Part shown: positions 1 to 64,000 of the stretch, in pieces
Position numbering within the stretch: the first letter of the stretch is position 1
How the letters are laid out: each line of letters opens with the position of its first letter
DNA from: Elusimicrobia bacterium HGW-Elusimicrobia-1
GTDB taxonomy: Bacteria > Elusimicrobiota > Endomicrobiia > PHAN01
Length of the DNA stretch: 64,000 nt
Direction: 5' to 3'
Assembly: GCA_002841695.1 (NCBI GenBank)
Contig: PHAN01000003.1
Span: forward strand, 164,849 to 228,848
Program-made: the position numbers and the translations under genes
Notes under the pieces: generated by a model
Database searches by the model: none
The model's input: only the letters and a program-made list of their open reading frames with translations
What the model was told of the DNA's origin: nothing

Positions 1-558
1 AGCGGCACGACGCTGATAGAGTGCAAACTTTTGGGTCGCCGCGCAATCGGTATTGACATAAATCCCAAAATGGTGCGGCTTGCGAGGGAAAATCTTGACT
101 TCAAAAGCTCCGCTCGACAGGCGCCGGTATCGGTCAGATTAGGCGATGCGCGCCATTTGAGCGGAATCCCCGACGGTAGCATTGATTTTATAGCCACCCA
201 TCCGCCGTACGTAGACATTATCAAATATAGTGACGGGAAAATAAAATCCGACCTCTCTAATATTCACAAACTTAAAGATTTTTGTGACGAGATAAAGAAA
301 GTTGCCGACGAGTGCCGTCGCGTGCTCAAACCGGGCAAGCGTTGCGCCATTCTTGTAGGCGATACGAGAAGGCATGGCTATTATCAACCGCTCGCTTTCG
401 GCGTGATGAAAGCGTTTCTCGACTCAGGATTCAAACTCAAGGAAGACATAATCAAACGCCAATGGAACTGCAAGGCCACGCCTCTTTGGGCAACTTTGTC
501 GAAAAAATATAATTTCCATTTGATTATGCACGAGCATTTGTTTGTGTTTGATAAATAA
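1..558 (+). CDS. DNA methyltransferase (N6-adenine/N4-cytosine class), 5'-truncated at window edge
   Basis: Frame 1 is open from nt 1; the ORF track's M at nt 31 is an in-frame TTG codon (tt-ttg-ggt). It starts with 'SGTTLIECKLLGRRAIGIDINPKMVRLAREN', the SAM-binding motif I region of amino-MTases, and later has 'FIATHPPYVDII', a (D/N/S/H)PPY catalytic motif IV. GSGTT preceding HPPY is not the usual beta-class order. Confidence 0.7.
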   Translation, partial: SGTTLIECKLLGRRAIGIDINPKMVRLARENLDFKSSARQAPVSVRLGDARHLSGIPDGSIDFIATHPPYVDIIKYSDGKIKSDLSNIHKLKDFCDEIKKVADECRRVLKPGKRCAILVGDTRRHGYYQPLAFGVMKAFLDSGFKLKEDIIKRQWNCKATPLWATLSKKYNFHLIMHEHLFVFDK

Positions 559-582
559 TTCCTAAATTTTACGGGAGAACAT

Positions 583-1455
583 ATGGCCATAAAAAAACTG
601 GTTGCTGGTTTACCTACATTTGACGGATTAATGCGTCCGGTAGTTAAAGCTCTTATTTCTTTAGGTGGTTCAGGTACCATTGAGGAGATTGATGGAAAGG
701 TTGCCGAACTTGAAAAGATAGATGAAGAGATATTGAAGGTACCTCACACTAAAGATGGTGCGACGACTGAAGTTGAATATAGGTTAGCTTGGGCAAGAAC
801 ATATCTAAAAAAATGTGGCATACTTAATAATTCCGAACGTGGAGTGTGGGCGCTTGCGAGACCTGATATAGATCCGGAAAGTATTAAACCTAACGAAATA
901 GTTAGAATATGCAGAGAGAATTATTTAAAAAAGGTCAGTGAAATAAAGGGTAAAGAAAGTTCTGATGTGGATGTTGTCTCAGAAGATGAATCGCAAAAAT
1001 GGAAGCAAGAGCTCCTTGATGTTTTGTTGGCAATTTCACCTGCATCATTTGAAAGATTGGCGCAAAGAATGCTTAGGGAAAGCGGGTTCATTCAAGTGGA
1101 AGTTACAGGTCGTACCGGTGACGGTGGTATAGATGGCAAGGGAATAATTCGTATAAGCGGACTATTGAGTTTCCATGTTATATTTCAATGTAAGCGTTAC
1201 AAGGGGGTTGTCAGCCCGAGCCAAATAAGGGATTTCCGAGGGGCTATGACGGGGCGGGCGGATAAAGGGTTATTTATTACAACAGGTTCATTTACACGTG
1301 AAGCTATCAAAGAGGCGACCCGTGATGGCGCGCCGCCGATCGATTTGATTGATGGTGAAAAACTTTGCGACAAGCTGAGGGAACTAAAATTAGGCATTAA
1401 CACAAAACTTATGGAAGAGGTTATTATTAACGGGGAATGGTTTAAAAGTTTGTAG
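583..1455 (+). CDS. mrr: Mrr-like restriction endonuclease (Mrr_N winged helix + Mrr_cat PD-(D/E)xK)
   Basis: C-terminal 'TGDGGIDGKGIIRISGLLSFHVIFQCKRYKGVVSPSQIRDFRGAM...GLFITTGSFTREA' matches the Mrr catalytic domain pattern (GxDGGIDG ... QCKRY). It lies 25 nt downstream of the MTase. Confidence 0.7.
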   Translation: MAIKKLVAGLPTFDGLMRPVVKALISLGGSGTIEEIDGKVAELEKIDEEILKVPHTKDGATTEVEYRLAWARTYLKKCGILNNSERGVWALARPDIDPESIKPNEIVRICRENYLKKVSEIKGKESSDVDVVSEDESQKWKQELLDVLLAISPASFERLAQRMLRESGFIQVEVTGRTGDGGIDGKGIIRISGLLSFHVIFQCKRYKGVVSPSQIRDFRGAMTGRADKGLFITTGSFTREAIKEATRDGAPPIDLIDGEKLCDKLRELKLGINTKLMEEVIINGEWFKSL

Positions 1456-1528
1456 GTGATCTCACGCGGTTTGCCACACCCGAAATATTGCTACGTTTCA
1501 TAAGATGTTTATCAAAGGAGTCCCCCAA

Positions 1529-1846
1529 ATGACCACCCAACCCGTCGCGCCCCGTCTTGCCGACCTCGTAGAATATCAGTCAAACGCCGTCGTCAGTAAA
1601 ACGTTAATCGAAAAGAAAACCGGCACGGTAACGCTTTTCGCCTTCGACAAAGGTCAGGGCTTGAGCGAACACACAGCGCCCTTCGATGCAATGGTCTGCG
1701 TGCTCGACGGAGCCGTCGAAATAACCATCTCCGGCAAACCCATCACCGTCAAGCAGGGCGAAATGATAATCATGCCCGCCAACGAATCGCACGCGCTAAA
1801 AGGCGTCGAACGATTTAAGATGATGTTGACGATGATAAGGTCGTAA
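1529..1846 (+). CDS. cupin-domain protein
   Basis: Small beta-barrel cupin_2-like sequence (GxxxH ... 'GEMIIMPANESHAL'). RBS 'aaaggag' lies 8 nt before the ATG at 1529; the track's alternative start is 1505. Confidence 0.5.
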   Translation: MTTQPVAPRLADLVEYQSNAVVSKTLIEKKTGTVTLFAFDKGQGLSEHTAPFDAMVCVLDGAVEITISGKPITVKQGEMIIMPANESHALKGVERFKMMLTMIRS

Positions 1847-1851
1847 AAATG

Positions 1852-1857
1852 TATACT
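1852..1857 (+). promoter_or_regulatory. extended -10 promoter element TGTATACT (copy 1 of recurring 'AAAATGTATACT' motif)
   Basis: TGnTATACT lies 37 nt upstream of the ATG at 1894. The same motif recurs at 4651-4663, 7912-7924 and, as TGTATAAT, at 42010-42018. Confidence 0.45.
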
Positions 1858-1893
1858 GCTGGAGTATCGCTGATACCATAAAAGAGGGACAGC

Positions 1894-3435
1894 ATGAGAG
1901 CGTTAAAGCTTTCAACGATAAACAGCTGTAAGCCCGGGCAATTGCGTTGCCGCGGGCTTTTTTATTTTGCGTCCGCGGCGTTTTTATCATCGATAATGAT
2001 TTTGTTTTTCTCCGATATACTTCTTGCAAAAACCTTCATCAGGGAACACTATTACCGCGCCGGGAAAAACGACACCGAAATCACTTCCCGGGCGATAGCG
2101 CTGCATCAGGTAAAGGCGCGGCTGCTCGAAGAAATCGGGACTTACATGGAAAGCACGTTTGAGAGCACGGAGCAGGAGGGCGGCGGTCTCGGCGGACAAT
2201 TCACGAAATATCAGATAGTAAGCATCACAGCGGGAATCACGGAGACAAAGATACTGGAAGAGCGGTGGGACGGTAAAATATATTATATAAAGGCCGAGAT
2301 AGACGTGGATATTGATGATACACGCCGTAAAATTCGGGAGATATCGCAGGATAGGGAACGGATGCGGGAAATAGAGGCGATAAACAGAAAAGCCGATGAG
2401 GCGCTAAGGCAGATAGAGATGCTGACAAAGTCAAAAAAAAGCATTCCGATAGAATACACCGGCAGCCATATTATGAAAGTGGATGGCCGCAAAGTAGTTA
2501 TCGGACTGGGCTTGCTCAACGGTGTCAGAAAAAGCCAACAATTCAAAATTATAAAATCCGACAGCAAGGTTAATCCGCGCACAGGTGTAATAGTACACAA
2601 AGAAACAGCCGTTATCGGGGCGCTTAAAGTTATAAATACCGACGAGTGGACTTCTGATTGCGTGGTGATTTCCGGCGCCGGACGTATAAAACCGGGTGAT
2701 TTGATCAGTCCTCGCGCAGAAAAGGGTATTATGGAAATTGAGGGCGCGCTGTCCAGAGCCGAACCGCTGGACGAATTTAAATTCCGCTTCAACTGGAAGT
2801 TTCCGTATTTATTCAGGATGGATTTGGGTTATCTCAGGCCGTATTTTATGGAAAGTTTCGGCGAGGCAGCATATTTGAATTTTTCTTTTGACTGGCCATG
2901 GTTTGAAATCGGCCCCGGTTTTGCGGGATTCTTTCGGTACGGTGTTCCGCTTTTCGGCGGAGCGTCGATTGTTATGAGGGTGGGCCCGTATGAAGGCCCG
3001 ATAAATATTATTTTGCGGCATAACGGTGGAAAATTTATAGGCGCCGATCCAAATCAAAGGATAAACGGATTGATAGAGACAAATTGGCGGATTTCCGGCC
3101 GTGTTTTGCTTTATGGCAGAATGCATCAATATAAAGGGTCGTGGCAGGCCGGTGAATTTTATCACGATGACAAAGGTTATCAATATAATACAAGAACTTA
3201 CGGTGGGGCGGAAATAGGTTCGGGGGATTTAAGCTTTTTTGTCCAATATGGAGATGTTTTTGAGTATTGCGCGCTCGGAAAAGACCCCCGAGTTGAGCGG
3301 AGAGGAGAATACGGTGGCGCCGGAATCAAGTTGAATATGACTCCGTTGAGATACACTTTTTCCGCCGAGGGGATAAGGGCGCTGGGCGACGACAGAAGTT
3401 TGATTTTGCGTCTGGGCATAGGTTATGAGTTTTAG
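1894..3435 (+). CDS. secreted coiled-coil / outer-membrane beta-barrel protein, paralog 1
   Basis: N-terminal signal peptide (RCRGLFYFASAAFLSSIMILFFSDILLA), a charged coiled-coil segment, then a Gly/Tyr-rich alternating-hydrophobic C-terminus ending '...LRLGIGYEF', an OMP C-terminal strand signature. The first ~170 aa are near-identical to ORF 4704..5777. Confidence 0.6.
   Translation: MRALKLSTINSCKPGQLRCRGLFYFASAAFLSSIMILFFSDILLAKTFIREHYYRAGKNDTEITSRAIALHQVKARLLEEIGTYMESTFESTEQEGGGLGGQFTKYQIVSITAGITETKILEERWDGKIYYIKAEIDVDIDDTRRKIREISQDRERMREIEAINRKADEALRQIEMLTKSKKSIPIEYTGSHIMKVDGRKVVIGLGLLNGVRKSQQFKIIKSDSKVNPRTGVIVHKETAVIGALKVINTDEWTSDCVVISGAGRIKPGDLISPRAEKGIMEIEGALSRAEPLDEFKFRFNWKFPYLFRMDLGYLRPYFMESFGEAAYLNFSFDWPWFEIGPGFAGFFRYGVPLFGGASIVMRVGPYEGPINIILRHNGGKFIGADPNQRINGLIETNWRISGRVLLYGRMHQYKGSWQAGEFYHDDKGYQYNTRTYGGAEIGSGDLSFFVQYGDVFEYCALGKDPRVERRGEYGGAGIKLNMTPLRYTFSAEGIRALGDDRSLILRLGIGYEF
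1930..1968 (+). terminator. intrinsic-terminator-like hairpin + T-tract embedded in codons 13-25 of paralog 1
   Basis: AAGCCCGGGCAA-TTGCG-TTGCCGCGGGCTT followed by TTTTTTATTTT. The stem is conserved, with compensatory changes, in copies at 4740-4778, 8002-8040 and 14690-14727. Confidence 0.4.
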
Positions 3436-3588
3436 GCGCCGCCGGTCCGACGCTCATTCGGGTCATTGATATTGCGTCGGGCGATAGACTCGCCGGCGCT
3501 TAAGCGGGGATAATATTTCCCCCTTGACATTCACCATAAAATATGGTATATGTAACATAAATTATGGTGAATCGTCCGGAGGCGAAAT

Positions 3589-3918
3589 ATGCTTGAATCC
3601 ATCCTCGGCAACAAGACGGTCGAAAAAATACTCCTTTATCTTGAGCGCTATGGGCAGGGTTATCCGCAAAGCATCGCGCAACTGTTCGGCGTCAGCTTAA
3701 ACGGCATTCAACAGCAGTTAAAACGCCTGGAAAACGGCGGCGTCATTTCGAGTAATCGTTACGGGAAACTGCGTCTGTACACATTTAATCCACGGTACTA
3801 CTTTTTGCCGGAGTTGCGCGCTATACTCAAAAAAGCCCTCGATGCTTTGCCCGAAGCGGAGATAAAAAAATACTACATGCTTCGCACCCGCCCGCGCAGG
3901 AGCGGTAAACCTTTGTGA
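3589..3918 (+). CDS. winged-helix DNA-binding protein (putative regulator/antitoxin)
   Basis: 'KTVEKILLYLERYGQGYPQSIAQLFGVSLNGIQQQLKRLENGGVI' is a wHTH (ArsR/MarR-like) pattern. Its stop overlaps the start of the next gene (GTGA). Confidence 0.5.
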   Translation: MLESILGNKTVEKILLYLERYGQGYPQSIAQLFGVSLNGIQQQLKRLENGGVISSNRYGKLRLYTFNPRYYFLPELRAILKKALDALPEAEIKKYYMLRTRPRRSGKPL

Positions 3919-4466
3919 AAAAATCCATCGGGAAAGAAAACATCAAAGAACTCGCCGCACATGTATGCGGGGGGTTGAATAAAGAAGGAATCGACGCCGT
4001 TCTCGTCGGCGGCGCGTGTGTGTCGATTTATACGCAAAACGAGTATGAATCGTCCGATCTGGATTTTGTCGCCGAAGCCGAGTTGAAGAAAATGGACGCG
4101 GCCCTTGCCGGCATGGGATTTTCAAGGCCAAAGGGGGAGAGGCATTACAAGCGTCCCGGCGGATATTACTTTATCGAGTTTGTCGCTGCGCCGGTGGCCG
4201 TTGGCCGTGAAATAGTCAAAAGTTTAAAAAAACTCAAGACGAGATTCGGCGTCATAAAAATGTTGTCTCCGACGGACAGCGTGAAAGACCGCCTCGCCGC
4301 GTTTTTTCATTGGAATGATCATCAATCACTCGAACAGGCGATTATGATAACCAAAAAGAACCGAGTCGACCTTAAAGAAATCGGCGCGTGGGCGAAAAGA
4401 GAAGGCAAAAGCGGCGAGCTTAAAATCTTTTTTGATAAGTCGAAACGAGCCAAGGCAAGGGCTTGA
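3915..4466 (+). CDS. nucleotidyltransferase-fold protein
   Basis: 'LVGGACVSIYTQNEYESSDLDFV' fits the minimal NTase signature hG[GS]x9-13Dh[DE]h. GTG start is translationally coupled to the upstream wHTH gene. Confidence 0.45.
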   Translation: MKKSIGKENIKELAAHVCGGLNKEGIDAVLVGGACVSIYTQNEYESSDLDFVAEAELKKMDAALAGMGFSRPKGERHYKRPGGYYFIEFVAAPVAVGREIVKSLKKLKTRFGVIKMLSPTDSVKDRLAAFFHWNDHQSLEQAIMITKKNRVDLKEIGAWAKREGKSGELKIFFDKSKRAKARA

Positions 4467-4528
4467 CCGGACGACATATTAGAATCGGTGGATTTTTCGA
4501 TAAACCGCAATCATTTCCCGGGTTTCAA

Positions 4529-4597
4529 GTGGTTTTCGTATGAATTTTGTATGGATTACTCGTGGTTTTCGTGTGGTCTTCGTGTGGTATTTTATAG
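4529..4597. repeat. phased 11-bp repeats (GTGGTTTTCGT-like) upstream of paralog-2 promoter
   Basis: gtggttttcgt at 4529, then gtggttttcgt, gtggtcttcgt and gtggtatttta in perfect 11-bp register at 4562-4594. Confidence 0.6.
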
Positions 4598-4634
4598 TTG
4601 ATTCCGGGCGGATTAAGCCGTGTTTAGCATTGAT

Positions 4635-4663
4635 TTGAATCCACCCGTCCGAAAATGTATACT
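4635..4663 (+). promoter_or_regulatory. sigma70-type promoter TTGAAT-17-TGn-TATACT for paralog 2
   Basis: -35 ttgaat at 4635-4640, a 17-nt spacer ending in TG, and -10 tatact at 4658-4663. The ATG at 4704 follows an RBS-like 'agaggggt'. Confidence 0.55.
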
Positions 4664-4703
4664 CTGAAAAGATGAAACAGAAACAGTAACACAGAGGGGT
4701 AAA

Positions 4704-5777
4704 ATGAGAGCATCAAAGCTTTCAACGGCAAATAATCGGCAGCCCGGGCGTTTACTGCGCCGCGGGCTTTTTTATTTTGCGCCCGCGGCGTTTTTATCGT
4801 CGATGATGATTCTGTTTTTCTCCCAAGCGCTTCTTGCAAAAACATTTATAAGGGAACACTATTATCGCGCCGGCAAGCAGGATACCCAATTGACCGCCCG
4901 GGCAATTGCATTGCATCAGGTTAAGTCGCGTCTGATCGAGGAGGTCGGCACTTATATAGAAAGCGCATTTGAAAGCACGGAACGAGAAAGCAAAGCCGGG
5001 AGCGAACAATTCACGAAGCATCAGATAGTAAGCATAACCGCGGGAATCACGGAAACAAAGATACTGGAAGAGAAATGGGACGGTAAGACCTATTACATAA
5101 AAGCAGAAATTGAAGTCGACGTCGACGACACGAAGCGGCGGATAACGGAGATATCCGGCGACAGAAGCAAGATGAGAGAGATAGAAGAGATAAACCGAAA
5201 GGCCGACGATGCTTTGCGGGAAATAGAAGCGCTCAAAAAATCAAGCGGCTTACCGAAACGCGGCGGCGGTGCGTTTTATGTCGGATTGGATCTGCCCGGT
5301 ACATTCAAGGAAAACTACAGTATCGGCACATACAGCGGTGAACGACCCGTCGATTCCGGAGCCGGGGTTGCAATCGGATGGGAATACGAGGGACGCGGCG
5401 TTCCCTTGGGACTTGGTTTCGGAGCTTTTTACCAGTTGCCGAGGACGCTGACTTTTAGCGGCTCGGCTACTATCGGTTTTTCGCCGCTATATCTCCTGGG
5501 GCATTATTATGTAAACGACTTCACTTATATCATAGGTCGATTGGGATACAGTATGTATTACAGTAAAAATTTCACCACATACGCGAGCTACGCGGGCGGG
5601 TTGTATTATGCCTTCGGGCTGGGAATAAAAACGCAGGGATTCACTCTTTCCGGGGTTTACAGCGTCAATAAAAGCGAGGGCTCGGGGTTTAGCGATGTGT
5701 GGCTTTTGCCCCGCGGACCCATTTCAGGGACATTAACATACTCTCAGATTTCCATTCTCTTTAAATTATATATCTGA
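4704..5777 (+). CDS. secreted coiled-coil / outer-membrane beta-barrel protein, paralog 2
   Basis: The N-terminal ~170 aa are highly similar to paralog 1 ('MRASKLST...RRGLFYFAPAAFLSSMMILFF...KTFIREHYYRAGK...'). The C-terminus is a different Gly/Tyr-rich beta-strand region. Confidence 0.6.
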   Translation: MRASKLSTANNRQPGRLLRRGLFYFAPAAFLSSMMILFFSQALLAKTFIREHYYRAGKQDTQLTARAIALHQVKSRLIEEVGTYIESAFESTERESKAGSEQFTKHQIVSITAGITETKILEEKWDGKTYYIKAEIEVDVDDTKRRITEISGDRSKMREIEEINRKADDALREIEALKKSSGLPKRGGGAFYVGLDLPGTFKENYSIGTYSGERPVDSGAGVAIGWEYEGRGVPLGLGFGAFYQLPRTLTFSGSATIGFSPLYLLGHYYVNDFTYIIGRLGYSMYYSKNFTTYASYAGGLYYAFGLGIKTQGFTLSGVYSVNKSEGSGFSDVWLLPRGPISGTLTYSQISILFKLYI

Positions 5778-5877
5778 AATCAACACACCCCGACGGAAAC
5801 GACCCGCGTTATTGCCGCACGACACTTGTTGACGATATAAAACACTCGCCGTCCTTGAGTAGGCACAAAGAACAAAG

Positions 5878-6585
5878 ATGATATCATTCATCGTCCCCGC
5901 CCACAATGAAGAGCGATTGCTTCCCGCCACGCTTCAAGCGATTGGCGAAGCGGCCAAGTCCGTTGGCGAACCGTACGAAGTCATCGTAGTTGACGACGCT
6001 TCGACGGACGCCACGTCCGATGTCGCCCGCAAGTGCGGCGCGAAGGTCGTCCGCATAGAGCGACGTCAAATCGCCTCGGCCCGCAACGCGGGAGCGCGCG
6101 AATCATCGGGCGAACGGCTCTTTTTCGTCGACGCCGACACCCTCATAACCTCCGATGTCCTTGGCGCCGCCATGCGCGCGATGGATTCCGGCGCCGTCGG
6201 CGGCGGCGCGACGGCCCGAATGGACGGCCGCCTGCCTCTTTACGCCCGCGCGATGCTTTCCGCGAGCATGCCGCTTTTCAGGATGCTGCGACTTGCTCCG
6301 GGATGTTTCGTGTTTTGCACCCGCAGGGCCTTCGAGGCGTCCGGCGGCTTCGACGAGCGCTACTACGCCGCCGAAGACATCGTCGTCAGTAACGCCCTCA
6401 AGCGCCAAGGCCGTTTCGTGATTTTGCGCGAGCATGTCGTCACGTCCGGAAGAAAAGCCCGCGCCAACAACTTATTCGACCTGTCGCGCCTGCTCGTCCG
6501 TCTGCTTCGTTATGGTCTCAAGTCCCGCAAGGCGCTCGGCTTCTGGTACGAAAAAAGGACGGATGATACGGAATTGCGCGGGTGA
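5878..6585 (+). CDS. family 2 glycosyltransferase
   Basis: 'ISFIVPAHNEERLL...VIVVDDASTDAT' is the GT2 N-terminal signature, with a DxD-like 'FVDADT'. Confidence 0.7.
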   Translation: MISFIVPAHNEERLLPATLQAIGEAAKSVGEPYEVIVVDDASTDATSDVARKCGAKVVRIERRQIASARNAGARESSGERLFFVDADTLITSDVLGAAMRAMDSGAVGGGATARMDGRLPLYARAMLSASMPLFRMLRLAPGCFVFCTRRAFEASGGFDERYYAAEDIVVSNALKRQGRFVILREHVVTSGRKARANNLFDLSRLLVRLLRYGLKSRKALGFWYEKRTDDTELRG

Positions 6586-6786
6586 ATCTTGGATGCCGCC
6601 TGCGCCGAAAGATGCCGTGCTCTGAATCAGTGTGATGGTTGAGCCCCGCGCCGACGATATGCTATACTGGCCGCAAAGCGTTACTAAGGAAAAATCGCTC
6701 CGAGCCCCGAATCGTTTGGCGATGTACAAATCTAATAGAACCGCGCGGCAGAGCGTGACGTCCGTTGCGGCAAGGAGGATACGCAA

Positions 6787-7245
6787 ATGAAAGTTCCGGA
6801 ATACATCACAAAGGAAGAAGTCCGTCGCGTCTGTCGGGAACTGGGCATCCGGGACTGGTCTATTCTGAAGGAACCCGTCATTCCTGCGAAGGAAGCGGAA
6901 GCGGTTCTTCGCGCACTCGATGTTCCTTCGATGAATGTCGATCTTTCCGTCTTCAAATCGGGTCTTGAAGTCGAGTTGGAGCATGGCACTCGCTATCCCG
7001 AGGCCAATGTCACGAACAACCACCCCATCATCACGGGCCGAATCGTCGTTGCTCATCTGAAAGAGTCGATGGACTACTACCTCAGACTTGCCGTTGCGGA
7101 GGCGGAGGGCGATTTGCTTTCCGCGATTCTTTCCGGAGACGGCAAACGCGCGGCACGAAAGCTCCGTGCCCTCGCCGAAGCTCGCGCCGAAGTAGCCCGC
7201 GCTGAGCAAACGCAGTTGGAAAATATAACCAAACCGGAGAATTAA
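6787..7245 (+). CDS. hypothetical protein
   Basis: Strong RBS 'aaggagg' 6 nt upstream. Preferred over the 306-aa antisense ORF 6472..7392. Confidence 0.45.
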   Translation: MKVPEYITKEEVRRVCRELGIRDWSILKEPVIPAKEAEAVLRALDVPSMNVDLSVFKSGLEVELEHGTRYPEANVTNNHPIITGRIVVAHLKESMDYYLRLAVAEAEGDLLSAILSGDGKRAARKLRALAEARAEVARAEQTQLENITKPEN

Positions 7246-7255
7246 GGAGAGACCG

Positions 7256-7657
7256 ATGAAAACAAGAATGGGTTTGTGGATTGACCACAGAAAAGCCGTC
7301 ATCGTGGCCGTTACGGACAAAGGGGAAGACACAATACTGATATTGTCGAAAGTGGAAAAGCATCTCCAGCGTTCCGGCGATTCGTCCCGCAAAGGTTATG
7401 CATCGCGGCAGGCGCCCGCGTCCGATAGTCGCCAGAGAATGTTTACAGGGCATATCAACGTTTACTACGATGCTATAATTGCGTGTCTTCGCGCCGCGGA
7501 ATCCATTCTGATATTTGGTCCCGGCGAGGCAAAAGGCGAACTGAAAAAACGTCTTATAAAAAGTAAACTGGGCGGACGCATCGCAGGGGTTGAAGCAGTC
7601 GGCAATATGACGGATAACCAGATTGTGGCTAAGGTTCGCCGGCGCTTCGCTAAGTAG
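7256..7657 (+). CDS. hypothetical protein
   Basis: RBS 'aaggagag' 7 nt upstream; sits 11 nt after the previous gene. Confidence 0.45.
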   Translation: MKTRMGLWIDHRKAVIVAVTDKGEDTILILSKVEKHLQRSGDSSRKGYASRQAPASDSRQRMFTGHINVYYDAIIACLRAAESILIFGPGEAKGELKKRLIKSKLGGRIAGVEAVGNMTDNQIVAKVRRRFAK

Positions 7658-7770
7658 CGTTTGGCAATGTGGGTCGAGGCGGAATCATCCCGGGAAGTCG
7701 GATTGGTGAGAAGATAGGCCGCTAAAAATCGCGAAGTTTTTATGTAAACGATAAATACCCCGAATTTCGC

Positions 7771-7870
7771 GTGGTTTTTTAGTGGTTTTCGAGTGGTTGC
7801 CCCAGTGGTTTTCGTGTGGTTTTTGTGTGGCGTTCGGGTGGTGATTTATAGTGGATTTGGGGTGGTTTTG
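7771..7870. repeat. array of ~9 phased GTGG(T)TTT-N repeats (period 11-13 bp) upstream of the copy-3 promoter
   Basis: gtggtttttta / gtggttttcga / gtggttgcccca / gtggttttcgt / gtggtttttgt / gtggcgttcgg / gtggtgatttata / gtggatttgggg / tggttttg. Confidence 0.6.
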
Positions 7871-7895
7871 AAGCTAAAAAATAGCTAAGAATGGC

Positions 7896-7924
7896 TTGAA
7901 TTACGGTCACTGAAAATGTATACT
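7896..7924 (+). promoter_or_regulatory. sigma70-type promoter TTGAAT-17-TGn-TATACT (copy 3)
   Basis: ttgaat at 7896-7901, 17-nt spacer, tatact at 7919-7924. Same architecture as 4635-4663. Confidence 0.55.
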
Positions 7925-7965
7925 CTGAAAAGATAAAGCAATAAAATATCACAGCGGGGTCCGAT

Positions 7966-8043
7966 GAGAGCATCAAAGCTTTCAACGGGGGGAATTGTAA
8001 TCGCCCGGGCGTCTATTGGCGCCTCGGGCTTTTTTATTTTATG
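7966..8043 (+). pseudogene. truncated third copy of the paralog leader (26 codons), ends ATGA-overlapping the HNH gene
   Basis: 'MRASKLSTGGIVIARASIGASGFFIL*' aligns to paralogs 1 and 2 through the hairpin/T-tract (8002-8040). Similarity stops exactly after 'ttttttatttt' at 8040, where 'atgattaaaccc' begins. Confidence 0.55.
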
Positions 8044-8736
8044 ATTAAACCCGGCGATGTAATTTCTTATCAAACTATGTGTCAGGAAGAAAAATTTAGT
8101 TTACAAAAAGGTATGAATTATCACCTCGCACCTGGCTATAGTGTCATTTTGATGAGCACACAAACTGGTGCGCCATATTCAGATCGCGTCGAGGGTAATG
8201 GTAAAACGCTTATTTATGAGGGGCATGACATCCCTAAAACCAAAGGGGTCGATGATCCGAAAAAATATGATCAGCCTATGAAAAATCCAAGCGGGTCATT
8301 GACGCAAAATGGAATGTTTTTTAAGGCGGCTGGCGAGTATAAAAAGAACGCCAAAAGTCCAGAACTCGTTAAGGTTTATGAAAAAATCAGGCCTGGTATT
8401 TGGGCATACAATGGATTGTTTGAGCTTCAAGATGCTTGGATGGAAAGTGATGGCCGCCGTGACGTGTTTAAGTTTAAATTGGCAATCACGGACGAATCAC
8501 TAAGTGAAAAGAATGCTGAGCAGTCAGATATTGATCATACTCGTATAATTCCGTCGGAAGTCAAGCGTATAGTTTGGGCACGTGATAAGGGTAAGTGTGT
8601 CGAGTGTGGTGCGGTCGATAATCTTCATTTTGACCATATTATTCCTTACAGTAAAGGTGGCTCTTCGCGCGACGCAGAAAATATCCAACTTCTTTGCGCG
8701 AGACATAATTTGGCAAAGAGGGATAGGATTGGATAA
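8041..8736 (+). CDS. SRA-like domain + HNH endonuclease (putative modification-dependent type IV restriction nuclease)
   Basis: C-terminal HNH ('CVECGAVDNLHFDHIIPYSKGG...NIQLLCARHN'). The N-terminus 'GDVISYQTM...HLAPGYSVILMS...LIYEGHD...DQ...N' resembles the SRA/YDG base-flipping pattern (G.H..GI...A.SIVLSG...YTGSGG). Confidence 0.55.
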   Translation: MIKPGDVISYQTMCQEEKFSLQKGMNYHLAPGYSVILMSTQTGAPYSDRVEGNGKTLIYEGHDIPKTKGVDDPKKYDQPMKNPSGSLTQNGMFFKAAGEYKKNAKSPELVKVYEKIRPGIWAYNGLFELQDAWMESDGRRDVFKFKLAITDESLSEKNAEQSDIDHTRIIPSEVKRIVWARDKGKCVECGAVDNLHFDHIIPYSKGGSSRDAENIQLLCARHNLAKRDRIG

Positions 8737-8752
8737 TATCAGAGGGCTTGCT

Positions 8753-9151
8753 ATGAATATTTCCGAGTTTATTAGGTTCGACAATCTTGTTTTGTTGCCA
8801 GCTTTGCTGGCTGTATTGAAGAAGTTTTATGACGCGGCTTTGAGGTATCAGACGTATCATTTCAAGGAATATTTTCTGGTCCCCACGCGTTTCGAGCGGT
8901 GGCTTATGCATGTTGGATTGCTCGGCATGTGTTTTTGTATCTGTTTTTCGTTTACTGCAAAGAGTATTCTTGTGTTGCGTGAGTATATGTGGTTTATCCA
9001 ATTTATTTGCGTTTGTGCGCTTAATGTTGCTGTTATAAGTTGTTCTGTGATGCCTCCGCTTAGGGCTGGCAAAAGTGAATTTAAAATAATTTACAGTCGC
9101 AATATTCTGAGGGGTAAATATTATAATAAAAATGGGGGACTGTTTTTCTGA
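8753..9151 (+). CDS. hypothetical small hydrophobic protein (AT-rich)
   Basis: Hydrophobic segments (LLPALLAVL, GLLGMCFCICFSF). The track ORF starts at 8582 inside the HNH gene; the ATG at 8753 follows 'agaggg'. A competing antisense ORF exists. Confidence 0.3.
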   Translation: MNISEFIRFDNLVLLPALLAVLKKFYDAALRYQTYHFKEYFLVPTRFERWLMHVGLLGMCFCICFSFTAKSILVLREYMWFIQFICVCALNVAVISCSVMPPLRAGKSEFKIIYSRNILRGKYYNKNGGLFF

Positions 9152-9247
9152 GAGAGTGGGGGGGGAGACGCTAAACCACAACCCACGGCTCGGTTTTGTA
9201 ACTGTGGTGTTGTCGCTTGAATCGGGGCTGTTGAATGTGGAGGCAAT

Positions 9248-9784
9248 ATGTCAAAAAAGCAAATCGTAAAATCATCCCGCCCACCGGTTTTCGCCGCAAT
9301 AGATTTTGAAACTGCCGACTATTGGCACGACAGCGCGTGCTCTGTGGCTGTAGTGCGGGTGGAAGACAATAAGATTGTCGAGCGCGTCCATCACTACATC
9401 CGCCCCCCGCGCCAGGAATTTGTTTTTACGCACGTGCACGGTATCACGTGGGAAGATGTGGTCGATGCTCCCAAATTCTCTCAGATATGGCCCGACTTGC
9501 ACAAAGTAATTTCAGGCGTTGAGTTTCTTGCGGCGCACAACGCCCCTTTTGATCGTGCGGTGCTCGATAAATGTTGTAGTAAGGCGAATTTTAAACTGCC
9601 CGATGTTCCGTTTCAATGCACTATGCGTCTTGCCAGAGAGATTTGGGGGCTAAGGCCGACTAAATTATCCGATGTCTGCGCGCATTTAGACATACCGTTG
9701 CAACATCATAACGCTAAATCTGATGCCGAGGCGTGCGCAAAGATTGTGATCGCAGCCATGAAAGCAGGCGCGTCTTTGTCTTAG
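9248..9784 (+). CDS. DEDDh 3'-5' exonuclease (DnaQ/epsilon-like)
   Basis: Exo I 'AIDFETAD', Exo II 'HNAPFDRAVL' and Exo III 'HNAKSDAEACAKI' motifs. RBS 'ggagg' upstream. Confidence 0.7.
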   Translation: MSKKQIVKSSRPPVFAAIDFETADYWHDSACSVAVVRVEDNKIVERVHHYIRPPRQEFVFTHVHGITWEDVVDAPKFSQIWPDLHKVISGVEFLAAHNAPFDRAVLDKCCSKANFKLPDVPFQCTMRLAREIWGLRPTKLSDVCAHLDIPLQHHNAKSDAEACAKIVIAAMKAGASLS

Positions 9785-9832
9785 TAGATTTTTTGGGGGG
9801 CGGGTATTTTTGAAGGGAACAATCCTAAAAAC

Positions 9833-10288
9833 TCAACCTATCAGCCACGCCTCGCCGGTGGGTTTGCGGGGCTGGCGCTTGAAACCTTTCGTAGATTTTA
9901 CGGAGAGTTTTACTTTTGATTCGGCTTTCTGAGAAAATCCTTCGGTGTGAGATGATACCATCGCCTCGAACGCGTTTATCACGGCGAGGCGTTTTTTATC
10001 GTTCAGACGTTCAAGTCGTCGCCACATGGCCAGCCATCGCGTCAGACCCGGTTTGGGCGGATTCGGTAAATATCCTTCTTCATCGCCGGCAAATACTCCG
10101 AAGTCCGCGTTCAACGCCCGTGCCATTTTTGCTACCGTCACAATCGACGGCTTTTTGACGCCGCGCTCGACGTCGCTTATAAACTTCGCCGAAACGCCCG
10201 ACGCTTCGGATAGTTTTTCTTGAGTGATTCCGGCCTCTTCTCTCCGTGCTCTGAGCGTTTGCGCCACGTTTTTGTAGATTTTTTCCAT
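9833..10288 (-). CDS. XRE-family HTH transcriptional regulator
   Basis: 'LRARREEAGITQEKLSEASGVSAKFISDVERGVKKPSIVTVAKMARAL' is a classic Cro/C1 HTH. Confidence 0.7.
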   Translation of the reverse strand: MEKIYKNVAQTLRARREEAGITQEKLSEASGVSAKFISDVERGVKKPSIVTVAKMARALNADFGVFAGDEEGYLPNPPKPGLTRWLAMWRRLERLNDKKRLAVINAFEAMVSSHTEGFSQKAESKVKLSVKSTKGFKRQPRKPTGEAWLIG

Positions 10289-10464
10289 AAGTCAAATCCC
10301 GCCTTTGCGCTCGCCTTGCGGTTCACGCTTTAGGGCGATTATTTTACAATATCCCCGCCGCGTCACACTACCACCTAAAAGGCGTATTAAATATCGCCTT
10401 ATGGCTTGACTTTGCCCTCTTGATTTTCTATAATCTACGTAAATCCAGCAAGGGAGGGAAAGTC

Positions 10465-10884
10465 ATGAAAAAAGTTTTTACCCCATTGGTTTTGTTGATA
10501 CTTGTAGGTTTTATCGGATGCGCCACTGCCCCCGTCTGGCGGCCGCTTTTCCCGCCCGAATATAAAGTAAGCAAGGATTTTGACAAGGTTTGGCCCAAAA
10601 TAGTCGCCGCTATTTCGGAAGATTTCGATATTGCAATACTGGAAAAAGAATCTGGATACCTACAAACTAACTGGAAGGAAAAACGAGGTTTTCTCGGAGC
10701 CAAGGAAACAAGAACAAGGGTTTCCGTCAGGACTCAGAAGAAAACTGCCCCGCTTGAGATTGATGTCCGTGCCGAGAAACAGGGTTGGGAATCGTGGACG
10801 GAACAATGGATAGATAAGGGCAATGACGTTGACCTCGAAGAAAAAGTGCGTAATGCTGTTGCGCGGAAATTGATGGGCGACTGA
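10465..10884 (+). CDS. lipoprotein, unknown function
   Basis: 'MKKVFTPLVLLILVGFIGC' has a signal peptide and lipobox Cys. RBS 'gggaggg'. The track ORF starts earlier, at 10420. Confidence 0.5.
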   Translation: MKKVFTPLVLLILVGFIGCATAPVWRPLFPPEYKVSKDFDKVWPKIVAAISEDFDIAILEKESGYLQTNWKEKRGFLGAKETRTRVSVRTQKKTAPLEIDVRAEKQGWESWTEQWIDKGNDVDLEEKVRNAVARKLMGD

Positions 10885-10897
10885 TTTTAGGGGATTT

Positions 10898-13624
10898 ATG
10901 AAGAATGTAAAACATTTTCTTGTCGCCGTGGCGGTAGGGCTCACTATTTTTGCACCTCTTCGCGCCCAGCAAAAAGCCCCGCCACAAAACCTCGAAACAA
11001 AACCCATCGAATACGTTCCTGACGAGATACTTGTTATCTATAAACCCAACGCTTCGGAAAATCAAATATCTTCAATGCTTTCATCTAAGGGGTCGCTTGC
11101 CACCGGGGAGTTTTTTGCCACTCACGAGAAGAAGCGTAAAGTCAGAAGGATTAAAATAAAAAAAGGCAAGACGATTGCCGAGAGCGTCGCGGATTTCAGG
11201 AAAAATCCTCTCGTAGAACATGCTCAGCCGAACTACATTTATTATTTGAACGCAGTCCCAAACGACACTTCGTTTAATCAGCTTTGGGGGCTTAAGAACA
11301 CGGGGCAAACGGTCGACGGAACAGCCGGTACGGCGGATGCCGATATAGACGCCGATTATGCCTGGGATATAACGACGGGCACGACCGCCGTGGTGGTTGC
11401 GGTGATTGATTCGGGTATAGCGGCGGCCAATCCCGACTTGTCAGCGAACATTTGGGCCGGGAGTGGTTATGATTTTTTCGATGACGATTCGGATGCCACT
11501 GACTACAACACTCACGGAACGCATGTCGCGGGAACCATAGGCGCTGTGGGCAATAACTCAAGCGGAATAACCGGCGTTAACTGGCGCACAAAGATAATGC
11601 CCATAAAAGTTTTTGGCGTTTCGGGGAGCGGCTCCAAGAGTGATACGCTGATTAAGGGCATCAATCATGCTGTTTCCGGCGGGGCAAAAATAATAAATGC
11701 AAGTTTAAGCGGGTATGGCGGCTACGACGGAGATTTGACATATCAGGCAATACAGGCGGCGAAAAATGCCGGAGTTTTATTTGTCGCGGCAGCCGGAAAT
11801 GACGCCGACAACAACGATACCAAACCGAAATATCCGGCTTCTTACAACTTATCAAATATAATTTCTGTGGCCGCGACCGACCAGAACGATAATCTGGCGT
11901 CTTTTTCAAACTATGGGGCAACCAAAGTCCACCTTGCTGCGCCCGGCGTAAACATATACAGCACAGTGGCCATTTATGACGAGGGTTCATCAACTGTATA
12001 TAGCACGGGTTTTGACGGGGATTATACCGGAGATTGGTACACTAAAGGCACAAACAATACTTGGAGTATAAACAGTGAGCAGAGGGTTTCGTTACCTAAC
12101 AGTTTACAAGACAGCCTTGGCGGAAATTACACCGATAATCTGGTGTCTACACAGACCTTTGCTTACTGCAATACGCCCATCACTTACACCAAGGACAGTA
12201 AATACTTTTTGAACTTCAAAGTTAGATATGACCTTGAGAATAATTATGACTTTCTTGACATAATTGTTTCTGTTGATAAAACCAACTGGTTGCCGCTTTA
12301 TCTGTTCACGGGAAACAGTAATGACAGAAGAACGGGATCATCAGGCGGTGTTTTTTCACAGGCATCTATAGATATAACATCTTTGGTTGAAGTATATGGA
12401 GTGCGTTATTTCGGTTTCGGCATTTCATCCGACTCCTCATATAATTACGACGGGGTTTATATAGATGATGTTAGTGTTGTCCGTAAGCCACTAAGCATAA
12501 ACTCTTATTCTCTTGCTTACAAAGACGGCACCTCGATGGCCGCGCCGCATGTGGCCGGAGCGGCGGCACTTGTGTTGGCATCCAATCCAAACTTAAGTGT
12601 CGAACAATTGCGCGCAGTGTTACTCGGTGGCGTCGAACAGAAAGCGTCTTTGAGCGGTAAGGTTTCGACGGGAGGGCGTCTGAATGTATTTAAGGTGATG
12701 TCTATACCCGTTGCTCCGTCGGGAGTGGCGGGCGCGGCGCTTTCTACATCCTCAATACGATGGACTTGGAACGATAACTCCGTCAATGAGAAAAAATTCA
12801 TAGTCAAAAATGCGGCGGGGGGAACCTTGGTAGAGGTTTCGTCTAATATTGTGCAGTGGGTTCAGGGAGGACTGTCCCCGAATACGTCTGCCAGTGTGTC
12901 TATAGCGGCATACAACGACGCGATATCCGACTACAGCGAGTCATTCTGGTATCAGTGGTCATCATTGCTTTCCGGTCAGGTCTACACCCTCGCCAACCCG
13001 CCTGTGCAACCAGCCGTTTCCTCCGCTTCCAAAGCGGGCGGTATTGCGCTTTCATGGGGCGCCAACGGGAATCCCTCGCAGACCCGCTGGCCGATACAAA
13101 GAGCAAAAAACGACGGCGATTTTTCAACTATCGTCGACTCCGACGATGCACTTACGGATATAACCTATACCGACCATGCTATAACAGGCGGCTCTACTTA
13201 TTATTATCGCATAGCCGCGCTGAACGGTGATACCGTTGCGTCATCTTTTGCCTTGACAGTTTCCACGTATATCTCCACGCAAGATCCTACGAACCCGTCG
13301 GAGGAACCGACACTTGCTCGCGGCGAGGCCGGGGTGCAGTATGTGAGCGCAGGCGTCGATAGGGGATATTTTAATCCGTCTGCCGGTGAAAAAGTAAATA
13401 TTTATTTCGTGCCTGCTGTCGACGGCGTCGTTAAGATAAGCATTACGCCTCTCGACGGAAGCGCGGCCTATACCGAGGAAAAAAATGTTTCTGCGGGCCG
13501 CTCCGCTTTCTTTGAGTGGCGCGGGACGTTTCACGGAGGAAGAACGGCGACAAGCGGAATATATCCTGCCTTTATTGAAGGCGCGGGAATCAGGAAAATA
13601 AAAAAGATATGCGTGATTCGATAA
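10898..13624 (+). CDS. subtilisin-like S8 serine peptidase with Fn3/Ig-like repeats and a T9SS-type (Por_Secre_tail/FlgD-Ig-like) C-terminal domain
   Basis: Catalytic triad motifs 'VAVIDSGI', 'HGTHVAGTIGA' and 'GTSMAAPHVAGAAALV'. N-terminal signal peptide. C-terminal 'GEKVNIYFVPAVDGVVKISITPLDGS...SGIYPAFIEGAGIRKIKKICVIR' resembles a type-A T9SS sorting domain. Confidence 0.75.
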   Translation: MKNVKHFLVAVAVGLTIFAPLRAQQKAPPQNLETKPIEYVPDEILVIYKPNASENQISSMLSSKGSLATGEFFATHEKKRKVRRIKIKKGKTIAESVADFRKNPLVEHAQPNYIYYLNAVPNDTSFNQLWGLKNTGQTVDGTAGTADADIDADYAWDITTGTTAVVVAVIDSGIAAANPDLSANIWAGSGYDFFDDDSDATDYNTHGTHVAGTIGAVGNNSSGITGVNWRTKIMPIKVFGVSGSGSKSDTLIKGINHAVSGGAKIINASLSGYGGYDGDLTYQAIQAAKNAGVLFVAAAGNDADNNDTKPKYPASYNLSNIISVAATDQNDNLASFSNYGATKVHLAAPGVNIYSTVAIYDEGSSTVYSTGFDGDYTGDWYTKGTNNTWSINSEQRVSLPNSLQDSLGGNYTDNLVSTQTFAYCNTPITYTKDSKYFLNFKVRYDLENNYDFLDIIVSVDKTNWLPLYLFTGNSNDRRTGSSGGVFSQASIDITSLVEVYGVRYFGFGISSDSSYNYDGVYIDDVSVVRKPLSINSYSLAYKDGTSMAAPHVAGAAALVLASNPNLSVEQLRAVLLGGVEQKASLSGKVSTGGRLNVFKVMSIPVAPSGVAGAALSTSSIRWTWNDNSVNEKKFIVKNAAGGTLVEVSSNIVQWVQGGLSPNTSASVSIAAYNDAISDYSESFWYQWSSLLSGQVYTLANPPVQPAVSSASKAGGIALSWGANGNPSQTRWPIQRAKNDGDFSTIVDSDDALTDITYTDHAITGGSTYYYRIAALNGDTVASSFALTVSTYISTQDPTNPSEEPTLARGEAGVQYVSAGVDRGYFNPSAGEKVNIYFVPAVDGVVKISITPLDGSAAYTEEKNVSAGRSAFFEWRGTFHGGRTATSGIYPAFIEGAGIRKIKKICVIR

Positions 13625-14544
13625 ATAATTTAAGAGTATTCACAAACAGATGGGCCATGTCGGCGGCAGTTGTATCCGCGCTTTTTTTTGCCGCCGGAAT
13701 TTGCCGGGCCGAAATACTACTTACAAAACCGCCGTCGGCCCGCCTTGCCGCAAGCGAGGTCTTCGCAGCCACCGACGGACTTCCGTCGTCTCTGCTCGTT
13801 AACCCGGCGATGATAGCCGTTTCAGATTACTCGCTCGAAACCTCGGTATCAAGAGGTTTTATGGGCGACGACGCATATTATTACGCGGGTGCGGTTAAAA
13901 ACTTTCAAAGAAAAGTCGACCAAAAGAACTTTGGCGATATCCGCGCGGGCATTTTCGTCGGTCACTATGATGGCGGTCCGCTTGAGTTTTATGACAGTTT
14001 GGGTCGTGCCCGTACGGTGAAAGCGCAAAGCGATTATATGGCCGCCATCGGCGTTAGCGCCGTGCGCGGCGAGGGCTCTATCGGAGCGGGCGTCAAGATT
14101 TATTCTTCTCGTCTCGCCGACTATGCCGCTGCCTCCGCGATTGCTTTTGATATAGGCACTATTTCCCGCGACCCGAAGAGTGATTTTTTTGTGGGGTTTG
14201 CCGTGAAAAATATCGGCTCGTCGATGAAATACATCACCGAGGAAGAAAAACTTCCTCTGACTGCGGCCTGTATCATCGGCGCGGCCGGGAAAAATTATAC
14301 TGCCGGCGTTAACATCCCATATAACGTGCGCGACGCGATACTTTCGCCAGAGGCGGGTGTTGAGGCGATTATCGACGGGACTTTTTTTCTTCGCGGCGGA
14401 TACAAAAGCAGTGCCGTCGAGACTTTCGCCGTAGGTTTTGGGCTTAATCTTGCCGCGCGTTCGCTCAGACTCGACTACACTATGGGCATAAACAAGATTT
14501 TTGAAAATACACACAGCATCTCGATTTCTTATTCGCCACGTTGA
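13609..14544 (+). CDS. outer-membrane beta-barrel protein, PorP/SprF-like (NPA motif)
   Basis: Signal peptide 'MSAAVVSALFFAAGICRA', then 'SSLLVNPAMIAVSD' resembling the PorP/SprF N-terminal 'NPAxAG' motif, followed by alternating beta-strand sequence. An alternative start lies at 13657. Confidence 0.4.
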   Translation: MRDSINNLRVFTNRWAMSAAVVSALFFAAGICRAEILLTKPPSARLAASEVFAATDGLPSSLLVNPAMIAVSDYSLETSVSRGFMGDDAYYYAGAVKNFQRKVDQKNFGDIRAGIFVGHYDGGPLEFYDSLGRARTVKAQSDYMAAIGVSAVRGEGSIGAGVKIYSSRLADYAAASAIAFDIGTISRDPKSDFFVGFAVKNIGSSMKYITEEEKLPLTAACIIGAAGKNYTAGVNIPYNVRDAILSPEAGVEAIIDGTFFLRGGYKSSAVETFAVGFGLNLAARSLRLDYTMGINKIFENTHSISISYSPR

Positions 14545-14579
14545 CAAAACGTGCAAGATTGTGTTTTGCATGGCACCGC

Positions 14580-14608
14580 TTGACACGCCCCGACCAGATT
14601 TGTAGAAT
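14580..14608 (+). promoter_or_regulatory. sigma70 promoter TTGACA-17-TGn-TAGAAT
   Basis: ttgaca at 14580-14585, 17-nt spacer, tgtagaat at 14601-14608. It drives a ~110-nt unit ending at the 14690-14727 terminator. Confidence 0.5.
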
Positions 14609-14689
14609 TATCTCGTATGAAGTAAATGGTCATGCGGGGGTTGGATGAAAGTTTGTATGCTTTCGGGGAAAAACGGTTCAAAAAAATGA

Positions 14690-14727
14690 CAGCCCGTGCG
14701 GCTTTCTGCCGCCGCGGGCTTTTTTGG
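14690..14727 (+). terminator. rho-independent terminator (4th copy of the leader hairpin family)
   Basis: AGCCCGTGCGGC-TTTCT-GCCGCCGCGGGCT followed by TTTTTT. Sequence-similar to the hairpins at 4740-4778 and 8002-8040. Confidence 0.6.
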
Positions 14728-14827
14728 TTTACGGTTGAACCATGATTGGTTGGAGTATTGCACGGAAAGTAGCAGTTCGTCTTTGCTGCTTACGCGGATA
14801 GTATAGTATTTGTGTGGTGGTAATGGA

Positions 14828-15289
14828 ATGATAACAGCAGAATCAAAATTACGCGTTGCTGTAAAAACCCTTCAGAGTGCTAGAAAAAAACTCCACGCCG
14901 ATTTCCCAGAATGGAATTTCACTCTCGACGGCAAGCTTATTGGTGACATTGGCGAAGCATACGCAAAAGCACATTTTAGCCTTGTAAAAATAGATAGTAA
15001 TAGTAAAGCTCACGACTTTAAGGCGCCCGACGGACGTCTTGTACAGGTCAAAATTACCCAAAAAAAGACATTGGGACTGGGGATCTCTGCTCCTACCTTC
15101 GACTATTTTATAGCTCTTTGCTTGAGTGAAAATGGAGATTTCCAAGTCGTTTACAATGGCAAAGGTTCTAGAGTGTATAAGCGTAAAGGGCACCCCCCGA
15201 AAAAATCCATTTCTGTAATAAAACTGAAAGAATTAAATAAGCAGGTGGATAAATCGGAAACAATTCCCAGTAAGCAGAACACCAAATAA
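14828..15289 (+). CDS. small PD-(D/E)xK-like nuclease-fold protein (cargo gene A)
   Basis: 'GDIGEAYAKAHF' is a helix with a conserved Glu; 'AHDFKAPDGRLVQVKI' gives D...QVK, a PD-(D/E/Q)xK-like arrangement. Alternative start at 14810. Confidence 0.3.
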   Translation: MITAESKLRVAVKTLQSARKKLHADFPEWNFTLDGKLIGDIGEAYAKAHFSLVKIDSNSKAHDFKAPDGRLVQVKITQKKTLGLGISAPTFDYFIALCLSENGDFQVVYNGKGSRVYKRKGHPPKKSISVIKLKELNKQVDKSETIPSKQNTK

Positions 15290-15426
15290 GTAAATGTACC
15301 GGATACTCGTTCCTCGTGACGATGGTTATTGTATCAAGTGTCTATGAAAATAACTCTAAAGGTTATCGGAGATATGCTTGTATCTTTAATTTAGTTTGTG
15401 GCCGCGAACGATAACTATGTATTCAC

Positions 15427-16404
15427 ATGATGGCAATAATAACCATGCCGACTGATGAAGAGCTGGAGCAAGCAAATAGATTTCGCACCTATCTGAACTA
15501 TCTCAGTGCAATTTCTGATTTTCTCGGAGATGTTTACGCTCACCCGGAAAGTATTATCAGTCCGATAGTACAGACATCAGTATTCCAATCAATCCAAGGC
15601 GGGCGTAGCATAGACACCGGAAGAATGGCTGAGCTATTACGCAACGCGTGGTTCACAGAGATTCAAATGAGAATTTCTGCTCAGTATGATGAATTCGTTT
15701 CTTACTCCAACCATTGGATACCCGTTCAAGCTTATTACGCAAGCTATTTGGCCCTCCGCGCCTATTTCAATGCAAGCGGACAAACTGTTGGACGAGAGCA
15801 TGGTTCAAATCTTAAGGCGATTGCCGAGGAAATTAGTCGCCGACCGCTTTTATACCCTCAACCTTGGCGTGTGGTTTGTGCCGGTAATCCTGAAACTTCA
15901 GATTGTCAACTGCGCCATCTCCCGAATGATGTCACCGTCTCTCCAATTTCAAGTCTCATGTCAAGTTGGCGAGTTTCATTTTGGGATTCTTATGCTAAGT
16001 TTTTAAGAACTACACGCCTGCGCCATTTGCAAAAGCAATGCGATGATTGGAAGGAATCTAACAATCGCAAGCGTGTCTGCTCGAATGTCAAACGACGATT
16101 CATAGATAATTTATCTCCGACAACACTGTTCCATTGCCTTTATCGTTTACGTTTGCGCTCAAACTATTCCGATGCTGACTCGTTCCTTCTGTCTGTTGCC
16201 GGTTCTGCCGATGGTATATCTTTTCATGCCGCCTTGCGGAAAATTTGTTGGGGCACGCTCTTGATATTGGAAACTCTCACTGCCCGATATATCGGTAAGC
16301 TTGAATTTGAAAATATTGTCAATAGTTTCAGACGCTATGAACGTAGTGCGGTCTCTGATGAATTAATTGGCCTTCGATGGGAGAAGGTTCGTTCTCTGTG
16401 GTGA
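15427..16404 (+). CDS. hypothetical protein (cargo gene B), no recognisable motif
   Basis: 325-aa ORF in the AT-rich island with no identifiable domain. Confidence 0.4.
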   Translation: MMAIITMPTDEELEQANRFRTYLNYLSAISDFLGDVYAHPESIISPIVQTSVFQSIQGGRSIDTGRMAELLRNAWFTEIQMRISAQYDEFVSYSNHWIPVQAYYASYLALRAYFNASGQTVGREHGSNLKAIAEEISRRPLLYPQPWRVVCAGNPETSDCQLRHLPNDVTVSPISSLMSSWRVSFWDSYAKFLRTTRLRHLQKQCDDWKESNNRKRVCSNVKRRFIDNLSPTTLFHCLYRLRLRSNYSDADSFLLSVAGSADGISFHAALRKICWGTLLILETLTARYIGKLEFENIVNSFRRYERSAVSDELIGLRWEKVRSLW

Positions 16405-16502
16405 GATTTGCGCGTGCCGAGACCATTTAGAACTAAAGTTGTAATGATCAGGGTAAAGGTTATTGGGAACGCGATAGTAAACAAAGGAGGGTGATTACTA
16501 TT

Positions 16503-17291
16503 ATGATAGAATTATTGAAGCGTTGCGCTATGAATTATTCGACACTGTCTTGCTGCCATCCGCAACCCCATACGTGCGATTGTCCCTCCTGTTTCCACGA
16601 CGGTTTTCGTGGGGGAAAAGATATATATAATTGTCCCAAAAAGGTTAATTACTACGTCATAAATTATGGCCCATCCTTTGTCAGTGAAATCTATCATTAT
16701 TTAAGCAATTCTCAAATTCTTGAAAATAATTTCATGAACAAGAAAATAAAAATATTGTCATTAGGATGTGGTTTCGCCCCAGATTTTTTGGCTGCCACTA
16801 AGTATATTTCAGACAATGACTTATCAATGAGCATTGATTATCATGGAATAGATATGAACGATAGTTGGAAATCCGCAAGATATGAGCTCACAGGTGCCCG
16901 ATTTTCGACTGACGATGTAAGCGTGAATATCGATCTTTCGGGCTATGATATTGTGATAATAGGCAAATTGTTTTCAACGCTTATGAAAAATTCCCTTGGG
17001 GGCAAATTTCTTGACACGTTTAGATGGGCGGTATCAAGTCAACTTAAGAAAAGTGCTTTTGTTATTTTTAATGACATCAATAGTCGGAATAAGGGGCGGG
17101 ATGTATTTCATAACAGAGTGTGTGACCTTTTTACTAGCGTTCGTCAATATTATTGCGATGATCCTCCATACAAAGGCGCGAGTTGGATACCAATCCCAGA
17201 GAATCATATTGTTTGTAGTATTCCTATTGGTTTTGAGCACAGCCCGCTGAGAGAAATAAGACAAAGCGTATTTTTTGAGTATAAAAAATAA
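16503..17291 (+). CDS. Zn-ribbon + class-I SAM-methyltransferase-like protein (cargo gene C)
   Basis: N-terminal Cys cluster 'CCHPQPHTCDCPSCFH...CPKK'. 'KILSLGCGFAPDF' is Rossmann motif I (hh(D/E)hGxGxG); 'YHGIDMN' and 'DIVIIG' fit motifs II and IV. RBS 'aaaggagg'. The track start is GTG at 16491. Confidence 0.4.
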   Translation: MIELLKRCAMNYSTLSCCHPQPHTCDCPSCFHDGFRGGKDIYNCPKKVNYYVINYGPSFVSEIYHYLSNSQILENNFMNKKIKILSLGCGFAPDFLAATKYISDNDLSMSIDYHGIDMNDSWKSARYELTGARFSTDDVSVNIDLSGYDIVIIGKLFSTLMKNSLGGKFLDTFRWAVSSQLKKSAFVIFNDINSRNKGRDVFHNRVCDLFTSVRQYYCDDPPYKGASWIPIPENHIVCSIPIGFEHSPLREIRQSVFFEYKK

Positions 17292-17294
17292 CTT

Positions 17295-18230
17295 ATGATA
17301 ATAAGTGCCAGTCGGCGCACAGATATTCCCGCCTTTTATTCTGAATGGCTGTTTAATCGGTTTAGAGAGAGCTATTTGTTGGTGAGAAATCCCATGAATA
17401 TTCATCAGATAAGCCGTATTAATTTATCGCCACAGTTGATTGATTGTATCGTATTCTGGACAAAAAACCCAGCAGGAATGCTTAATAGATTGAACGAATT
17501 AAGGGGTTACGATTACTATTTTCAGTTTACGATTACCGGGTATGGTAAGAGTTTGGAGCCTAATGTGGCGGCACTCAATCAGAGGTTGGATATTTTTAAG
17601 ACTTTATCTGATAAAATAGGCAAAAAACGAGTAATTTGGCGTTATGACCCGATAATATTTTCAAACGATTTTGACGTTCAATATCACGTAAAAATGTTCA
17701 AGTATATCGCACAAGAGTTGGAAGGTAAAACCCAAAGGTGTGTTATTAGTTTCGTGGATTTTTATAAAAAAATACTGAAAAATATGTCATCAGTTGGACC
17801 GGCTAATTTCGATAATGCTTACTTGTTTGAAGTTGCAAATGCCCTGTCGAACGTTTCTTCGAGACATAATATAGAATTGACAAGTTGTGCTGAAGAAGTC
17901 GATCTTGCCAAATACGGGATATCCCATGGTAAGTGCATTGATGATAAACTGATCGAGGAAATCTTTAATATTCGATTAGATATTGCCAAAGATAAAACGC
18001 AAAGAGAAGAGTGCGGTTGTGTTGCCAGTATTGACATCGGTGCTTATAACACATGCCCCAACGGGTGTTTGTATTGTTACGCTAATTATGATATGAATAA
18101 GGTTCGGCATAACTATTCTTTGCATGACCCCGAGTCCCCACTCTTGTTTGGAGATATTGGGGCTAACGATAAAATAACAGAAAGAAAATTAAAAAGTTGT
18201 AAGGTGTATCAAAGGGGTTTGTTTTCTTAA
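17295..18230 (+). CDS. DUF1848-like protein with C-terminal Cys cluster (cargo gene D)
   Basis: The N-terminus 'MIISASRRTDIPAFYSEW' matches, as I recall it, the characteristic start of the DUF1848 family. The C-terminus 'CGCVASIDIGAYNTCPNGCLYCYAN' is a Cys-rich putative metal/Fe-S site. Starts 4 nt after gene C. Confidence 0.45.
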   Translation: MIISASRRTDIPAFYSEWLFNRFRESYLLVRNPMNIHQISRINLSPQLIDCIVFWTKNPAGMLNRLNELRGYDYYFQFTITGYGKSLEPNVAALNQRLDIFKTLSDKIGKKRVIWRYDPIIFSNDFDVQYHVKMFKYIAQELEGKTQRCVISFVDFYKKILKNMSSVGPANFDNAYLFEVANALSNVSSRHNIELTSCAEEVDLAKYGISHGKCIDDKLIEEIFNIRLDIAKDKTQREECGCVASIDIGAYNTCPNGCLYCYANYDMNKVRHNYSLHDPESPLLFGDIGANDKITERKLKSCKVYQRGLFS

Positions 18231-18297
18231 ATTTTTTTTTGACATCCCGCCGGAAAGTTCAATTTAAAGCCCCCCAAAAACGTCTCTTAAAAAACCC

Positions 18298-18326
18298 TTG
18301 ACTTCCGGTAGATTTTTTATTACAAT
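18298..18326 (+). promoter_or_regulatory. sigma70 promoter TTGACT-17-TACAAT followed by a palindromic operator-like site
   Basis: ttgact at 18298-18303, 17-nt spacer, tacaat at 18321-18326. Inverted repeat atacatgta-caaca-catgtatat at 18327-18350. Confidence 0.45.
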
Positions 18327-18382
18327 ATACATGTACAACACATGTATATGTAATTAATTAAACCCCATTGGGGGATTCTACC

Positions 18383-19324
18383 ATGAATGCGCAAAGATTA
18401 AAAAAGCGTTTACCTAGTTCAGATGAAACTCAACCGTCACAGAAGATTTGCCGGATCGTAGCCACGCCGGAAGCCGAAAAAGACCTTCGTCAAAATGTGG
18501 ATAGACGGATAGATGAACTGGTTAAACGTCGTAGTGCCCAAGCCGTTGATATCGATAAGGCGGCCGGAGAGCAAAAAACTATAAGCCCTAAAGATGAGGC
18601 CACTGTGGTCAAGAAAATCAAACAACTGAATGATAAGTATTTTGCCGCAAATATTATTGAACACACTGTATGTAAAGAGCGCCGTCTCGCCCTTGGTCAG
18701 GTAAAGAAGATAGCGGGGCTTACTCGACGTCAAATAATATACTGGCAGTCAGTAGATGCGATGTTTTTTGGGCAGGAGGGCGCTTATGACCCTCGGAGAT
18801 TTTCCATTGGCGATGTTATCAAGTTGATGATTATAAAAGAGATTAAGCAAAACACGGGCATACCGCCGAAAAGATTAAACAGGTTTGTCTCGTGGATTCA
18901 AAGATATAACATCGTCGACGCCCGTCTTCACGATTTTTCCGTCGGGCGGGATATTTTTCTTTATTCGGATTTAAAGTCAATCTGGTATTCCGGTCACGGC
19001 GTGGACGGTCGGGTCCCGCAGAAATGGGGAGATAAACCGATTGTCCTTATGCCGCTCAATGATATTTTCAAAAAAGTATTGCTTAATCCTGCGGTTTTCT
19101 CCGATAAGTTTCGAGTCGAGAAACAGGGCGAGCAGTTTGTTTATTTTATAAACGGCAAGAAGTTCGATTTTGCGTCGTATAAGAATCATCCGAACCCGGG
19201 CGGACTCAAATTAACACTTCAAAAATCCGACTTGCCTATAGTTTTCAACTATCGAGTAAAGAAATACGCACTTCATAGCACTGATGGCGGAGGCCTTGTA
19301 CTGAAAAACGCTGAGTCAAAATAG
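18383..19324 (+). CDS. hypothetical protein with MerR/excisionase-like HTH segment (cargo gene E)
   Basis: 'LGQVKKIAGLTRRQIIYWQSV' resembles a MerR-superfamily HTH. RBS 'ggggga' 7 nt upstream of the ATG. The track start is TTG at 18368. Confidence 0.4.
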   Translation: MNAQRLKKRLPSSDETQPSQKICRIVATPEAEKDLRQNVDRRIDELVKRRSAQAVDIDKAAGEQKTISPKDEATVVKKIKQLNDKYFAANIIEHTVCKERRLALGQVKKIAGLTRRQIIYWQSVDAMFFGQEGAYDPRRFSIGDVIKLMIIKEIKQNTGIPPKRLNRFVSWIQRYNIVDARLHDFSVGRDIFLYSDLKSIWYSGHGVDGRVPQKWGDKPIVLMPLNDIFKKVLLNPAVFSDKFRVEKQGEQFVYFINGKKFDFASYKNHPNPGGLKLTLQKSDLPIVFNYRVKKYALHSTDGGGLVLKNAESK

Positions 19325-19399
19325 AAGTCGAATAAAAATATTTCCAAACACTTTCTCTGTTCGTAATAACTAAACGGGAATCAGTCCCGTGGGTGTGAG

Positions 19400-19454
19400 C
19401 CGACAGAGCAGGGTATGCTTGAGGAAAAGCACGCACCCGCTCTGTCGGTTTTTA
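19400..19454 (+). terminator. rho-independent terminator
   Basis: CCGACAGAGC ... GCTCTGTCGG stem followed by TTTTTATTTT. Confidence 0.55.
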
Positions 19455-19491
19455 TTTTACGACGTGGCGGGGCGTAACTAAGGAGAGAAAT

Positions 19492-19674
19492 ATGGCAAAG
19501 ATAGTAAAGCGTTTTGTCTGGAAGTATATAACAGTAGAGGTTATGCGACGCGGGAACGGCTGGCCCGTGGTCAGAAAAATCAGGGTTCCCACGATTGCAC
19601 GCGTCGCTTGGTACTGGAAGGTCGGCAAGCCGCCGCGATATTACCCTTACCACAGCCGCCGTCGTCGTCGGTAA
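19492..19674 (+). CDS. small basic hypothetical protein
   Basis: Strong RBS 'taaggagag' 6 nt upstream; 60 aa, Arg/Lys-rich. Confidence 0.35.
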   Translation: MAKIVKRFVWKYITVEVMRRGNGWPVVRKIRVPTIARVAWYWKVGKPPRYYPYHSRRRRR

Positions 19675-19718
19675 AATCGGCGGAGGATTTTGTATCCGCC
19701 TCAACAAAGGAGAAGTTT

Positions 19719-19901
19719 ATGGAAAGAAAACTACTAAAAGTCGCCGAGGCCGCGGAATATCTTGGCACGACGGAAGGCACGCTTTACGTCTGGGTTTGCA
19801 GGAAACGCATCCCTCATATAAAAATGGGCCGCAAGTTGATGTTTGACGTCTCGGATTTGGAGAAATGGATAGCATCGCAGAAAATCCCCGCGGAATCGTG
19901 A
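19719..19901 (+). CDS. AlpA/Xis-family excisionase-type HTH protein
   Basis: 'KVAEAAEYLGTTEGTLYVWVCRKRIPHIKMGRKLMFDVSDLEKWI' matches the phage excisionase/AlpA HTH_17 pattern. RBS 'aaaggag'. The track ORF starts at 19608. Confidence 0.6.
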   Translation: MERKLLKVAEAAEYLGTTEGTLYVWVCRKRIPHIKMGRKLMFDVSDLEKWIASQKIPAES

Positions 19902-19946
19902 TGATGAGTCGGGGAATTGTGATTTCTAAGGGGGAATTTAGTATCA

Positions 19947-21197
19947 TTGAGGGGGTATATTATGAGATTATTCAAAAAATGTTCTCATTGCCGGAGCCAG
20001 TTCGCGGCGACGAAGATAACCGCTGCCGCCGAAGCGGCCAAATGCCCCAAGTGCGGGGCGTCTCTTCGCGGTGCCCAGTGGTATATCGACTACTACGTGG
20101 GCTACGAGCGTAAGAGAGAGGCCGTCGGCACACAAAAGCGTTTCGCCGAGGAAGTCATAGCCAAGCGCCGCATCGAGATAAAAGAGGGGAAGTTCTTTGA
20201 CAGAAAAAAAGAGAGCGTGCACAGATTAAAAGAAATCCTCGACGACTTTCTGGCGTATTCCAAAACCAACAAGAAATCCTATGAGCGCGACATCGGACTC
20301 GTCAAGCAGCTTCTGACTTACTTCGACGGCTCCAAGCGCCTTGAGGCGGTAACGCCGATCCTCATCGAACAATACAAAGGCAAACGCCTCAACGCCGACG
20401 GAAGAAAGCCCGCGACGGTAAACCGCGAACTCGCCTGCCTCAAGTGCGCTTTCAACTGGGCGATAAAAAACGCCAAGGCGTCGGCGAACCCCGTGCGAAG
20501 CGTCAAACTCTTGAAAGAAAACAATATGCGCTTGCGCTATCTCTCGCAAGAAGAAATCGGACGGCTTCTTAACGCCTGTCCGACGACGATAAGGCGCATC
20601 GTGACCGCCGCGCTTCACACCGGAATGCGCCTGGGGGAAATACTTCCTCTCAAATGGGAAGACATTGATTTCGCTCAGAATATCATCATCCTCAAAAATA
20701 CCAAAAGCGGCCGGATGAGAGAAATCCCGATAAACGGGGTTTTGCGCAAAACGCTCAATGAGTGCCGCAAAAACACGGATGAAGTCCACGTCTTCTGCAA
20801 CGAATCGGGCGTGCCTTATCGCAGTATCAATAGCATGTTCCAGCGCATAATCAAGAAAGCGGGCATTGCCGATTTCCGGTTCCACGATTTGCGCCATACG
20901 GCGGCATCATACATGGTCATGTTGGGCATACAACTTGCCACCGTAAGGGAGATTTTGGGCCATCAGAGCATCAATATGACGCTCAGGTATGCCCACCTGT
21001 CTCAGGAGCACAAACTCACGGCAATGGAGATGTTGGGGACGCGACTCGACACCCTTTCGACACCCCGACCCCCCGATGGCCAAAACACCCGAAAAGAGGG
21101 TGATGAGAAAAGTATTGATATTTCAGCATTTTTGAGTAATCTGGAGAGGTCGCCTAGTGGTTTAGGGCGGCGGTTTGCTAAACCGCTGTCCCGCTAA
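19947..21197 (+). CDS. int: tyrosine recombinase (phage-type integrase), C-terminal tail reads into tRNA-Ser
   Basis: Catalytic-domain motifs 'RLGEILPLKWEDIDF', 'HDLRHTAASYMVMLG' and 'LGHQSINMTLRYAHL'. N-terminal zinc ribbon (CSHCRS...CPKCG). The last ~18 codons (stop at 21195-21197) are tRNA sequence. Confidence 0.8.
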   Translation: MRGYIMRLFKKCSHCRSQFAATKITAAAEAAKCPKCGASLRGAQWYIDYYVGYERKREAVGTQKRFAEEVIAKRRIEIKEGKFFDRKKESVHRLKEILDDFLAYSKTNKKSYERDIGLVKQLLTYFDGSKRLEAVTPILIEQYKGKRLNADGRKPATVNRELACLKCAFNWAIKNAKASANPVRSVKLLKENNMRLRYLSQEEIGRLLNACPTTIRRIVTAALHTGMRLGEILPLKWEDIDFAQNIIILKNTKSGRMREIPINGVLRKTLNECRKNTDEVHVFCNESGVPYRSINSMFQRIIKKAGIADFRFHDLRHTAASYMVMLGIQLATVREILGHQSINMTLRYAHLSQEHKLTAMEMLGTRLDTLSTPRPPDGQNTRKEGDEKSIDISAFLSNLERSPSGLGRRFAKPLSR

Positions 21198-21231
21198 AGC
21201 GGGACCGGGGGTTCGAATCCCCCCCTCTCCG
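21143..21231 (+). tRNA. tRNA-Ser (anticodon GCU), long variable arm
   Basis: Acceptor GGAGAGG/CCTCTCC. Anticodon loop TT-GCT-AA in stem GCGGCGG/ACCGCT. Long variable arm GTCCCGCTAAAGCGGGAC. T-arm GGGGGTTCGAATCCCCC. Discriminator G. Confidence 0.8.
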
Positions 21232-21486
21232 ATACCTTTTGAACAGACAGAAAGCTTTTTGGTAAGTCGAGTAAGGGCAGTTTGGGCTCTTTCGGAGACA
21301 AAATATACACCACGCCGTCATTTAAGCAAGACGCTCCGCATCTTTACCTGAAAGCCGCGGACGTCTTCGGCAACGTCGCAATCAGCGGCAAAAATTGACG
21401 GATTTCGCCGCATCTCTCTATAAAATCCAAATCCAATCGGCGTTCGATGCCCCCGTCGGCGCCTTGATAATTTCAAAGGGGGCACA

Positions 21487-22518
21487 ATGAATCCGAAAAA
21501 AATTCTCATCATAAAACCCAGCGGCATAGGCGACATCGTTCACGCCGCGCCCGTGGCCAAAGCGCTTAAAATCCTCTATCCTGCGTCGGAAATACACTGG
21601 GTGGTCTTTACGAAGTTCGCAGGTATAATGCGCTGCGTCGAGGGTGTCGACGCTCTTGTAAAATGGGATCGCAAGGGCGGGATTAAGGAATATTTCAGGG
21701 TTCTCGGTGAGATACGCCGACGTCGCTACGACATAGTCATCGACCTGCAGGGGCTTTTGCGGTCGGCTTTTTTAAACCGCTTTTCCAATGCGGCAAATAA
21801 ATTTTCCACGCCGCTTTTGCGCGAATTGGCGTGGCTCGTGGAACGTCCCGTCGAGAAATACGATCCGCGCCTGCACGCCGTCGAGCGGAATTACAGGGTG
21901 GCGGAATTTATCGCGCGAATCGAAGGCAAACAAATTCCCGCTCCGTCGGAACTCGTTCCATGGTTGAAAGTTCCCGACAGGGAGGATGGTATAGCCGCCG
22001 TCGCGCTTTCCAAGGCGTCGTTACCGGCGGCGTTTGCCGTGGCCAGCCGCGGCCGGCACAAAATCTGGCCGGCGGAAAAATTCGCAGAACTTATAAACCG
22101 CATGAGCGATCCGGCGGAGAATGTCGCTGCCGTCACGCCTGTTCTGGTAGGCAGCGCAGGCGAGCGCGACATCGCCGCGGCGGTTGTATCCAAACTTAAA
22201 CGTAAGGCCGTCAACCTGGTCGGCGAGATATCGCTCCCGGAGCTGGCGGGCGTTTTGAAAAAGTGCCGTATCGTCGTAGGAAATGATTCCGGGGTGATTC
22301 ATATAGCCGCGGCATTGGGCGTCCCCACGCTGGGTGTATTCGGAGCCACGAATCCCGTATGGTACAGGCCGTATAACGATAAGTCCGCTTATGTTTATAA
22401 AAAATGCCCGTGTTCACCCTGCGACATAAAGACCTCCTGCCGCGATTTCAAGTGCATGAAAGATATAACAGTCGAAGATGTTTTGAAAAAAGCGATGGAT
22501 ATTTTGGGGAAACGTTAA
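21487..22518 (+). CDS. GT9 ADP-heptose:LPS heptosyltransferase
   Basis: '[19 protein letters not shown]' is the GT9 N-terminal motif; C-terminal '[16 protein letters not shown]'. Confidence 0.7.
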
Positions 22519-22552
22519 AAATATCATAAAGCCGACCGGGAGATTATATTGT

Positions 22553-22765
22553 ATGGAAAAACAACTGGGTAAATTGATAAGCAAGTTGTCCGAAGTCAAC
22601 ATCACGCTTTGGCATGAGGAAGATAAGGCCCGCGTCGACGATGACCATCAAATCGCCGCGGCCAAAAGAAACATCGACAAATTGAACCAGCAGAGAAATG
22701 ACCTGATTGAACAAATTGATGAGTGCGTATTAAGCATATACAGGGAGGGAAAAAGCAATGGCTGA
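22553..22765 (+). CDS. small DUF4254-like protein (paralog a)
   Basis: 70 aa, paralogous to the next ORF ([17 protein letters not shown]...[11 protein letters not shown] vs [18 protein letters not shown]...[11 protein letters not shown]). I recall this family as associated with GT9 heptosyltransferase genes. Confidence 0.4.
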
Positions 22766-23030
22766 AACTGTGGGGAGTTTGGTCGACAAAATAACTATCG
22801 CCGACTTAAAAATATTTCATATGGGCGAACAAACTAAACGCAACGATGCCGGCGCCGAGCATATTATAAAATGCAAACAGCGGATAGATATTATGGTTTT
22901 GCAAAGGGATGACTTGATTAATGAGTTGAATCAACTTGTGAAAGATATTTTTTCCGGGGAATATAAGCCGAAAATGTATCGGCAATTCAAGATGTATAAC
23001 GACCCGAAATACGGGATAAAAACAAAATAA
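22758..23030 (+). CDS. small DUF4254-like protein (paralog b)
   Basis: See previous entry; the two ORFs overlap by 8 nt. Confidence 0.4.
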
Positions 23031-23088
23031 AACCAAATCACGTTTTGACATAAGCATAGTTTTACTGCGGCGGCATAAGAGCTTTTTT

Positions 23089-24099
23089 ATGAAGATAGCG
23101 GTTTTCCTTCCGAATTATATCGGCGATATTTTGATGACCACTCCCGCGATAAGATATTTGAAATTAAACTATCCCTCCGCCGAGATAACAGCGGTAGTGA
23201 AAGAGTGTTATAAGGAACTTGTGGACGAAAATCCGAATGTAGGCGGGATAATAGCGAAATCGTCCAAATATAAACTTTTAAAAGATATTATCGCCCTGAA
23301 ACCCGATGCTGTCGTATTATTCAGAACGACATTTTCCAATTCGCTTGCGGCTTTTGCCTCAGGAGCCGGATACTCCGTCGGCGTCAAAGAAGATCTTTCG
23401 AATTTATTTCTCAAAAGCGCCGTCTCCGTCGATAAAAAAAGACCATACAGGGCGGAATGCCTGGCGCTGACAAAGAAACTTTTGAACGACTATTTGAAAA
23501 TATCGGCCCCGGCCGAAGTCGATTTGACGAAAATAGATTTTACCGGATGGAATAAAGATGAAATCAGAAATACCGTAAAGAGAAAACTTGAGATGTTGGG
23601 CGTCGATACTTCGAAAAAACTTATCACTATCAGCCCCGTGGCCACGAGAAAGACAAAAATGCTGAGTGCGGCCGGATACATAAAACTTTTTGGGTTGCTG
23701 AAACTGAAATATGCGGACTGCCAAATAGTTCTTGCGGGTTCCGTGAAGGACAGGGATTACTGCCTGAATCTGGCTTGTGACGCGGGGGTAAAGTTTATCA
23801 CCGGAGATTTTAATCTCAAGGAACTGGCGGCGATGATTTCAATGAGCGAACTTTTTATATCGCCCGATACGGGCGCTTCGTATATAGCGCAGGCCGTGGG
23901 CGCGAAGACGTTTATTTATTTTACATCCACCGATCCGGAAAAGTACGGGCCGTTTTGCGAAAAAACAAAGATTGTGTACAAGCCGGTTTCCTGCTCGCCG
24001 TGCTACAAAGACGAATGTTTTCAAATAAATAAGTATCTGTGTGTCGAAAGTATAAAACCGGAAGAAATAGTTGACAAGATATCCGGATTGGAATCGTGA
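23089..24099 (+). CDS. GT9 heptosyltransferase
   Basis: 'KIAVFLPNYIGDILMTTPAI' N-terminal motif and 'SPDTGASYIAQAVG' C-terminal motif. Confidence 0.65.
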   Translation: MKIAVFLPNYIGDILMTTPAIRYLKLNYPSAEITAVVKECYKELVDENPNVGGIIAKSSKYKLLKDIIALKPDAVVLFRTTFSNSLAAFASGAGYSVGVKEDLSNLFLKSAVSVDKKRPYRAECLALTKKLLNDYLKISAPAEVDLTKIDFTGWNKDEIRNTVKRKLEMLGVDTSKKLITISPVATRKTKMLSAAGYIKLFGLLKLKYADCQIVLAGSVKDRDYCLNLACDAGVKFITGDFNLKELAAMISMSELFISPDTGASYIAQAVGAKTFIYFTSTDPEKYGPFCEKTKIVYKPVSCSPCYKDECFQINKYLCVESIKPEEIVDKISGLES

Positions 24100-25157
24100 T
24101 GGCGAATAACGGAACATTTAATAATATTCTCGTTCGCGGCGTGGATACCGTGGGGACATTTGTCCTGGCGACACCTTTTTACAGGGCGTTGCGAAGGAAT
24201 TACCCTTCGTCAAAAATAGTTTTATGCATAAAACCGCTGGTCAGAGAACTTGCCGCGAATTGCCCGTATATGGACGAGGTTATCATATATGATAAAAAGA
24301 AATACGGCGGTGAGTTCGGTTTCATAAGAGAGCTGAGGTCGAGGCAATTCGACGCCGCTTTCGTTTTGTCGGGCAGTTTCCATTCGGCGCTGATTTGTTA
24401 TCTGGCGGGAATCAAAAACACGATAGGTTACCCGCACGACAGGCGCGGATTTTTGCTTACCCATAAAATACCCGACAACAATAAACACTGCGTCGAGTAT
24501 CTTTTGAATATAATTGAACAACTTGGCGGGGCAGTCGAAAGCAGGGAGCCGGAATTATGGTTTTCCGACGATGATTTTTCAAAAGGGTCGCAAATATTGA
24601 AAGCGGCGGGATTAAACCGCGATGATAAAATTATCGGCATCGGTTTCGGCGCTGCCGGAGAGAGCGCCCGACGGTGGCCCACCGAAAATTGGACAGGGCT
24701 AATCAGAAATATTATTGAAGACAAAAGAGTGAAAGTTGTCTTGTTCGGCACAAAAAAAGATTTAGAGGAATCTGCTGTGATTGAAAGAGGCGTGGCCGAC
24801 GGAAGATTGATAAATCTTATAAACAGAACCAATACGGTCAAATTAGCCGAGTTCGCGGCTTGCGTTAAAGGATGCGCGGCGTACGTTTCCGTCGATACCG
24901 GCGGAATCCACGTCGCGGCCGCGCTGGGAGTTCCGGTTGTCGGCCTCTATGTGCCCGGCTCCGACGACAGGTGGGGCGCCAGGACTTTGAAAGGCGGTCC
25001 CGCACCGTCGCTGATATCAAAAAAAACGCCCTGCGCCCCGTGCGACCAGTCGAAGATGCGCCGTTGCCGCGATAACATTTGCATGCGCGCGATAACCGCG
25101 GAAGATGTCGGGCGCGCGCTGATCGGCGTGCCCCCCGCCCCGCCCTCCGTGCGATAA
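24096..25157 (+). CDS. GT9 heptosyltransferase
   Basis: 'ILVRGVDTVGTFVLATPF' and 'SVDTGGIHVAAALGVP'. Start overlaps the previous stop. Confidence 0.65.
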   Translation: MMANNGTFNNILVRGVDTVGTFVLATPFYRALRRNYPSSKIVLCIKPLVRELAANCPYMDEVIIYDKKKYGGEFGFIRELRSRQFDAAFVLSGSFHSALICYLAGIKNTIGYPHDRRGFLLTHKIPDNNKHCVEYLLNIIEQLGGAVESREPELWFSDDDFSKGSQILKAAGLNRDDKIIGIGFGAAGESARRWPTENWTGLIRNIIEDKRVKVVLFGTKKDLEESAVIERGVADGRLINLINRTNTVKLAEFAACVKGCAAYVSVDTGGIHVAAALGVPVVGLYVPGSDDRWGARTLKGGPAPSLISKKTPCAPCDQSKMRRCRDNICMRAITAEDVGRALIGVPPAPPSVR

Positions 25158-27202
25158 TGAAAACGAAAATATTGTCAAAAATCTCCTCTCTGCGCATCGC
25201 TCGCCGCGCGGCCGCTTTTTATGTTTTTTTTTGTGCGGCCAATCTGATCATTTTCGGAGCTTTCCGCGCGGTTTTCTACGTTAAATACTCAGAGATTTAC
25301 GGCGATGCATCCGCGGCGAAGATAATCGGGGCTTTTCTGGCGGGACTTCGCTTCGATGCTTCCACCATATCCGTATTCTCCTCGGTATTTTTTCTGTGGC
25401 TGTTTATTTCGGAAATAAGACGCAACGATGGGCGGATGTCCCGTGTCCCCGTCGCGGCTTTGATCGTCGTGTTCTCATTTCTGTGGATAGTGCTGGCGGC
25501 CGACTTGTTTTACTTCCGGTATTCCGGACGCAGGATGTCTTTTGAAATATGGCTGGCAGTTCAGGAAATCGCGCAGGTATCGGAGACGATATTGTCTCGT
25601 TACGCGCTTGTGGCGGTTTTCATGGCGGTTTTTGTAAAGGGACAGATTTTCCTGTTTTATAAGGTCATTCATTTCATAGAAAAAAAATTACCCGCCGGCA
25701 ATATATCTCCGCTCGGAGGATTTTCGTCGGTTCTGGTTTTTTTAGTCGTTGCCGTCGTCGCGGGCCGCGGTGGTTTTCAGACGAGGCCCATAGAGCCGAA
25801 GACCGCCTTTGCCATGCTTGAAGACGTGCCGCTCGGCTACTTATCCCTCAACGGAGCATACACCGTTTCTCACGCCGCGTTGCACAATTTGCGAATTTCC
25901 TCGGAAGATGCGGATATTATTCCCGCCGACGTCCAAAGAGTCACGGGGCTTGTAGGTTCTCCGCGCGAAAGTTTTTCTTCGTGGAAATATCCGTTGAAGC
26001 GTTTTCGTCGGTCCGGCAAGATTTTGCCGGCTGGGAAAAAGAAGAACATTGTAATTTTCATAATGGAAGGCCTCTCGGCCGCTCATACCGGCGCGCTCGG
26101 CGGAATCGCGGGCGCCACGCCTTTCATGGATTCCCTGGCCGAAGACGGATTGCTGCACAAGAATTTTTATTCCACAGGAACCAGGACGATGCAAATACTG
26201 CCCGCCGTGTTGTGCTCGCTGCCTCCATTTTACGATTTCGCCCACAATTCCATAACTCTTGAACAGAATCGTGTCAGAAGCGTAGCTCATGTGCTCGGCG
26301 AGCACGGCTATTCTTCGATATTCGTGCACGGCGCCCGCAGGGACGTTTACAACAGGGATGCGCTGTTGACCGCTGCGGGTTTCAACGAGCATGTGGCGAT
26401 GGATGATTTTAAGCGCAACGAAGTCCGCTTTTCAAAAGCTTGGGGCGTGCACGATGAGTATGTTTTTTTAAGAGCACACGAAGAGTTTCAAAAAATGCCG
26501 AGACCTTTCCTTGGCGTGGTTTTTTCTCTTTCCGCCCATCCGCCATATGACTTGCCGCCGGGCGAAAGGCCTTTCCGCGGACATTCCTTGAGAGACGACT
26601 TTCTTAACGCCGTGCGTTACTCCGACGATTCGCTTAAACAATTTTTCTCCGCCGCCGTGTCGTCGGACTATTATAAGGACACCATTTTCATAATCCTCGG
26701 CGACCATACCAGCGCGATGGGCCTTTCCGGTCCGCGCGACGTCTTCCGTATTCCTTTTGTGATGGTCTTTCCCGGCGGAAAACCCGACCGCGCGGTCATG
26801 CGCTCCCCCGCCTCGCAAACGGATATACTGCCCACCATAATGGATCTTGCCGGAGTGTCGTCGGAGCACGCTTCCTTCGGTCGCTCGCTGTTTGACGAGA
26901 ATAAAAAGGGTTTTGCTTTTATGTACGCAAATGAGATAATTTACTGGGCTTACGGAGATTTTATTCTCGGCCACGACGGCAAAAGAAAGATATCGCTCCA
27001 TTACAGAGGCCGCAAAGTTCCGTTTTCGCTTGCTCGACGCGTGATGTCCGGCGGAGAAAATATGCTCGATAAAATGGAAAACGATATTAAGTCATTTATG
27101 AGAGTGGGCCGAGGCGTCGTGCTCGGCAACCGGATTTGGCCTCCCCACGTGGAAGAAGAGTATAGTTCCTCCGGCACAATGACTCGGGGTGGAAATCCGT
27201 GA
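25157..27202 (+). CDS. membrane-anchored sulfatase / LTA-synthase-family (phosphoglycerol or phosphoethanolamine) transferase
   Basis: N-terminal TM helices, then an alkaline-phosphatase-superfamily domain ('NIVIFIMEGLSA', 'SLSAHPPYD', 'FIILGDHTS'). Start taken at 25157 (TAATG overlap with the upstream gene); the track ORF begins at 25079. Confidence 0.65.
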   Translation: MKTKILSKISSLRIARRAAAFYVFFCAANLIIFGAFRAVFYVKYSEIYGDASAAKIIGAFLAGLRFDASTISVFSSVFFLWLFISEIRRNDGRMSRVPVAALIVVFSFLWIVLAADLFYFRYSGRRMSFEIWLAVQEIAQVSETILSRYALVAVFMAVFVKGQIFLFYKVIHFIEKKLPAGNISPLGGFSSVLVFLVVAVVAGRGGFQTRPIEPKTAFAMLEDVPLGYLSLNGAYTVSHAALHNLRISSEDADIIPADVQRVTGLVGSPRESFSSWKYPLKRFRRSGKILPAGKKKNIVIFIMEGLSAAHTGALGGIAGATPFMDSLAEDGLLHKNFYSTGTRTMQILPAVLCSLPPFYDFAHNSITLEQNRVRSVAHVLGEHGYSSIFVHGARRDVYNRDALLTAAGFNEHVAMDDFKRNEVRFSKAWGVHDEYVFLRAHEEFQKMPRPFLGVVFSLSAHPPYDLPPGERPFRGHSLRDDFLNAVRYSDDSLKQFFSAAVSSDYYKDTIFIILGDHTSAMGLSGPRDVFRIPFVMVFPGGKPDRAVMRSPASQTDILPTIMDLAGVSSEHASFGRSLFDENKKGFAFMYANEIIYWAYGDFILGHDGKRKISLHYRGRKVPFSLARRVMSGGENMLDKMENDIKSFMRVGRGVVLGNRIWPPHVEEEYSSSGTMTRGGNP

Positions 27203-28389
27203 AGAAAACAATACTTAAAATCTCGGCGGGTACGGTCGCCGCGGGACTCTGCGTATATGCAGTTTTCGCCTCTATGGGAATATCCGGCATTCAGGCCGGT
27301 TCGGCATTGGTGTTTTTGGGATTGACGGCGTTCGTGTTCGCCGGCGGCGTCGGGAATATGATTCACTTTGACGACGACGCGGGTTTTCTGGCGCGCGCCG
27401 TCGTGTTTTTTCTTGCATGGAGTTTTGTCGCGTCCGCCGCCGGCGGAGCGGCCTTGGCCGGATTAAGAAATTTGGCTCCGTTAGTCGGCGCGTTTTCGAT
27501 TTTTTGCGGTCTCGCCGCTTCGTCCCCGCGGGCGCGCGCCGCTTATCTTTCGGTCGCGCTGATGTTTTTCGCCGTTCAATCCGTTTACGGGATAGCCCAG
27601 TATTTTACCGGCATAGACATAACCCGCGGAGGATTTTCGGAGCCGTACTTGCGCGTGCGCGGGACACTGGGATATTTCAACTCGCTGGGCGGCGTTCTGG
27701 GAATGATGCTGCCGGTGGCGGCCGGTTTTGCGGTTTTTCCGTCGGACAAAAAAAAGAAGTTGCCGTATGCCGTCGCCGCTGTGTTGATGGCCGGAGCTCT
27801 TCTGGCGACTTTTACGCGCGGAGCGTGGATCGGCGCCGCGGCGGGTGTGGCCGTAGTATTCTTTTTGCGTTACGGCCGCCGCGCGTTCTTCATATTCGCT
27901 TTATTGCCCGCGATGCTGTTTCTTGCTCCGGTGCGTTCCCGTCTGGCCGATATTAAAAGCCGGCCCGAAACCGAAAGGGTTTATATGTGGAGAAAGTCGG
28001 CGGCCATGATAAAGACATCTCCCGTGTTAGGTTTCGGCGCCGGAGGTTTTGAGCGCGCCGCCGCCCGTGACGCGGCCGCCGGAATTATTCAAAAACACTT
28101 TCATCCGCATAATATTTTCATGGCTGCCGCTCTCGACGGGGGAATACCGCTTGCGCTTGCCCTCGCCGCCTTTCTTTTTGTTATGTTCCGTCGTGCCGCC
28201 AAAACTTTTGTGCTTGCCCGCGCAAGTTCTTCGGGCGGCGCGTCCGTTATGCCTGCGGCTCTTGCCGCCGGAGTTCTGGGCAGTTTGACGGACTTTGCGG
28301 CGCACGGTATGGTGGATAATCTATTCTCCGGCGAAACGCTTTATCTGCTGTGGTTTCTTGCCGGATGTTTATTTTTCTATGAAAAATAA
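27199..28389 (+). CDS. O-antigen ligase / polymerase-like (Wzy_C) membrane protein
   Basis: Multi-TM protein with 'FTRGAWIGAAAG' and a periplasmic loop typical of the WaaL/Wzy_C family. Confidence 0.55.
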   Translation: MKKTILKISAGTVAAGLCVYAVFASMGISGIQAGSALVFLGLTAFVFAGGVGNMIHFDDDAGFLARAVVFFLAWSFVASAAGGAALAGLRNLAPLVGAFSIFCGLAASSPRARAAYLSVALMFFAVQSVYGIAQYFTGIDITRGGFSEPYLRVRGTLGYFNSLGGVLGMMLPVAAGFAVFPSDKKKKLPYAVAAVLMAGALLATFTRGAWIGAAAGVAVVFFLRYGRRAFFIFALLPAMLFLAPVRSRLADIKSRPETERVYMWRKSAAMIKTSPVLGFGAGGFERAAARDAAAGIIQKHFHPHNIFMAAALDGGIPLALALAAFLFVMFRRAAKTFVLARASSSGGASVMPAALAAGVLGSLTDFAAHGMVDNLFSGETLYLLWFLAGCLFFYEK

Positions 28390-29488
28390 ATCCGTCGTAT
28401 TTTTCGACGCGACACCCGCATGGTCCGGCGGAGCCAACAGAATATTGTTTCTGGCCAAGTCGCTTTCGTCCGCGGGTTTTTTTCCTCACATTGTATGTTT
28501 GCGCGGCGGACGGCTCGGCGAACTGGCCGGGCGGGCCGGCATCGACGTTTTTAAGATAAATCCTGTTTTCGACACGGATCCCGTCGCATTGTGCAGGATA
28601 TTTTTTTATCTGCGTCGGATAAATGCCGCAGTCGCGGATATAAACTCTCCGGGATTTTACTGGATTGGCCTTGCCGCCGCCAAACTCGCGGGAGTAAAAA
28701 CCGTTTTGACGCGGAATGTCCCTTACAGAAAACAAGGGCTTAAGAGGATCGTCAATAAATATCTGCTTTACGGCCGGTATGACCGCATAATATCTTTGTC
28801 CGCGGCGGTAAAGAAAGACCTTGAAAGCGATTACGGATTGTCCAATGTCCGGCTGATTTACGACGGTATTTTCAGCGCCGTTTCGCCGCCGTCGCCGGAA
28901 GAATCCGCGGCGGCAAAAAAAACTTTCGGTTTCGCGCCGGACGACATAGTTTTCGGTCTTGTCGGCCGTCTGGAAAAAAACAAGGGACAGCATGTGGCCG
29001 TGGAGGCATTCGCCGCCGTGGCCGACGCGTGTCCTCGCGCAAAGCTTCTGGTGGCGGGCGCCGGTGACGCCGGCTACGCGGAATATCTCTCGTCGCTCGC
29101 GCGAAAACTTAATCTTGCGGGGCGTGTATTGCTGGCCGGTTACGTCGAAGACGTGTCCGCGGTTTACAAGGCCTCCGACATTCTTGTGCATCCTTCTTTT
29201 TACGACAATATACCAATAAGCATTCTTGAGTCGCTTTCGGCGGGACGTCCCGTCATTGCCTCTCGGGTGGGCGGAATCCCCGAAGTCATCGTCGATAACG
29301 AAAACGGAATGCTTTTCGACGCCGGCTCGGCCGGACAACTCGCCGGGAAGATGTTGAAGATGGCCGCCGCGGACTATGCTGCTATCGGACGCGCCGCGTC
29401 GCCGGCCGTGGCCGAAAAATTTTCCGTCGTCGAAATGAAATCGAGATATATAGAGTTGATGGATGAACTCACCGGAGGATCCTCATGA
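28379..29488 (+). CDS. GT4 glycosyltransferase
   Basis: 'GRLEKNKGQHVAVEAF' and the E-x7-E region 'ESLSAGRPVIASRVGGIPEVI'. Start at internal Met (MKNKSVVFF), overlapping the previous gene by 11 nt. Confidence 0.7.
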   Translation: MKNKSVVFFDATPAWSGGANRILFLAKSLSSAGFFPHIVCLRGGRLGELAGRAGIDVFKINPVFDTDPVALCRIFFYLRRINAAVADINSPGFYWIGLAAAKLAGVKTVLTRNVPYRKQGLKRIVNKYLLYGRYDRIISLSAAVKKDLESDYGLSNVRLIYDGIFSAVSPPSPEESAAAKKTFGFAPDDIVFGLVGRLEKNKGQHVAVEAFAAVADACPRAKLLVAGAGDAGYAEYLSSLARKLNLAGRVLLAGYVEDVSAVYKASDILVHPSFYDNIPISILESLSAGRPVIASRVGGIPEVIVDNENGMLFDAGSAGQLAGKMLKMAAADYAAIGRAASPAVAEKFSVVEMKSRYIELMDELTGGSS

Positions 29489-30213
29489 TTTACGTTGCTC
29501 TGCCGGCTTACAACGAAGAAAAAAATATTCCGCCTCTTCTTTCGGCGGTTTCCGAAACGCTCAAAGGCGCCGATTACAAAGTCGTAATTGTCGACGACGG
29601 TTCGACCGACGGCACTCTGTCGGCCGCTCGTCTGGCATCCGGCGTTATGCCCGTGGAAGTAATACCGCACGAAAAAAATATGGGCCTGGGCGCGGCGATA
29701 AAAACTTTGTTCGCGTATATCGCCAAAAACGTAAAGTCCGGCGACGTCGTCGTTACGATGGACGCCGACAATACCCATCCGGCCGCGCTCATCCCCTCGA
29801 TGGCATCCCGTGTCGCGGAAGGCGCCGATATAGTGATTGCGTCGCGTTTCTGCGCCGGCGCGAAAACTCGCGGCGTGCCGTTTTACAGAAATCTTCTGAG
29901 CCGCGTCGCCGCTCTGATATTCAAAATCGCTTTTCGCATCAGGGGCGTAAACGATTATACAAGCGGATACAGGGTCATATCGGGCGCCATACTGCGCCGC
30001 TATTTCGACAGCCCCGAGGCCGCGCCGCTCGTAACAGAGGCGGGTTTTACCGCCGGCACCGAGATATTGATAAAACTATCGCGGCAACCCGGCGCGCGCA
30101 TCGTCGAAGCGCCCCTTGATTTAAGATACGATTTGAAAGGCGGGGCTTCCAAAATGAAGGTGGTTTCGACGATGATAAAATATCTGAAACTTCTGAGGAT
30201 GGCTTTCAAATGA
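29485..30213 (+). CDS. GT2 polyprenol-phosphate glycosyltransferase (DPM1/ArnC-like)
   Basis: 'MIYVALPAYNEEKNI...KVVIVDDGSTDGT...VVTMDADNTH'. Confidence 0.65.
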   Translation: MIYVALPAYNEEKNIPPLLSAVSETLKGADYKVVIVDDGSTDGTLSAARLASGVMPVEVIPHEKNMGLGAAIKTLFAYIAKNVKSGDVVVTMDADNTHPAALIPSMASRVAEGADIVIASRFCAGAKTRGVPFYRNLLSRVAALIFKIAFRIRGVNDYTSGYRVISGAILRRYFDSPEAAPLVTEAGFTAGTEILIKLSRQPGARIVEAPLDLRYDLKGGASKMKVVSTMIKYLKLLRMAFK

Positions 30214-31001
30214 AAATATGGCCCTGGGCGTTTGCGATTGTATTTGTTTTGACCGTCGCGGTAGTCGCTCTGCGCGCGTATTATTCGCGCAGAACTTTTA
30301 TACTCTGTTACCACAAAATCGCGCCGTTCCGTCGGGGAGGGCTCAAAAGCTTATTCGTGCGCCCGCGATATTTTGCCGCGCAGATGGGCTATTTGAAACT
30401 GAGAGGATATAGAACCGTGTCCCTGCCCGAACTCGCCGGCATAATATCTTCCGGTCAAAAATTGCCGCCAAAAATTTTCGCCATTACTTTCGACGACGGC
30501 TACCGCGATAACTACACTTCGGCCTATCCGACGCTTAAAAAAAACGGATTCAGGGCTACGGTTTTTCTTATGGCTTCGGCGGTGGGACAAAATTACGCCT
30601 ACCCGGGGGAACCCGCCGAAGAACATCTGTCTCCGGAAGAAATCAGGTTAATGTCGGACATAATCGATTTCGGCGCGCATACTCTAAGCCATCCCCGCCT
30701 CGCCGACGTTTCCGACGCCCAAGTCGCCGTCGAAGTATCCGGATCGAAAAAGGCGCTCAAGGATAAAGCGGGCGTGGACGCCGTCACTTTCTGCTATCCC
30801 TTCGGTTCCTGCGACGAGCGTTCGGTCGCTCTGGCGCGCTCGGATTACGTCGCGGCCTGCACAACCCGTCCGGGGCTTGTGTCCGCCGGAGCCGACCCTC
30901 ATCTTCTCCCCCGTGTCGAGTTCAAAGATTTGTTTACTATGAGTTTTCGTGATTTTTTCAGGGCATTTGAGTTTTATCTGAAAATAGCCCTCGGAGCGTG
31001 A
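30210..31001 (+). CDS. polysaccharide deacetylase (NodB-homology; ArnD-like)
   Basis: 'FAITFDDGYRDNYTSAYPTLKKNGFRATVF...HTLSHPRL' matches NodB motifs. Confidence 0.65.
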   Translation: MKIWPWAFAIVFVLTVAVVALRAYYSRRTFILCYHKIAPFRRGGLKSLFVRPRYFAAQMGYLKLRGYRTVSLPELAGIISSGQKLPPKIFAITFDDGYRDNYTSAYPTLKKNGFRATVFLMASAVGQNYAYPGEPAEEHLSPEEIRLMSDIIDFGAHTLSHPRLADVSDAQVAVEVSGSKKALKDKAGVDAVTFCYPFGSCDERSVALARSDYVAACTTRPGLVSAGADPHLLPRVEFKDLFTMSFRDFFRAFEFYLKIALGA

Positions 31002-32431
31002 CGAGCGTGTTGACATCGACCAAAGCGCGTTTGCTTTTTATCCTGGCCGTTTGCGGCATAATGTATTTTAACCGTCTCGGCGCGGCCACGCTTATTTTTG
31101 ACGACGCGTTCTACGCTCAAAAGGCCAAAGAAATGCTGCGGGCCGATAACTGGCTCGTGCCCGTCTACGCGGGGAAGGCCGATTTTCAGGACGGCAAACC
31201 CATTTTTCACTACTGGGCGCAGATGGCGGGCGCGGGAATATTCGGTTCCGGGAATCTCGGCGCCCGTTCGGCCCAGGCCTTATTCGGTTTTGTCGGAGTT
31301 ATTTTTTTATTTTTCTTCGCGCGAAGATTTTACAGCGAGCCGGTCGCTTTTATGGCCTCGCTGATTCTGGCTTTCACTCAGCAGTATCTGCATCACGCCA
31401 GGAGCGCCCAGCCCGATGTGCTTTTCACTTTATTCTTCACCGCCGCCGTCGCGGCGTATTATGCGGCGGTGTCCGGACGGGGTAAAATTTATTACTATTT
31501 GACCGGCATAGCGGCGGGTTGCGCCGTTATGACCAGAAACGTTCCGGGTCTGCTGGTTTTCGGCGTCATCGGCGCTCACGCAGTCCTTACGGGCGGTTTG
31601 TCGTCGCGGATGAGGGATAAACATTTTATCTTGGGCGCAATGTCAAGCATTGTCGTAATACTGCCGTGGTTTGTTTTTATGACTTTAAGATTCGGCGGGG
31701 AGTTCACGGAAAACTACATCGGACGAGTGGCGGCCATAGGCGTGGGCGGAACGGGTATTTATACGCCGTGGCACACGATAATAGTCAGGATAATCGAGAA
31801 CTATTGGCCGTGGCTGCCTTTTCTTGCGATGGGAATATACAAGGAAATACGTCTGGTTTTGTCGCCGTTGTCGTCGAAAGAAGAAAAAAGCGGGTCGCTG
31901 TTACTGCTTATGTGGATAGCCGTTCCATTTGCGGTTTTTCAGGCCGCATCCGTCAGAGGTTCTCAATACATAATGCCGATTTACGTTCCCTTTGCCGTAG
32001 TGACAGCGCGGGTTTTCGACGGATTTCGCAATAATGAAAGATGGATGAAGGGGCTTGTCGCCGTGTCGGCGCTTGCGGCGGTTTTATATCTGTTTTTGCC
32101 GCTGGCTCCGAACACTTTGGACGTGGGACATTACGGGGAGTTAAAAGGATTGTTCGGCCATGTGCGGGAAGTTTCGCCCGCGCCGGTGGCGGTTCCCGTC
32201 GAAGATTACTGGTATTTTTCCAACGGTTTGAGATTTTACGCCGACGCCGAAGTCTCGGCCGCGTCGGCGGGCGGCATCGGGTCGGATATTCTTTCGTCGA
32301 GAGGCAAGTATTACCTTATGAGGTCGCGGGACTTCGCCGTGTTGACACAGAACGCGCGCCGTTCGTCGAAAATTATCGCGCGCACGGACAATTTCATCTT
32401 TTTGAAATCCGCAGGAAAAAACGGCCGTTGA
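30998..32431 (+). CDS. GT39/GT83 (ArnT/PMT-like) membrane glycosyltransferase
   Basis: 'LIFDDAFYAQKAKEMLRADNWLVPVY...KPIFHYW' is the N-terminal ArnT/PMT signature; multi-TM. Confidence 0.65.
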   Translation: MTSVLTSTKARLLFILAVCGIMYFNRLGAATLIFDDAFYAQKAKEMLRADNWLVPVYAGKADFQDGKPIFHYWAQMAGAGIFGSGNLGARSAQALFGFVGVIFLFFFARRFYSEPVAFMASLILAFTQQYLHHARSAQPDVLFTLFFTAAVAAYYAAVSGRGKIYYYLTGIAAGCAVMTRNVPGLLVFGVIGAHAVLTGGLSSRMRDKHFILGAMSSIVVILPWFVFMTLRFGGEFTENYIGRVAAIGVGGTGIYTPWHTIIVRIIENYWPWLPFLAMGIYKEIRLVLSPLSSKEEKSGSLLLLMWIAVPFAVFQAASVRGSQYIMPIYVPFAVVTARVFDGFRNNERWMKGLVAVSALAAVLYLFLPLAPNTLDVGHYGELKGLFGHVREVSPAPVAVPVEDYWYFSNGLRFYADAEVSAASAGGIGSDILSSRGKYYLMRSRDFAVLTQNARRSSKIIARTDNFIFLKSAGKNGR

Positions 32432-32509
32432 TGTTATCTTACCGCACGGGCGCGGTTCATAAAAAGCGCCGGCCGGGCCGATGGTTTTTGACGGTTTTAA
32501 GTTTTATGG

Positions 32510-33997
32510 TTACCGCGACGGAATTTTGACGGCGGGCGCCTTCGCGCTTTTGCGGTTGGACGCGAACACAAACCTTCCCTGTTCGCACAATACATAAAGT
32601 TTTTTTCTTGTCGCGGGGGCAAGATTTTCCGCGTCTTCTTTTTTCATGAGAAAATATTTTTTCAGGGGAGACGATACATGCGCCGCGATATCTTCGGGCT
32701 CGTCGACGGAATGCGTAACTCCCCTGTCGGCGTACCAGGGCAAAAGCGATATCATATCCCAATAGTAAAGTTTGTGGATAATAACTTTTTCGTCGCGGCC
32801 GGTATTTTTTGCTATGCAGGGCGCCAGAGCTTTTAGGTCGGGATTTCTGGATTTACTCAGGCGCACCGGCGCAAAAAATACTATGGCCGCGATTATTACC
32901 GCCGTCGCCGCGCCAGCCGAAACGATTTGCGGGCGGTATTTTCTCGTCCATACATTGAATATATACCCGTTGAGAACGCACCACGCCGGCCAAATCATCA
33001 AAAGATAATAATCCTCGCGGTATCCCGCCGCCGAAAATCCGGCGAATGTCACGCCCGCCCAGAAAAGTAAAATATAAAGCTTGCCGGCTTTTTCGCGGAT
33101 AATCCGGACCGCGCCGAAGAATCCCGTTATTGCCCACGGGAAGAATCTCGATAAAAACATTCCCGAATAGAAAATCACGCCCCTGATTTTGTCGACGATA
33201 CCCGCCTGTCCTCTGTCCCCGCCGCTTATTTTCCATAAGACCTGCTCTACGACATAAAACCGCCAGAACGCGTCGCCCTTAAAAATAATCTGCGGCACAA
33301 TCCATGCCGCCGCAACTGCCGCCGCGCTCAACGGCCCGATCCAGAATTTCGGTTGCCGCAGAAGTTTTGGCTCGAAAAACAGTATGCAGGGAATTATCGA
33401 TGCGTATATCGCGCCTGCCGGAACGCCTTTGGAAAGAAAGGCCAGCCCTGCCGCCGCGCCGCTTATCGCGTGCAATAAACCGGATTCTTTGCGCCGCGCG
33501 GCGACGAAGGACAAAAAAGAAACCGTAGTAAAAAAAACGAAGATACTTTCCAGTTCGCATTTGCGCGAATGTTTGAAGAAAAAAGGAGTGAGTATGAGCG
33601 TGAGCGCGGCCAGAAAACCGGTGTATTCATCGTCGATGGCGTTGCCCAGAAGATAAACCGCAAGTATAAGAAGCAATCCGAAGAAAGCCGAAACCGTCCT
33701 TGCCGTGAAATCGTCGGCGCCGGCTATCTTAAAGACCGCGCTTTGCAGCCAGAAAAAAAGAGGCGGATGATGATAAAAATCGACGAACTCTTCGGAATGC
33801 GGCCAGTGCGGGGTCAGGTAGTCGCCGGTGCGGGCCATCTCGCGCGAAATGGACGCGTAGGTGCATGAACCTATCGGCTGAAGGTCGGTATCTCCGAGTT
33901 TGGCGAACATACCGGCGAAACCCAGTATGAACACCGCCAAAAACATAGTGCGACGGTTATCGGGGAATATTTTTTTAAGTGCGGACATAGCGGGCAT
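32510..33997 (-). CDS. GT39/GT83 (ArnT/PMT-like) membrane glycosyltransferase
   Basis: 'YASISREMARTGDYLTPHW...HHPPLFFW'; multi-TM. Confidence 0.65.
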   Translation of the reverse strand: MPAMSALKKIFPDNRRTMFLAVFILGFAGMFAKLGDTDLQPIGSCTYASISREMARTGDYLTPHWPHSEEFVDFYHHPPLFFWLQSAVFKIAGADDFTARTVSAFFGLLLILAVYLLGNAIDDEYTGFLAALTLILTPFFFKHSRKCELESIFVFFTTVSFLSFVAARRKESGLLHAISGAAAGLAFLSKGVPAGAIYASIIPCILFFEPKLLRQPKFWIGPLSAAAVAAAWIVPQIIFKGDAFWRFYVVEQVLWKISGGDRGQAGIVDKIRGVIFYSGMFLSRFFPWAITGFFGAVRIIREKAGKLYILLFWAGVTFAGFSAAGYREDYYLLMIWPAWCVLNGYIFNVWTRKYRPQIVSAGAATAVIIAAIVFFAPVRLSKSRNPDLKALAPCIAKNTGRDEKVIIHKLYYWDMISLLPWYADRGVTHSVDEPEDIAAHVSSPLKKYFLMKKEDAENLAPATRKKLYVLCEQGRFVFASNRKSAKAPAVKIPSR

Positions 33998-34039
33998 AAA
34001 TAAAAATCGCCGCGTTTTTCGGCGGCCTCTTTTGCGGAT

Positions 34040-34987
34040 TCAGCGGGTTCGTATTGAGTCGAGAGTTTCCGACAGTGTCCTGCGCGGTTTCCATCCGGTT
34101 TGTTTCCGCAGGGCGATAGATGAACCGCGAATATCTTTTACGTCGTTGGATCTGAACCTGGACTTCTCGCAGACTATTTTTATTTTCGGCGCGCTGTTTC
34201 CGCAGAGGATTTTTATTATCCGCTTCAAAGACACGGATTTTCCGGAGGATACGTTGTAAAATCCGGCCTTGCCCTTCAGCGCCAAAAGACACAGCGCATC
34301 CGCCACGTCTCTTACGTCGACAAAATCGCGTTTTACGCCGATGTCGCCGACTTTAAGTTCGCAGTCGCGCGTCTTGCCGGATTTTATTCTCGATATTTGC
34401 GCGGCGAAGGAACCCACGGAAAGCGATTCCGACATCGCGGGTCCGAGCACATTGAACATTCTGGCGACTATGACTTTAAGGCCGCGCGCGGAGTAAAAAT
34501 CAGCCGCCTCGCTTTGCCATGATTTTACCAGGCCGTACGGGCTGACGGGCGACAAAATCGAATTTTCGCGCACCGGTAATTGTGATTTTTTGGCCGCGCC
34601 GTACTCTGCCGCCGAGCCGACTAAAATTACCGTCGGCGACGGCTTAACGCACAAGGACGCTTCCATGAGCGAGACGGCCGACGCCAGATTGGCTCTTATC
34701 AGCACGTCCCACGGCAGAATGGTCGCTGCGCCCGTGCCGGCAAGATTCACGATTACGTCCGGTTTTACGCGGGCGACAAGCGCTTTCGCCGCTTGTAAAT
34801 CGGCCGCGTCGCATTTTATAAAACCGATATTTTTTCCGCCTTCCGTTTTTGGGAGGCGCGCAGCGGCGTTTTTAACGTCGGAAGCCGCAATCGTTGCGCG
34901 GGGAAAACGTTTCGCGGCGGCGGCTATGAAATATCCGCCCATATAACCGCCCGCGCCCGTTACAAGAATTTTCTTTATTTCACGCAT
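34040..34987 (-). CDS. NAD-dependent epimerase/dehydratase family protein
   Basis: 'ILVTGAGGYMGGY' Rossmann motif; SDR-extended family. Confidence 0.6.
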   Translation of the reverse strand: MREIKKILVTGAGGYMGGYFIAAAAKRFPRATIAASDVKNAAARLPKTEGGKNIGFIKCDAADLQAAKALVARVKPDVIVNLAGTGAATILPWDVLIRANLASAVSLMEASLCVKPSPTVILVGSAAEYGAAKKSQLPVRENSILSPVSPYGLVKSWQSEAADFYSARGLKVIVARMFNVLGPAMSESLSVGSFAAQISRIKSGKTRDCELKVGDIGVKRDFVDVRDVADALCLLALKGKAGFYNVSSGKSVSLKRIIKILCGNSAPKIKIVCEKSRFRSNDVKDIRGSSIALRKQTGWKPRRTLSETLDSIRTR

Positions 34988-34994
34988 TTTTTAA

Positions 34995-35112
34995 GAGTTG
35001 TCATTGCGAACCGCCCGCAGGGTGGTGAAGCAATCTCAATTTTCGATAAAAACATGCGCGAGATTGCTTCGTCACCCCCGCCTGCGGCGGGGCTTCCTCG
35101 CAATGACATGTT
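34995..35112. repeat. MITE-like inverted-repeat element, copy a
   Basis: Termini gtcattgcga ... cttcctcgcaatgac. Internal inverted repeat gaagcaatctc / gagattgcttc. Confidence 0.55.
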
Positions 35113-35135
35113 TTATATCGCGCATAATACGACAA

Positions 35136-35834
35136 TTATAATTTGAGTTTTCCGGCCCTGGCGAGTTCCGCGGCTTTCTGATAATCTTCGTGACGGCCTA
35201 TGTCCAGCCAGAAGCCGTCGTGCGGGACGCATAAAACTTTCATCCCGTTTTTTTTGAGACGCAGCAGCAAGTCGGGCATCCCTATCGACTCGCCCTTCCG
35301 TATCAGAGAAACCGCACCGCGTTTCAGCGCGTATATTCCGGTGCTCACGTAAAATAACCGCGATGGTTTCTCCGAGTACGACGCCAGCCGCCACTTATCG
35401 TCGGGCTCCACTATGCCGTATTCGATTACGGCTTTTCTTTTGGTAACGCACACCGACGCGTCCGCGCCGGATTTTTTATGCCGCGCCAGAAACTTGCCGT
35501 AATCGACGTCCGATAGAATATCGCCGTTGGTAACAAGAAAGTTGTCGTCGAGGCCGCCCGCAAGTTTCAAGGCGCCCGCGGTGTTGAGGGGTTTAATCTC
35601 GTGCACGTAGCGGATTTTTACGCCCAGCTTTTTACCGTCGCCGAAGTATGCCCGCAAGAGTCCCGCGAGGTAACCCGTGGAAATAACCATTTCGCGGAAG
35701 CCGCATTTTTTAAGGCGCCTTATTATTATCTCAAGCACCGGCACGTCGCCGACGGGCATAAGCGGTTTTGGAATTATCGTCGTGTAAGGTCTTAGCCGCG
35801 AGCCCTTTCCGCCCGCAAGTATTATCGCTTGCAT
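35136..35834 (-). CDS. sugar-1-phosphate nucleotidyltransferase
   Basis: 'MQAIILAGGKGSRLRPYTTIIPKPLMPV' is the NTP-transferase signature. Confidence 0.7.
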   Translation of the reverse strand: MQAIILAGGKGSRLRPYTTIIPKPLMPVGDVPVLEIIIRRLKKCGFREMVISTGYLAGLLRAYFGDGKKLGVKIRYVHEIKPLNTAGALKLAGGLDDNFLVTNGDILSDVDYGKFLARHKKSGADASVCVTKRKAVIEYGIVEPDDKWRLASYSEKPSRLFYVSTGIYALKRGAVSLIRKGESIGMPDLLLRLKKNGMKVLCVPHDGFWLDIGRHEDYQKAAELARAGKLKL

Positions 35835-36824
35835 TTATAAGTTGTAAACCTCCGGTTTGTACGACCTTATGTTCGCGCGGACGTAGTCAATGGTTTCGCG
35901 CAAGCCATCTTCAAGCGTGTACGACGGTTTCCACCCTGTCGCGCGGCGGGCTTTTGAAGCGTCGGAGATAAGCACCAAAACTTCGCTTTTCGACGGGCGC
36001 ACCCGGATTTTGTCCGTTATTATTTTGAGCTTTAATCCGGCTATCGACGAGATAATCTTTATGAGCTCGCCCACGCTCACGCCCCTGCCCGTGCCGAGGT
36101 TCAGTGTTTCTCCGTCGGCGGCGCGTTCGGCGGCTTTTATAAATCCCTCGACCGTATCTTTAACGTAGGTAAAGTCCCTGACCGGCCCGACGGAGCCGAC
36201 TTTGACCTCGCCTCCGTGTGTCAGCATCTGCGATATTATCGTCGGAATAACGGCCCTGGCCGACTGCCCCGGGCCGAAGGTGTTAAACGGTCTGACAGTA
36301 ACGACCGGAAGGCCGAATGAACGATGGTAACTCTCCGCTATTTTATCCGCCGCTATTTTCGAGGCCGAATAGGGCGACTGTCCCACAAGGGGATGTTTCT
36401 CGTCGATAGGAGTGTATTGCGCCGTGCCGTAAACTTCGCTTGTGGAAGTGTGGATGACTTTATGCGTCTTGTTTGCCCTGGCCGCCTCCATTACGTTGAG
36501 GGTTCCCTTGATGTTTGTCTCGACGTAGTGTTCCGGAGCGACATAGGAAAACGGTATCGCAATGGCCGCCGCCAGATGAAACACGGCGTCGGAATCCTCC
36601 GTTATTTTTTTTACGAAGAACGGATCGCGTATATCTCCCGATATAACTTTTACTTCTTTGATAATTTCGCGGGGCAATTCTTCGAGGCGGCCCCAGTTGT
36701 TGCGCGAATTGTAGTGGACCAGAGCCGACACCTTCGACCCTTTTTCTACGAGAGCGCGTACCAGGTGGCTTCCTATGAAGCCGCCCGCTCCGGTGACAAG
36801 AACTCGGGATTTTTTCAGTAGCAT
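35835..36824 (-). CDS. NAD-dependent sugar epimerase/dehydratase (4,6-dehydratase-like)
   Basis: 'VLVTGAGGFIGSHL' and 'YSASKIAADKIAESY' (YxxxK). Confidence 0.65.
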   Translation of the reverse strand: MLLKKSRVLVTGAGGFIGSHLVRALVEKGSKVSALVHYNSRNNWGRLEELPREIIKEVKVISGDIRDPFFVKKITEDSDAVFHLAAAIAIPFSYVAPEHYVETNIKGTLNVMEAARANKTHKVIHTSTSEVYGTAQYTPIDEKHPLVGQSPYSASKIAADKIAESYHRSFGLPVVTVRPFNTFGPGQSARAVIPTIISQMLTHGGEVKVGSVGPVRDFTYVKDTVEGFIKAAERAADGETLNLGTGRGVSVGELIKIISSIAGLKLKIITDKIRVRPSKSEVLVLISDASKARRATGWKPSYTLEDGLRETIDYVRANIRSYKPEVYNL

Positions 36825-36904
36825 ATCGTAAACCGTGTTTCCTTTTGAATTTTAAGAATGAATCCGCACGTAGTATATAAAAAATTGTCACATCTTCCCA
36901 AAAT

Positions 36905-38371
36905 ATGTATAATACCGGAATTATGGACGGCAAAACCGTAATTTTTATCGCGGTTGTGACCATCGTGCGGGCCGTTTTGTCGGCTTCGCTGGAACTCCAT
37001 CCCGACGAAGCGTACTACTGGCTCTGGTCCAGGCATCTTGCCGCGTGCTATTTAGACCATCCTCCGTTCGTCGCGTTTTTAATAAGAATGACGACGATAT
37101 TTTCGGATGCGGAATTTTGGGTGAGATTTTCCGGGCTCCTCGGCGGTGTCGGGGTAAGTTTACTGGCTTATCTGCTCTCGCTTGATATTTTCGGCTCCAA
37201 ACGGGCGGCGTTCTGGAGCGTGGCGATATTAAATGTTATGCCTCTTACGGGCGCCGGTTTCGTGATAACGCCCGACATCCCGTCATTCTTTTTCTGGGCG
37301 CTGTCCGTGTGGATTTTCTGGAAAATCGTTCGTGCCCCCGATTATTCCGGCACACGCCTGTGGACGGCGCTGGGCGTCGCTTTCGGACTTTCGATGTTGT
37401 CTAAATATACTTCCGTATTGTTCGCCCCGTGCGCTCTGCTCTTTTTGACAGTGTCCGGCGCGCACCGACGGCATCTTAAAACTTTTAAGCCATATCTGTC
37501 GCTGCTGATAGCCGCCGCGATTTTTATGCCGGTGGTTTACTGGAATTATATGCGCGGATGGGCGTCGTTCGCGTTCCAGTGGGCGCACGGAACCTACGGG
37601 GCGGGGAAGTGGTTCAACATCGCGGAGTATCTGGGGGGACAGGCGCTCAACGGCGGAATTTTTATTTTTATTTTAATGCTCGCCGCTTTTTGGGGGGCGA
37701 TACGAAGCGGCGATTGGCGTTTGCGCTTTCTTTCGTCGATGAGTATTCCGGTATTTATTTTTTTCGGATGGGCGTCTTTTAAAAAAACAGGGGAGTTAAA
37801 CTGGACTGCCCCCGCGTTTTTTGCCGCTGCGGTTCTGGCTTCCGGCTGGGCGTTCGCCCCGCTTGGCGTTCCGGGTGAATCCGCTCCCGCCTTCAGACGG
37901 ATTTTCGCGCGTTTCTCCGTGGTTTTCAGCGGGGCGCTCGTAGCCGCGCTGTGGACGCACGCGCTGCTCGGCGCGCTGCCTATGTACCGCGTCGACGAAA
38001 AATGGGCGCTTATGGATCCGGTCAATCGTTTTCGCGGATGGCGGGATTTTACCGCCGAAATTGAAAGCGCGGCGAAGGGCGACCCGGTAATAGCCATAGA
38101 TTACCAGTCCGCTTCGGAACTTTTGTATTACTCGCGTATGCGTCTGGACGTGCGCGCCGGAACGAATAATTTTCCGTACTGGCGCCAAGATAATGCCGCC
38201 GTGGCCGGACGCTGCGTGGCCTACGATTATTACACGGATGTTTATTCCGGCCCCGTCAATCCGTCGAATTACGGAGCCGTGAAACAAAAACGAATTTTTG
38301 AGGCCAAATATCGCGGTCGTACAATAAGGACATACACCGTATACGACTGCCGCGGCTTTAAGGGGTTTTAA
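36905..38371 (+). CDS. GT39/GT83 (ArnT/PMT-like) membrane glycosyltransferase
   Basis: 'LHPDEAYYWLWSRHLAACYLDHPPFVAFLI'; multi-TM. Confidence 0.65.
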   Translation: MYNTGIMDGKTVIFIAVVTIVRAVLSASLELHPDEAYYWLWSRHLAACYLDHPPFVAFLIRMTTIFSDAEFWVRFSGLLGGVGVSLLAYLLSLDIFGSKRAAFWSVAILNVMPLTGAGFVITPDIPSFFFWALSVWIFWKIVRAPDYSGTRLWTALGVAFGLSMLSKYTSVLFAPCALLFLTVSGAHRRHLKTFKPYLSLLIAAAIFMPVVYWNYMRGWASFAFQWAHGTYGAGKWFNIAEYLGGQALNGGIFIFILMLAAFWGAIRSGDWRLRFLSSMSIPVFIFFGWASFKKTGELNWTAPAFFAAAVLASGWAFAPLGVPGESAPAFRRIFARFSVVFSGALVAALWTHALLGALPMYRVDEKWALMDPVNRFRGWRDFTAEIESAAKGDPVIAIDYQSASELLYYSRMRLDVRAGTNNFPYWRQDNAAVAGRCVAYDYYTDVYSGPVNPSNYGAVKQKRIFEAKYRGRTIRTYTVYDCRGFKGF

Positions 38372-38375
38372 TCAT

Positions 38376-39074
38376 ATGAAGTGTCTGGCGATAATACCCA
38401 CGTACAATGAAAAAGAGAACATCGCGACGCTTATAGAGCGCATTCTGTCCCTCGGCAAGGGATTCGATATACTCGTTATAGACGACGGTTCGCCCGACGG
38501 CACTGGCGATATCGCATCCAAGATAAGCGAGTCGAACCGGTCGGTTACGCTGATGCGCCGCGCCGGCAAGTCGGGTCTGGCCAGCGCGTACATAAAAGGA
38601 TTCGGCTACGCGCTTGAAAAAAATTACGATGTCATATTCACCATGGACGCGGATTTTTCTCACAATCCCGATTATATGCCCGGTATGCTGGAGCGTATTA
38701 CGTCGTCGGATTACGTCATCGGTTCGCGCTATGTCGCGGGCGGAGGGACGAGCGGCTGGCCTCTTTCAAGACGGATAATAAGCCGTCTCGGGAATTTTTA
38801 CGCGCGCGCCGTCACCGGCATAGGCATCCGCGATTGCACGTCCGGATTCGCCTGTATCAAGACCGGCGTCCTGCGCTCCGTCGGAATATCCGCGATCAAA
38901 ACGGAAGGATACGGCTTTTTGATAGAGTTGAAATATCTTGCGGCCCGCGCGGGCTTCGCGGTTTCGGAATACCCCATAGTGTTCACCGACCGTGTGGCGG
39001 GGAAATCCAAAATATCCAAAAGCATAATTTTTGAGGCGATGGCGCTCGTCTGGAAACTCCGCTTTTCGCGATGA
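38376..39074 (+). CDS. GT2 polyprenol-phosphate glycosyltransferase (ArnC/DPM1-like)
   Basis: 'MKCLAIIPTYNEKENI...ILVIDDGSPDGT...FTMDADFSH'. Confidence 0.7.
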   Translation: MKCLAIIPTYNEKENIATLIERILSLGKGFDILVIDDGSPDGTGDIASKISESNRSVTLMRRAGKSGLASAYIKGFGYALEKNYDVIFTMDADFSHNPDYMPGMLERITSSDYVIGSRYVAGGGTSGWPLSRRIISRLGNFYARAVTGIGIRDCTSGFACIKTGVLRSVGISAIKTEGYGFLIELKYLAARAGFAVSEYPIVFTDRVAGKSKISKSIIFEAMALVWKLRFSR

Positions 39075-39114
39075 TGTCCGCGCTGTCTTCCTGCGATAGC
39101 TCCGCGACGGTATT

Positions 39115-40146
39115 GTGTCGTTTATGCGTGAAAATCTGAGTTTACTGCTCGCCCCTCTGACCTTTCCGTATTACCTCGGATATCTGGCCCATCGACGTCT
39201 GACCGCGCCCCGCAAATTCGATTGTCCCGTCGTCAGCGTAGGCAATATTACGTGGGGCGGGTCCGGCAAGACGCCGACAGTGATAAAACTGGCGGAAGAT
39301 TTTCTGGCGGCCGGACGGAAAGTCGCCGTTCTGTCGCGGGGATACGCGGGGAAGTCGTCTTCCGGCTCGTCGCCGCTGTGCGTTTCCGACGGCAATTCGA
39401 TAAAAGCGTCGCCCGAAGAGGCCGGCGACGAACCTTATCTTATGGCCGAAAAAATCGGCAAAGCCGTGATACTTGCGGGAAAAAATCGCGCCGCCTCGGC
39501 AGCCGCCGCGATAAAAGATTACGGCGCGGATGTCCTGATTCTCGACGACGGCTTTCAGCGCTGGGATATGGCCAGAGACCTCGACATTGTGTGCGTCGAC
39601 GCCCGCAATCCCTTCGGCAACGGTTTGTTGATTCCGGCGGGAATTTTGCGCGAGCCGCTGTCGGCGCTCGGCCGCGCGGGGCTGGTGGCGCTGACGAATA
39701 TCGATCAAATTTCCGCCGAGGAAGCGGATACTCTCAAAAAAATAATATCGCAACGCACTTCGGCCCCGGTAGTAACCGCAAGACACGCTCCGTCCGGCAC
39801 AAAGAACGTGTTTACCGGCGAGATGCGGGATATCGCCGCAGCCCGCGAGGTCGTGGGATTTTCGGGCATAGGCAATAATCAGGGCTTCAAAAAAACTCTT
39901 GCGGCGATGGCCGGCGGTTTGAAGCGTTTTTATCCTTTTGCCGACCACAGATGGTATTGCGAAAAAGATATTTTCAAAATGCTCGGGGAAAATCCGTCCG
40001 CGATTTTCGTTACGACCTTGAAGGATGCCGTCAGATTCGCCACTTTCCGGTCGCTGCCTCGGGAAAAGTTTTTCTACGCGGACGTAAATTTTGAAATTGT
40101 CGAGGGAGAAAACGCGTGGCGCGAAAAATTAAAGCCGTTATTTTAG
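39115..40146 (+). CDS. lpxK: tetraacyldisaccharide 4'-kinase
   Basis: 'VVSVGNITWGGSGKTPTVIKLAEDFLAAGRKVAVLSRGY' is the LpxK P-loop region. Confidence 0.75.
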   Translation: MSFMRENLSLLLAPLTFPYYLGYLAHRRLTAPRKFDCPVVSVGNITWGGSGKTPTVIKLAEDFLAAGRKVAVLSRGYAGKSSSGSSPLCVSDGNSIKASPEEAGDEPYLMAEKIGKAVILAGKNRAASAAAAIKDYGADVLILDDGFQRWDMARDLDIVCVDARNPFGNGLLIPAGILREPLSALGRAGLVALTNIDQISAEEADTLKKIISQRTSAPVVTARHAPSGTKNVFTGEMRDIAAAREVVGFSGIGNNQGFKKTLAAMAGGLKRFYPFADHRWYCEKDIFKMLGENPSAIFVTTLKDAVRFATFRSLPREKFFYADVNFEIVEGENAWREKLKPLF

Positions 40147-40697
40147 ACAGAGACGGCACTGTCATCGCAGAGAAAAATTATCTCAATCGCGTCCGCGACG
40201 TAAGTTTGCTGCGCGGCGCCGCAGCGGCGCTGGCGGAACTTCGGCGCGCGGGTTACCTTTTGATAGTGGCCACGAACCAGTCGGGCGTGGCCCGCGGGTA
40301 TCTCGACGAGAAAAAACTTAATGCCATCAACCGTAAAGTTATCCGCCTGCTTGCCGACCGCGGCGTGGACATCGACGCCGTTTATTACTGCCCCCATCCC
40401 GTCGACGGCGGCTGCGCCTGCCGCAAACCCGCCACCGGGATGATAGACGCGGCCATAAAAAAATTTCGATTCGACCCGAAACTGTCTTTTTGCGTCGGAG
40501 ATAAAATTACGGATATCGAATTCGGACACAATGCCGGAATGAAATCCGTAATGGTGCTTACCGGCCACGGCGCCGAGGAACTTGCCGAGGCAAAACGTTC
40601 CCGCCTCACCCGCGCCCGTCGCAAAAGCCGTCCGGATTTTGCCGCCCGCGATTTAGCGGAAGCGGCAGAGTGGATAATCGCTCAAACGACACTATGA
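40116..40697 (+). CDS. gmhB: D,D-heptose 1,7-bisphosphate phosphatase (HAD-IIIA)
   Basis: 'AVILDRDGTV', 'ATNQSGVARGY' and the Zn-binding 'CPHPVDGGCACRKP'. Confidence 0.7.
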   Translation: MARKIKAVILDRDGTVIAEKNYLNRVRDVSLLRGAAAALAELRRAGYLLIVATNQSGVARGYLDEKKLNAINRKVIRLLADRGVDIDAVYYCPHPVDGGCACRKPATGMIDAAIKKFRFDPKLSFCVGDKITDIEFGHNAGMKSVMVLTGHGAEELAEAKRSRLTRARRKSRPDFAARDLAEAAEWIIAQTTL

Positions 40698-41920
40698 TGC
40701 CATCCTGCCCCTGCCCGTTTCTGCAATCCCTTTTTGCCGAGTGCCCCGGGTTTTTTGTTTCAAAAGCCCGCAACCTCGCAAAATGTATCTTTTGTAAGTA
40801 CGTGTTGCGCGTCTCCATAAGTCCCCCTGTGTCCCCCTTTATTAAAGGGGGACACAGGGGGATTTTTTGTCACCCCGTCACTTTTTCACTGTTTTTTTCT
40901 TTTTCTATTTTCTATTTTCTATTTAGCACTCACGCTCTTTTCGCCGCATCTCCGCCGTCGTCGCACAAGATAATATGGGGCGACACTCTTGCCGCGATAT
41001 CCGCCCGCCATTACGGCTCGGCGCGGTTCTATCCGGCCATAGCCGCCGCCAATAAAATATCCAACCCTCATTTGATAATCGTCGGAGGTATTTTGATACT
41101 TCCGGACATTTCCGAGTTGGAAGCGGTCGCTGCCGCCGCCTCGCCCCCTGACATTACCCCGCCGATACCAATTGTTCAAGTCGCTCCGTGTACGCCAGAT
41201 GCCGTCGTTGTTTCGTCGGAGACGCCGAGCGCTTTTATCTGGCGCAAAGTCGACAATTCGGCTTTTGCCGTCGGCGAACATTTGACTTTTGAAATCAAGT
41301 GGCAGTTTATCACGGCGGGAATTGCCGTTATGAATGTAGACCGGATTGTTCCTGCGCCATCCGCTCCCGAACGGCTGTCTTACAAAATAGTCACCGAAGC
41401 CCGCTCCACGCCCTTTATCGACGGATTCTTTAAAGTCCGCGACACCAACATATCCTATATCGACGTGGAAAGTATTTGTTCGCACTCTATAGAATCCGAT
41501 ATCTCCGAGGGCAATTTCCGCAAAAAAGAACAAATAATATTCGATCAGGCAAATAACGCTTTTGCCCTCTCCGACGGCAGAACCGGCCCGACCGGACCAT
41601 GGGTGCAGGACGTTTTGAGCGCCCTTTACTATGTCCGGCTGCTTCCTCTTGAGCCCGGCGCGCAGTTTTCTTTTCCCGCCCATTCCGGAGATACGACATA
41701 TCCATTGTCCGTCAGAGTACTGGGCAGAGAGAAGGTTCGCGTTCCGGCCGGCGAGTTTGACTGTTTTAAGCTTGAACCGGCGTTGAGGGGAGACGGCGTG
41801 TTTAAGGCGAAAGGCCGGCTTTGGGTGTGGGTTACAGCCGACGCAAGACGAATGCCCGTCCTTATGAAGTCGCAGGTTTTCATCGGCTCTGTCGACGCGG
41901 TGCTTAGGGAATACAGATAA
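40670..41920 (+). CDS. LysM-domain secreted protein with DUF3108-like C-terminal region; start uncertain
   Basis: LysM: 'HKIIWGDTLAAISARHYGSARFYPAIAAANKISNPHLIIVGGILILP'. A hydrophobic signal-like segment precedes it. No ATG/GTG/TTG lies in frame between the hairpin and the LysM domain; the only canonical starts are at 40670 or GTG/TTG at 40794/40797. Confidence 0.5.
   Translation: MDNRSNDTMMPSCPCPFLQSLFAECPGFFVSKARNLAKCIFCKYVLRVSISPPVSPFIKGGHRGIFCHPVTFSLFFSFSIFYFLFSTHALFAASPPSSHKIIWGDTLAAISARHYGSARFYPAIAAANKISNPHLIIVGGILILPDISELEAVAAAASPPDITPPIPIVQVAPCTPDAVVVSSETPSAFIWRKVDNSAFAVGEHLTFEIKWQFITAGIAVMNVDRIVPAPSAPERLSYKIVTEARSTPFIDGFFKVRDTNISYIDVESICSHSIESDISEGNFRKKEQIIFDQANNAFALSDGRTGPTGPWVQDVLSALYYVRLLPLEPGAQFSFPAHSGDTTYPLSVRVLGREKVRVPAGEFDCFKLEPALRGDGVFKAKGRLWVWVTADARRMPVLMKSQVFIGSVDAVLREYR
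40823..40868 (+). terminator. perfect 18-bp palindrome hairpin + T-tract (terminator-like)
   Basis: ccccctgtgtcccccttt-att-aaagggggacacaggggg, followed by attttttg. Confidence 0.5.
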
Positions 41921-41922
41921 AG

Positions 41923-41991
41923 CAGTGGATAGTGGTTAGTGGCGAGTAAAAGCAAAAAGTTTTTCTAACCACTAACCACTAACCACTTTTT
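41923..41991 (+). terminator. hairpin built from CCACTAACCACT repeats + T-tract
   Basis: agtggttagtgg ... ccactaaccactaaccact followed by ttttt. Confidence 0.45.
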
Positions 41992-42018
41992 GTTACAGTT
42001 CCGTCAAAAATGTATAAT
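41990..42018 (+). promoter_or_regulatory. sigma70 promoter TTGTTA-17-TGn-TATAAT
   Basis: ttgtta at 41990-41995, 17-nt spacer, tgtataat at 42011-42018. Confidence 0.5.
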
Positions 42019-42067
42019 TTCCGAGTTACATGCTCCGGGAAAGTGAAAATAATTGAATAAAAAACAC

Positions 42068-42096
42068 TTGACAAAATTATATGCTTATAGTATGAT
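42068..42096 (+). promoter_or_regulatory. sigma70 promoter TTGACA-17-TATGAT upstream of mazEF
   Basis: ttgaca at 42068-42073, 17-nt spacer, tatgat at 42091-42096. Confidence 0.5.
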
Positions 42097-42137
42097 AATA
42101 GTAGTATTAAAATTATAAATTACAGCGGAGGCGCATT

Positions 42138-42383
42138 ATGAATACTGCTAAACTAACCGTTACTATTCCTTGTGATAAATATGAGAGGATAGAAAAAGAG
42201 AAAAAGCAAAAGGGTCTTAATAGAAGCGCTTTTGTTAATCTGATGATATCCTTTTTTTTCCAGGAAGAAGATGAGGCGGAGAAGGTTAAGAGATATATAT
42301 CCGGCTATAAGAAAAAACCCGAGGACATAAAGAAAATAGCCGCCTTTGAAAATATCCAGTCAAAATCATTGGGGGAATTTTAG
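42138..42383 (+). CDS. mazE: ribbon-helix-helix antitoxin (MazE/CopG-like)
   Basis: 'KLTVTIPCDKYERIEKEKKQKGLNRSAFVNLMI' has the RHH beta-strand and helices. RBS 'ggagg'. Confidence 0.6.
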   Translation: MNTAKLTVTIPCDKYERIEKEKKQKGLNRSAFVNLMISFFFQEEDEAEKVKRYISGYKKKPEDIKKIAAFENIQSKSLGEF

Positions 42384-42384
42384 C

Positions 42385-42696
42385 ATGCGTAAATGCGAAG
42401 TGTGGTGGGCAAATCTGCCCGCCCCTATCGGCAGGCGGCCGGTTGTGTTGCTCTCAAGAGATGCGGCATATGGTGTCCGCAGCGCTGTTACTGTGGCTGA
42501 AATTACTTCTACAATACGAAACATACCGGTAGAAGTGCCATTGGATATATCCGATGGACTGCCAAAAAAGTGCGTTGCGAATTTAGACACGATAATAACC
42601 ATACCAAAAGCGCACCTTGACACTTTAATAACCACTCTCGGTCAGGAGAAAATAAAACAAATTAATGAAGCGATAAAGTTTGCTCTGAGTCTATGA
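42385..42696 (+). CDS. mazF: MazF/PemK-family mRNA interferase toxin
   Basis: 'CEVWWANLPAPIGRRPVVLLS...AVTVAEITSTIRNIPVEVPL...KCVANLDTIITIPK' is the MazF fold. Start 2 nt after mazE. Confidence 0.7.
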   Translation: MRKCEVWWANLPAPIGRRPVVLLSRDAAYGVRSAVTVAEITSTIRNIPVEVPLDISDGLPKKCVANLDTIITIPKAHLDTLITTLGQEKIKQINEAIKFALSL

Positions 42697-42799
42697 GGCG
42701 AAATCTATAAAGTTACAGGCATTTATCTGGCGCTGACATAATCTACGACTTTGAAATGGCCCGCGCCGTTTAGTCGTTGAGATAAGGAGATTTCATTGT

Positions 42800-43159
42800 A
42801 TGAGACATGTAATTTTAGCGATTTTTCTTTGTTTTTTTGCGACAGGATGCGCGACGATTAAATCGCTTATGACCGTTTACCCTGAGTGGTCACCATACGA
42901 AGGGTTTAACCCGGTCACGGATAGGGATCTCGGTAGTGAGTTTTTCGACTTAACCGGCCGGGCCGACGCTATGGAAAAAATCAATAGAAAAGAGTTTGTA
43001 AAAATGGGGCAAGTTACATATAAGACGACATGGAATGAGAAAGTGTTTGAAGCTTTGAAATCGGAAGGAAAAAGAATGGGCGGAGACGCCATTACGAAAC
43101 TCAAAAAAGACCATATTTTGGGCGAGTGGGTTGGGGCCGAGATAATAAAATATAAGTAA
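42800..43159 (+). CDS. lipoprotein, unknown function
   Basis: 'MRHVILAIFLCFFATGC' has a signal peptide and lipobox. Confidence 0.45.
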   Translation: MRHVILAIFLCFFATGCATIKSLMTVYPEWSPYEGFNPVTDRDLGSEFFDLTGRADAMEKINRKEFVKMGQVTYKTTWNEKVFEALKSEGKRMGGDAITKLKKDHILGEWVGAEIIKYK

Positions 43160-43189
43160 ATACTTTTATAGAACGAGAGGCGACATTTT

Positions 43190-43543
43190 ATGGCGAAAAT
43201 ACTCTTCATCAACTCTCTTGTTTTTCTTTTTTGTGTTAATTCGGTTTTTGCGCAGCAAATCGTACTTGACCTTACTGCCGTCGCGGACCGCAATATACAG
43301 GCAGCGCTATATAAAGTCCATAAAGTTTTTACCGAGAATAAATGGGTTGAAAACATTCGGATACTTAATCAGAATTACAGTGAATCTAAAAGATTTTACG
43401 ATACTATGACCGAGTTATCAAAGCACAAAGGCGGACTTTTGGGATATTACCAAGACCGTGCGATTGACCGGTTTGACAGGGCTGGCAAATCAGCGTATTG
43501 GCGTTTAAGGATGCCCGACGGCAATGAAAAGACAGGTTTTTAA
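43190..43543 (+). CDS. secreted hypothetical protein
   Basis: Signal peptide 'MAKILFINSLVFLFCVNSVFAQQ'. Confidence 0.4.
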   Translation: MAKILFINSLVFLFCVNSVFAQQIVLDLTAVADRNIQAALYKVHKVFTENKWVENIRILNQNYSESKRFYDTMTELSKHKGGLLGYYQDRAIDRFDRAGKSAYWRLRMPDGNEKTGF

Positions 43544-44471
43544 GAAACCGGATTTATCGAAAGTCAAAAGAATCGCTTTGGACGCTCGTCCGGGCAAAGT
43601 GGCGACGGAGTTTTTCGCAAAGCCCGCGTCTTCCCGTATGTCCGACATCATTCCCGATATACTCGCCGGCAAAAACATAAAATGTCTTGCGGAGGCGATC
43701 CGCGCCGCCCGACGGAAAAATAAGCCCGTAGTTTTGGCGTACGGCGCCCACCTGATAAAATGCGGCCTCTCCCCGCTCGTCATATCCCTCATCGAAAAAA
43801 GATGGATCACCGCCTGCGCGACCAACGGCGCGGGTATAATTCACGATTTTGAAATAGCGCGCTCCGGACGCACTTCCGAGGAAGTGGCCGACACGATAAA
43901 AGACGGTTCTTTCGGGATGGTCAAGGACACCGGCATTTTCCTTAACGCCGCGGCTTCTATGGCTGCCGCCGAGGGCTACGGCCTCGGAGAGACCTTCGGC
44001 CGCGCTGTTCTGGGCTCGAATTTCTGGCATAAAAAATTAAGCATAGCCGCCGCGTGCGCCCGCAAACAAATGCCATTTACGGTTCATGCGGCCATCGGCA
44101 CGGACATAATTTATCAGCATCCCGAATGCGACGGCGCGGCGTGGGGCGCGTCGAGCTACACTGATTTTCTTAAAATGATATCGGTAGTTTCATCTCTGGG
44201 CGACGGCGGAGTTTTTATGAATTTCGGCAGCGCCGTGATTATTCCGGAGGTTTTTCTTAAAGCGCTCAGTGTCGCCAGAAATCTGGCCGGCGGAGCGGGC
44301 AAGATAGACAACTTCACTACGGCGAATTTCGATATGTACAGGATGTATCGTCCGTTTCAGAATATCGTTTCGCGTCCCGTGGCGGCGTCTGAATCGGGCG
44401 CGGGTTACGACTTCAGCGGACATCACGAAATAATGCTGCCGCTGCTGTATCATTTACTGACGACAAAATGA
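43524..44471 (+). CDS. deoxyhypusine-synthase-like (DHS family) protein
   Basis: 'LIEKRWITACATNGAGIIHDFEIA' aligns to the DHS 'VDVLVTTAGGVEEDLIK' region; 'HAAIGTDIIYQHP' aligns to 'SLGDMIFFHSY'. The assignment is by motif only. Confidence 0.4.
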   Translation: MKRQVFKKPDLSKVKRIALDARPGKVATEFFAKPASSRMSDIIPDILAGKNIKCLAEAIRAARRKNKPVVLAYGAHLIKCGLSPLVISLIEKRWITACATNGAGIIHDFEIARSGRTSEEVADTIKDGSFGMVKDTGIFLNAAASMAAAEGYGLGETFGRAVLGSNFWHKKLSIAAACARKQMPFTVHAAIGTDIIYQHPECDGAAWGASSYTDFLKMISVVSSLGDGGVFMNFGSAVIIPEVFLKALSVARNLAGGAGKIDNFTTANFDMYRMYRPFQNIVSRPVAASESGAGYDFSGHHEIMLPLLYHLLTTK

Positions 44472-45298
44472 AAACAGTTAATGTCGGGAAAATTAAAATC
44501 GGCGGAGAAAATCCGCTGGTTCTTTTTGCGGGGCCCTGCGTTCTTGAAAAAGAATCCGAAGCCCTGGCGATAGCCGAACGGCTCGTCGACATAACCTCAC
44601 GTCTTCAAATCCCGTTCGTTTTCAAAGCGTCTTACGACAAGGGTAACCGTTCTAACGTAGATTACTACCGCGGCCCCGGCATTGAAAAAGGCCTGAGGAT
44701 GCTCGATAACATCCGCAAGGCGACCGGCGCGCCCGTCATTTCCGACATTCATTGCCGCGCCGAAATTCCCGCCGCCGCCGAAGTCCTCGACATAATCCAG
44801 ATACCGGCTTATCTTTGCCAGCAGACAGATTTGGTTGTGGCGGCGGCGAAAGCGCTCAAGCCGCTGAACATCAAAAAAGGACAGTTTCTGGCGCCGTGGG
44901 ATATGGGCAAGGTGGCGGCAAAGGCCGCTTCCGCGGGCAACGAAAATATAATGCTTACCGAGAGGGGGAATTTTTTCGGATACAATAATCTCGTCTGCGA
45001 TATGCGCTCCATCCCGATAATGCGCGAAACCGGACATCCCGTTCTGGCCGACATAACTCATATGGTGCGCCTGCCCGGCCCGCCGTCGAAAGACGCTTCC
45101 GGCGGACAGCCGCAGTTTATCGCGCCTCTCTCATACGCGGCCGTCGCGGCCGGCGCCGACGGTCTTTTCCTTGAAGTCCATCCGGAGCCCAAAAACGCGC
45201 TCTGCGACGCCGCCAGTATGCTGCGTCTCGATTTATTGGAAAAAGTTCTTGAGACCGCAAAAAAAATCAGCGAAGCCGTCCGCGCTAAAGGAAAATAA
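44468..45298 (+). CDS. kdsA: 3-deoxy-8-phosphooctulonate synthase
   Basis: 'VNVGKIKIGGENPLVLFAGPCVLE...' is typical of KDO8P synthase (DAHP-synthase-I fold). Confidence 0.8.
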   Translation: MKTVNVGKIKIGGENPLVLFAGPCVLEKESEALAIAERLVDITSRLQIPFVFKASYDKGNRSNVDYYRGPGIEKGLRMLDNIRKATGAPVISDIHCRAEIPAAAEVLDIIQIPAYLCQQTDLVVAAAKALKPLNIKKGQFLAPWDMGKVAAKAASAGNENIMLTERGNFFGYNNLVCDMRSIPIMRETGHPVLADITHMVRLPGPPSKDASGGQPQFIAPLSYAAVAAGADGLFLEVHPEPKNALCDAASMLRLDLLEKVLETAKKISEAVRAKGK

Positions 45299-45302
45299 AG
45301 AT

Positions 45303-45989
45303 ATGAAAATTTTCATCGATACCGCCGATCCCGCCGCCATAAAAAAATTCGCGGACATGGGCATTTTGGCCGGCGTTACGACAAACCCGACTCTTCTGGT
45401 AAAACAAATGTCGTCTTCTTCCGGCGCGCCGGCTGCGTCGGAAAGCGCTTTCGCCAGACAGAAGGCCATACTCAAAGAAATCTGCGACGTCGCCGTCTGC
45501 GATGTCCTTGCCGAGCCGGTCAGCGTCGACGCCGAAAATATAATCTCCGAGGCCGCATTCCTCTGTTCAATTTCAAAAAGAATCGTGGCCAAAATACCGC
45601 TTACCGCCGAGGGACTAAAGGCGGCCGCCGTTCTTAAAAAAAGAAATATCCGCGTGGCTTTTACGCTTGTTTTTTCCGCGGAACAGGCAATACTTGCCGC
45701 CGCCGCCGGAGCCGATTATATTTGTCCGTTTGTGGGCCGGCTCGACGACGCCGGACAAAAAGGCGTCGAAGTCATAGGCGATATGGCGTCGATTTACGCG
45801 GCCTCCGGAGTCAAAACGCGGATAGTCGCCGCCTCTATAAGAGGACTGGAGCACGTGACGGCATGCGCCCGTCGCGGGGCTTACGCGGCCACCGTGCCGC
45901 CCGGGATAATCGACGAAATGATAAAGCACGAACTCACCGCCAAAGGCGTGGAAAAATTCACACAGGACTGGTCTAAAGCAGCGCGATGA
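45303..45989 (+). CDS. transaldolase / fructose-6-phosphate aldolase family (TalC/MipB-like)
   Basis: 'MKIFIDTADPAAIKKFADMGILAGVTTNPTLL'. Confidence 0.7.
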   Translation: MKIFIDTADPAAIKKFADMGILAGVTTNPTLLVKQMSSSSGAPAASESAFARQKAILKEICDVAVCDVLAEPVSVDAENIISEAAFLCSISKRIVAKIPLTAEGLKAAAVLKKRNIRVAFTLVFSAEQAILAAAAGADYICPFVGRLDDAGQKGVEVIGDMASIYAASGVKTRIVAASIRGLEHVTACARRGAYAATVPPGIIDEMIKHELTAKGVEKFTQDWSKAAR

Positions 45990-46972
45990 TCGACAAAAAA
46001 ATACTCGCCGAAGCGCGAAGAGTTCTTCTTACCGAAGCCGCCGCCGTCAAAGAACAGACGAGGCATTTGGGCCCGGGGTTTCTTGAAGCCGTAAAGATAA
46101 TCGTGGCCTGCGCGGAAGCGGGCGGCAAGCTTATGGTCACCGGTGTGGGGAAGTCGGGGCTGATAGCAAGAAAAATCTCGGCCACATTCTCGTCGGTGGG
46201 CGTTCCGTCGGTTTTTGCCAACATCACCGAACTCGTTCACGGCGATTTGGGAATGATATCTTCCCGCGACACAGTTCTGGCGCTTTCCTACTCCGGCGAC
46301 TCCGACGAACTCAAAAAAGTCCTGCCTCACGTCCGCGAAATCGGTTCGGGTATTATAGCGATGACCGGCCGCCGCGGATCGTATCTGGGTAAACTCTCCG
46401 ACTGTATTCTTACCGTTGCGGTGGCCAAAGAGGCCTGCCCTTACAATATGGTTCCCACGTCCTCTACGACCTCGATGCTGGCCGTGGGCGACGCTCTTGC
46501 TCTGGCTACCGCAAAAGTAATGGGTTTCAAAAAAGACGATTTCGCAAGATTCCATCCGGGCGGAAACCTCGGCAAGCGTTTGAACTTGAAAGTCGCGGAT
46601 CTTATGCGGAAAGGCCGGAGCAATCCCGTAATAAGAGACACGGCCTCCGTTCCAGCCGCCCTGGCCGCCATGACCGCCTCAAAACTCGGCGCGGTCAGCG
46701 TGGTTGATTCCCGCGGACGTCTCATAGGATATTTTACCGACGGAGACCTGCGCCGCCGCCTGCAAAAAAAGAACGGGGCTTCTGCGCTTTCCGCGCGCAT
46801 ATCCGCGGTGATGACCGCGTCCCCCAAAACGGCCATGCCGGCCCAGAGCGCCTGCGACGCGGCCTCAATGATGAAAAAATACAACTGCGACAATCTGCCC
46901 GTCGTGGATTCTTCCGGCCGCCCCATAGGAATTATCGACGAAAGGGACCTTGTGACATCGGGGCTTATATGA
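45986..46972 (+). CDS. kdsD: arabinose-5-phosphate isomerase (SIS + CBS)
   Basis: 'GKLMVTGVGKSGLIARKISATFSSVGVPS' SIS domain; C-terminal CBS pair. Confidence 0.75.
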   Translation: MIDKKILAEARRVLLTEAAAVKEQTRHLGPGFLEAVKIIVACAEAGGKLMVTGVGKSGLIARKISATFSSVGVPSVFANITELVHGDLGMISSRDTVLALSYSGDSDELKKVLPHVREIGSGIIAMTGRRGSYLGKLSDCILTVAVAKEACPYNMVPTSSTTSMLAVGDALALATAKVMGFKKDDFARFHPGGNLGKRLNLKVADLMRKGRSNPVIRDTASVPAALAAMTASKLGAVSVVDSRGRLIGYFTDGDLRRRLQKKNGASALSARISAVMTASPKTAMPAQSACDAASMMKKYNCDNLPVVDSSGRPIGIIDERDLVTSGLI

Positions 46973-47940
46973 AAAAACTTATCCGGCGCGTTCGTGATAT
47001 GCGCGGCAAAAAAATAATCGTCGTCGGGGATGTAATGGCCGACGCTTTCATTTACGGCAAAGTCACCCGCATATCGCCGGAGGCGCCCGTTCCGGTGGTT
47101 GAGGTCACCGGCGAAAAATATATGCCCGGCGGCGCGGCCAACGTTGCGTCGAACATTGTCGCGGTCGGGGGACGGGCCGTTATACTGGGCTCCGTCGGAG
47201 CCGATACCGCCGGAAGACGGTTGTCCGTCACTCTTAAAGAGCGCGGCATAGACGTAAGCCGCATGATTTCCGACGATTCCAGGCCGACAATAATGAAGAC
47301 CCGCGTAATAGCCCACCATCAGCAGGTAGTGCGTTTCGACAGGGAAATAAAAGGCGATCCGTCGCCCGCGGTGCTTTCCCGTCTGATAGATGGTTTTAAG
47401 TCCGTCGCATCCGCCGCCGACGCGGTGATAATTTCCGACTACGGCAAAGGCGTGATAAACCGCAGAATGCTCGACACCGTAATACCGTATTGCCTGTCCC
47501 GCAAAATTCCCATAACCGTAGACCCCAAAGTGGAACATTTTCTTGATTACAAAAAAGTAACCTGCCTCACGCCCAACCTTTACGAAGCCGCCGACGGTAT
47601 GAAAGCCAAACTGCCATCTTCGGAATCGGCGGTGCGGGCGCTCGGTTCCTCCATAATGAAAGCGCTCCGCTGCCGCACGCTCATAATAACCCGGGGCGAA
47701 AAAGGCATGACGCTTTTCGACGAGGGCGGAAAAATCACCGATATGCCGACCCGCGCCAAAGAAATTTTCGACGTGACAGGCGCCGGCGATACCGTAATAT
47801 CGGTGTTTACGCTTGCGTTGGCCGCCGGATCCTGTTTTAGCGATGCCGCGGAACTTGCCAATTATGCCGCGGGCATAGTGGTGGGCAAACTCGGCACCGC
47901 CACGGTTTCCGCCGACGAACTGACGGAGGCGCTTTCGTGA
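46969..47940 (+). CDS. hldA: D-glycero-beta-D-manno-heptose-7-phosphate kinase (RfaE domain I, standalone)
   Basis: PfkB-family kinase: 'KIIVVGDVMADAFIYGKVTRISPEAPVPVV' and 'DVTGAGDTV'. No adenylyltransferase domain is attached. Confidence 0.7.
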   Translation: MKKLIRRVRDMRGKKIIVVGDVMADAFIYGKVTRISPEAPVPVVEVTGEKYMPGGAANVASNIVAVGGRAVILGSVGADTAGRRLSVTLKERGIDVSRMISDDSRPTIMKTRVIAHHQQVVRFDREIKGDPSPAVLSRLIDGFKSVASAADAVIISDYGKGVINRRMLDTVIPYCLSRKIPITVDPKVEHFLDYKKVTCLTPNLYEAADGMKAKLPSSESAVRALGSSIMKALRCRTLIITRGEKGMTLFDEGGKITDMPTRAKEIFDVTGAGDTVISVFTLALAAGSCFSDAAELANYAAGIVVGKLGTATVSADELTEALS

Positions 47941-47989
47941 CGAGGCGCCCGCCGACGGCTGTTATTTGTCGGGCGGCGGCGGACGACCT

Positions 47990-50315
<2,326 letters not shown>

Positions 50316-50335
50316 ACCTAAGACTTTGCGGATAT

Positions 50336-50441
50336 TTCGATTGTCATTGCGAGCCGCACATAGGGTGGCGCGGCAATCCCGCTTTTGTGAGTAGGGACAG
50401 GTCGCGACCTGTCCCTACAAAATCCTCGCAATGACAAATGG
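50336..50441. repeat. MITE-like inverted-repeat element, copy b
   Basis: gtcattgcgagccgc ... ccctacaaaatcctcgcaatgac. Internal perfect palindrome gggacaggtcgcgacctgtccc. Confidence 0.55.
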
Positions 50442-50485
50442 AGCAATTACGACTTTAACGTAAAAGGTTTAACGGAGACAAAATC

Positions 50486-50731
50486 ATGAAATGCCCGAAA
50501 TGCGGAACGGAAAACAAGGACAATGCCCGTTTCTGTAAACGATGCAAGACCAGATTCGACGCGGCTCCGGTCAAAGCGGAAGTAATCTGGCGGCCCGACT
50601 GGAAGTGGCATTTGAAAACCCTGTCGATAATATACGCGATTCTGATAGTGCTTTTTTTCGCCGCGAATTATCTGCTGAAACCCTATATGAGGCAAATACC
50701 GGAGGACTCCACCCCGTGGCTCAAAAAATAG
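50486..50731 (+). CDS. zinc-ribbon small membrane protein
   Basis: 'MKCPKCGTENKDNARFCKRCK' zinc ribbon plus one TM helix. RBS 'aacggagac'. Confidence 0.5.
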   Translation: MKCPKCGTENKDNARFCKRCKTRFDAAPVKAEVIWRPDWKWHLKTLSIIYAILIVLFFAANYLLKPYMRQIPEDSTPWLKK

Positions 50732-51528
50732 ATTGGGGCCTTAAATTCTACCGCGACGTCCTGAAACTCGATTCTCTGCATTTCGGATATTGGGAGGCGA
50801 CGGACGAACTCACGCTGGAAAACATGCGCCGCGCGCAGGATCGCTACACGGAACATCTTCAGGAGATGATCCCCGACGGCGTCAAAAAAATTCTTGATTC
50901 CGGATGCGGCACCGGCGTCGTGGCGCGACGTCTGAAGGATTCCGGATACGACGTCACCAGCATTACGCCCGACGAATACCAGGCGACCCTTTTTGCCCGA
51001 CGGAATCCGGATATTGATTTCCGGTGGACGCGCCTGGAGGACTTCCGCGCCGACGCGCCGTACGACCTGGCGCTGTTTTCCGAGAGTTTTCAGTACGTGG
51101 GCATCGACGCCGCCCTCGACAAATGCCTGGAAATTCTGAAAGACGGCGGTTACATAATAATCTCCGATTACTTCCGCAAGACGCGCGAACCATACTACCG
51201 CACCTGCCACGTGGAAAGCGATTTTTTGGAAGCCGTCGCGCGGCGTTCTCTTACGATTCTTGAAACCCGCGACATAACGGATAAAGCCGCGCCCACACTT
51301 TCGCTGGGAGCCCGGATATATTCCGAGTATGCCCTGCCGACACTTGAAATAATCACCGGCTACGCGGCCGAAAAACATCCTCTTCTGAGCCGGCTTCTCG
51401 CCGCGTTGTTCTACTTTCCGCTTAAAAAAGTCCGCGGTTATCTCTACGAAAGAATGACCGACAAAGTAGACGCCGCCAAATTCCGCCGGCTTATGACTTA
51501 CAAGGTCTTTGTGCTGAAAAAAATTTGA
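50716..51528 (+). CDS. class-I SAM-dependent methyltransferase
   Basis: Motif I 'KILDSGCGTGVVARRL'; motif II 'YDVTSITP'; post-I 'DLALFSESFQYV'. GTG start at 50716 is chosen; the track ORF extends upstream to 50542 in another frame relative to the Zn-ribbon gene. Confidence 0.55.
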   Translation: MAQKIDWGLKFYRDVLKLDSLHFGYWEATDELTLENMRRAQDRYTEHLQEMIPDGVKKILDSGCGTGVVARRLKDSGYDVTSITPDEYQATLFARRNPDIDFRWTRLEDFRADAPYDLALFSESFQYVGIDAALDKCLEILKDGGYIIISDYFRKTREPYYRTCHVESDFLEAVARRSLTILETRDITDKAAPTLSLGARIYSEYALPTLEIITGYAAEKHPLLSRLLAALFYFPLKKVRGYLYERMTDKVDAAKFRRLMTYKVFVLKKI

Positions 51529-51544
51529 CGAAACCCGTCGATAC

Positions 51545-52081
51545 ATGAAAAAAATATCCCGCTTGATATCCGATAAACTCAAAAAAATCAAAGTCGTAAT
51601 CACCGATGTCGACGGAGTTATGACCGCGGGCGAGATAATAATTCTGGCCGGCGGCGATCTTAAAATCTGGAATGTCCGCGACCGCCTGGCGCTCGCATTC
51701 CTGAAAAACGCCGGGTCGCCCGTTTCAATGGCCTTCGTCACCGGACGTTCCTCCGAAGACGTTCGCCTTCGCGCCGCCGAATTCGGAGCGTCCGTTTACG
51801 AACAGTGTTCCGACAAAAAAAAGGCGTTTGACTCCATAGTGGCCGCCGCGGGCGTCCGTCCCGACGAAGCCGTCTGCATAGGCGACGACATAATAGACCT
51901 GCCGATGCTGGCCGCCGCCGGTCTCTCCGTATGCCCGTCCGACGCCGCTCCGGAAGTCAAAAAAATCTGCGATATAAAACTTCGGGCCGCCGGCGGCAGG
52001 GGGGCTTTCAGAGAATTCGCGGAAATGCTGCTTAAATCCCGCGGACTCTGGGAGCGCGCCATAGAACCTTACAAACCGTGA
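51545..52081 (+). CDS. kdsC: KDO 8-phosphate phosphatase (HAD)
   Basis: 'VITDVDGVMTAG ... CIGDDIIDLPML'. Confidence 0.75.
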   Translation: MKKISRLISDKLKKIKVVITDVDGVMTAGEIIILAGGDLKIWNVRDRLALAFLKNAGSPVSMAFVTGRSSEDVRLRAAEFGASVYEQCSDKKKAFDSIVAAAGVRPDEAVCIGDDIIDLPMLAAAGLSVCPSDAAPEVKKICDIKLRAAGGRGAFREFAEMLLKSRGLWERAIEPYKP

Positions 52082-53001
52082 CCCCGCCAAAAAGAAAACT
52101 ATCGAAGCGGCTGTCCGACCTTTTTTTGTATTTTTCCGTAGTCATTTTAAGACGGATGTTTTTGCTGCTGCCTCTGGCCGCAGCCGTGCGGCTGGGCGCG
52201 TTTCTGGGACGGCTGGGTTTTTATTTCGACAGGACCGGCTCGGCCGTCGCGCTTGATAACCTGGCCGCCTCGTATCCGGAACTCTCGCCGTCGGGGGTGC
52301 GCAAACTTTGTCTGGCCGCCTACGCCAATCAGGGGAAGAACTTTGCCGAGTTCGTGAGTTTTCCCAAATACGACGGCTCAAGAATCCGCGAGTTGGTGTC
52401 TTTCGAGGGCGAGGAAATTCTGGCCGAAGCCCGCAAACGCGGCCGCGGCACTATGATAATAACCGCGCATTTCGGCAACTGGGAGCTTTTGGGCGCGGCG
52501 CTGGCCGACCGCGGCTATCCGTTGACGGTGATGGCCAAAAGATTTTACATCCCCGAGATTAACGACATAGTGGTACGCAACCGCGCCGGAGCGGGAATAA
52601 ACCTGATAATGCGCGCGGCGGAGTATTCGGGTAGGGACATAATTAAAACGCTGCGCTCGAACCATCTGCTCGGAATGATAATAGACCAGGACACCGACGT
52701 TCCGGGCGTTTTCGTGAATTTTTTCGGGCGGGATGCATACACGCCCGCGGGCGCGGCGTCCATAGCTCTTAAAATGGATTGTTCCGTCGTCTATGTTTTT
52801 ATCGAGAGGGAATCGCTTCTCGGCCACAGGGTTTGCGTGGAAGGCCCCGTGGAACTTATGAGAACCGGCGACGAACAAAAGGACGCTTTGGAGAACACGC
52901 GGATATTCACCGCCAAAATCGAGGAATACGTCCGCCGACGTCCCGAACAATGGGTTTGGTATCACAAAAGATGGAAAACAAAAAGGAACGACAAAAATTG
53001 A
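52078..53001 (+). CDS. lpxL: lipid A biosynthesis (Kdo)2-lipid IVA acyltransferase
   Basis: 'ITAHFGNWELLGAAL' is the HX4D acyltransferase (LpxL/HtrB) region. Confidence 0.7.
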   Translation: MTPPKRKLSKRLSDLFLYFSVVILRRMFLLLPLAAAVRLGAFLGRLGFYFDRTGSAVALDNLAASYPELSPSGVRKLCLAAYANQGKNFAEFVSFPKYDGSRIRELVSFEGEEILAEARKRGRGTMIITAHFGNWELLGAALADRGYPLTVMAKRFYIPEINDIVVRNRAGAGINLIMRAAEYSGRDIIKTLRSNHLLGMIIDQDTDVPGVFVNFFGRDAYTPAGAASIALKMDCSVVYVFIERESLLGHRVCVEGPVELMRTGDEQKDALENTRIFTAKIEEYVRRRPEQWVWYHKRWKTKRNDKN

Positions 53002-53522
53002 CAATAGCATCCGCCCCGGCCTTTTTGGCGGTTTTACCCCTGATTTTTATGACAGCATCGGGGTGCGCCCGTCGGGAAGCGCCCGCGTCCGTACCGGGTA
53101 CTGCCGTAGCGACGGAATCCATAAACGATTTCCGTCTCAAACAGATGCGCGGCGGGAAGGTAGCGTGGGAACTTAAGGCCTCGTCGGCGAGTTTTCTGAC
53201 CGAAGACGAGGTAGCTCTGGAAAATCCTGTTTTAAGAATTCCGCAGGAAGGCGGCGCGTCGAGCGTTGTGCGGGCCGCGCGCGGAAGGGTCGTTATGAGC
53301 ACCTCGGAGATTCAAACCTTCGGAGACACGGAGTTGACCGGGCCGGACAAGATTGTCCGCGCGACCGACATCGTCTATATTCCTTCGGAGGATAAAATAT
53401 CCACGTCCAAGGGCGTCGTCATAATCACGCCCGACTCGGAAATACGCGGCGATTCCATGGTTTCGGATTCGCGGCTTGAAGTTATAACTTTGACAAACCA
53501 GCGCGTCAAATTAAAAAAATGA
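52971..53522 (+). CDS. lptC: LptC-like LPS export protein
   Basis: N-terminal membrane anchor plus OstA-like beta-jellyroll. Sits between lpxL and lptA. Start at the internal Met (MENKKERQ); the track ORF starts at 52779. Confidence 0.5.
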   Translation: MENKKERQKLTIASAPAFLAVLPLIFMTASGCARREAPASVPGTAVATESINDFRLKQMRGGKVAWELKASSASFLTEDEVALENPVLRIPQEGGASSVVRAARGRVVMSTSEIQTFGDTELTGPDKIVRATDIVYIPSEDKISTSKGVVIITPDSEIRGDSMVSDSRLEVITLTNQRVKLKK

Positions 53523-54169
53523 AGAGTATATTCGCGGCAATGGCGGCGGCGTTTTTTATTGTTTCCGTCATTTCCGCCGACGAGGTTCGCGTTACCGGCA
53601 AAACAATGAATATGATGCCTTCGCGCGACACTATGGTTTTCACCGGCGACGCTCTCGTCGAACATTCCAGTTTTACACTCAAGGCCGACCGCATCGTAAC
53701 CCGCGACGCTCACAATGAAATAGAAGCCGCGGGCAATGTGAGCGTGGCGCTCAAGGCATCCTCCGACGCGCTTCGCGGCGACGAGGGGGCGTATTCTTCT
53801 AAAACAGGCATAGGTTTATTGAGGGGAAATCCGGCGTATTTGAAGTCAATTTCGGCCGAAGGCAAAAAATCGGAGCTTACGGCGCCGCTTCTGGAGTGGA
53901 GCACGCACACCGTCACCGCCAAAGGAGAATCCGTCCTTAAGCGCGACGATATGGAGCTCAAATCGGAGTTTATGAACTACGACCGCTCCGGCGGGATTTT
54001 TACGGCTTCTGTGGTCAGACGGCTGTTTATAAACGAAGATGGACACACGTTGATATTCAGCGCCCAAAAAATGATTTATTCCGACGATACGGGGGTGGCC
54101 CGTCTTGAGGGCAAAGTCAAAGGACGCATACTGGCGGCAAAACAAACGAAAGCGGGCGGTCCAAAATGA
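53519..54169 (+). CDS. lptA: LptA (OstA-like N-terminal domain) periplasmic LPS transport protein
   Basis: Signal peptide plus 'VRVTGKTMNMMPSRDTMVFTGDALVEHSSFTLKADRIV', the OstA_N pattern. Confidence 0.65.
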   Translation: MKSIFAAMAAAFFIVSVISADEVRVTGKTMNMMPSRDTMVFTGDALVEHSSFTLKADRIVTRDAHNEIEAAGNVSVALKASSDALRGDEGAYSSKTGIGLLRGNPAYLKSISAEGKKSELTAPLLEWSTHTVTAKGESVLKRDDMELKSEFMNYDRSGGIFTASVVRRLFINEDGHTLIFSAQKMIYSDDTGVARLEGKVKGRILAAKQTKAGGPK

Positions 54170-54885
54170 GTTTAAAATCCGTCGGATTGAAGAAAATATA
54201 CGGCAAACGGGTTGTCGCCGGGGACATCAGCATAAATGTCGAACCGGGGGAGATTGTGGGACTGCTGGGGCCCAACGGCGCCGGCAAAACTACGACTTTT
54301 TATATGATAGTGGGAATGGTGCGGCCCACTTCCGGCGAGGTTTTTATCGACGGCCTGGCCGCTTCCGCCCTGCCCATTTATCTTCGCGCTCGCCACGGTG
54401 TGGGCTATCTGCCTCAGGAGCCGTCTATTTTCCGCAATCTTACCGTGGAAGAAAATCTCATGGCCATACTCGAAATGCTCGGCACCGATCCCGCCGGGCG
54501 CAAAAAAAAGATGGAGCGTTCGCTTGAAGAAATGGGACTCAGCCGTCTTGCCAAATCAAAAGCATGGCAGCTTTCGGGCGGAGAGAAACGTCGCTGCGAG
54601 GTTGCCCGCGCGCTTCTGAGCGACCCCAAATATCTTCTTCTCGACGAACCTTTCGTAGGCATCGACCCTAAAACTGTCGCCGATATCCAGGAGATAATAA
54701 AGAATATTAAGAGCCGCGGCCTCGGTGTGCTCATTACCGACCACAACGTCAGGGAGACGTTGAGCGTGACCGACCGCTCTTATATAATGTACGACGGCTC
54801 CATACTTATGGAAGGCGCCGCGGACGAACTTGCCAATTCGTCCAAAGTGCGGGAAGTTTATCTTGGCGAAAGATTTAAAATGTAG
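54166..54885 (+). CDS. lptB: LPS export ABC transporter ATP-binding protein
   Basis: Walker A 'GPNGAGKTT', signature 'LSGGEKRR' and Walker B 'LLLDEP'. Confidence 0.8.
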   Translation: MSLKSVGLKKIYGKRVVAGDISINVEPGEIVGLLGPNGAGKTTTFYMIVGMVRPTSGEVFIDGLAASALPIYLRARHGVGYLPQEPSIFRNLTVEENLMAILEMLGTDPAGRKKKMERSLEEMGLSRLAKSKAWQLSGGEKRRCEVARALLSDPKYLLLDEPFVGIDPKTVADIQEIIKNIKSRGLGVLITDHNVRETLSVTDRSYIMYDGSILMEGAADELANSSKVREVYLGERFKM

Positions 54886-54969
54886 GCGCCGGAATTTTCG
54901 TTTTGCCTCGGAATAATGTAAAATTCCGGTTGATTCTCCGGTCAGACGGACTAAAAGGCAGGGTAACTT

Positions 54970-55503
54970 ATGGAATTTAATATCATTGCCAGACGATTCG
55001 CTCTTACGCAGTCGATAGCCGATTACGCTCAAAAAAAGGTAACGGCCACGGTTTCCAAGATTCGTCCCGCGGCGACCAAGGTGCACGTGATATTGGCGGT
55101 GGAAAAGAAGTATCTTCACACCGTCGAGATAGTCGTGCAGTCGCCGCACGGGAAATTTTTATCCAAAAGTCATTCGGAGGATCTCTATGCAGCAATCGAC
55201 CTTGCCTGCGGGAAGCTCTCCAAGCAGCTTAAAAAATATAAAGAGAAGATGAAGGACCATCACCGTCGTCCCGCGATTCGCGATCTGGCGCCGGCGGCGG
55301 TCTCGGTTTTCGAGCGCGGCACTAACGAAATAGCCGAAACCAAGAGTTTTGACATAAGGGAACTCACTCCCGACGCCGCCGTGGAAAAAATGCTTGATTC
55401 CGAGTATAATTTTTACGTGTTCAAGAACTCCGAATCCGGGTCCGTCAGCATTGTCTACAAAAGAAGCGACGGCACTTTCGGAATGATAGAATTAAATATA
55501 TAA
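54970..55503 (+). CDS. hpf: ribosome hibernation promoting factor (long form)
   Basis: 'MEFNIIARRFALTQSIADYAQKKV...VHVILAVEKKYLHTVEIVV' plus the C-terminal dimerisation domain. Confidence 0.75.
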   Translation: MEFNIIARRFALTQSIADYAQKKVTATVSKIRPAATKVHVILAVEKKYLHTVEIVVQSPHGKFLSKSHSEDLYAAIDLACGKLSKQLKKYKEKMKDHHRRPAIRDLAPAAVSVFERGTNEIAETKSFDIRELTPDAAVEKMLDSEYNFYVFKNSESGSVSIVYKRSDGTFGMIELNI

Positions 55504-55574
55504 TATCCGTCCGCCGCTTTCCGCCGACGGGTCAGTGTGTTGATTTTGCCGCATAAAAGATTGGAGGAGCAAAG

Positions 55575-56033
55575 ATGAAGTTGCTTGACTTGCTTGATAA
55601 AGAGAACATAATGCTTGATTTGAAGTCGCGGGACAAGAAGTCCGCGATCAAAGAGATGATAAAGGTGTTGGCCGACTCCGGGAAAGTAAAGAATCCGGAT
55701 ACGGTTTTTCAGGCGGTCTACGATCGCGAAAAAATCGGTTCCACCGGCATAGGGCAGAACGTCGCCATCCCGCACGGCAAGACATCCGAGGTAAAGGGCA
55801 TCGTCGGCGCGCTGGGCATATCCAAGAAAGGCGTGGAATTCCAGTCGCTCGACGGCGAGGCCGTCAATATCATATTTCTTCTTCTGGGACCCGAAGACGT
55901 CAGCGGAGAGCATTTAAAAGCGCTGGCGCGCGTGGCCCGTCTCTTTAAGGACAAGTTTTTCAGAGAGGCGCTCAAACACGCCGAGTCCGTGGATAAAATC
56001 TCTGAAATAATCAAGAAAGAAGACGTCTACTGA
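55575..56033 (+). CDS. ptsN: PTS EIIA-Ntr-type regulatory protein
   Basis: 'GIGQNVAIPHGK' active-site His region of the EIIA(Fru/Ntr) family. Confidence 0.7.
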   Translation: MKLLDLLDKENIMLDLKSRDKKSAIKEMIKVLADSGKVKNPDTVFQAVYDREKIGSTGIGQNVAIPHGKTSEVKGIVGALGISKKGVEFQSLDGEAVNIIFLLLGPEDVSGEHLKALARVARLFKDKFFREALKHAESVDKISEIIKKEDVY

Positions 56034-56078
56034 AATCAGTCCGCCGACCCTTTTCTTTCAATCCCGCCTTTCTCAACC

Positions 56079-57014
56079 ATGAACGAAATCGAGGTCTTGA
56101 GTTTTTATAACGACAAAAGAGACGCCCTTAAGCTGGAGGTAATAGCCGGCGAAACGGGACTCGGCCGTAAAATAAGAACATCCGAGATCAACCGGCTGTC
56201 GCTGGCCATCTGCGGTTTTTTCGAGTACTATCCGCGCGAACGAATTCAGATACTGGGTCTGGGCGATCATCTGTATTTATCCAAACTCGACCGGACGCGC
56301 CGACGCGAGGTTCTCGAAAAAGCCCTTGAGGGCGACGTCATACCGGCCGTAATAATTTCGGGCAATTTTTCTCCGCACATAGAAGTCGTCGAGATATGCA
56401 ATAAGAACCGCCTTCCGCTTTTCGCAACGACGGCCGAACCCTCGCGCATCATAGGCGAGGTTGTTTTTTATTTGGAAGAATTCCTGTCGCCCAAGATCGC
56501 CCGCCACGGTTCGCTGGTCAGCGTTTACGGTTACGGAGTACTCATAGAGGGCGATTCCGGCGTAGGCAAGTCCGAGTGCGCCATGGGGCTCATCAGGCGC
56601 GGTCACCGGCTCGTCGCCGACGATATAGTGGAAATACGCCGCCATTCCGAAGGCGTGCCGGTGGGCAGAAGCGCCAAGTTTATACAGAATTACATGGAAG
56701 TAAGGGGTCTCGGCATAATAGACGTAATCAACGTTTTCGGCATAAGCGCGGTGCTTGAAAAAGCCGACATCGACCTTGTGATAAGATTCGAGGAGTGGGA
56801 CCCGGCCAAAACGTACGAGCGGCTGGGGCTCGACGAGCAGACGACGGAAATACTCAATATTGCCATCCCATATTTGGTTCTTCCCGTGAAGCCCGGCCGC
56901 GACCTGCCCATATTGGTCGAAGTCGCCGCGCTTAACCAGCACTTGAAGAACCGCGGAATAAACTCGGCCACTATTTTGCAGGAACGGCTCATTAAAACGC
57001 TTTCGTCCAAATAA
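56079..57014 (+). CDS. hprK: HPr kinase/phosphorylase
   Basis: 'GVLIEGDSGVGKSECAMGLIRRGHRLVADD' P-loop and capping motif. Confidence 0.8.
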   Translation: MNEIEVLSFYNDKRDALKLEVIAGETGLGRKIRTSEINRLSLAICGFFEYYPRERIQILGLGDHLYLSKLDRTRRREVLEKALEGDVIPAVIISGNFSPHIEVVEICNKNRLPLFATTAEPSRIIGEVVFYLEEFLSPKIARHGSLVSVYGYGVLIEGDSGVGKSECAMGLIRRGHRLVADDIVEIRRHSEGVPVGRSAKFIQNYMEVRGLGIIDVINVFGISAVLEKADIDLVIRFEEWDPAKTYERLGLDEQTTEILNIAIPYLVLPVKPGRDLPILVEVAALNQHLKNRGINSATILQERLIKTLSSK

Positions 57015-57042
57015 ATTTTTCGGGACGCCGGAGAACAACATA

Positions 57043-57136
57043 CTTTGTCATTGGGTAGGGGCGCCCCCCTGTGGTCGCCCTGATAATAGGGCAGACACGG
57101 GGGCCTGCTCCTACAAAAATTATGTCCTCGCAATGG
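57043..57136. repeat. MITE-like inverted-repeat element, copy c (more diverged)
   Basis: ttgtcattgggtagg ... ctacaaaaattatgtcctcgcaatgg; shares ctacaaaa..tcctcgcaatg with copy b. Confidence 0.45.
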
Positions 57137-57249
57137 TGTGTGGGATAGTAGTGTGAGCTTTGTAGTGTGAACTTTTAAGTTCGCTTTCGTCGGAGCCCCG
57201 ATAAATCGGGGCGCTACATTTGGCTAAAAATAGGTTTTTCAACAATCTC

Positions 57250-58098
57250 ATGATAAAAAAACTCAACATAATTACAGGTCTTTCCGGCGCGGGAAAAACC
57301 CTTGCTCTTAAAATACTCGAAGATATAGGTTTTTATTGCGTCGACAATCTTCCCGCCCAGATGGCCGAGAGTTTCGCCGCCTGGCTGGAAAAGCCCGGCT
57401 CCCCGAAAGAGGCCGCCATAGTAATGGATGTAAGAGGTATCGATGCCCGCAGCGGATTTGTCCCCGCCCGCTCGTCCGCCGTAAAACCGTATGTTATTTA
57501 TCTTGAATCCGATACGGCCACTCTTCTTGAAAGATACAGAGTAACCCGCCGCAGACATCCTTTGGGCGGCGACATTAAAACGGCCGTGGATCGCGAGCGC
57601 CAAATGCTTGCGGCAGTCAAAAAGCGCGCGGACGTAGTGGTGGACACCTCGAATCTGACCGCGCCGGAACTCAAGAATATTCTGGAAAAAAATCTGGGAG
57701 TGGCGCGTCGCGGCGGGCTGTCCGCCAGAATTATTTCGTTCGGTTACAAATTCGGCGTCCCGCCCGAGTGCGATTTGGTTTTCGACGTGCGGTTCATGAA
57801 AAATCCGAATTATGTCAAGAAGTTCAAGTATCTGACGGGCGCCGAATCTTCCGTCGCCAAATATGTTTTCGGCGACAAAGATTCACTGCGGTTCATGAAG
57901 ATATTGGAACGCATGATGTCGTTTCTTGTGCCGCGCTATGTGCGCGAGGGGAAAAACTACCTTGCGGTGGGCATCGGCTGTACGGGCGGTCATCATCGTT
58001 CGGTGGCCGTGGCCCGCAGGGTAGCCGATATTTTATCGCATCTTGGCTGTCAGGCGACGGTCTTTCACAGGGACTCCAAAAAACCGCTGCACGAATAA
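57250..58098 (+). CDS. rapZ: RNase adapter protein RapZ (YvcJ/YhbJ P-loop family)
   Basis: 'IITGLSGAGKTLALKILEDIGFYCVDNLP' and C-terminal 'GCTGGHHRSV'. The track start is 57220. Confidence 0.75.
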   Translation: MIKKLNIITGLSGAGKTLALKILEDIGFYCVDNLPAQMAESFAAWLEKPGSPKEAAIVMDVRGIDARSGFVPARSSAVKPYVIYLESDTATLLERYRVTRRRHPLGGDIKTAVDRERQMLAAVKKRADVVVDTSNLTAPELKNILEKNLGVARRGGLSARIISFGYKFGVPPECDLVFDVRFMKNPNYVKKFKYLTGAESSVAKYVFGDKDSLRFMKILERMMSFLVPRYVREGKNYLAVGIGCTGGHHRSVAVARRVADILSHLGCQATVFHRDSKKPLHE

Positions 58099-58143
58099 GC
58101 GTACGAGCATTCGTCGCGGGGCGGAAACGCTTTAGTCAAAAGA

Positions 58144-59106
58144 ATGAAAAAAATAGTCGCTATCGGCGGTGGAACCGGACTCTCGACCCTGTTGAGGGGG
58201 CTTAAGGAATATCCCGTCAAACTTTCGGCGGTGGTTGCGGTAACTGACGAGGGGGGCAGTTCCGGACAACTCAGAAAGGAATTGGGCATAATTCCTCCAG
58301 GAGATATACGCAACTGCCTCGTGGCGTTGTCGAAGGAAGAATCGCTGATGTCGCGGCTTCTGCAGTACCGCTTTCGCGGGGGTGGAAGCTTGGGCGGGCA
58401 TTCTTTCGGCAATATTTTTCTTGCCGCTCTTTCCAATTTGAGCGGAGGTTTCGGCCGCGCCGTCGCCGAGGCGGGCAAAGTTCTTTTTATTAAGGGCGAC
58501 GTCATGCCCGTTACGCTTTCCGACGTGCGGCTGGAGGCCGAGCTTTTCGACGGTCGATGCATCCGCGGCGAAAGACGCATATCGGCGCTTGCCGCCGGAG
58601 AAAAAATAAAGAATATATATCTCGTCGGCAAAAACGTCCGGGTGCACCCTATGGCGGCGTCTGCCGTCCTGGCCGCCGATTACGTAATTTTGGGCCCCGG
58701 CTCGCTTTACACCTCGATAGTTACAAATCTTCTGGTGCCGGGGCTGGTCTCATGTCTTAAAAAATCGCGCGCCAAAAAGATTTATGTTTCAAACATAATG
58801 ACGCAGCCGGGCGAGACCGACGGTTATACCATGGCCGACCACGTAAACGTCGTGCGCGAGCACGCGGGCGTGGACTTTGATTACATACTCACGGACCGCT
58901 CAAAGTTGGATCCCAAAGTCCTGGCCAGATACAGCGTGCGCGGCGCGCATCCGGTAATAGACGATTTGGCAACCGGATATTCCGGCCGCGCCGAGACGGC
59001 AGTGGCGCGATTCGTGTCGGCGTCGCATTATGCAAGGCACGACCCCGCCAAACTGGCGCTCGCGCTAATGCGGATAATATCGCGCAAGCGGAGGTATCGA
59101 CGATGA
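58144..59106 (+). CDS. yvcK: YvcK/CofD-like gluconeogenesis factor (UPF0052)
   Basis: 'IVAIGGGTGLSTLLRGLK...VVAVTDEGGSSG'. Confidence 0.75.
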   Translation: MKKIVAIGGGTGLSTLLRGLKEYPVKLSAVVAVTDEGGSSGQLRKELGIIPPGDIRNCLVALSKEESLMSRLLQYRFRGGGSLGGHSFGNIFLAALSNLSGGFGRAVAEAGKVLFIKGDVMPVTLSDVRLEAELFDGRCIRGERRISALAAGEKIKNIYLVGKNVRVHPMAASAVLAADYVILGPGSLYTSIVTNLLVPGLVSCLKKSRAKKIYVSNIMTQPGETDGYTMADHVNVVREHAGVDFDYILTDRSKLDPKVLARYSVRGAHPVIDDLATGYSGRAETAVARFVSASHYARHDPAKLALALMRIISRKRRYRR

Positions 59107-59510
59107 TACCCGTAATTGTAATAAGTCACGGAAAAATTGCCGTCGAACTTGTCGGAATTGCCGGTATTCTGGCCGGCGAACAGCCCGGCGTCGACACTCT
59201 TGAAATTGCGGCTTCCTCGACGATCGAATCGGTCAAAGGCGAGGTTATACGGCTGCTGAGAGATTACGAAAAAGCCAAAGATTTCGGCGGGGCGCTGATT
59301 CTTACGGATATGCTGGGCGGCTCTTCGTGCAATGTTTGCGTGCCGCTGGCGTCCGGTCACAAAATCGCGATAGTGAGCGGAGTGAACCTCTATATGCTGC
59401 TATCCGCGCTCAAAAATCGCGGTTCTATGCCGTTGAACGAACTTAAAAATCGTGTAATCGCCGACGGCATCAAAAGCATAGCCGACGTTTGCGACATTTT
59501 CATCAAATAA
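59103..59510 (+). CDS. PTS mannose-family EIIA component
   Basis: 'MIPVIVISHGKIAVEL' is the EIIA-Man active-site His region. Confidence 0.65.
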   Translation: MIPVIVISHGKIAVELVGIAGILAGEQPGVDTLEIAASSTIESVKGEVIRLLRDYEKAKDFGGALILTDMLGGSSCNVCVPLASGHKIAIVSGVNLYMLLSALKNRGSMPLNELKNRVIADGIKSIADVCDIFIK

Positions 59511-59512
59511 TC

Positions 59513-60025
59513 ATGACTATCGCGCTTGCCCGTATAGACGACAGATTGATACACGCCCAGATCATAGAGGGATGGCTTAAGGCCGTTGCCGCCGATATGG
59601 TCGTGCTGGTCTCCGACGAGGTCGCCGTCGACGATATTCAAAAGACCATGTATTCGATGGCCGTGCCCTACGGCACGAAGATAGAGTGCTTTTCCGTGAG
59701 GGAAGCCATAGAAAAACTGCCCGCGCTGATAGATTCTTCCAAAGCCATTCTTTTGGTAATGCCGTCTCTGTCGGAAGCCATGAAACTTGTGGCGGCCGGC
59801 GTCAAGATACAATCTCTTAACGTCGGGGGCCTTCACGCCCGCGCAGGTAAAAAGTTTTATACGCCCACGCTGTCGCTGGACGACGAAGATATGGCCGCGG
59901 CGCGGCGTTTTGAAGAATCGGGGGTGGAACTCGAGACCCGTGTTCTGCCTATGCACGACCGCGTGCGACTTTTCGACGCTGTCGCGGGAATATCGTCCGC
60001 GGCGGACAAAAAAGAAAAAAGATAA
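59513..60025 (+). CDS. PTS mannose/sorbose-family EIIB component
   Basis: 'IALARIDDRLIHAQIIEGW' is the EIIB-sorbose His site. The track start is 59489. Confidence 0.65.
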   Translation: MTIALARIDDRLIHAQIIEGWLKAVAADMVVLVSDEVAVDDIQKTMYSMAVPYGTKIECFSVREAIEKLPALIDSSKAILLVMPSLSEAMKLVAAGVKIQSLNVGGLHARAGKKFYTPTLSLDDEDMAAARRFEESGVELETRVLPMHDRVRLFDAVAGISSAADKKEKR

Positions 60026-61647
60026 TGAAAAATCATTTCTGTCTGGTTCTTCACAGTCACATACCTTACGTCAGAAAGGCAGGGGTATGGCCTTTCGGCG
60101 AGGAGTGGCTGCTTGAGGGCATACTTGAGACATATATGCCGCTGCTTCAATTTTTCTTGAAAATGCGGACGCAGTATAAAGGCGCGGCTTTCACTTTGGG
60201 CATTACCCCCGTGCTTGCCGAACAACTGGACGACGACTATTTTAAGGCGCGATTCATAGAATACGCCGATGACAGAATCCGCCGCGCCCGCGAGGATGCC
60301 GCGAGATTTTCGCGTTCCCGTCAGAATCATCTCGAGGATTTAGCGCGGCTTTACGAGAGAACTTTCGCGGAACGTTTGGAAAGTTTCAAAAAAATCGACG
60401 GAGATATAATCGGAGAAATTGCTTCTTTAAGAAAATCCGGCGTCGTCGAGCTTATAACATCCGCCGCCACGCACGCTTACCTTCCGCTTTTGTCGCGCGA
60501 TTCTTCGGTGCGCGCCCAGATAAAAACGGGCATCGACAGCCACACGCGCAGATTCGGCGAGCGGCCTTCGGGTTTCTGGCTGCCCGAGTGCGCCTATCGT
60601 CCGGCGGCAATTGCGTCGCGGGACGACGGTAACTCAGGGAAAGCGTTGGATGAATTTTTGAAGGAAGAGGGCGTGGAATACTTTTTTGTCGACACGCACG
60701 CGGTCGAGGGCGGCGTTACATCCGTATATGCCGACAAGACCGGACAAGTAGTGAAGCCCTCCAACGGCTCCACGTCTCTTAGGGCATACAAGACGCGCGC
60801 TGGCGTAAAAGTGCTGGTAAGAAATCGCGAAGCCGGGCGACTGGTATGGTCGAGCGATATGGGCTATCCGGGCGACGGGGATTACAGGGAGTTTCATAAG
60901 AAGGATTCAATAAGCGGGCTGCAATATTGGCGGATTACATCGAAAAAAACCGACATGGGCGCCAAAGAAATTTATAATCCGGAGGCCGCAACCCGCCGCT
61001 CAAAAGTTCACGCGGCGCATTTCAAAAAAGTTATCTGCGATATTTTCCGCAAGCATTCCGCGGATTCTTCCGATATGGGCGTTGTGGCTCCTTACGATTC
61101 CGAGCTTTACGGACACTGGTGGCACGAAGGCATTGACTGGCTCGATGCGGTTGCCGGAGAAATGGCTTCGACCGAGGTCGGTATGTCGTCCGTATCGTCC
61201 TATCTGTCCGGAGTCAAATCCTATCCCGAGGTTGATATCCCCGAGACATCATGGGGCGACGGCGGAGGACATTATGTGTGGCTGAACCGCGAAACTGAGT
61301 GGATGTGGCGCATGATACACGAGTGCGAACTCAGAATGGAGGGATTGCTGGATGCGCGGCGGCAGCGTTCCTCCGGCGGCATTTACGTCAGGGCTCTTGC
61401 CCAGGCGGCCAGAGAAAAACTTTTGCTTGAGTCGTCCGACTGGGAATTTTTAGTGACTACAAGGCAGGCCAGAGAGTACGGCGAAAAGCGATTTCTGTCG
61501 CACTATAACCGTTTTTCGGCGCTCGCCTCCCTGCTGGAAAAAGACAAAATTAACGATGAGGACGCCCGCACGCTTTCGGCGTCCTTCGACGCCGACGCCA
61601 TCTTCCCGGCCATAGACCCCGAAGTATTCGCGGCAAGGCGGAGGTAA
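60025..61647 (+). CDS. GH57-family glucan-branching-type enzyme
   Basis: 'FCLVLHSHIPYVRKAGVWPFGEEWL' GH57 N-terminal motif; C-terminal alpha-helical (DUF1957-like) region. Confidence 0.7.
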   Translation: MKNHFCLVLHSHIPYVRKAGVWPFGEEWLLEGILETYMPLLQFFLKMRTQYKGAAFTLGITPVLAEQLDDDYFKARFIEYADDRIRRAREDAARFSRSRQNHLEDLARLYERTFAERLESFKKIDGDIIGEIASLRKSGVVELITSAATHAYLPLLSRDSSVRAQIKTGIDSHTRRFGERPSGFWLPECAYRPAAIASRDDGNSGKALDEFLKEEGVEYFFVDTHAVEGGVTSVYADKTGQVVKPSNGSTSLRAYKTRAGVKVLVRNREAGRLVWSSDMGYPGDGDYREFHKKDSISGLQYWRITSKKTDMGAKEIYNPEAATRRSKVHAAHFKKVICDIFRKHSADSSDMGVVAPYDSELYGHWWHEGIDWLDAVAGEMASTEVGMSSVSSYLSGVKSYPEVDIPETSWGDGGGHYVWLNRETEWMWRMIHECELRMEGLLDARRQRSSGGIYVRALAQAAREKLLLESSDWEFLVTTRQAREYGEKRFLSHYNRFSALASLLEKDKINDEDARTLSASFDADAIFPAIDPEVFAARRR

Positions 61648-61653
61648 AAAAAT

Positions 61654-63807
61654 ATGTCACGCACAACGTTTCTCCTGGGCATACACAATCATCAGCCCGT
61701 GGGAAATTTTTCCGAAGTGTTCGAAGCCGGATACCGCCTTTCATACGGACCTTTCATGGAGATGATGAAGAAGTTTCCCAAAATGAAATGGTCGCTGCAT
61801 TTAAGCGGGATACTTTGGGATTTTATGCGCGATAAGCATCCGGAGTATATCGCCGCGGCAAAAAAAATGTGCGACGACGGACGTCTGGAAATTCTTTCCG
61901 GCGGTTATTACGAGCCCATCCTTGCGGTCATTCCCGACCGGGATAAGGCGGCGCAGCTTAAAAAACTCGGCGGATTCATAAAAAATAATTTCGGCCAGTC
62001 GCCCAGAGGCATTTGGCTTACGGAAAGAATCTGGGAGCCCGCCCTGCCCAAATTTCTTGCTTCCGAAGGAATAGAATATACCCTTACGGATGATTATCAT
62101 TTTACGTCCGCCGGAATGCAGGAGGACTCGCTGCGCGGTTATTATGTAACCGAAGACGAGGGATTCAAACTGAACATATTTCCGATATCGCAAAAACTCC
62201 GGTATTATGTGCCTTTTGAAAACGTAAGCAAGTCGATGTACCTTTTTTCCGCGGCGCGGCCTTTTGATTCGGCATTGAGTATGGGCGACGACGGCGAGAA
62301 GTTCGGCATGTGGCCCAAAACCCACGATCACGTCTACGGGAAAGGCGGCGACTTGGAATCCGGATGGCTTTTCAGGTTTTTGTCGGCGATAGAAAAAAAC
62401 TCGTCATGGCTGGGCACCGACACTTATTCGGGTTTTATGGACTCTCATCGCCCGACGGGCCGTGTCTATCTTCCGTCGGCGTCGTATTTTGAAATGTCGG
62501 AATGGACGCTTCCTCCCGCCGCGCAGCTTGAGCTTGAAAATATTATCCGCGCCGCCGGCTCGGATTCGCGGCTTGCCGCCGCCCGCAAGTTTTTGCGCGG
62601 CGGATTTTGGCGCAATTTCCTGACCAAATATCCTGAGTCGAACAATATGCACAAGAAAATGCTTCGCGTTAGCGAGCGTATCGCCGCCGCTTCCGCGTTG
62701 ACGGATACCCGCGTCCGCGCGCGCGGAGCCGCCGTCGCGGCTAAAAAATCGGCCGCAGTTCGGAAGGCGGCGCTCTCTAATGCCGCGGATCATCTTTACG
62801 CGGCGCAGTGCAACTGCGCTTACTGGCACGGCGTATTCGGCGGGCTTTATCTGCCGCATCTGCGCAAAGCCGTTTACGAGGAACTTGTGCTCGCCGAGAA
62901 AGCCATCGCGTCCGGCGGAATGCGTATCGGCGCCGCCGACATCGACAAGGACGGCCGCGACGAAATAGCAGCGGAGTCGCCGTCGCAAAATCTGTATTTC
63001 AGCCCCGCCCGAGGCGGAACGCTTTATGAGTGGGACGTTTTCAATCCGGCGGCGAATATGCTCAATGTCCTGACCCGTCGCTATGAGTCCTACCACGAAA
63101 GAATCAAAGATGCCGTGGCGGCGGAGGGCGCGTCTCACGACGGCGACGGAGCATCGAGCATACACGGCGTCGTCAAAATGAAGGAAAAAAATCTCGAACG
63201 CTATCTCAATTACGATTGGTACGACAGAGCGTCGCTTATGGACCATTTCCTGTCGCCGCGCGTCTCGTTCGAGGATTTCAGACGCTGCCGCTTCACCGAT
63301 AGCGGCGATTTTACGCTGGAACCCTACACGGCCGAAATTGCCGACGGCCGCATAACCTTCAAAAGGACCGGCTCGGTGCGCACGTCCGCCGGCATTCGTA
63401 AAGTGCTCGTGGAAAAAACGCTGAAACCATCGGGAACGTCCGCCGAATTTACGGCGCATTATAAAATTACCAATCTATCCGCCGAGCCCGCGGATATTAC
63501 GTTCGCCTCGGAATTCAATCTGGCGTTTTTTGCCGATTTTCCGGCCAAAGAAATTACGGCAGTCGATTCTCTGAGTATCCCCGATAAAGTTACGGGACTT
63601 ACATTTACCGCCGGCATCAGCGCGGGAACGGACATCTGGCTTTTCCCGGTTGAAACCGTTTCTCTTTCCGAGGATGGTTTCGAGCGCACGCTGCAGGGCG
63701 GCTGCGCGCTTTTCATAAGACGCTCGCACGGACTGAAACACGGCGAATCTATGTCATTTGACGGTAAATTCGCGTTCGTGCCGACGGCCTCGGAGCCGCC
63801 GCGATGA
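61654..63807 (+). CDS. GH57-family alpha-amylase / 4-alpha-glucanotransferase-type enzyme
   Basis: 'FLLGIHNHQPVGNF...SLHLSGILWDF' and 'GYYEPIL' GH57 motifs. Confidence 0.7.
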   Translation: MSRTTFLLGIHNHQPVGNFSEVFEAGYRLSYGPFMEMMKKFPKMKWSLHLSGILWDFMRDKHPEYIAAAKKMCDDGRLEILSGGYYEPILAVIPDRDKAAQLKKLGGFIKNNFGQSPRGIWLTERIWEPALPKFLASEGIEYTLTDDYHFTSAGMQEDSLRGYYVTEDEGFKLNIFPISQKLRYYVPFENVSKSMYLFSAARPFDSALSMGDDGEKFGMWPKTHDHVYGKGGDLESGWLFRFLSAIEKNSSWLGTDTYSGFMDSHRPTGRVYLPSASYFEMSEWTLPPAAQLELENIIRAAGSDSRLAAARKFLRGGFWRNFLTKYPESNNMHKKMLRVSERIAAASALTDTRVRARGAAVAAKKSAAVRKAALSNAADHLYAAQCNCAYWHGVFGGLYLPHLRKAVYEELVLAEKAIASGGMRIGAADIDKDGRDEIAAESPSQNLYFSPARGGTLYEWDVFNPAANMLNVLTRRYESYHERIKDAVAAEGASHDGDGASSIHGVVKMKEKNLERYLNYDWYDRASLMDHFLSPRVSFEDFRRCRFTDSGDFTLEPYTAEIADGRITFKRTGSVRTSAGIRKVLVEKTLKPSGTSAEFTAHYKITNLSAEPADITFASEFNLAFFADFPAKEITAVDSLSIPDKVTGLTFTAGISAGTDIWLFPVETVSLSEDGFERTLQGGCALFIRRSHGLKHGESMSFDGKFAFVPTASEPPR

Positions 63808-64000
63808 ACGAGATAGTGTTTGCCCTCGTCGGAGCTTTTCTTGCCATGGACGCGGTTGTCTTCGGACAGTTCGGTTTTTCAAGGCCCATAGTTTGCGGGC
63901 CCGTGGCGGGATTTCTGGTGGGCGACCCTGTTATGGGTCTTAGAGTCGGCGTGATTCTTGAGCTTATCTGGATCAATACGATTCCCATAGGAACGACTCT
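63804..64000 (+). CDS. PTS mannose-family IIC-like membrane protein, 3'-truncated at window edge
   Basis: ATGA overlap with the upstream stop. Hydrophobic 'MNEIVFALVGAFLAMDAVVFGQFGF...', consistent with a ManY-type N-terminus. Confidence 0.4.
   Translation, partial: MNEIVFALVGAFLAMDAVVFGQFGFSRPIVCGPVAGFLVGDPVMGLRVGVILELIWINTIPIGTT

Follow-up and report, generated by a model that had tools for sequence, protein, structure and literature searches.

The leaders of pyrBI (pyrL) and pyrE from E. coli are the closest described counterparts of the units analyzed in this study. Like the units, they possess a promoter-proximal intrinsic terminator, and read-through is achieved by a ribosome blocking the 5′ arm of this terminator, without any alternative RNA fold, a mechanism to which the units are likened below. 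The leader ORF of pyrL passes through the terminator, as it does in three of the units, and the one of rph-pyrE ends just before it, as in the fourth. Short promoter-proximal terminated transcripts that gate genes are also a classic design of mobile elements, with PR′-tR′ of phage lambda as an example. Additionally, Term-seq identified premature 3′ ends in ORFs and 5′ UTRs of E. coli (Adams et al., 2021, PMC7815308) and M. tuberculosis (D'Halluin et al., 10.1101/2022.06.01.494293); these cases resemble what is predicted for the units in that termination takes place inside or shortly after the start of a translated region, is tied to uORFs and overlapping stop/start codons, and leaves short RNAs as by-products. 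However, most of them are Rho-dependent or single-copy, whereas the units present a canonical intrinsic terminator within a repeated homologous arrangement.

The window, a stretch of 64,000 nucleotides from Elusimicrobia bacterium HGW-Elusimicrobia-1, contains four leader units in total, namely c1, c2, c3 and the diverged stand-alone unit t4 (14580-14725), all located on the plus strand within 13 kb. They are part of an island of approximately 26 kb which carries many restriction and defence genes and is integrated at tRNA-Ser. The right att repeat corresponds to the 5′ half of tRNA-Ser(GCT) (21139-21183, plus strand), the left one, 45 nt long and perfectly identical, is found at window positions -4787 to -4743 (L010:4631-4675), and an integrase gene (Phage_integrase, 19947-21197) adjoins the right att together with an HTH_17 gene. 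With a tRNA repeat at both ends and an integrase beside the tRNA, the region is, as judged from its sequence, a tRNA-integrated genomic island. This context was absent from an earlier note on this DNA, as were the fourth unit and the second, AUG-containing hairpin described below.

All units follow the same general layout, consisting of a sigma-70-like promoter, a 5′ UTR of 30–40 nt, a G-rich SD 4–5 nt before the AUG (4/4 units), a hairpin including this AUG (hairpin 1), a variable spacer and a terminator-like hairpin; transcripts ending at the U-tract would be ~100–110 nt long. The earlier note had ascribed the promoter TTGAAT-17-TATACT to three loci, which applies to c2 (4635-4663) and c3 (7896-7924) only. 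The c1 promoter region (1826-1857) is composed of TTGACG (1826-1831), a 20-nt spacer and AAAATG-TATACT with the -10 hexamer at 1852-1857, and t4 contains the near-consensus promoter TTGACA-17-TAGAAT (14580-14608). An extended -10 element, also claimed before, is not supported, as the TG abuts the hexamer instead of forming the canonical TGnTATAAT and the promoter scan raised no flag. The genes upstream of the units end with stop codons at 1846, 4466, 7657, and 14544, and the c1 promoter region overlaps the one of an upstream cupin gene. Upstream of c3, ~9 copies of a GTGG(T)TTT repeat with an 11-nt period are present (7765-7869), and GTGGTTTTCGT repeats of the same period upstream of c2 (4529-4588) are also found at c3.

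Hairpin 1 comprises 7 bp and is conserved in 4/4 units, with a nearly invariant stem sequence and a variable loop. In c1 (SD GAGGG at 1884-1888, AUG at 1894) it is formed by UGAGAGC-N6-GCUUUCA (1895-1914) and thereby includes the last two nucleotides (U and G) of the AUG; in c2 (SD GAGGGG at 4694-4699, AUG at 4704) it is located at 4705-4724. The c3 leader ORF (7964-8044, 26 codons, SD GGGG at 7956-7959) and the 14-codon uORF of t4 (14645-14689, SD GGGGG at 14636-14640) include hairpin 1 at 7965-7984 and at 14646-14665 (GAAAGU/GCUUUC), respectively. The terminator-like hairpins have stems of 11–13 bp with one bulge, followed by U6AU4 in c1–c3 and U6GGUUU in t4, and occupy ORF positions +38 to +75 in c1–c3. 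The one of c1 (1931-1968; stem 1932-1957 with one bulged G, U6AU4 1958-1968) spans codons 13–25; the others were found at 4741-4778 in c2 (stem 4742-4767, U6AU4 4768-4778), with the stem at 8003-8029 and U6AU4 at 8030-8040 in c3, and at 14691-14725 in t4 (hairpin 14691-14720, then U6). In c1, the terminator 3′ arm and GUCCGCGGCG form a second overlapping hairpin (1949-1987) followed by UUUUUAU, and in c2 a 22-nt tandem duplication of 3′ arm and T-run (4756-4797) also yields a second hairpin (dG -21.9) preceding UUUUUAU. The terminator-like character proposed earlier is corroborated by hairpin dG values of -17 to -22 kcal/mol and whole-leader z-scores of -2.8 to -4.2, and the four hairpins rank among the best compact hairpin-plus-T-run sites of 83 kb. 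All units can be predicted to carry an intrinsic (Rho-independent) terminator, since the characteristic GC stem-loop followed by a U-tract is present in each of them.

Searches for the 24-nt leader start ATGAGAGC[AG]T[CT]AAAGCTTTCAACG yielded three exact occurrences versus 0 expected, confirming the identical leader coding start reported before; these occurrences set the ATGs of the first three units at 1894, 4704, and 7964, the third one having previously been assigned to 7966. In line with this, AAAATGTATACT was found at 1846, 4652, and 7913, CGGGCTTTTTTATTTT at 1953, 4763, and 8025, and a composite pattern of the whole unit produced four matches versus 0 expected. Covariance-model scores of the four units were 84–100 bits, with the next best match in 83 kb scoring 16 bits. 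No copies were detected elsewhere in scans of GTDB genomes, JGI metagenomes and IMG/VR.

The leader ORF begins in hairpin 1 and crosses the terminator in c1–c3; in t4 it ends 1 nt short of the stem. In c1 and c2 it is in frame with the structural gene, and the terminator 3′ arm and U-tract happen to encode R-R/C-R-G-L-F-Y-F, a putative n-region of positive charge and the start of a hydrophobic region. In c3, the leader stop codon TGA (8042-8044) overlaps the ATG of the next gene at 8041 (ATGA), which encodes an SRA-HNH nuclease (8041-8736, plus strand). The overlap and the lack of an own SD of this gene imply translational coupling. Behind t4, a DUF6998 gene is found (14828-15289, plus strand), for which PADLOC gave a match to mREase_II (methyl-directed restriction enzyme). 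As the leaders of c3 and t4 lack a hydrophobic core and both precede cytoplasmic nuclease genes, the donor module suggested in the earlier note appears to provide promoter, leader and terminator, but not a signal peptide, and its portable part ends at the T-tract.

From sequence evidence, the units are best read as leaders of a new family that cause premature termination close to the promoter. We assign a probability of about 0.5 to the reading that they are premature-termination gates whose read-through is most likely controlled by the ribosome, as in pyrBI/pyrE. Most transcripts would then end at the U-tract, and the gene behind each unit would be expressed from read-through transcripts only; the genes gated in this way would be those of two putative secreted Lpp20-like/outer-membrane proteins, the SRA-HNH nuclease operon and the DUF6998 methyl-directed nuclease. 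The elements, their homology, the retained pairing, the arrangement of the ORFs and the island setting are shown by the sequence itself, whereas we infer that termination occurs, is only partial and is relieved by translation: since the ORF runs through the terminator or ends 1 nt before it, a trailing ribosome keeping pace with RNA polymerase would occlude the terminator 5′ arm and thereby allow read-through. In c1 and c2, the fusion of leader and gene would mean that translation of the GC-rich terminator 3′ arm and U-tract supplies the n-region of a 45-aa signal peptide together with its first hydrophobic residues.

A predicted leader ORF with its own SD that overlaps or abuts the terminator, the hallmark of the pyrBI/pyrE type, is present in 4/4 units. 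In contrast to pyrBI/pyrE, the units do not contain a U-rich NTP-sensitive pause region upstream of the hairpin, the leader ORF of c1 and c2 is the N-terminus of the regulated protein and not a separate peptide, and the units are multi-copy, located on a mobile island and linked to genes unrelated to nucleotide synthesis. No U-run was found between hairpin 1 and terminator, where the spacers are A/G-rich and variable, nor any obvious RNAP pause element in the units, and hairpin 1 might act as a pause hairpin. According to experiments published for E. coli, the ribosome represses a terminator almost completely when it lies a few bp past a stop codon, and for a terminator 30 bp past the AUG the termination efficiency is only ~10% lower under translation, except when a pause couples ribosome and polymerase, as in pyrBI (PMC4824070; PMC5021804). 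If the kinetics of E. coli apply, the polymerase would seldom be caught by a ribosome in the first 40 nt past the AUG, and the ribosome-based model would need a hypothetical pause. Furthermore, terminated RNAs of c1–c3 would be non-stop mRNAs, which would impose a cost under efficient translation of the leader. The attenuator proposed in the earlier note is partly supported, namely by the anatomy, by the fourth unit and by the leader ORF reaching or crossing the terminator; an antiterminator fold is not conserved, and instead of the alternative structures looked for, consensus and constrained folds gave the two hairpins only. A leader-peptide attenuator of the trp/his type was rejected, as the units contain no mutually exclusive antiterminator hairpin and the leader peptides have no repeated codons in common that could form a shared regulatory run.

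Alternatively, the units could be genes of sibling sRNAs of ~100–110 nt acting in trans, with their link to the downstream genes being incidental read-through or co-option as a 5′ end. Each unit is a full promoter-to-terminator transcription unit, the homology of c3 and t4 ends exactly at the T-tract with unrelated sequence beyond, and an A-rich 5′ region combined with a terminal hairpin and U-tail resembles sRNAs of the Hfq type. sRNAs that derive from attenuators are known (PMC6614838; PMC7815308). However, the invariant columns of the units are located in SD, AUG, stems and U-tract, whereas the unpaired UTR and spacer, which would have to provide the seed, are the least conserved parts; a conserved single-stranded seed, as in base-pairing sibling sRNAs of the Hfq type, is not present. 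The SD conserved 4–5 nt before the AUG points to translation, and c1 and c2 need read-through to produce a protein whose homologs all have signal peptides. Also, Rfam searches gave no family match, neither at the gathering threshold in the window nor at E ≤ 5 in 1780-8100, and only noise around t4 (13 bits versus a gathering score of 60). This makes a role as sRNA genes unlikely.

The similarity of c1–c3 may stem largely from a recent duplication of the 5′ end of one gene: c2 shares -250 to +77 with c3 and -15 to +570 with c1, a pattern that nested duplications starting from a c2-like ancestor would produce, and all copies lie on the same strand within 13 kb. This raises the question of whether there is any regulation at all, or whether c1–c3 are duplication leftovers, with c3 as a truncated pseudogene and with a hairpin that arose by accident because the signal-peptide region is GC-rich and codes for Arg/Phe. 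Yet t4, with an identity of only ~68% to c1–c3 and without an N-domain gene, has retained the -35/-10 boxes, SD, AUG, hairpin 1, terminator and U-tract in unchanged order, and its pairing is maintained by substitutions on one side and on both sides of the stems. For the four units, 96% of the pair cells show standard pairing, a level matched by only 7 of 500 shuffles and falling to 35–54% once the 3′ partners are slid, although these statistics are weak, with four sequences from one genome that are the same in all recovered contigs. Two stem pairs are altered on both sides and still paired (c1 versus c2/c3), in agreement with the compensatory changes noted earlier, with three pair types occurring at one position; four further pairs show one-sided changes with at most one unpaired cell each. 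When c1 and c2 are compared, third codon positions are 50% identical in the mature domain and 80–100% identical in codons 1–10 and 21–40, and in codons 11–20 (upper stem and loop) amino acids differ while base pairs are retained. Therefore, the constraint acts on RNA or DNA and not on the peptide. Recent gene conversion fails to explain this pattern, since the UTRs of c1 and c2 diverged while their hairpins stayed alike. No remnant of an N-domain gene was found downstream of c3 or t4, so that these two are not merely broken paralogs. Mere duplication leftovers are therefore considered rather improbable.

The gates might also be opened by a dedicated antiterminator protein, encoded by the island or a phage, which would bind hairpin 1 or the DNA inverted repeat 6-N6-6 and act on all four terminators at once, similar to lambda N/nut or Q/tR′. 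The units are located on a mobile island with an integrase, one leader is common to four operons, and a short transcript terminated past a strong promoter ahead of the genes fits the classic mobile-element design, in which several operons could share one gating mechanism; the near-invariant stem of hairpin 1 would also be in accordance with a binding site. However, no recognizable antiterminator gene (Q, N, BglG/SacY-type, LoaP/RfaH-type) was found among the island proteins scanned, no boxA/boxB signature was identified, and the loop of hairpin 1 is unconserved, unlike boxB. As the conserved SD/AUG and the precise geometry of ORF and terminator would be left unexplained, such a factor is regarded as quite doubtful. 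Finally, it seems very unlikely that the hairpins mainly serve as terminators of the preceding co-directional genes, with the promoters of the next genes happening to lie upstream of them: no other canonical terminator is present between the upstream stop codons (1846, 4466, 7657, and 14544) and the unit hairpin in any of the four cases, but the joint conservation of promoter, SD, AUG hairpin and terminator in order and spacing at four places is not explained, and such a terminator would halt the own transcripts of the unit as well, so that the gating consequence stays.

Extending the premature-termination reading further, one could speculate, with little confidence, on an island-wide regulon in which one portable gate on all four units keeps the cargo nearly silent and is opened jointly by a single signal. 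If so, the release of potentially toxic cargo, i.e., two methyl-directed nucleases as well as two envelope proteins, would respond to, e.g., how transcription and translation are coupled or to a factor encoded by the island or a phage, for example upon phage attack, and the terminator of the gate would have been exapted to encode the beginning of a signal peptide with its charged and hydrophobic residues.

The two proteins fused to the leader are protein 1 (513 aa, PKN01882.1, 1894-3435, plus strand), consisting of leader and long putative signal peptide (1–45), an Lpp20-like N-domain (46–~180) and an orphan C-terminus, and protein 2 (357 aa, PKN01885.1, 4704-5777, plus strand), with leader and putative signal peptide, Lpp20-like N-domain, helical linker and a C-terminal part of ~170 aa. 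By inspection, the N-termini read MRA..RR/RCR, then GLFYFA(P/S)AAFLSS(M/I)MILFFS and LLA|KTF; the RRGLFYF start given earlier fits c2, but c1 reads RCRGLFYF. The model shows a helix at aa 17–42 of the predicted signal peptide, whose n-region of 20 aa is unusually long, and the homologs all have ordinary signal peptides of 19–27 aa ending just ahead of KTF. A Tat (twin-arginine) signal was rejected, as an S/T-R-R-x-F-L-K motif is not common to both members (LRRGLF in c2, RCRGLF in c1).

Neither protein matches any Pfam model. Instead of the coiled-coil N-terminal half of ~170 aa proposed earlier, the structure model of the common N-domain (aa 46–180, pLDDT 80–96) shows an alpha/beta domain with a helical tail behind it, and Lpp20 (HP1456) is its best, though weak, PDB match (E 5e-3, TM 0.54 on target). 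According to this model, both proteins share a widespread domain like that of LPP20-like periplasmic lipoproteins and not a simple coiled coil; elsewhere, i.e., in other phyla, it is mostly joined to TPR repeats. As for the claimed beta-barrel C-termini, the one of protein 1 (330 aa) has no homolog except itself, its AF2 model has a pLDDT of 32, and the barrel hint is the terminal GIGYEF motif, recognized by eye. For protein 2, support is indirect: its C-terminal part gave an AF2 model of low confidence and no Pfam match even at E ≤ 5, with the gathering score of PF13505 not reached, and distant homologs (E 1e-12 to 1e-8) match PF13505, suggesting that these ~170 aa are distantly related to 8-stranded outer-membrane beta-barrels without being a demonstrated member of PF13505. 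That the two proteins differ in their C-termini is due to ordinary shuffling of domains downstream of the widespread N-domain.

Three copies of a promoter-leader-terminator unit, here called c1, c2 and c3, are present at the loci described in the earlier note. Their start codons at 1894 and 4704 are placed as reported there, and the third, given as 7966, actually lies two bases earlier at 7964. The common leader coding start is well founded, since the 24-nt pattern ATGAGAGC[AG]T[CT]AAAGCTTTCAACG occurs only at these three positions, with 0 matches expected from shuffled sequences. Matches to AAAATGTATACT were found at 1846, 4652 and 7913, and matches to CGGGCTTTTTTATTTT at 1953, 4763 and 8025 (c1, c2 and c3, respectively). 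In the alignment of c1-c3 the three-way similarity spans the region from the -10 box to the final T of the T-tract; beyond this point c1 and c2 stay alike and c3 is unrelated. The proposed promoter TTGAAT-17-TATACT applies to c2 and c3, but not to c1 (TTGACG with a 20-nt spacer), and as the TG abuts the hexamer, the -10 is not of the canonical extended type that had been assumed. The GC-rich hairpin with its T-tract folds as expected in all three copies, as a bulged GC hairpin followed by U6AU4 (the terminator). A second element, hairpin 1, is a 7-bp stem-loop (UGAGAGC-N6-GCUUUCA) that includes the second and third bases of the start codon (U and G). Compared with shuffled sequences, the leader folds gave z-scores of -4.1, -2.8 and -4.2 for c1, c2 and c3, respectively.

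A blastn search with the module over 83 kb (the window plus its flanks) yielded an additional hit at 14672-14741, and the region was read as a complete, diverged fourth unit, t4. It comprises a promoter (TTGACA-17-TAGAAT, 14580-14608), the Shine-Dalgarno (SD) sequence GGGGG, an ATGAAAG start with the hairpin GAAAGU/GCUUUC, a 14-codon uORF with its stop at 14687-14689, and a terminator hairpin at 14691-14720 followed by U6. Aligned element by element with c1-c3, it shows a column identity of ~68%. A composite pattern of the unit matched exactly four times (c1, c2, c3 and t4; 0 expected), and a covariance model built from these four sequences scored them at 84-100 bits and the rest of the window and flanks at 17 bits or less. 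In the four-sequence alignment 96% of the pair cells hold standard pairs. Two terminator pairs are altered on both sides, one of them appearing as A-U, U-G and G-C, in agreement with the earlier claim that the stem is kept by compensatory changes; four further pairs show one-sided changes with at most one unpaired cell each. Only 7 of 500 column shuffles matched the observed pairing score, and sliding the 3′ partners by 1-3 columns lowered the pairing to 35-54%. Aligning the genomic copies was a check named in the earlier note; the covariation, coming from four sequences of one genome, is supportive, not conclusive. Upstream of the units, c2 and c3 have ~250 nt of sequence in common. It contains GTGG(T)TTT(CG) repeats at 4529-4588 (~5 copies) and 7765-7869 (~9 copies), 50-150 nt upstream of the two promoters, with an 11-nt and thus helical period; none occur at c1 or t4. 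These arrays could be phased T-tracts that curve the DNA, or a row of sites for a regulator.

Over the four units, the invariant columns fall on the SD sequence, the AUG, the stems and the U-tract, and the variable ones on the UTR and the spacer. A codon-by-codon comparison of c1 and c2 revealed a third-position identity of 50% at an amino-acid identity of 76% for the mature domain (aa 46-180), of 80% for codons 1-10 (hairpin 1) and of 80-100% for codons 21-40 (the U-tract and what follows). Codons 11-20, which form the upper terminator stem and loop, retain only 40% amino-acid identity, and the pairing is kept. Recent gene conversion is no explanation for these islands of identity, given the divergence between the c1 and c2 5′ UTRs. 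In c1 and c2 alone, a 22-nt stretch made up of the terminator 3′ arm and T-run is tandemly duplicated (4756-4797; 1949-1987 in c1). The result is a second, overlapping hairpin (dG -18 to -22) that carries a UUUUUAU of its own and lies wholly within signal-peptide codons, at a third-position identity of 80-100%; it may be a tandem terminator. One alternative takes the units for trans-acting sibling sRNAs; the strongest argument against it is that conservation is lowest in the unpaired segments. Against a further alternative, non-functional duplication relics, t4 is the strongest argument. Separately, tblastn searches downstream of c3 and t4 found no remnant of the N-domain, and the idea that either is a broken paralogue was rejected.

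The open reading frames bear a consistent relation to the terminators. In c1 and c2 the leader ORF is in frame with the downstream protein. In c3 it has 26 codons, and its stop (TGA, 8042-8044) overlaps the ATG at 8041 of a gene for an SRA-HNH protein, which has no SD sequence and only the U-tract upstream. No start further upstream than 8041 is available to this gene, whose SRA domain match begins at residue 20 already; translationally coupled genes are typically arranged in this way. In t4 the terminator stem starts one base past the uORF stop. Thus, in four out of four units a ribosome starting at the conserved AUG would come to lie on the 5′ arm of the terminator or directly against it. 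Because of the leader/terminator region, gene callers conflict over the starts at c1 and c3, which may serve as a warning to annotators: protein 1, encoded behind c1, has 513 aa in NCBI and ENA vs 479 aa in JGI (starts 1894/1996), and the SRA-HNH protein has 231 aa in JGI vs 207 aa in NCBI and ENA (8041/8113).

The predicted terminators of all four units are canonical and among the best compact hairpin-plus-T-run sites in the 83 kb, so that the genes behind them need read-through for expression. Both the conservation of the SD/AUG and the position of the ORFs relative to the terminators implicate the ribosome in the control of this read-through. In E. coli, a terminating ribosome represses a terminator a few bp past the stop codon nearly completely, and a terminator 30 bp past the AUG loses only ~10% of its efficiency, except where the ribosome is coupled to the polymerase by a pause, as in pyrBI (PMC4824070; PMC5021804). 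From these experiments we infer that the units would act as efficient gates which let a small, possibly regulated, fraction of transcripts pass. The units are read as most likely a ribosome-dependent premature-termination gate. Hairpin 1 may set translation initiation or, equally speculatively, may pause the polymerase, and terminated by-product RNAs of about 100-110 nt would be expected. Two other competing explanations are a factor-dependent antitermination regulon of the island that carries the units, and terminators that really belong to the upstream genes.

The feature itself is real, and it is described better as a family of four promoter-leader-terminator units carried by a mobile island than as the signal-peptide-donating module proposed before. 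In c1/c2 the 3′ arm (CGC CGC GGG) and the U-tract (CUU UUU UAU UUU) read as RRG-LFYF, with the qualification that the RRGLFYF of the earlier note does not hold for c1, which encodes RCRGLFYF. A GC stem followed by a U-run would naturally encode a charged and then a hydrophobic stretch, which may explain how the fusion of leader and signal peptide originated. If the units terminate and translation relieves this, they would represent a portable expression gate of ~140 bp, reused by a mobile defence island before unrelated genes. It would also be a clean case of one stretch serving as both RNA terminator and protein-coding sequence, the GC stem supplying Arg/Gly/Pro/Ala and the U-tract Leu/Phe/Tyr of a signal-peptide-like N-terminus. 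The family is uncatalogued, and as a predicted gate it would add a cis-regulatory RNA family from Elusimicrobia, to our knowledge a phylum nearly without experimental RNA biology.

Searches with exact and degenerate DNA patterns yielded no further copies in GTDB genomes, JGI metagenomes or IMG/VR, and no database protein shared words with the leader plus signal peptide used as protein query. A search for related loci returned just relatives of 36-41% from other phyla, which lack the unit. In the closest homologue (P0001, Elusimicrobiota, 62% identity), the signal peptide is ordinary and the upstream region unrelated. Every recovered contig was identical to the window, i.e., showed no strain variation. 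No Rfam match to a riboswitch or other known RNA was obtained, and an aptamer is unlikely, as the loops of hairpin 1 are not conserved. RNA folding, by which the earlier note wished to find alternative leader structures, revealed no conserved alternative fold that might act as antiterminator; the SD sequence and the terminator 5′ arm of c1-c3 pair weakly (3-4 bp). A Tat signal was rejected as c1 has RCR. Three further readings were dropped on inspection by eye, for poor fit or wrong frame: an integron attC site, a -1 slippery site within the U-run, and a motif in GCUUUCAAC resembling boxA.

Exact protein look-ups identified protein 1 as PKN01882.1 and protein 2, encoded behind c2, as PKN01885.1, both from a 301.6-kb contig of Elusimicrobia bacterium HGW-Elusimicrobia-1. 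The part that the two have in common (aa 46-~185) is a member of a family widespread in Elusimicrobiota, Bacteroidota, Ignavibacteria, Cloacimonetes and others. These relatives usually carry an ordinary signal peptide of 19-27 aa ending just before KTF(I/L)RE, mostly continue with TPR repeats and in no case have the long leader. An AlphaFold model is confident for aa 20-180 (pLDDT 80-96); in it, a strand-helix-helix-strand-strand core leads into a long tail of helical structure. Among PDB entries the model is matched best by Lpp20 of H. pylori (probability 1.0, E 5e-3, TM 0.54 on the target). The N-terminal half had been described as coiled coil, which fits the tail alone, the modelled core being alpha/beta. 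Of the beta-barrel C-termini suggested before, that of protein 2, which itself matched no Pfam model, is backed only via distant homologues, mostly stand-alone proteins of ~180-200 aa, several of which match PF13505 (OMP_b-brl). For the C-terminal 329 aa of protein 1, composition and the C-terminal GIGYEF alone speak for a barrel; the search found no homologue other than the protein itself, and AF2 gave no usable model.

The 5′ half of tRNA-Ser(GCT) (21139-21183) recurs as a perfect 45-nt direct repeat at -4787..-4743 in the left flank (L010:4631-4675), and a tyrosine integrase gene (19947-21197) and an HTH_17 gene adjoin the tRNA gene. The repeat and the integrase delimit an island of ~26 kb, with all four units inside it. 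The integrase ORF extends into the tRNA gene, whose intact copy is found on the integrase side. The insertion point thus appears to be the 5′ half of the tRNA, or the region of its anticodon loop; the usual place of tRNA-targeted insertion is the 3′ end. The cargo includes a DpnII restriction-modification system, Mrr, a wHTH/nucleotidyltransferase pair, SRA-HNH, a DEDDh exonuclease, DUF6998 (behind t4, matching a methyl-directed restriction enzyme model), DUF1848 and an S8 protease. Between c1 and c2 (3589-4466), overlapping genes encode a 109-aa winged-helix protein and a 183-aa DUF2204-like nucleotidyltransferase, which look like a toxin-antitoxin or defence pair. The gene for a GT2 glycosyltransferase (5878-6585) has a GC content of 60-67% vs ~47% in its neighbours and was probably acquired separately within the island.

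Upstream of the DpnII operon, at L001:2608-3064 (~-2690..-2234), ORFs for a 78-aa Cys-rich (zinc-ribbon-like) and a 48-aa Lys/Arg-rich protein are possible candidate regulators. The operon has a bare box, GAAAATGTATACTCT, without leader hairpins at L001:3191-3209 (~-2106..-2088), 25 nt upstream of its first gene, a dam-like methyltransferase. The promoter box AAAATGTATA(C/A)T was rejected as module-specific, because it is found upstream of this operon (L001:3195) and also, at 42007, upstream of another gene, and the -10 context is therefore probably the norm of this organism. The site at 42007 is a near-copy of the unit -10 box, AAAATGTATAAT, which follows an inverted repeat of GTGGTTA/TAACCAC units (41927-42018) and lies upstream of a small gene starting at 42139. 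A perfect 19-bp hairpin (UCCCCCUGUGUCCCCCUUU/AAAGGGGGACACAGGGGGA; dG -39) followed by T6 is located at 40822-40868; it is far stronger than every other terminator in the region, and the next element after it is a TTCTATTT-type repeat at 40880-40930.

Follow-up and report, generated by a model that had tools for sequence, protein, structure and literature searches.

A duplicated 5' expression cassette with a probable ribosome-dependent attenuator in front of an SRA-HNH nuclease gene in an Elusimicrobia defence island

How the output of self-toxic, horizontally acquired nucleases is kept at a safe level is, to our knowledge, poorly known outside restriction–modification (R-M) systems controlled by C proteins. 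The 64 kb stretch of Elusimicrobia DNA analysed here (the window) presents a concrete case in a little-studied phylum, in that a type IV restriction gene is joined to a leader ORF with an embedded terminator, and one and the same leader is put to two uses, 5' of the nuclease gene and, in frame, in genes for secreted proteins. The question that the locus raises is what this leader does and how it came to end exactly where the nuclease gene begins. The first-pass annotation had seen here the remains of a third secreted-protein paralog, recently cut off at its T-tract by an incoming nuclease gene. The explanation that we favour, and consider somewhat better than an even prospect, is that positions 7771–8040 constitute a duplicated, selectively maintained 5' expression cassette with a probable ribosome-dependent attenuator, situated in a defence island. 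The cassette is a candidate new leader/attenuator motif, so far with six copies in one Elusimicrobia lineage.

The left 21 kb of the window is a tRNA-linked defence island, as is evident from a tyrosine integrase gene (19947 to about 21100) adjoining a tRNA (21143–21231) and from neighbourhood genes for a DpnII-type R-M system, Mrr, a DEDDh exonuclease, DUF6998 and DUF1848. HTH proteins of the island are encoded at 3589–3918 and 9833–10288. Independent JGI and ENA assemblies are identical across the locus, which is therefore not an assembly artefact. The gene at the centre of this study (8041–8736, forward strand) encodes a full-length SRA-HNH protein of 231 aa, a predicted modification-dependent nuclease, so assigned from a Pfam HNH match and from an SRA fold detected with AF2 and Foldseek. 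Its homologues, more than 5900 in number and about 230 aa long, occur across bacteria and archaea and have the N-terminal sequence MIKPGDVISY, MVKPGDVISY or similar. As they share both this length and this N terminus, the nuclease gene has its authentic start at ATG 8041 and is complete. The annotation that the nuclease gene begins at the junction was therefore correct. Pfam HNH was matched at 1.1e-8, above the cutoff, and 26 homologues have the motif ...DNLHFDHIIPYSKGG...NIQLLCARHN without variation. The AF2 model has a pLDDT of 73.6, and a Foldseek comparison of its N-terminal domain with the PDB returned SRA domains at probability 1.0 (SUVH5, ScoMcrA, AspBHI and UHRF1), MspJI being matched as well; the match to the SUVH5 SRA domain had an E value of 2e-6 and a TM score (target) of 0.64–0.70. 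On this modelled structure, the N-terminal domain is of the SRA (PUA-like) fold and the SRA-HNH assignment holds.

An SRA-HNH class of 5mC-dependent nucleases has been described (PMC4333417, PMC6212794). The window protein shares with the SRA-HNH enzymes TagI, ScoA3IV/Sco5333 and TbiR51I the N-terminal SRA fold and the C-terminal HNH motif, but differs from them in being a distant relation whose Pfam SAD_SRA match (3.8e-6, 27.2 bits) falls below the gathering score of 30.7. The distance from characterised members follows from a phmmer search of all PDB chains (E≤0.01), which recovered no SRA-HNH structure and only the HNH motif of IscB. The nuclease gene stands directly behind the leader promoter, as had been noted, and has no Shine–Dalgarno (SD) sequence and no evident promoter of its own. 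We know of no described SRA-HNH enzyme that has been reported with a comparable leader. Three gene callers mis-started the gene, giving products of 207, 218 and 219 aa, probably on account of the missing SD.

The cassette in front of the nuclease gene, which we refer to as copy 3, lies on the forward strand and opens with an 11-bp-phased array of about nine GTGGTTTTCGT-like units (7771–7875) located 5' of the −35 hexamer. A sigma-70-like promoter, TTGAAT-17 nt-TATACT (7896–7924), is predicted from its hexamers; an extended −10 reading of it was withdrawn, the TG being off by one position. The leader module itself (7925–8040) consists of a 5'UTR of about 33 nt with the SD (GGGG) included, an AUG, a hairpin around the start codon (P1), a linker, a terminator hairpin and a T-tract. 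P1 (7961–7988) pairs 7965–7971 with 7978–7984 and has a CCG/CGG extension, so that a core of 7 bp becomes 7–10 bp when the extension is counted, and the AUG is partly inside it. The leader ORF of 26 codons (MRASKLSTGGIVIARASIGASGFFIL*, 7964–8044) begins at ATG 7964, contains a conserved G6 run (7987–7992), traverses the terminator and ends with a TGA (8042–8044) which overlaps the nuclease ATG (8041–8043) to give ATGA. The coordinates thus confirm the stop/start overlap reported in the first-pass annotation; the leader placed there is likewise a real element, but the start given for it, 7966, is 2 nt inside the ATG. The intrinsic-terminator-like element (8003–8040) has a 10-bp GC stem with one bulge; TTTTTTATTTT (8030–8040) comes directly after the hairpin (8003–8029), whose predicted energy is −21.5 kcal/mol, and the distance from the predicted transcription start to the end of the terminator is about 110 nt.

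Three further copies are found in the window, all on the forward strand. Copies 1 and 2 repeat the order promoter, leader, hairpin and T-tract. Copy 1 (1856–1968) is an in-frame fusion to a 513-aa paralog (1894–3435) and copy 2 (4664–4778) to a 357-aa paralog (4704–5777). Upstream of the latter are a promoter (4635–4663) and an 11-bp array (4529–4625) that is common to copies 2 and 3, which share about 190 bp of upstream region. In the family to which the paralogs belong, a signal peptide is combined with a conserved domain (AKTFIREY...) some 150 aa long, for which fusion to TPR repeats is the prevailing arrangement in other phyla. The signal peptides of the remaining family members are of ordinary short length, and the 25-codon N-terminal extension, which is the leader, occurs only in copies 1 and 2 and in L004 (75% identity), whose paralog cassette is flanked by a 34-bp direct repeat. 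Copy 4 (14580–14730) is diverged and free-standing. It comprises a promoter (TTGACA-17-TAGAAT, 14580–14608), a module match at 14603–14730 with an SD-like GGGGG and an AUG within a P1-like hairpin, a 14-codon upstream ORF (uORF; 14645–14689) that stops 2 nt 5' of the hairpin stem, the hairpin itself (14692–14719) and a T-tract (14720–14725). The encoded peptide, a hydrophilic 14-mer, is unrelated to the other leader peptides. Copy 4 is fused to no gene, the gene for a DUF6998 protein (14828–15289), which matches the PADLOC methyl-directed REase model, starting about 97 nt downstream. That this unfused copy ends at its own T-tract suggests that the T-tract is the natural 3' end of the module and not a point of truncation.

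A covariance model (R1) was built from five leaders, namely copies 1–3, L004 and L005, the last of which precedes a relative of the nuclease gene in the ENA hydrocarbon metagenome ERZ922794. These five score 105–124 bits (copy 3, 112 bits, E 1e-23) and copy 4 is matched over its full length at 34.8 bits (E ~1e-5), so that six copies are known in all, four of them in the 64 kb window. A covariance-model match at 42181–42259 (E 0.12) was rejected, as it lies inside a coding region. The hairpin pattern GCCCGGGC-N-CGGGCTTTT was observed three times against none expected (100 shuffles), and a custom scan of the 64 kb yielded only 15 strong hairpin-plus-T-tract sites, among the strongest of which rank the three leaders and the look-alike at 14692–14725. 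A similar canonical terminator is present between convergent genes at about 9963–10000. Exact-pattern scans for the leader found nothing relevant in metagenome, genome and viral contig collections, outside which the source contig evidently lies; the pattern match in metagenome contig L009 was dismissed as a chance match inside a coding region, and those in genome contigs L007 and L008 as having no covariance-model match. No other protein with an in-frame leader was recovered by a word-index search with 45-aa N-terminal alignment, and an exhaustive phmmer search returned only the query's own cluster and one spurious repeat protein. Rfam, at gathering score, matched nothing in the window except one tRNA elsewhere and, at E≤1, nothing over 7650–8150; on L004 and L005 its sole match was ctRNA_p42d (20 bits, E 0.51).

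Comparison of the copies indicates that RNA-level features, rather than the weakly conserved leader peptide, are what has been conserved. Pairing is seen in 99% of the 102 pair cells that the six copies provide, the covariation statistics being thin, as the copies come from three or four closely related lineages. P1 pairs in all six, with purine swaps only and pairing kept, and its extension has undergone a compensatory change in L005, from CCG/CGG to CCA/UGG. The terminator stems carry double changes at the top two pairs and have, in every copy, 10 bp, one bulge, a loop of 4–5 nt and an energy of −17 to −21.5 kcal/mol. The T-tract reads TTTTTTATTTT in copies 1–3 and L004, TTTTTTCTTTT in L005 and TTTTTTGGTTT in copy 4. 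An SD (GGGG/GAGGG) and a start codon are present in six of six, the latter ATG in all but L005, where it is GTG. The leader ORF runs through the hairpin in copies 1–3, L004 and L005, and the stop codon of copy 4, 2 nt short of the stem, is within ribosome-footprint range. The promoter hexamers and spacing of copy 3 recur in copy 2, L004 and L005, and its array persists in L005 in degenerate form (AGGnnnnnnnn, seven times). Between the paralogs, 4-fold sites are 83–86% identical over codons 1–47 as against 41–51% in the rest of the gene (p = 0.002–0.006), while amino-acid identity over codons 1–25 is only 60–68%. Blocks of identity between copies 2 and 3, which reside in the same genome, could be due to gene conversion rather than selection. 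An internal promoter-like site at 8016–8045 was rejected, its hexamer spacing not being kept (21 nt in L005).

Our proposal for the mechanism starts from the two settings in which the module occurs. In the two secreted-protein paralogs it makes up the first 25 codons, in frame, and at the SRA-HNH gene it is a separate uORF that stops on the nuclease start codon (AUGA). The U-tract would end most transcripts before the nuclease AUG is transcribed, and read-through would need a ribosome on the uORF close behind RNA polymerase, blocking the hairpin in an antitermination of the pyrBI/pyrL type. P1 would limit the frequency of such ribosome–polymerase coupling, and the terminating ribosome may reinitiate at the SD-less nuclease AUG. 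The nuclease, which is potentially self-toxic, would in consequence be produced at a low, gated level, under control shared with the paralogs through their common promoter region. It has been reported that terminators are efficient when they lie in the first 100 bp of a coding region, the first ribosome not yet having caught up, and that a ribosome close to the terminator represses termination (PMC4824070); the pyrL coupling provides a precedent for ribosome-mediated attenuation (PMC5021804).

Among the closest known parallels to the arrangement proposed here is pyrBI (pyrL) of E. coli, in which a leader ORF with an SD and an AUG likewise passes through a GC hairpin and U-tract just 5' of the gene. 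By analogy, a closely following ribosome would block the hairpin here too (PMC5021804), and the reported position effects of terminators would fit (PMC4824070). Unlike pyrBI, to which it has no sequence or Rfam relationship, the module has no U-rich UTP-sensing pause region, has its start codon in a hairpin, occurs in several copies in one island, and has an ORF whose stop overlaps the downstream start (AUGA) or which is fused in frame to a signal peptide. No U-rich tract at which polymerase might pause was found between P1 and the terminator, the linker being G/A-rich; a pause of another kind, not involving a U-run, is possible in the leader. With attenuators of the trp/his type the module has in common a leader peptide and an intrinsic terminator 5' of the regulated genes, but it differs from them in having no run of regulatory codons and, in the folds, no 2:3 antiterminator. 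An alternative antiterminator helix was not found in the folds of the leader either. A hairpin between the 3' arm of the terminator and GCGCCCGCGGCG after the T-tract in copies 1 and 2 was considered and rejected because it has not been kept in L004, and Ala codons probably account for its presence.

A bolder extension of the proposal, which we regard as doubtful, is that the whole forms an undescribed self-duplicating cassette (phased operator array, promoter, uORF and embedded attenuator) that defence-island genes have acquired by illegitimate T-tract joining, providing one translation-coupled switch for the SRA-HNH nuclease, possibly DUF6998, and secreted envelope proteins. The same 75 nt would then act either as the n-region of a signal peptide or as an out-of-frame uORF, and the G6 run might switch the uORF between coupled, uncoupled and fused states.

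The terminator might, however, act without any contribution from the ribosome, as a constitutive insulator or dampener. Leaky read-through would then supply the nuclease transcript, and the AU-rich U-tract would let its translation start independently. In favour of this are a strong stem, for which no antiterminator alternative was found, and the reported efficiency of terminators in the first 100 bp of an ORF (PMC4824070). Moreover, the nuclease homologues are generally SD-less behind AU-rich sequence, including those in unrelated contexts (L006, L010 and L012), so the U-tract may allow independent initiation and coupling may be dispensable. We nevertheless think this explanation unlikely. 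The leader ORF of the two nuclease-linked copies has kept its SD, its start codon (as ATG or GTG), its length of 26 codons and its frame, and an SD and start codon are retained in all six copies. The ORF of every copy, moreover, either crosses the hairpin or stops 2 nt before it, which a passive terminator would not need. This conserved ORF geometry is better accommodated by the attenuator cassette than by the passive terminator or by the two explanations in which the module is a small gene or a recombination site, considered below.

That the module is an independent small gene, for an sRNA or for a 26-aa hydrophobic peptide like a type I toxin, to which the nuclease gene is merely adjacent, we judge to be quite unlikely. 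In its favour, the module has all the elements of a gene in its own right (promoter, SD, AUG and terminator), copy 4 occurs by itself, the peptides of copy 3 and L005 are hydrophobic in their C-terminal half and the start codon is structured. There is a resemblance here to the type I toxins Ibs, ShoB and the Fst-like family, which have a hydrophobic peptide of about 26 aa, a structured start region and a terminator overlapping the 3' end of the ORF. In contrast to these toxins, however, the module peptide is not conserved among copies. Only 15 of 26 residues are identical between the window and L005, in which stems and spacing have been kept, copy 4 encodes an altogether different, hydrophilic peptide, and the ORF of copies 1 and 2 is the beginning of proteins of 357–513 aa. 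Nor was a conserved antisense promoter found at the module, a minus-strand promoter-like site at 8063–8036 not being conserved in L005 or L012, the closest relative of the nuclease gene. Mere adjacency also sits poorly with the exact, spacer-free conservation of the junction at the nuclease ATG and with the want of any other evident promoter for the nuclease gene.

The junction itself has to be considered in the light of the claim that the body of a third paralog was recently replaced at the T-tract by an incoming SRA-HNH gene, the leader being a leftover that now drives the nuclease. A good deal of the underlying description has been upheld. In a three-way alignment, copy 3 ceases to resemble copies 1 and 2 exactly after the T-tract, at 8040, and the homology boundary at 8040/8041, where similarity to the paralog leaders ends, is also where collinearity with L012 begins. 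The match had been described as nucleotide-for-nucleotide; this is so over the first 24 nt, in both arms of the stems and in the T-tract, but not for the rest of the leader, the leader ORF of copy 3 being 79% identical to that of copy 2 and 73% to that of copy 1. Copy 3 has two 1-nt insertions, one in the linker and one in the loop, and these extra bases put its ORF out of the paralog reading frame. Of the other two frames of ATGATTAAA, one has a TGA and one a TAA, so that a frameshifted leader ORF must stop no more than 7 nt from the nuclease ATG, and the ATGA overlap is thus partly forced; an unshifted ORF would be an in-frame fusion to the nuclease.

The recombination breakpoint proposed at 8040/8041 was confirmed by L012, a Logan contig from SRR29054604 whose nuclease is 90% identical to that of the window at the amino-acid level (4-fold sites, 66%). 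It is collinear with the window over 8040–10473 at 85% nucleotide identity, through the nuclease gene, a membrane-like ORF of 132 aa (8753–9151, forward strand; probably co-transcribed with the nuclease gene and absent from L005), the exonuclease and an XRE regulator. To the left of the nuclease ATG, L012 has no leader and carries instead a MazG-like gene that ends 11 nt upstream; a MazG homologue was not found elsewhere in the 64 kb window. From these sequences 8040/8041 is a true rearrangement boundary, of which the alternative state, in L012, is not an intact paralog.

The precise end of the paralog-leader similarity, the approximately 190 bp of upstream sequence in common with copy 2, the wide distribution of the nuclease family, its relatives at 68% identity without a leader, the GC content of 0.39–0.44 over 8041–9150 and the boundary marked by L012 all accord with replacement of a third paralog. 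It is made very unlikely, however, by L005, which has essentially the arrangement that the first-pass annotation had itself named as contradicting its reading. There the nuclease is 81% identical (amino acids), and promoter, 5'UTR, P1 and terminator are as in the window. The T-tract abuts the nuclease ATG without a spacer, and the two extra bases of copy 3 recur, and with them its 26-codon frame and ATGA overlap. When L005 is compared with the window, 4-fold sites in the nuclease gene are saturated (16 of 65 identical, 25%), as against 111 of 146 positions (76%) identical from promoter to T-tract (Fisher p = 3e-12), and similarity vanishes directly after the nuclease stop codon. The leader has therefore been kept while synonymous sites in the gene behind it became saturated, from which the leader–nuclease junction is, on the sequence comparison, old and maintained under purifying selection, and not the fresh scar of a broken gene. 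Furthermore, neither of the two relatives, L005 and L012, has an intact third paralog at the site, tblastn downstream of the junction found no paralog remnant beyond the leader in the window or in L005, and copy 4 stops at its T-tract without being fused to anything.

It is highly improbable that breakpoints fall at the hairpin because it is a target for recombination or insertion at the DNA level, whether attC-like, REP/IS200-type or Xer-like. The hairpin is an imperfect palindrome with an extrahelical base, breakpoints lie at its 3' side, the island has a tyrosine integrase and the L004 paralog cassette has a 34-bp direct repeat around it. A check of the hairpin for recombinase target features nevertheless found none, and no GTTRRRY-type core site was seen on reading the sequence. 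The hairpin has the make-up of a canonical intrinsic terminator, in that every copy has the sense orientation, keeps a constant spacing from the promoter, SD and AUG that precede it and runs into a U-tract. The annotated part of the window has no integron integrase or Y1 transposase, the single integrase being tRNA-adjacent and 12 kb away, and the breakpoint in L012, which has no hairpin, is set by the nuclease ATG.

As regards the history of the attenuator cassette, we propose that the fusion of leader and nuclease arose once, before the split of the window and L005 at the latest, through illegitimate joining where the T-tract ends, the donor being the 5' end of a paralog or a free-standing module. 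Ancient capture from a paralog 5' end is possible and compatible with the cassette explanation, and is distinct from the recent truncation considered above. Independent gains of the leader are excluded, as the window and L005 share the indels and a 23-nt block of the 5'UTR. With the nuclease genes related as ((window, L012), L005), a single loss of the leader in L012 would be the most parsimonious course, by a parsimony over three sequences. The idea that the 5' end of the nuclease gene in the window was imported from an L005-like donor was rejected, its first 100 nt being no closer to L005 than to L012. A breakpoint that falls exactly at a gene start can thus be old and selected rather than a fresh scar. 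The nuclease relatives at 68% identity (L006 and L010) have no module, nor does L011, a member of the paralog family in another Elusimicrobiota MAG, from which it follows that the module was added to two unrelated gene families in a lineage-specific manner.

The leader copy that abuts the SRA-HNH nuclease gene (copy 3) is a mosaic. When copy 3 (7913–7987) was compared with copy 2 of the same genome (4652–4727), the −10/start region (23 nt) was found to be identical, as were the first 24 nt of the leader ORF (uORF), and the 5′UTR/SD block, linker and indels of copy 3 are common to L005, the relative locus carrying the same leader–HNH junction. This pattern suggests that the copies have undergone gene conversion or have co-evolved with a shared factor. 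Within the uORF, both HNH-linked leaders have kept a homopolymeric tract of six G residues (window 7987–7992; L005 188–193) that is not present in the paralog-linked leaders. A tract of seven residues would bring the uORF into frame with the HNH gene and fuse the two, and a tract of five would place the uORF stop 2 nt 5′ of the terminator stem, as in copy 4. The G6 run is a possible slippage switch, though it is short for phase variation.

Upstream of the promoters, arrays of 7–9 units at exact 11-bp phase were identified directly 5′ of the −35 elements of copy 2 (window 4529–4625), copy 3 (window 7771–7875) and the L005 module (L005 1–95), and no such array is present upstream of copies 1 and 4. 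The unit is GTGGTTTTCGT-like in the window, whereas in L005 it is AGGnnnnnnnn. An oligomerising regulator may use these arrays as operators, or they may represent DNA that is intrinsically bent. The HNH homologues of L006, L010 and L012, relative loci at which the gene is found without the leader, all lack an SD and have AU-rich sequence upstream; in L012, which carries the closest HNH relative, 11 nt separate the ATG of HNH from the end of a MazG-like NTP pyrophosphohydrolase gene (L012 2–369). The start of this family is misplaced by gene callers, with calls of 207, 218 and 219 aa.

In L004, a relative locus with a leader–paralog arrangement, a direct repeat of approximately 34 bp (214–247 and 1550–1584) brackets the promoter–leader–paralog unit, so that the entire unit looks to have been inserted or duplicated there. 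The repeat matches the 3′-terminal part of the cupin gene lying upstream (..TTCAARATGATGCTGACGATGATAAGGTCGTAA), and the window contains a single occurrence of it, at 1820–1846. Directly 3′ of the T-tract, copies 1 (1969–1981) and 2 (4779–4791) both have GCG(Y)CCGCGGCG + TTTTTATC, which can pair with the terminator 3′ arm or make a second small terminator-like hairpin; this sequence is not kept in L004 (GCGGCGGCGGCG) and therefore probably arises incidentally from Ala codons. The glycosyltransferase-2 gene directly after paralog 2 (5878–6585) has a GC content of 0.60–0.68 against a background of 0.45–0.50 and was probably acquired separately.

Within 14580–15289, the free-standing copy 4 lies upstream of a gene for a DUF6998 protein. 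Among PADLOC models, this protein scores best against one for type II methyl-directed restriction enzymes (1.9e-7), so that candidate modification-dependent nucleases follow two of the four modules. A tyrosine integrase ORF adjoins a tRNA gene at 21143–21231 (window 19947–21231), and to the left of these are found R-M, Mrr, a TA-like pair, SRA-HNH, a DEDDh exonuclease, DUF6998 and DUF1848. All genes left of the integrase/tRNA look like a single tRNA-integrated defence island, with its other end beyond the window. By far the strongest terminator-like hairpin of the window is at 40823–40869, where TTTTTT comes after a perfect 19-bp inverted repeat (TCCCCCTGTGTCCCCCTTT ATT AAAGGGGGACACAGGGGGA; −39 kcal/mol).

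Follow-up and report, generated by a model that had tools for sequence, protein, structure and literature searches.

A putative single-protein SRA-HNH type IV restriction endonuclease and its gene neighbourhood in an Elusimicrobia genome

In Elusimicrobia bacterium HGW-Elusimicrobia-1, a variable region rich in defence genes harbors four adjacent genes for an SRA-HNH nuclease, a small membrane protein, a DEDDh exonuclease, and a regulator of the XRE family (Table 1), and it raises the question whether these genes act together as one modification-dependent defence locus or whether the nuclease is sufficient by itself. One-protein enzymes that cut DNA with methylated cytosines are a known form of anti-phage defence. 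The analysis covered the stretch of 64,000 nucleotides around the genes, denoted as the window. It is likely that the product of the first gene is a type IV (modification-dependent) SRA-HNH restriction endonuclease that is self-sufficient as a single protein, and that the membrane protein, the exonuclease, and the regulator adjoin it in this lineage only and are not obligate partners.

Table 1. Features of the SRA-HNH locus (positions within the window)
Feature	Position	Strand	Description and basis
Phased repeats	7765-7869	+	~nine degenerate 11-bp repeats, core GTGG; Tandem Repeats Finder (period 11/22), repeat search
Promoter-like site of leader module	7896-7924	+	TTGAAT-17 nt-TATACT
Truncated leader ORF	7964-8044	+	26 codons (MRASKLST...); alignment, exact 20-mer repeats 4704/7964
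Intrinsic-terminator-like hairpin	8003-8040	+	GC-rich hairpin and U-run; terminator scan, folding
SRA-HNH endonuclease	8041-8736	+	231 aa; putative type IV, 5mC/5hmC-dependent
Membrane protein	8753-9151	+	132 aa; two transmembrane helices, conserved basic C-terminal tail
DEDDh (DnaQ-like) 3'-5' exonuclease, stand-alone	9248-9784	+	178 aa; Pfam RNase_T, E 4e-20
XRE-family HTH regulator	9833-10288	-	151 aa; HTH aa 9-63 and 85-aa C-terminal extension
Intergenic control region	10289-10473		right end of the block common to L165
Four-gene block	8041-10473	+	2.43 kb; 85% nucleotide identity to L165

The SRA-HNH protein and its family

The protein consists of an SRA domain (approximately aa 1-150), a disordered linker (151-168), and an HNH domain (169-231). 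The Pfam HNH match (E 1.1e-8) exceeds the curated cut-off, and residues 20-148 match SAD_SRA with an E-value of 3.8e-6 and 27.2 bits, slightly below the curated cut-off of 30.7 bits. Foldseek searches of an AlphaFold model (pLDDT 75) against the PDB retrieved SRA domains as best matches, headed by that of SUVH5 (E 2e-6, TM 0.64-0.72), with further matches to SUVH6, KRYPTONITE, ScoMcrA, AspBHI, MspJI, and UHRF1/2. The family profile likewise aligns to the SUVH5 SRA domain (E 2.7e-5), with Q22, Y46, D48, and Y59 placed on chain positions 31, 55, 57, and 67 (Q392, Y416, D418, and Y428, respectively); the counterparts in TagI are Q35, Y55, D58, and Y67 (PMC6212794). The thumb residue Gln22 and the pocket residues Tyr46, Tyr59, and Asp48 are invariant in 25 of 25 diverse aligned homologues, and the same holds for the HNH catalytic residues D198-H199, N214, and N223 and for the CCCH zinc site (C186, C189, C219, and H222). 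The SRA-like N-terminus proposed in the original prediction, together with the suggestion to look for it by structure comparison, is thus borne out by the Foldseek matches and the conserved base-flipping and pocket residues, but the domain covers approximately residues 1-150 instead of 1-120. In GenBank, the protein is already annotated as an HNH endonuclease (PKN02026.1); this gene model starts 24 codons too late, and the base-flipping Gln is therefore missing from it.

Judged from relatives with solved structures, the SRA domain would flip 5-methyl- or 5-hydroxymethyl-cytosine out of foreign DNA, with Gln22 occupying the gap in the duplex, Tyr46 and Tyr59 sandwiching the flipped base, and Asp48 reading its Watson-Crick edge. 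Nicking or cutting nearby would be the task of the small HNH domain, which is stabilised by zinc and probably acts as a dimer. Such an activity would need a host that lacks cytosine-5 methylation; the methyltransferases encoded nearby belong to the N6/N4 type, and no C5-methyltransferase-like ORF emerged from a crude motif scan across the 64 kb of the window.

The family is large, with 5914 database matches and an identity of ~65% between phyla (about 60-68%), archaea included, and the clade is mostly found in uncultured Chloroflexota, Omnitrophota, Bacteroidota, Elusimicrobia, and Bathyarchaeia. Its distribution is sporadic (333 matching stretches among 185,579 species, one genome each), and in other genomes the gene often adjoins housekeeping genes. 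All three observations would also fit a role outside defence, either as a selfish homing-like nuclease gene or as a reader-nuclease that targets modified host DNA in repair or regulation, and a role of this kind would explain the unusually high conservation across phyla. It is nevertheless highly unlikely: an intron, intein, or phage context of SRA-HNH was not found, and plasmid and phage collections together with IMG/VR contained no full-length copy, only HNH-domain matches and one incomplete copy at the edge of a contig. Moreover, characterised proteins that share this architecture act as restriction enzymes (PMC4333417; PMC6212794), and the gene sits among defence-type genes here and in close relatives, namely DpnII restriction-modification, Mrr, MazG-like, and HD phosphohydrolase genes; DpnII-type restriction-modification genes and Mrr lie upstream of SRA-HNH in this genome.

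Leader module and predicted expression

As originally predicted, the block is inserted at a truncated leader. The segment 7912-8040, which stops exactly at the SRA-HNH ATG, represents a third copy of the promoter and first ~25 codons found in the paralogous genes at 1894 and 4704. The leader ORF repeats the 5' end of these two genes (1894-3435 and 4704-5777), and its TGA stop overlaps the start codon of the nuclease gene (TTATGA; sequence read directly). The phased repeats are located upstream of the leader promoter, with a shorter set (4562-4588) preceding the paralogous leader, and the GAAAATGTATACT box has three matches in the window versus 0.08 expected. Rfam searches of the whole window, plus a permissive run on 7600-10500, gave no family that matches the leader or the block. 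The SRA-HNH gene (GC 0.415) probably represents an AT-rich acquisition inserted immediately after a duplicated promoter-leader-terminator module.

The hairpin in this module (-22.9 kcal/mol, z -4.7) ends one base short of the SRA-HNH start codon and is kept in each of the three leaders; copy 1 carries a compensatory change. A Shine-Dalgarno motif was not found upstream of the ATG. Due to the position behind the leader-terminator module and the lack of this motif, weak expression of the nuclease is probable, and it would probably proceed via terminator read-through and a coupling of its translation to that of the 26-codon leader ORF. A strong terminator directly upstream and the lack of a Shine-Dalgarno motif and of a promoter of its own could also point to a gene that is silent or decaying in this genome, but such a fate is extremely unlikely. 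The reading frame is intact with all catalytic residues kept, and a dN/dS of 0.08 versus the copy in a close relative (L165) argues for purifying selection. Another relative (L166) retains the leader junction at 77% identity, with the small ORF in frame and an ATGA end. Furthermore, in the two paralogous genes this hairpin is part of the coding sequence and must therefore be read through.

The four-gene block and its neighbours

The predicted AT-rich hydrophobic mini-ORF corresponds to the membrane gene, the product of which has two clear transmembrane helices; its GC content of 0.386 is the lowest in the block. It is an ORFan with three proteins in 1.8 billion representatives: a word-index search returned the protein itself and the L165 copy alone, and full HMMER on these representatives added one distant relative in an unrelated context, adjoining a discoidin-domain protein and no nuclease. 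Its dN/dS versus L165 is 0.33.

The prediction of a stand-alone, epsilon-like 3'-5' exonuclease is confirmed by the RNase_T/DEDDh match. The catalytic residues D19, E21, D102, H154, and D159 are intact and invariant among aligned relatives, the model (pLDDT 92) is closest in structure to the DinG exonuclease, ExoX, and epsilon (TM 0.72-0.83), and the protein falls into a widespread family in which six cysteines are invariant. It resembles two defence-associated models, PADLOC PDC-S48 (6e-35) and a Cas-associated DEDDh model (1.6e-32). An assignment to PDC-S48 was rejected, as the match is limited to model positions 4-169 of 411, i.e. the generic DEDDh domain. A CRISPR-associated protein of the Cas2-DnaQ type was likewise rejected: the window holds no array (TRF, k-mer spacing search), and no cas domains were detected among the neighbouring ORFs scanned.

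An XRE regulator is present as predicted (HTH_3, E 3e-14; dN/dS 0.11 versus L165); it had been described as divergent, but it lies tail-to-tail with the exonuclease gene and is divergent from the downstream gene 10465 only. The adjoining control region contains a strong promoter (TTGACT-17-TATAAT, 10406-10434), a palindrome (AAGGCG-N10-CGCCTT, 10381-10402), and the ribosome-binding site and ATGAAAAAA of the downstream gene. The regulator is positioned for this divergent promoter, unlike the nuclease promoter, and most likely controls itself and the promoter at 10406-10434. The PADLOC models Control_protein and capH match it at 1e-7 to 1e-9. A restriction-modification controller (C) protein was dismissed, given 151 aa and a downstream, convergent location on the opposite strand, and so was an antitoxin of a toxin-antitoxin pair, with a HipB-type match that is sub-threshold only and no toxin candidate.

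The four genes were found where they had been predicted, but the conserved block ends at 10473, past the proposed end at 10288. The same block occurs in one close relative only (L165), where the flanks are unrelated on both sides and both boundaries fall at start codons; L166 has the leader and SRA-HNH without the other three genes. Convincing terminal inverted or direct repeats, or a transposase or integrase bounding the block, were not detected. An integrase beside a tRNA-Ser lies ~10 kb downstream of SRA-HNH, and neither the window nor L001 contained an att-like repeat of this tRNA. In the empty-site comparison, all contigs with the exact DEDDh gene came from the same strain and were 100% identical over 19.8 kb. 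A gene-length difference in L082 (207 aa) reflects gene calling instead of mutation. The GC content rises from the two left-hand genes to 0.50 in the exonuclease gene and 0.52 in the regulator gene (core region, 0.53), and since GC and dS differ between the left and the right half, the sequence suggests a composite origin of the block.

If 8041-10288 were one defence cassette, SRA-HNH would sense and nick modified DNA, the exonuclease would enlarge breaks or degrade the invader, the membrane protein would serve as effector or anchor, and the XRE protein would control expression. Joint occurrence in L165 with breakpoints exactly at start codons, close spacing of the three co-oriented genes (gaps of 16 and 96 bp), and the lack of a terminator between them in the terminator scan leave room for a lineage-specific functional link, and purifying selection on all four genes as well as the likeness of the exonuclease to defence-associated models agree with it. 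Such a cassette is nonetheless unlikely in view of a neighbourhood survey of 80 other SRA-HNH loci and 80 DEDDh loci. Within 5 kb of SRA-HNH, neither the exonuclease (BLAST and profile search) nor the membrane protein was present at any of the 80 loci, and none of the 80 DEDDh loci contained SRA-HNH, the XRE regulator, or the membrane protein, or showed a recurrent neighbour. Conserved co-occurrence of the four genes across unrelated genomes was thus not observed. In the 80 other genomes, SRA-HNH stands alone in varying contexts with no partner conserved in most loci; the only two recurrent neighbours are a NERD/Schlafen-helicase/S24 protein (5 loci) and a small upstream HTH gene (14 loci), the latter a controller-like arrangement with an HTH protein of 73-108 aa overlapping the SRA-HNH start that is absent here. 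The occurrence of SRA-HNH alone in L166, the unrelated setting of the distant membrane-protein relative, the differing halves of the block, and a regulator that is convergent, downstream, and not placed to regulate the nuclease promoter also speak against the cassette, and the PADLOC matches of the exonuclease span a generic domain only.

The single modification-dependent locus of the original prediction, with an accessory exonuclease and a regulator, is accordingly not upheld; the idea of an accessory exonuclease is weakly supported, and the exonuclease, the membrane protein, and the regulator look like local neighbours rather than parts of a conserved system. Adjacency of nuclease, exonuclease, and regulator in one genome is no evidence of a system. 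It is quite unlikely that the 2.43-kb block represents a portable four-gene unit of this Elusimicrobia lineage, composed of a 5mC-sensing HNH nickase, DEDDh, the membrane protein, and an XRE-plus-promoter module, that moves between promoter/leader junctions by recombination exactly at start codons; if true, type IV restriction would have a multi-component variant here. The self-sufficient nuclease, if this reading is right, is a routine but useful annotation that corrects PKN02026.1. It draws attention to a very large, highly conserved clade of compact putative SRA-HNH enzymes in uncultured bacteria and archaea, and small nucleases that depend on 5mC/5hmC are attractive in practice as reagents for epigenetic mapping.

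Comparison with known systems

Among the neighbours, the XRE protein shares with C-protein controllers an XRE-type HTH near a restriction gene, but these are encoded upstream and co-oriented, whereas the regulator described here is downstream and convergent and carries its C-terminal extension. The exonuclease has the fold and the five catalytic residues of ExoX, Pol III epsilon, the N-terminal exonuclease of DinG, and Cas2-DnaQ; it differs from them as a stand-alone protein with no polymerase, helicase, or Cas partner nearby. MspJI, AspBHI, and LpnPI use an SRA-like base-flipping sensor for 5mC/5hmC as well (Foldseek matches 4oc8 and 4f0q), but their nuclease is of the PD-(D/E)XK type and they form tetramers, in contrast to the HNH enzyme. 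ScoMcrA (SBD-SRA-HNH, PDB 5ZMM) aligns structurally in its SRA and HNH parts over ~300 columns, and its additional N-terminal sulfur-binding domain for phosphorothioate DNA is absent from the protein studied here.

The counterparts of the same architecture are ScoA3IV (Sco5333), TbiR51I (Tbis1), and TagI (PDB 6GHS), single SRA-HNH proteins that bind and restrict 5mC/5hmC DNA and employ a thumb Gln, two Tyr, and an Asp (PMC4333417; PMC6212794). The Elusimicrobia protein is more compact than TagI, the residues of which extend beyond 288, and PDB searches gave no sequence-level match from this clade to TagI or ScoMcrA; its SRA part most resembles that of plant SUVH5 (Y-x-D spacing), and its HNH part the IscB/Cas9-type HNH domains. 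A CCCH-type zinc finger also occurs in the Cflav protein (cited in PMC4333417). With ScoA3IV, TbiR51I, and TagI it shares an N-terminal SRA and a C-terminal HNH domain on one polypeptide, the thumb Gln, the two pocket Tyr, and the pocket Asp, a ββα-Me nuclease with a zinc finger, and a stand-alone gene without a methyltransferase, and it very probably adds a new member to the already known SRA-HNH type IV restriction enzymes.

SRA fold and active site of the nuclease

The first gene of the block (Table) encodes an HNH domain that scores above the Pfam threshold (E 1.1e-8), preceded at residues 20-148 by a SAD_SRA match (E 3.8e-6) with 27.2 bits against a cut-off of 30.7. The predicted structure (pLDDT 75) was compared with the PDB by Foldseek, and 25 diverse homologues were aligned (A1). 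SRA domains rank first among the PDB matches, the best being that of SUVH5 on 5mC or 5hmC DNA (E 2e-6, target TM 0.64-0.72); KRYPTONITE, SUVH6, AspBHI, MspJI, and UHRF1/2 are further matches, and in ScoMcrA both the SRA and the HNH parts align. The SUVH5 SRA domain is also reached by sequence with the family profile (E 2.7e-5), which places Q22, Y46, D48, and Y59 at positions 31, 55, 57, and 67 of the SUVH5 chain. If the construct begins at residue 362, these are Q392, Y416, D418, and Y428, in SUVH5 the thumb glutamine (Q392), the stacking tyrosines (Y416 and Y428), and the aspartate reading the flipped cytosine (D418). Throughout A1, all four residues are invariant, as are the YDG motif (here Y123-N-G), D198-H199, N214, and N223 of the HNH domain, and the zinc ligands C186, C189, C219, and H222. 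The TagI counterparts of the four pocket residues are Q35, Y55, D58, and Y67 (PMC6212794).

The original prediction of an SRA fold at the N-terminus is borne out by the Foldseek matches, the SUVH5 profile alignment, and the invariant residues, and for the same reasons the non-SRA fold that had been named as its refutation is not seen. By predicted fold and by active-site and pocket residues, the assignment as a putative type IV enzyme is well supported.

GenBank names the product "HNH endonuclease" with a length of 207 aa (PKN02026.1). Conservation in the family alignment begins at residue 1, so the 231-aa version is the correct one. The GenBank entry and one ENA gene call start at Met25, omitting window 8041-8112 and thereby 24 conserved residues, including the invariant C14 and E17 and the thumb Gln22.

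Table. Features of the block and its surroundings (window coordinates; dN/dS relative to L165, a close relative contig with the same four genes)
Feature	Position	Strand	Product	dN/dS
SRA-HNH	8041-8736	+	231 aa	0.08
Membrane protein	8753-9151	+	132 aa; no Pfam family	0.33
DEDDh exonuclease	9248-9784	+	178 aa; Pfam RNase_T/DEDDh 4e-20	0.18
XRE regulator	9833-10288	-	151 aa; Pfam HTH_3 3e-14	0.11
Leader module copies	1845-1968, 4651-4778, 7912-8040			
Tyrosine integrase	19947-21197		abuts tRNA-Ser	
tRNA-Ser (GCT)	21142-21232			

Neighbours of the nuclease and linkage of the four genes

The SRA-HNH family comprises 5914 matches, the best 60-68% identical and many of these bearing names from other phyla or archaea. 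A scan of one genome each of 185,579 species gave 333 matching stretches, and the 80 loci retained belong to Chloroflexota, Omnitrophota, Bacteroidota, Nitrospirota, Acidobacteriota, Planctomycetota, Bathyarchaeia, and others. Within 5 kb, BLAST and profile searches find a DEDDh-like or 132-aa-protein-like gene in none of the 80. Clustering of all neighbours yields two recurrent partners only: an HTH_3 gene of 73-108 aa directly upstream that overlaps the SRA-HNH start (14 of 80 loci), a layout like that of a controller protein for a type IV enzyme, and a ~795-aa NERD/Schlafen-group-3 helicase/S24 protein directly upstream (5 of 80), itself preceded by a MazG-like gene. The remaining neighbours are unrelated and frequently housekeeping genes. 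Plasmid and phage collections contain no full-length copy, and IMG/VR hardly any. A type IV enzyme that stands alone and spreads horizontally would show such a pattern.

The HTH_3-overlap loci are mostly from Bacteroidota and include L015, L025, L028, L034, L052, L053, L058, L060-L062, and L078 (about 4750-5000 in each). NERD/Schlafen/S24 and MazG-like neighbours are found at L056 2617-5004 and L002 2203-2550; a MazG-like gene also lies directly upstream of SRA-HNH in L165 (2-358), and an HD-domain phosphohydrolase downstream in L166 (983-1612), a relative with SRA-HNH alone. The NERD/Schlafen/S24, MazG-like, and HD-domain genes are all of nucleotide-metabolism or defence type.

The stand-alone DEDDh exonuclease predicted behind the nuclease is present with intact catalytic residues (D19, E21, D102, H154, and D159, invariant in the family alignment) and a confident model (pLDDT 92). 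Structurally it comes nearest to the DinG exonuclease domain, ExoX, Pol III epsilon, the PolC exonuclease domain, RNase T, and a CRISPR DnaQ domain; PADLOC matches (PDC-S48, Cas-associated DEDDh) are confined to the generic DEDDh domain. The family has 3109 matches, the best among those listed being mostly 54-69% identical; in some of its members a SAP domain is found at the N-terminus. Six cysteines (C31, C109, C110, C124, C144, and C163) are invariant in its alignment (A2). Eighty metagenomic DEDDh loci share no recurrent neighbour, and XRE, SRA-HNH, and the membrane protein are found at none of them. The AT-rich hydrophobic mini-ORF of the original prediction proves to be a 132-aa frame (GC 0.386) with two clear transmembrane helices; its basic C-terminal tail is strongly conserved. 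A word-index search returns only itself and the L165 copy. When 1.8 billion representatives were searched in full with HMMER, the protein itself and one distant 130-aa relative came up, the latter adjoining a discoidin-domain protein with no nuclease nearby; the protein is close to an ORFan.

L165, a 3.8-kb Logan contig, is the sole evidence for linkage of the four genes. It contains all of them in the same order and shares 85% nucleotide identity with window 8040-10473 between unrelated flanks, a MazG-like gene replacing the leader on the left and a double-zinc-ribbon protein replacing the lipoprotein gene at 10465 on the right. The left breakpoint coincides exactly with the SRA-HNH ATG, and the right one comes directly after ATGAAAAAA, about three codons into the downstream gene; these positions suggest that cassettes are exchanged at expression signals. 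Purifying selection acts on all four genes (Table). The block nevertheless looks composite, because dS relative to L165 drops from 0.71 (SRA-HNH) to 0.29 (XRE), identity climbs to 92-98% across 9885-10434, and the GC content of the SRA-HNH (0.415) and membrane protein genes (0.386) differs from that of the DEDDh (0.50) and XRE genes (0.52), the core region right of tRNA-Ser having 0.53. L166 (77% identity) shares the leader and SRA-HNH with window 7917-8737, followed by the HD-domain gene, and has none of the other three genes; SRA-HNH therefore also moves alone among close relatives. No report pairing SRA-HNH restriction with a DEDDh partner was found in the literature searched. The comparison argues for the exonuclease, the membrane protein, and XRE as lineage-specific neighbours. 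A functional four-gene cassette appears improbable, and the accessory exonuclease once read as part of one locus is not upheld by either set of 80 loci.

Expression signals and genomic setting

A leader module occurs three times, before SRA-HNH and before each of the paralogous genes 1894-3435 and 4704-5777 (about 62% identical). All copies have the box GAAAATGTATACT (3 matches vs 0.08 expected), the start ATGAGAGCATCAAAGCTTTCAACG (MRASKLST), and a GC hairpin (-20 to -23 kcal/mol) followed by TTTTTTATTTT; the hairpin of copy 1 shows a compensatory change (GCG...CGC to GCAA...TTGC). The third copy carries a 26-codon ORF (7964-8044) whose TGA overlaps the SRA-HNH ATG, in agreement with the predicted insertion of the block at a truncated leader, and junction and frame are identical in L166. 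No Shine-Dalgarno motif was found before SRA-HNH. We infer weak expression via read-through and translational coupling, which would suit a potentially self-toxic nuclease. Among the 80 homologues (L002-L081), a Shine-Dalgarno-like motif occurs in the 40 nt upstream of the start in 23 only, and in 46 an open frame of 25 codons or more that comes from upstream ends at -15 to +5; there are hints that translational coupling to upstream sequence may be common in the family.

Apart from the leader copies, the 64-kb window has no exact 20-mer repeats. Each copy has a TATACT -10 box and a strong hairpin with a U-run that resembles a terminator; in the two intact paralogues this hairpin falls within the sequence coding for the signal peptide. 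The module may act as an attenuator or as a hot spot for recombination. Immediately before the leader promoters (7765-7869 and 4562-4588) come about nine degenerate, phased copies of an 11-bp GTGG repeat. They have no match in Rfam, and their helical phasing points to bent DNA or to sites bound by a regulator. The secreted paralogues have a Gly/Tyr-rich, outer-membrane beta-barrel-like C-terminal region; on visual inspection, the product of the L165 gene that follows the block (2791-3732) seems to have a similar C-terminus.

The XRE regulator is present as predicted, its divergent orientation only in part: it lies tail-to-tail with the exonuclease and is divergent solely from a promoter close to consensus (TTGACT-17-TATAAT, 10406-10434), with the palindrome AAGGCG-N10-CGCCTT ahead of it. 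From this position the regulator would most readily control itself and this promoter, not the nuclease. The intergenic stretch on the XRE side (10289-10473), which comprises the promoter, the palindrome, a ribosome-binding site, and ATGAAAAAA, shares 91-95% identity with L165 2615-2799, where it drives a wholly different downstream gene.

DpnII-type restriction-modification genes lie upstream of the window start, and a Mrr-family gene is found at 583-1455. The cluster (window 31-1455; 1-3415 of L001, a contig of the same strain) comprises a D12 methyltransferase, DpnII, a second N6/N4 methyltransferase, and then the Mrr-family type IV enzyme, 6.5 kb upstream of SRA-HNH. By gene content, the region would be a defence island that holds modification-dependent nucleases of two kinds. 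The integrase ORF ends inside or abuts tRNA-Ser(GCT), with an excisionase-like HTH_17 gene just upstream, and lipopolysaccharide core genes begin right of the tRNA. The block looks to sit in an integrated, defence-rich island, which probably comprises the left 21 kb of the window; in the available sequence, no att repeat was found that would fix its limits. Contigs of one organism match the window at 100% identity.

Comparison with known type IV enzymes

PDB searches by sequence do not reach TagI or ScoMcrA, and the HNH part is closest to the IscB/Cas9 type. The protein represents a compact, divergent clade of a known architecture. It agrees with what is known of ScoA3IV, TbiR51I, and TagI (PMC4333417, PMC6212794, PMC6765204), to which it adds a further member.

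Follow-up and report, generated by a model that had tools for sequence, protein, structure and literature searches.

The unit designated U4 occupies positions 14580-14727 of the window, by which is meant the whole 64-kb stretch of DNA that was analysed. It lies between an operon encoding an S8 subtilase and a PorV/PorQ-like outer-membrane protein, the latter assigned through weak relatives, and an AT-rich cluster of five genes that includes one for DUF6998, a product resembling a methyl-directed REase. Four related sequences, designated L1, L2, L3 and L5 (the L copies), make up with U4 a family that consists of five known sequences only, drawn from two or three near-identical lineages. The features of U4 and its immediate neighbours are as follows.

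10898-14544, + strand: upstream operon, S8 subtilase (908 aa) and PorV/PorQ-like outer-membrane protein (311 aa)
14580-14585, + strand: -35 hexamer TTGACA of U4 (TTGACA-17-TAGAAT, an 11/12 sigma-70 match)
14603-14608, + strand: -10 hexamer TAGAAT of U4, aligning column for column with the -10 of L1-L3 and L5
14615-14725, + strand: predicted U4 transcript of ~111 nt, from an inferred start ~7 nt past the -10 as far as the last T of the T-tract
14626-14745, + strand: alternative ORF of 39 codons without a good SD, which crosses the hairpin and reads ...CRRGLFWF
14636-14640, + strand: SD-like GGGGG, 4 nt 5′ of the ATG, placed by alignment
14645-14689, + strand: ORF of 14 codons, MKVCMLSGKNGSKK and a stop codon, with an ATG homologous to the paralog start codon
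14646-14665, + strand: hairpin H1, 7 bp with a 6-nt loop (UGAAAGU-UUGUAU-GCUUUCG), lying over the UG of the start codon
14691-14720, + strand: terminator stem-loop AGCCCGTGCGGC-TTTCT-GCCGCCGCGGGCT, a GC-rich stem of 12 bp
14720-14725, + strand: T6 tract directly after the terminator hairpin
14828-19324, + strand: AT-rich five-gene cluster (DUF6998, a 325-aa protein, an MTase-like protein, DUF1848 and a 313-aa protein)

Promoter, reading frame and terminator of U4

The elements listed for this unit in the first-pass annotation were all found at 14580-14727. The unit has a promoter, an SD with its ATG, a start-codon hairpin, a 14-codon ORF and a terminator. The promoter begins 36 nt past the stop codon of the upstream operon; on the other side, the nearest ORF opens 100 nt beyond the T-tract. 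The annotated TTGACA-17 arrangement holds, and the TG that had been written with it is part of the spacer and directly abuts the hexamer; the -10 context of U4 is TGTAGAAT, with TG directly 5′, as against TGTATACT in the L copies. Promoter-like sites that match at 11/12 or better number five in the 64-kb window, compared with ~0.9 in shuffled sequences (an approximately five-fold enrichment), and those that were inspected are all intergenic, which suggests that sigma-70-type promoters are meaningful in this organism. The U4 promoter is nearer to consensus (11/12) than the promoters of the parent modules (9/12). No other promoter-like site was found on the + strand between 14728 and 14828, and no other terminator-like site was found between the stop codon of the upstream operon and the U4 terminator.

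The start region that had been described as ATGAAAG...GCTTTC is present at 14645-14664, and the homologous frame is broken as annotated, with a stop codon after 14 codons that lies 1 nt 5′ of the terminator stem. The GGG of the SD is invariant in 5/5 family members (columns G23-G25 / G67-G69). The 3′ arm of the terminator carries a conserved single-base bulge (GCC-G-CGGGC), and an A7 run at 14680-14686, upstream of the terminator, is able to lengthen the stem. The alternative 39-codon frame (...CRRGLFWF) is homologous to the RRGLFYF frame of the paralogs; RRGLFYF was considered as a Tat signal and rejected, since L1 lacks the twin arginine.

A family of leader modules

Within the window, three further copies of the module were located, two of them at the heads of paralogous genes and one, L3, standing alone in front of an SRA-HNH endonuclease gene; the scores are those of the covariance model described below.

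1826-1963, + strand: leader module L1, heading the gene of a 513-aa paralog (1894-3435), 104.5 bits
4635-4773, + strand: leader module L2, heading the gene of a 357-aa paralog (4704-5777), 118.8 bits
7896-8035, + strand: solo leader module L3 with a 26-codon ORF, 104.1 bits
8041-8736, + strand: intact SRA-HNH endonuclease gene, starting 5 nt past the L3 T-tract

CVU77_02825 of Elusimicrobia bacterium HGW-Elusimicrobia-1 matches the 357-aa paralog with 100% identity. The fifth member of the family, L5, comes from a Logan contig (L131), where it stands at the head of a paralog of 75% identity. A covariance model, R1, was trained on L1, L2, L3 and L5 only, with U4 left out, and was used to search both strands of the window with filters off. 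This search recovered U4 at 14604-14729 over the full length of the model (model positions 1-107) with 28.8 bits and an E-value of ~5e-4, the E-value calibration being rough; U4 was the only significant match besides the three training copies in the window, the next unrelated match reaching 14.4 bits (E 0.7). A weak R1 match at 42191-42259 was inspected and set aside as an RHH antitoxin gene. In a pattern search of the 64 kb, the bulged terminator (GCCCGNGC-N6-14-GCCNCGGGCTTTTTT, with the bulge and the T-tract GCCCGNGC-N-GCCNCGGGC and then T6) has exactly four matches, all on the + strand and including 14692-14725, where none is expected by chance. The resemblance that had been noted between the U4 hairpin and the hairpins inside the ORFs of the paralogs is thus confirmed, as the U4 hairpin is one of the four pattern matches and shares the bulged 3′ arm with all of them. 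In pairwise alignment the whole U4 unit stands well above shuffled sequences (z=10 to L2, 6.9 to L3), but when the terminator is removed the same alignments give z=1.9-2.8, so that the signal by plain alignment comes mostly from the terminator and the remainder is marginal.

The annotation of U4 as a fourth copy of the leader module is upheld by the full-length R1 match, and the sequence comparisons indicate that U4 truly belongs to the family, though it has diverged strongly: it is the most diverged copy, with 28.8 bits against 97-119 bits for the intact copies. Its description as degenerate is too strong, since the promoter, the SD, the ATG, both stems and the T-tract are kept. U4 has the same order and spacing of -35, TGTAnAnT, GGGG, ATG, H1, bulged terminator and T6 as L1, L2, L3 and L5, and its H1 has the same 7 bp, 6-nt loop and GCUUUC 3′ arm. 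Compared with the L copies, U4 has an A-rich insertion of 9 nt that separates the hairpins, its terminator stem is longer and four of its six H1 loop bases are changed; a downstream paralog, a third arm and a second terminator are all lacking. The frame is shifted as well: the ORF that starts at the conserved ATG crosses the hairpin in L1, L2 and L5, where it runs on into the paralog, and in L3, where it runs to the ATG of the next gene, but in U4 it ends before the hairpin.

H1 and the terminator were predicted independently in 5/5 family sequences. In the five-way alignment 96.5% of cells pair, compared with at most 54% when the 3′ partners were slid. All cells of H1 (100%) are paired, and the four pairs that vary do so on one side only, always in a manner compatible with pairing; a single compensatory pair (GC to AU) was found in the terminator. 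A two-hairpin structure is consistent with this alignment, without proof from covariation, which in the five sequences was not significant against shuffles (124/500). Within U4, 52/59 element positions (those of the promoter hexamers, the SD, the ATG, the stems and the T-tract) match an L copy, as against 58/98 positions in spacers and elsewhere (Fisher p=7e-5), a contrast that is inflated in part by alignment anchoring; despite the anchoring, the better retention of the elements argues against a uniform decay of U4. A search for an antiterminator by folding truncated nascent RNAs gave a helix between the SD and the terminator 5′ arm in 4/5 sequences, which was no better than in shuffles (z -0.5 to -1.7).

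Over codons 1-20 of the paralog genes, which contain H1 and the 5′ arm of the terminator, changes between paralogs are spread evenly across codon positions (e.g., 7, 7, 6) and nonsynonymous changes far exceed synonymous ones, while codons 46-95 show a strong third-position bias (e.g., 3, 3, 16), as in a protein under selection. The terminator 3′ arm and the T-tract are invariant. The even distribution over codon positions, together with the invariant 3′ arm and T-tract, indicates that the module acts at the RNA level and that these gene starts have been conserved as nucleic acid rather than as peptide.

In L1, L2 and L5 the terminator lies inside the ORF, 40-70 nt past the ATG. The 26-codon ORF of L3 crosses the hairpin and the T-tract and stops at TTATGA, overlapping the ATG of the SRA-HNH gene, which has no SD and leaves no room for a promoter of its own after the L3 T-tract. 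Given the missing SD, the missing promoter space and the overlapping start and stop codons, read-through with translational coupling would be the sole route to the SRA-HNH protein. On this gene arrangement the predicted module terminator must be read through, at L1, L2 and L3, and the layout indicates that the module functions as a 5′ control region and was put before a heterologous gene on at least one occasion.

The tRNA-Ser island and the distribution of the module

To the right of the five-gene cluster lie the integration functions and the target of an integrated element.

19719-19901, + strand: HTH_17 excisionase-like gene
19947-21197, + strand: tyrosine integrase gene, whose ORF overlaps the first ~55 nt of the tRNA-Ser gene
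21139-21183, + strand: 45-nt direct repeat, right copy (attR core)
21142-21232, + strand: tRNA-Ser(GCU) gene, the integration target

The left copy of the 45-nt repeat was found on a same-species JGI contig (L003), which agrees with the window base for base across 13,435 nt and reaches 8 kb further left. This copy, at 3218-3262 of that contig and 4.8 kb left of window position 1, is perfect and consists of ATCT followed by tRNA positions 1-41, that is, the tRNA-Ser 5′ half. A 20-nt repeat, CGACACCCTTTCGACACCCC, is found just inside both ends. The repeats indicate that this is an integrated island of ~25.9 kb, bounded by copies of the tRNA-Ser 5′ half; it contains DpnII-type RM genes, Mrr, both paralogs, four modules, the S8 / PorV-like pair and the AT-rich cluster. 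These bounds fit the finding that Logan contigs are interrupted within the stretch of tRNA that is repeated. An empty site was sought through the heptosyltransferase gene to the right of the tRNA, and every same-species contig was found to carry the island, base-identical. Among other relatives, L135 has a truncated tRNA and L136 and L137 include too little flanking sequence; L134, of 93% identity, resembles the window from precisely tRNA position 1 onwards and has another integrase, a decayed one, upstream of that point, which again fits the bounds.

These bounds do not support the earlier picture of U4 as an insertion hotspot at the left edge of an island, since the true limits are the 45-nt tRNA-Ser repeats and all four modules lie inside them. 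The practical correction is that the island boundary should be placed at the tRNA-Ser 5′-half repeat and not at the U4 hairpin. The statement that module copies abut foreign DNA is misleading for the same reason, because U4 and the DNA upstream of it are themselves within the integrated island. The AT-rich DNA reported just after U4 was recovered as a fall in GC from ~0.52 to 0.34-0.47 between 14800 and 19300, although a boundary at 25 nt is beyond the resolution of base composition. No att-like repeat above chance links the U4 junction (14700-14900) to the int/tRNA end. Three comparisons of the sequences after the terminator, involving U4, L3 and the tRNA, gave p=0.15, 0.43 and 0.72; neither the similarity between U4 and L3 (p=0.15) nor the match of TGGTTTA(C/G)GG to the tRNA D-loop (p=0.43) is significant.

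Searches for the module elsewhere were negative over a wide range. At the gathering cut-off, Rfam detected only tRNA in the whole window, so that the module matches no family, and permissive Rfam scans of 14300-15000 and 4500-4850 gave chance-level matches only; BLAST of U4 against E. coli genomes, plasmids and phages gave no match. A strict pattern that fits all five sequences had 0 matches in 185,579 reference genomes or viral contigs, and an earlier pattern that fits the L copies only had 0 matches in the reference genomes, a set from which the species of the window is apparently absent or masked. The loose hairpin pattern GCCCGNGC...CGGGCTTTTT, by comparison, occurs in at least 120 unrelated metagenome contigs and in one recurrent gut coding sequence, which implies that the hairpin alone is generic; the ATGARAG start is present in none of the loose-pattern metagenome matches listed. 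Contigs of the same species are all identical and thus carry no population signal. The closest relative of the upstream PorV-like gene region is an Endomicrobiia MAG (L132; 86% nucleotide identity). It is homologous to the window as far as 14567, which is 13 nt short of the -35, and the contig itself runs out 58 nt past the stop codon; no U4 orthologue is seen up to there, and the final bases, AAGAAATGTT, give no more than a hint of an L-type -10. In a 44%-identical relative (L133) a tRNA-Asn gene is found instead of a U4 orthologue. These searches indicate that the module is lineage-restricted and specific to one ~25.9-kb tRNA-Ser island of an Elusimicrobia (Endomicrobiia-like) bacterium.

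Possible roles of U4

In ribosome-dependent attenuators, such as the E. coli pyrBI leader and those of the trp/his type, the leader ORF reaches or crosses the terminator. The arrangement in U4 (SD, 14636-14640; ORF, 14645-14689; terminator, 14691-14725) is such an attenuator layout, i.e., a short ORF that adjoins an intrinsic terminator. We tentatively propose that U4 is most likely a cis-acting promoter and translation-sensitive attenuator of the downstream cluster that also terminates the upstream operon, and each step of the mechanism is one that we infer. The retention of the SD and the ATG, together with the lack of another promoter for the downstream operon, favours a cis-acting leader. 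The U4 promoter would be the only good one before the AT-rich five-gene cluster, and the terminator would act as an attenuator, at which transcription either stops at ~14725, to give the ~111-nt RNA, or reads through into the cluster. Read-through would probably be tied to a ribosome translating the short ORF; on terminating at a stop codon only 1 nt from the stem, this ribosome would lie over the 5′ arm of the terminator. At L1, L2 and L3, where the ORF crosses the hairpin, a ribosome close behind RNA polymerase would be expected to melt it. The same U4 terminator would also end the upstream S8 / PorV-like operon. It is a strong one (12 bp, T6 and an upstream A-tract), and read-through may be negligible.

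The U4 and L modules resemble the pyrBI and trp/his-type leaders in having a promoter, an SD, a short ORF, a terminator that a ribosome could occlude and co-directional genes downstream. They differ in having neither runs of regulatory codons nor a demonstrable antiterminator helix, in lacking any sequence or Rfam relationship to those leaders, and in being reused before unrelated genes (the OMP-like paralog, SRA-HNH and the DUF6998 cluster). L1 and L2 differ further in that the structural gene supplies its own "leader", namely its first ~33 codons, which fall in the signal-peptide region.

Several other explanations of U4 were weighed against this cis-acting attenuator. It is rather unlikely, though the strongest of the rivals, that U4 is the inert 5′ end of a former paralog whose body has been lost, so that the promoter match is residual and only the terminator of the upstream operon matters. 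The broken homologous frame, the lack of a paralog body downstream, the standing of U4 as the most diverged copy (28.8 vs 97-119 bits), the end of L132 homology 13 nt before the -35 (at 14567) and the lack of another terminator-like site after the upstream stop codon would all be expected of such a remnant. Its decay is uneven, however: the promoter hexamers, the SD, the ATG and the H1 stem are kept while spacers and loops have diverged, the -35 and -10 are nearer to consensus than in the intact copies, and the H1 stem changes are all compatible with pairing although 4/6 loop bases have changed. That a promoter-like match and a generic GC-rich terminator fell together by chance is hardly credible; the GCCCGNGC...CGGGCTTTTT hairpins are indeed generic (at least 120 unrelated metagenome contigs), but the R1 match is full length with all elements in the correct order and spacing, the bulged 3′ arm is common to 4/4 copies and the stricter family pattern has 0 matches in 185,579 genomes. 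That the hairpin and T-tract serve as a recombination or insertion site for foreign cassettes is very unlikely. Such a site would account for family homology that stops within a few bases of the T-tract in both L3 and U4 and gives way to low-GC restriction-type genes, and cassettes do move in this locus, as a ~27-nt direct repeat lies on both sides of the L131 paralog cassette. That repeat, however, is the 3′ end of a cupin gene and not the hairpin, the island has its actual att sites in the 45-nt tRNA-Ser repeats, 25.9 kb from each other, no repeat joins 14700-14900 to the int/tRNA end, and the U4 and L3 junctions show no significant similarity to one another or to the tRNA; two junctions are also too few for statistics, and selection for a complete module explains them equally well.

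A stand-alone sRNA gene acting in trans, possibly with a dual function through its 14-aa peptide, is also unlikely. In enterobacteria, type I 3′UTR-derived sRNAs such as DapZ and MicL have their own promoter and share the terminator of the mRNA; they are conserved with the host gene and have seed regions. U4 is like them in having a promoter 36 nt past the upstream stop codon and a terminator in common with the upstream operon, and unlike them in that homology in the L132 relative ends 13 nt before the -35. A trans-acting role would suit the near-consensus promoter (11/12, against 9/12 in the parent modules) and the strong terminator ~111 nt from it, but complementarity within the window is at chance level (10-12-mers, E of at least 0.6), U4 has the same sense as the other leaders and so would not pair with them, and a pure riboregulator needs no SD and ATG retained at the correct spacing; the searches of Rfam, of E. 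coli genomes, plasmids and phages by BLAST and of the 185,579 genomes and viral contigs by pattern likewise gave no match. A precedent is provided by rnTrpL/peTrpL of Sinorhizobium meliloti, an attenuator-derived trans-acting sRNA with a 14-aa leader peptide (PMC6614838). The predicted U4 transcript is similar in being a ~110-nt RNA that would be released by termination in the leader and would encode a 14-aa peptide; it differs in having no homology and no tryptophan codons and in coming from an uncultured host, which makes trans action pure speculation.

If U4 is only a relic, it is an ordinary finding. If instead the cis-acting attenuator is correct, the module would represent an undescribed leader family, in which a strong terminator lies in the first ~25 codons of the controlled genes and expression is gated by the coupling of transcription and translation; we know of no characterised RNA regulators in this phylum. 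One module of ~140 nt would then be reused before unrelated genes, including methyl-directed nuclease-like genes, within one island, and would offer a testable example of how islands wire new, potentially toxic cargo into an existing control element. An extension of this proposal, which we consider quite improbable, is that the module is a portable expression-attenuation cassette whose terminator edge doubles as a junction for swapped-in restriction or defence blocks, the swaps behind it being SRA-HNH at L3, translationally coupled, and the DUF6998 cluster at U4. Were it true, the arrangement would be integron-like, a "promoter plus capture point" without an integron integrase, and the terminator within the ORF would keep toxic nucleases silent unless translation were coupled to transcription.

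Within the five-gene cluster itself, an internal promoter-like site (10/12) is present at 18298, and the cluster therefore need not be a single operon. A terminator-like hairpin was read by eye after the last gene, at ~19389-19450.

The tRNA-Ser island and its integrase

The island is integrative, spans approximately 25.9 kb and carries at both ends a 45-nt direct repeat that corresponds to the 5′-half of the tRNA-Ser gene (positions 3218–3262 of L003, a same-species contig that reaches further left than the window; window 21139–21183). Two features lie at the end within the window:

19947–21197: int, the integrase gene
21142–21232: the tRNA-Ser gene

The 5′-part of the tRNA-Ser gene is supplied by the integrated element, and the int ORF overlaps the tRNA by approximately 55 nt. 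This layout mirrors the usual one, which involves the 3′-end of the tRNA. A 20-nt repeat, CGACACCCTTTCGACACCCC, was observed approximately 100 nt inside each island end (L003 3369–3388; window 21047–21066), and these repeats are candidate arm-type integrase binding sites. A tandem CGACACCC also lies at window 21058–21076.

The tRNA-Ser(GCU) locus in relatives

Among relatives, tRNA-Ser(GCU) is a repeated integration target (contigs L134, 1–1530; L135, 449–506; L136, 102–194). In L134, a different integrase, which is fragmented, occupies the same tRNA-Ser(GCU) position; in L135, the tRNA is reduced to positions 34–91; and in L136, it is intact, with no integrase within the 100 nt of flank present. 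A remnant of a gene encoding a 185-aa membrane protein was also observed at window 21276–21394 (73% identity over approximately 120 nt). This gene is intact in L135–L137, where it is positioned between the tRNA and a heptosyltransferase gene, indicating that a deletion adjoining the 3′-side of the tRNA occurred in the present lineage.

Leader modules, paralogs and the SRA-HNH gene

In three of the promoter-leader-terminator modules, namely L1, L2 and L5 (the last heading a related paralog on contig L131), a third arm, GCGCCCGCGGCG, was found (window 1945–1987; window 4755–4797; L131 427–470), which pairs perfectly with the 3′-arm of the terminator, is followed by TTTTTAT and forms a second terminator-like hairpin that lies in the ORF and overlaps the first. 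Modules L3 and U4 are without the third arm. Directly 5′ of their promoters, L2 and L3 carry tandem arrays of an 11-nt, GTGGTTTTCGT-like repeat (window 4534–4588 and 7765–7869, the latter with about nine copies). Such arrays, which may bind a regulator or a recombinase, are missing from L1, L5 and U4.

The L3 leader ORF and the SRA-HNH gene overlap by their stop and start codons, respectively, in the sequence TTATGA (window 8036–8043), and the SRA-HNH gene, which has no SD sequence, begins 5 nt 3′ of the L3 T-stretch. Judged from the sequence, these features imply that the SRA-HNH gene would be translationally coupled to the L3 leader.

In a related lineage, a direct repeat of approximately 27 nt, corresponding to the 3′-end of a cupin gene, lies on either side of the leader-plus-paralog cassette (L131 218–246 and 1549–1575), suggesting insertion or duplication of the entire cassette in one piece. 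An N-terminal domain of approximately 150 aa (FIREHYY...ITETKILEE..W), for which there is no Pfam model, is common to the two paralogs (window 1894–3435 and 4704–5777; homologues P0004–P0120). In the window paralogs this domain is joined to beta-barrel-like C-termini, whereas in Bacteroidota, Cloacimonadota and Marinimicrobia it is fused to TPR repeats.

Other loci in the window

The DUF4254 gene (window 22553–23033; L125 11067–11544) is called as two adjacent ORFs of 70 and 90 aa in all assemblies of the species and also in relatives; the explanation is a programmed frameshift or else a split that has been conserved. Within window 41920–42400, a long inverted repeat composed of GTGGTTAGTGG-type units follows a gene ending at 41920. 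A strong promoter match (11/12) is located 3′ of these units at 42068, and downstream of it, in an AT-rich patch, are an RHH antitoxin-like ORF and then a second ORF, which may encode its toxin partner.
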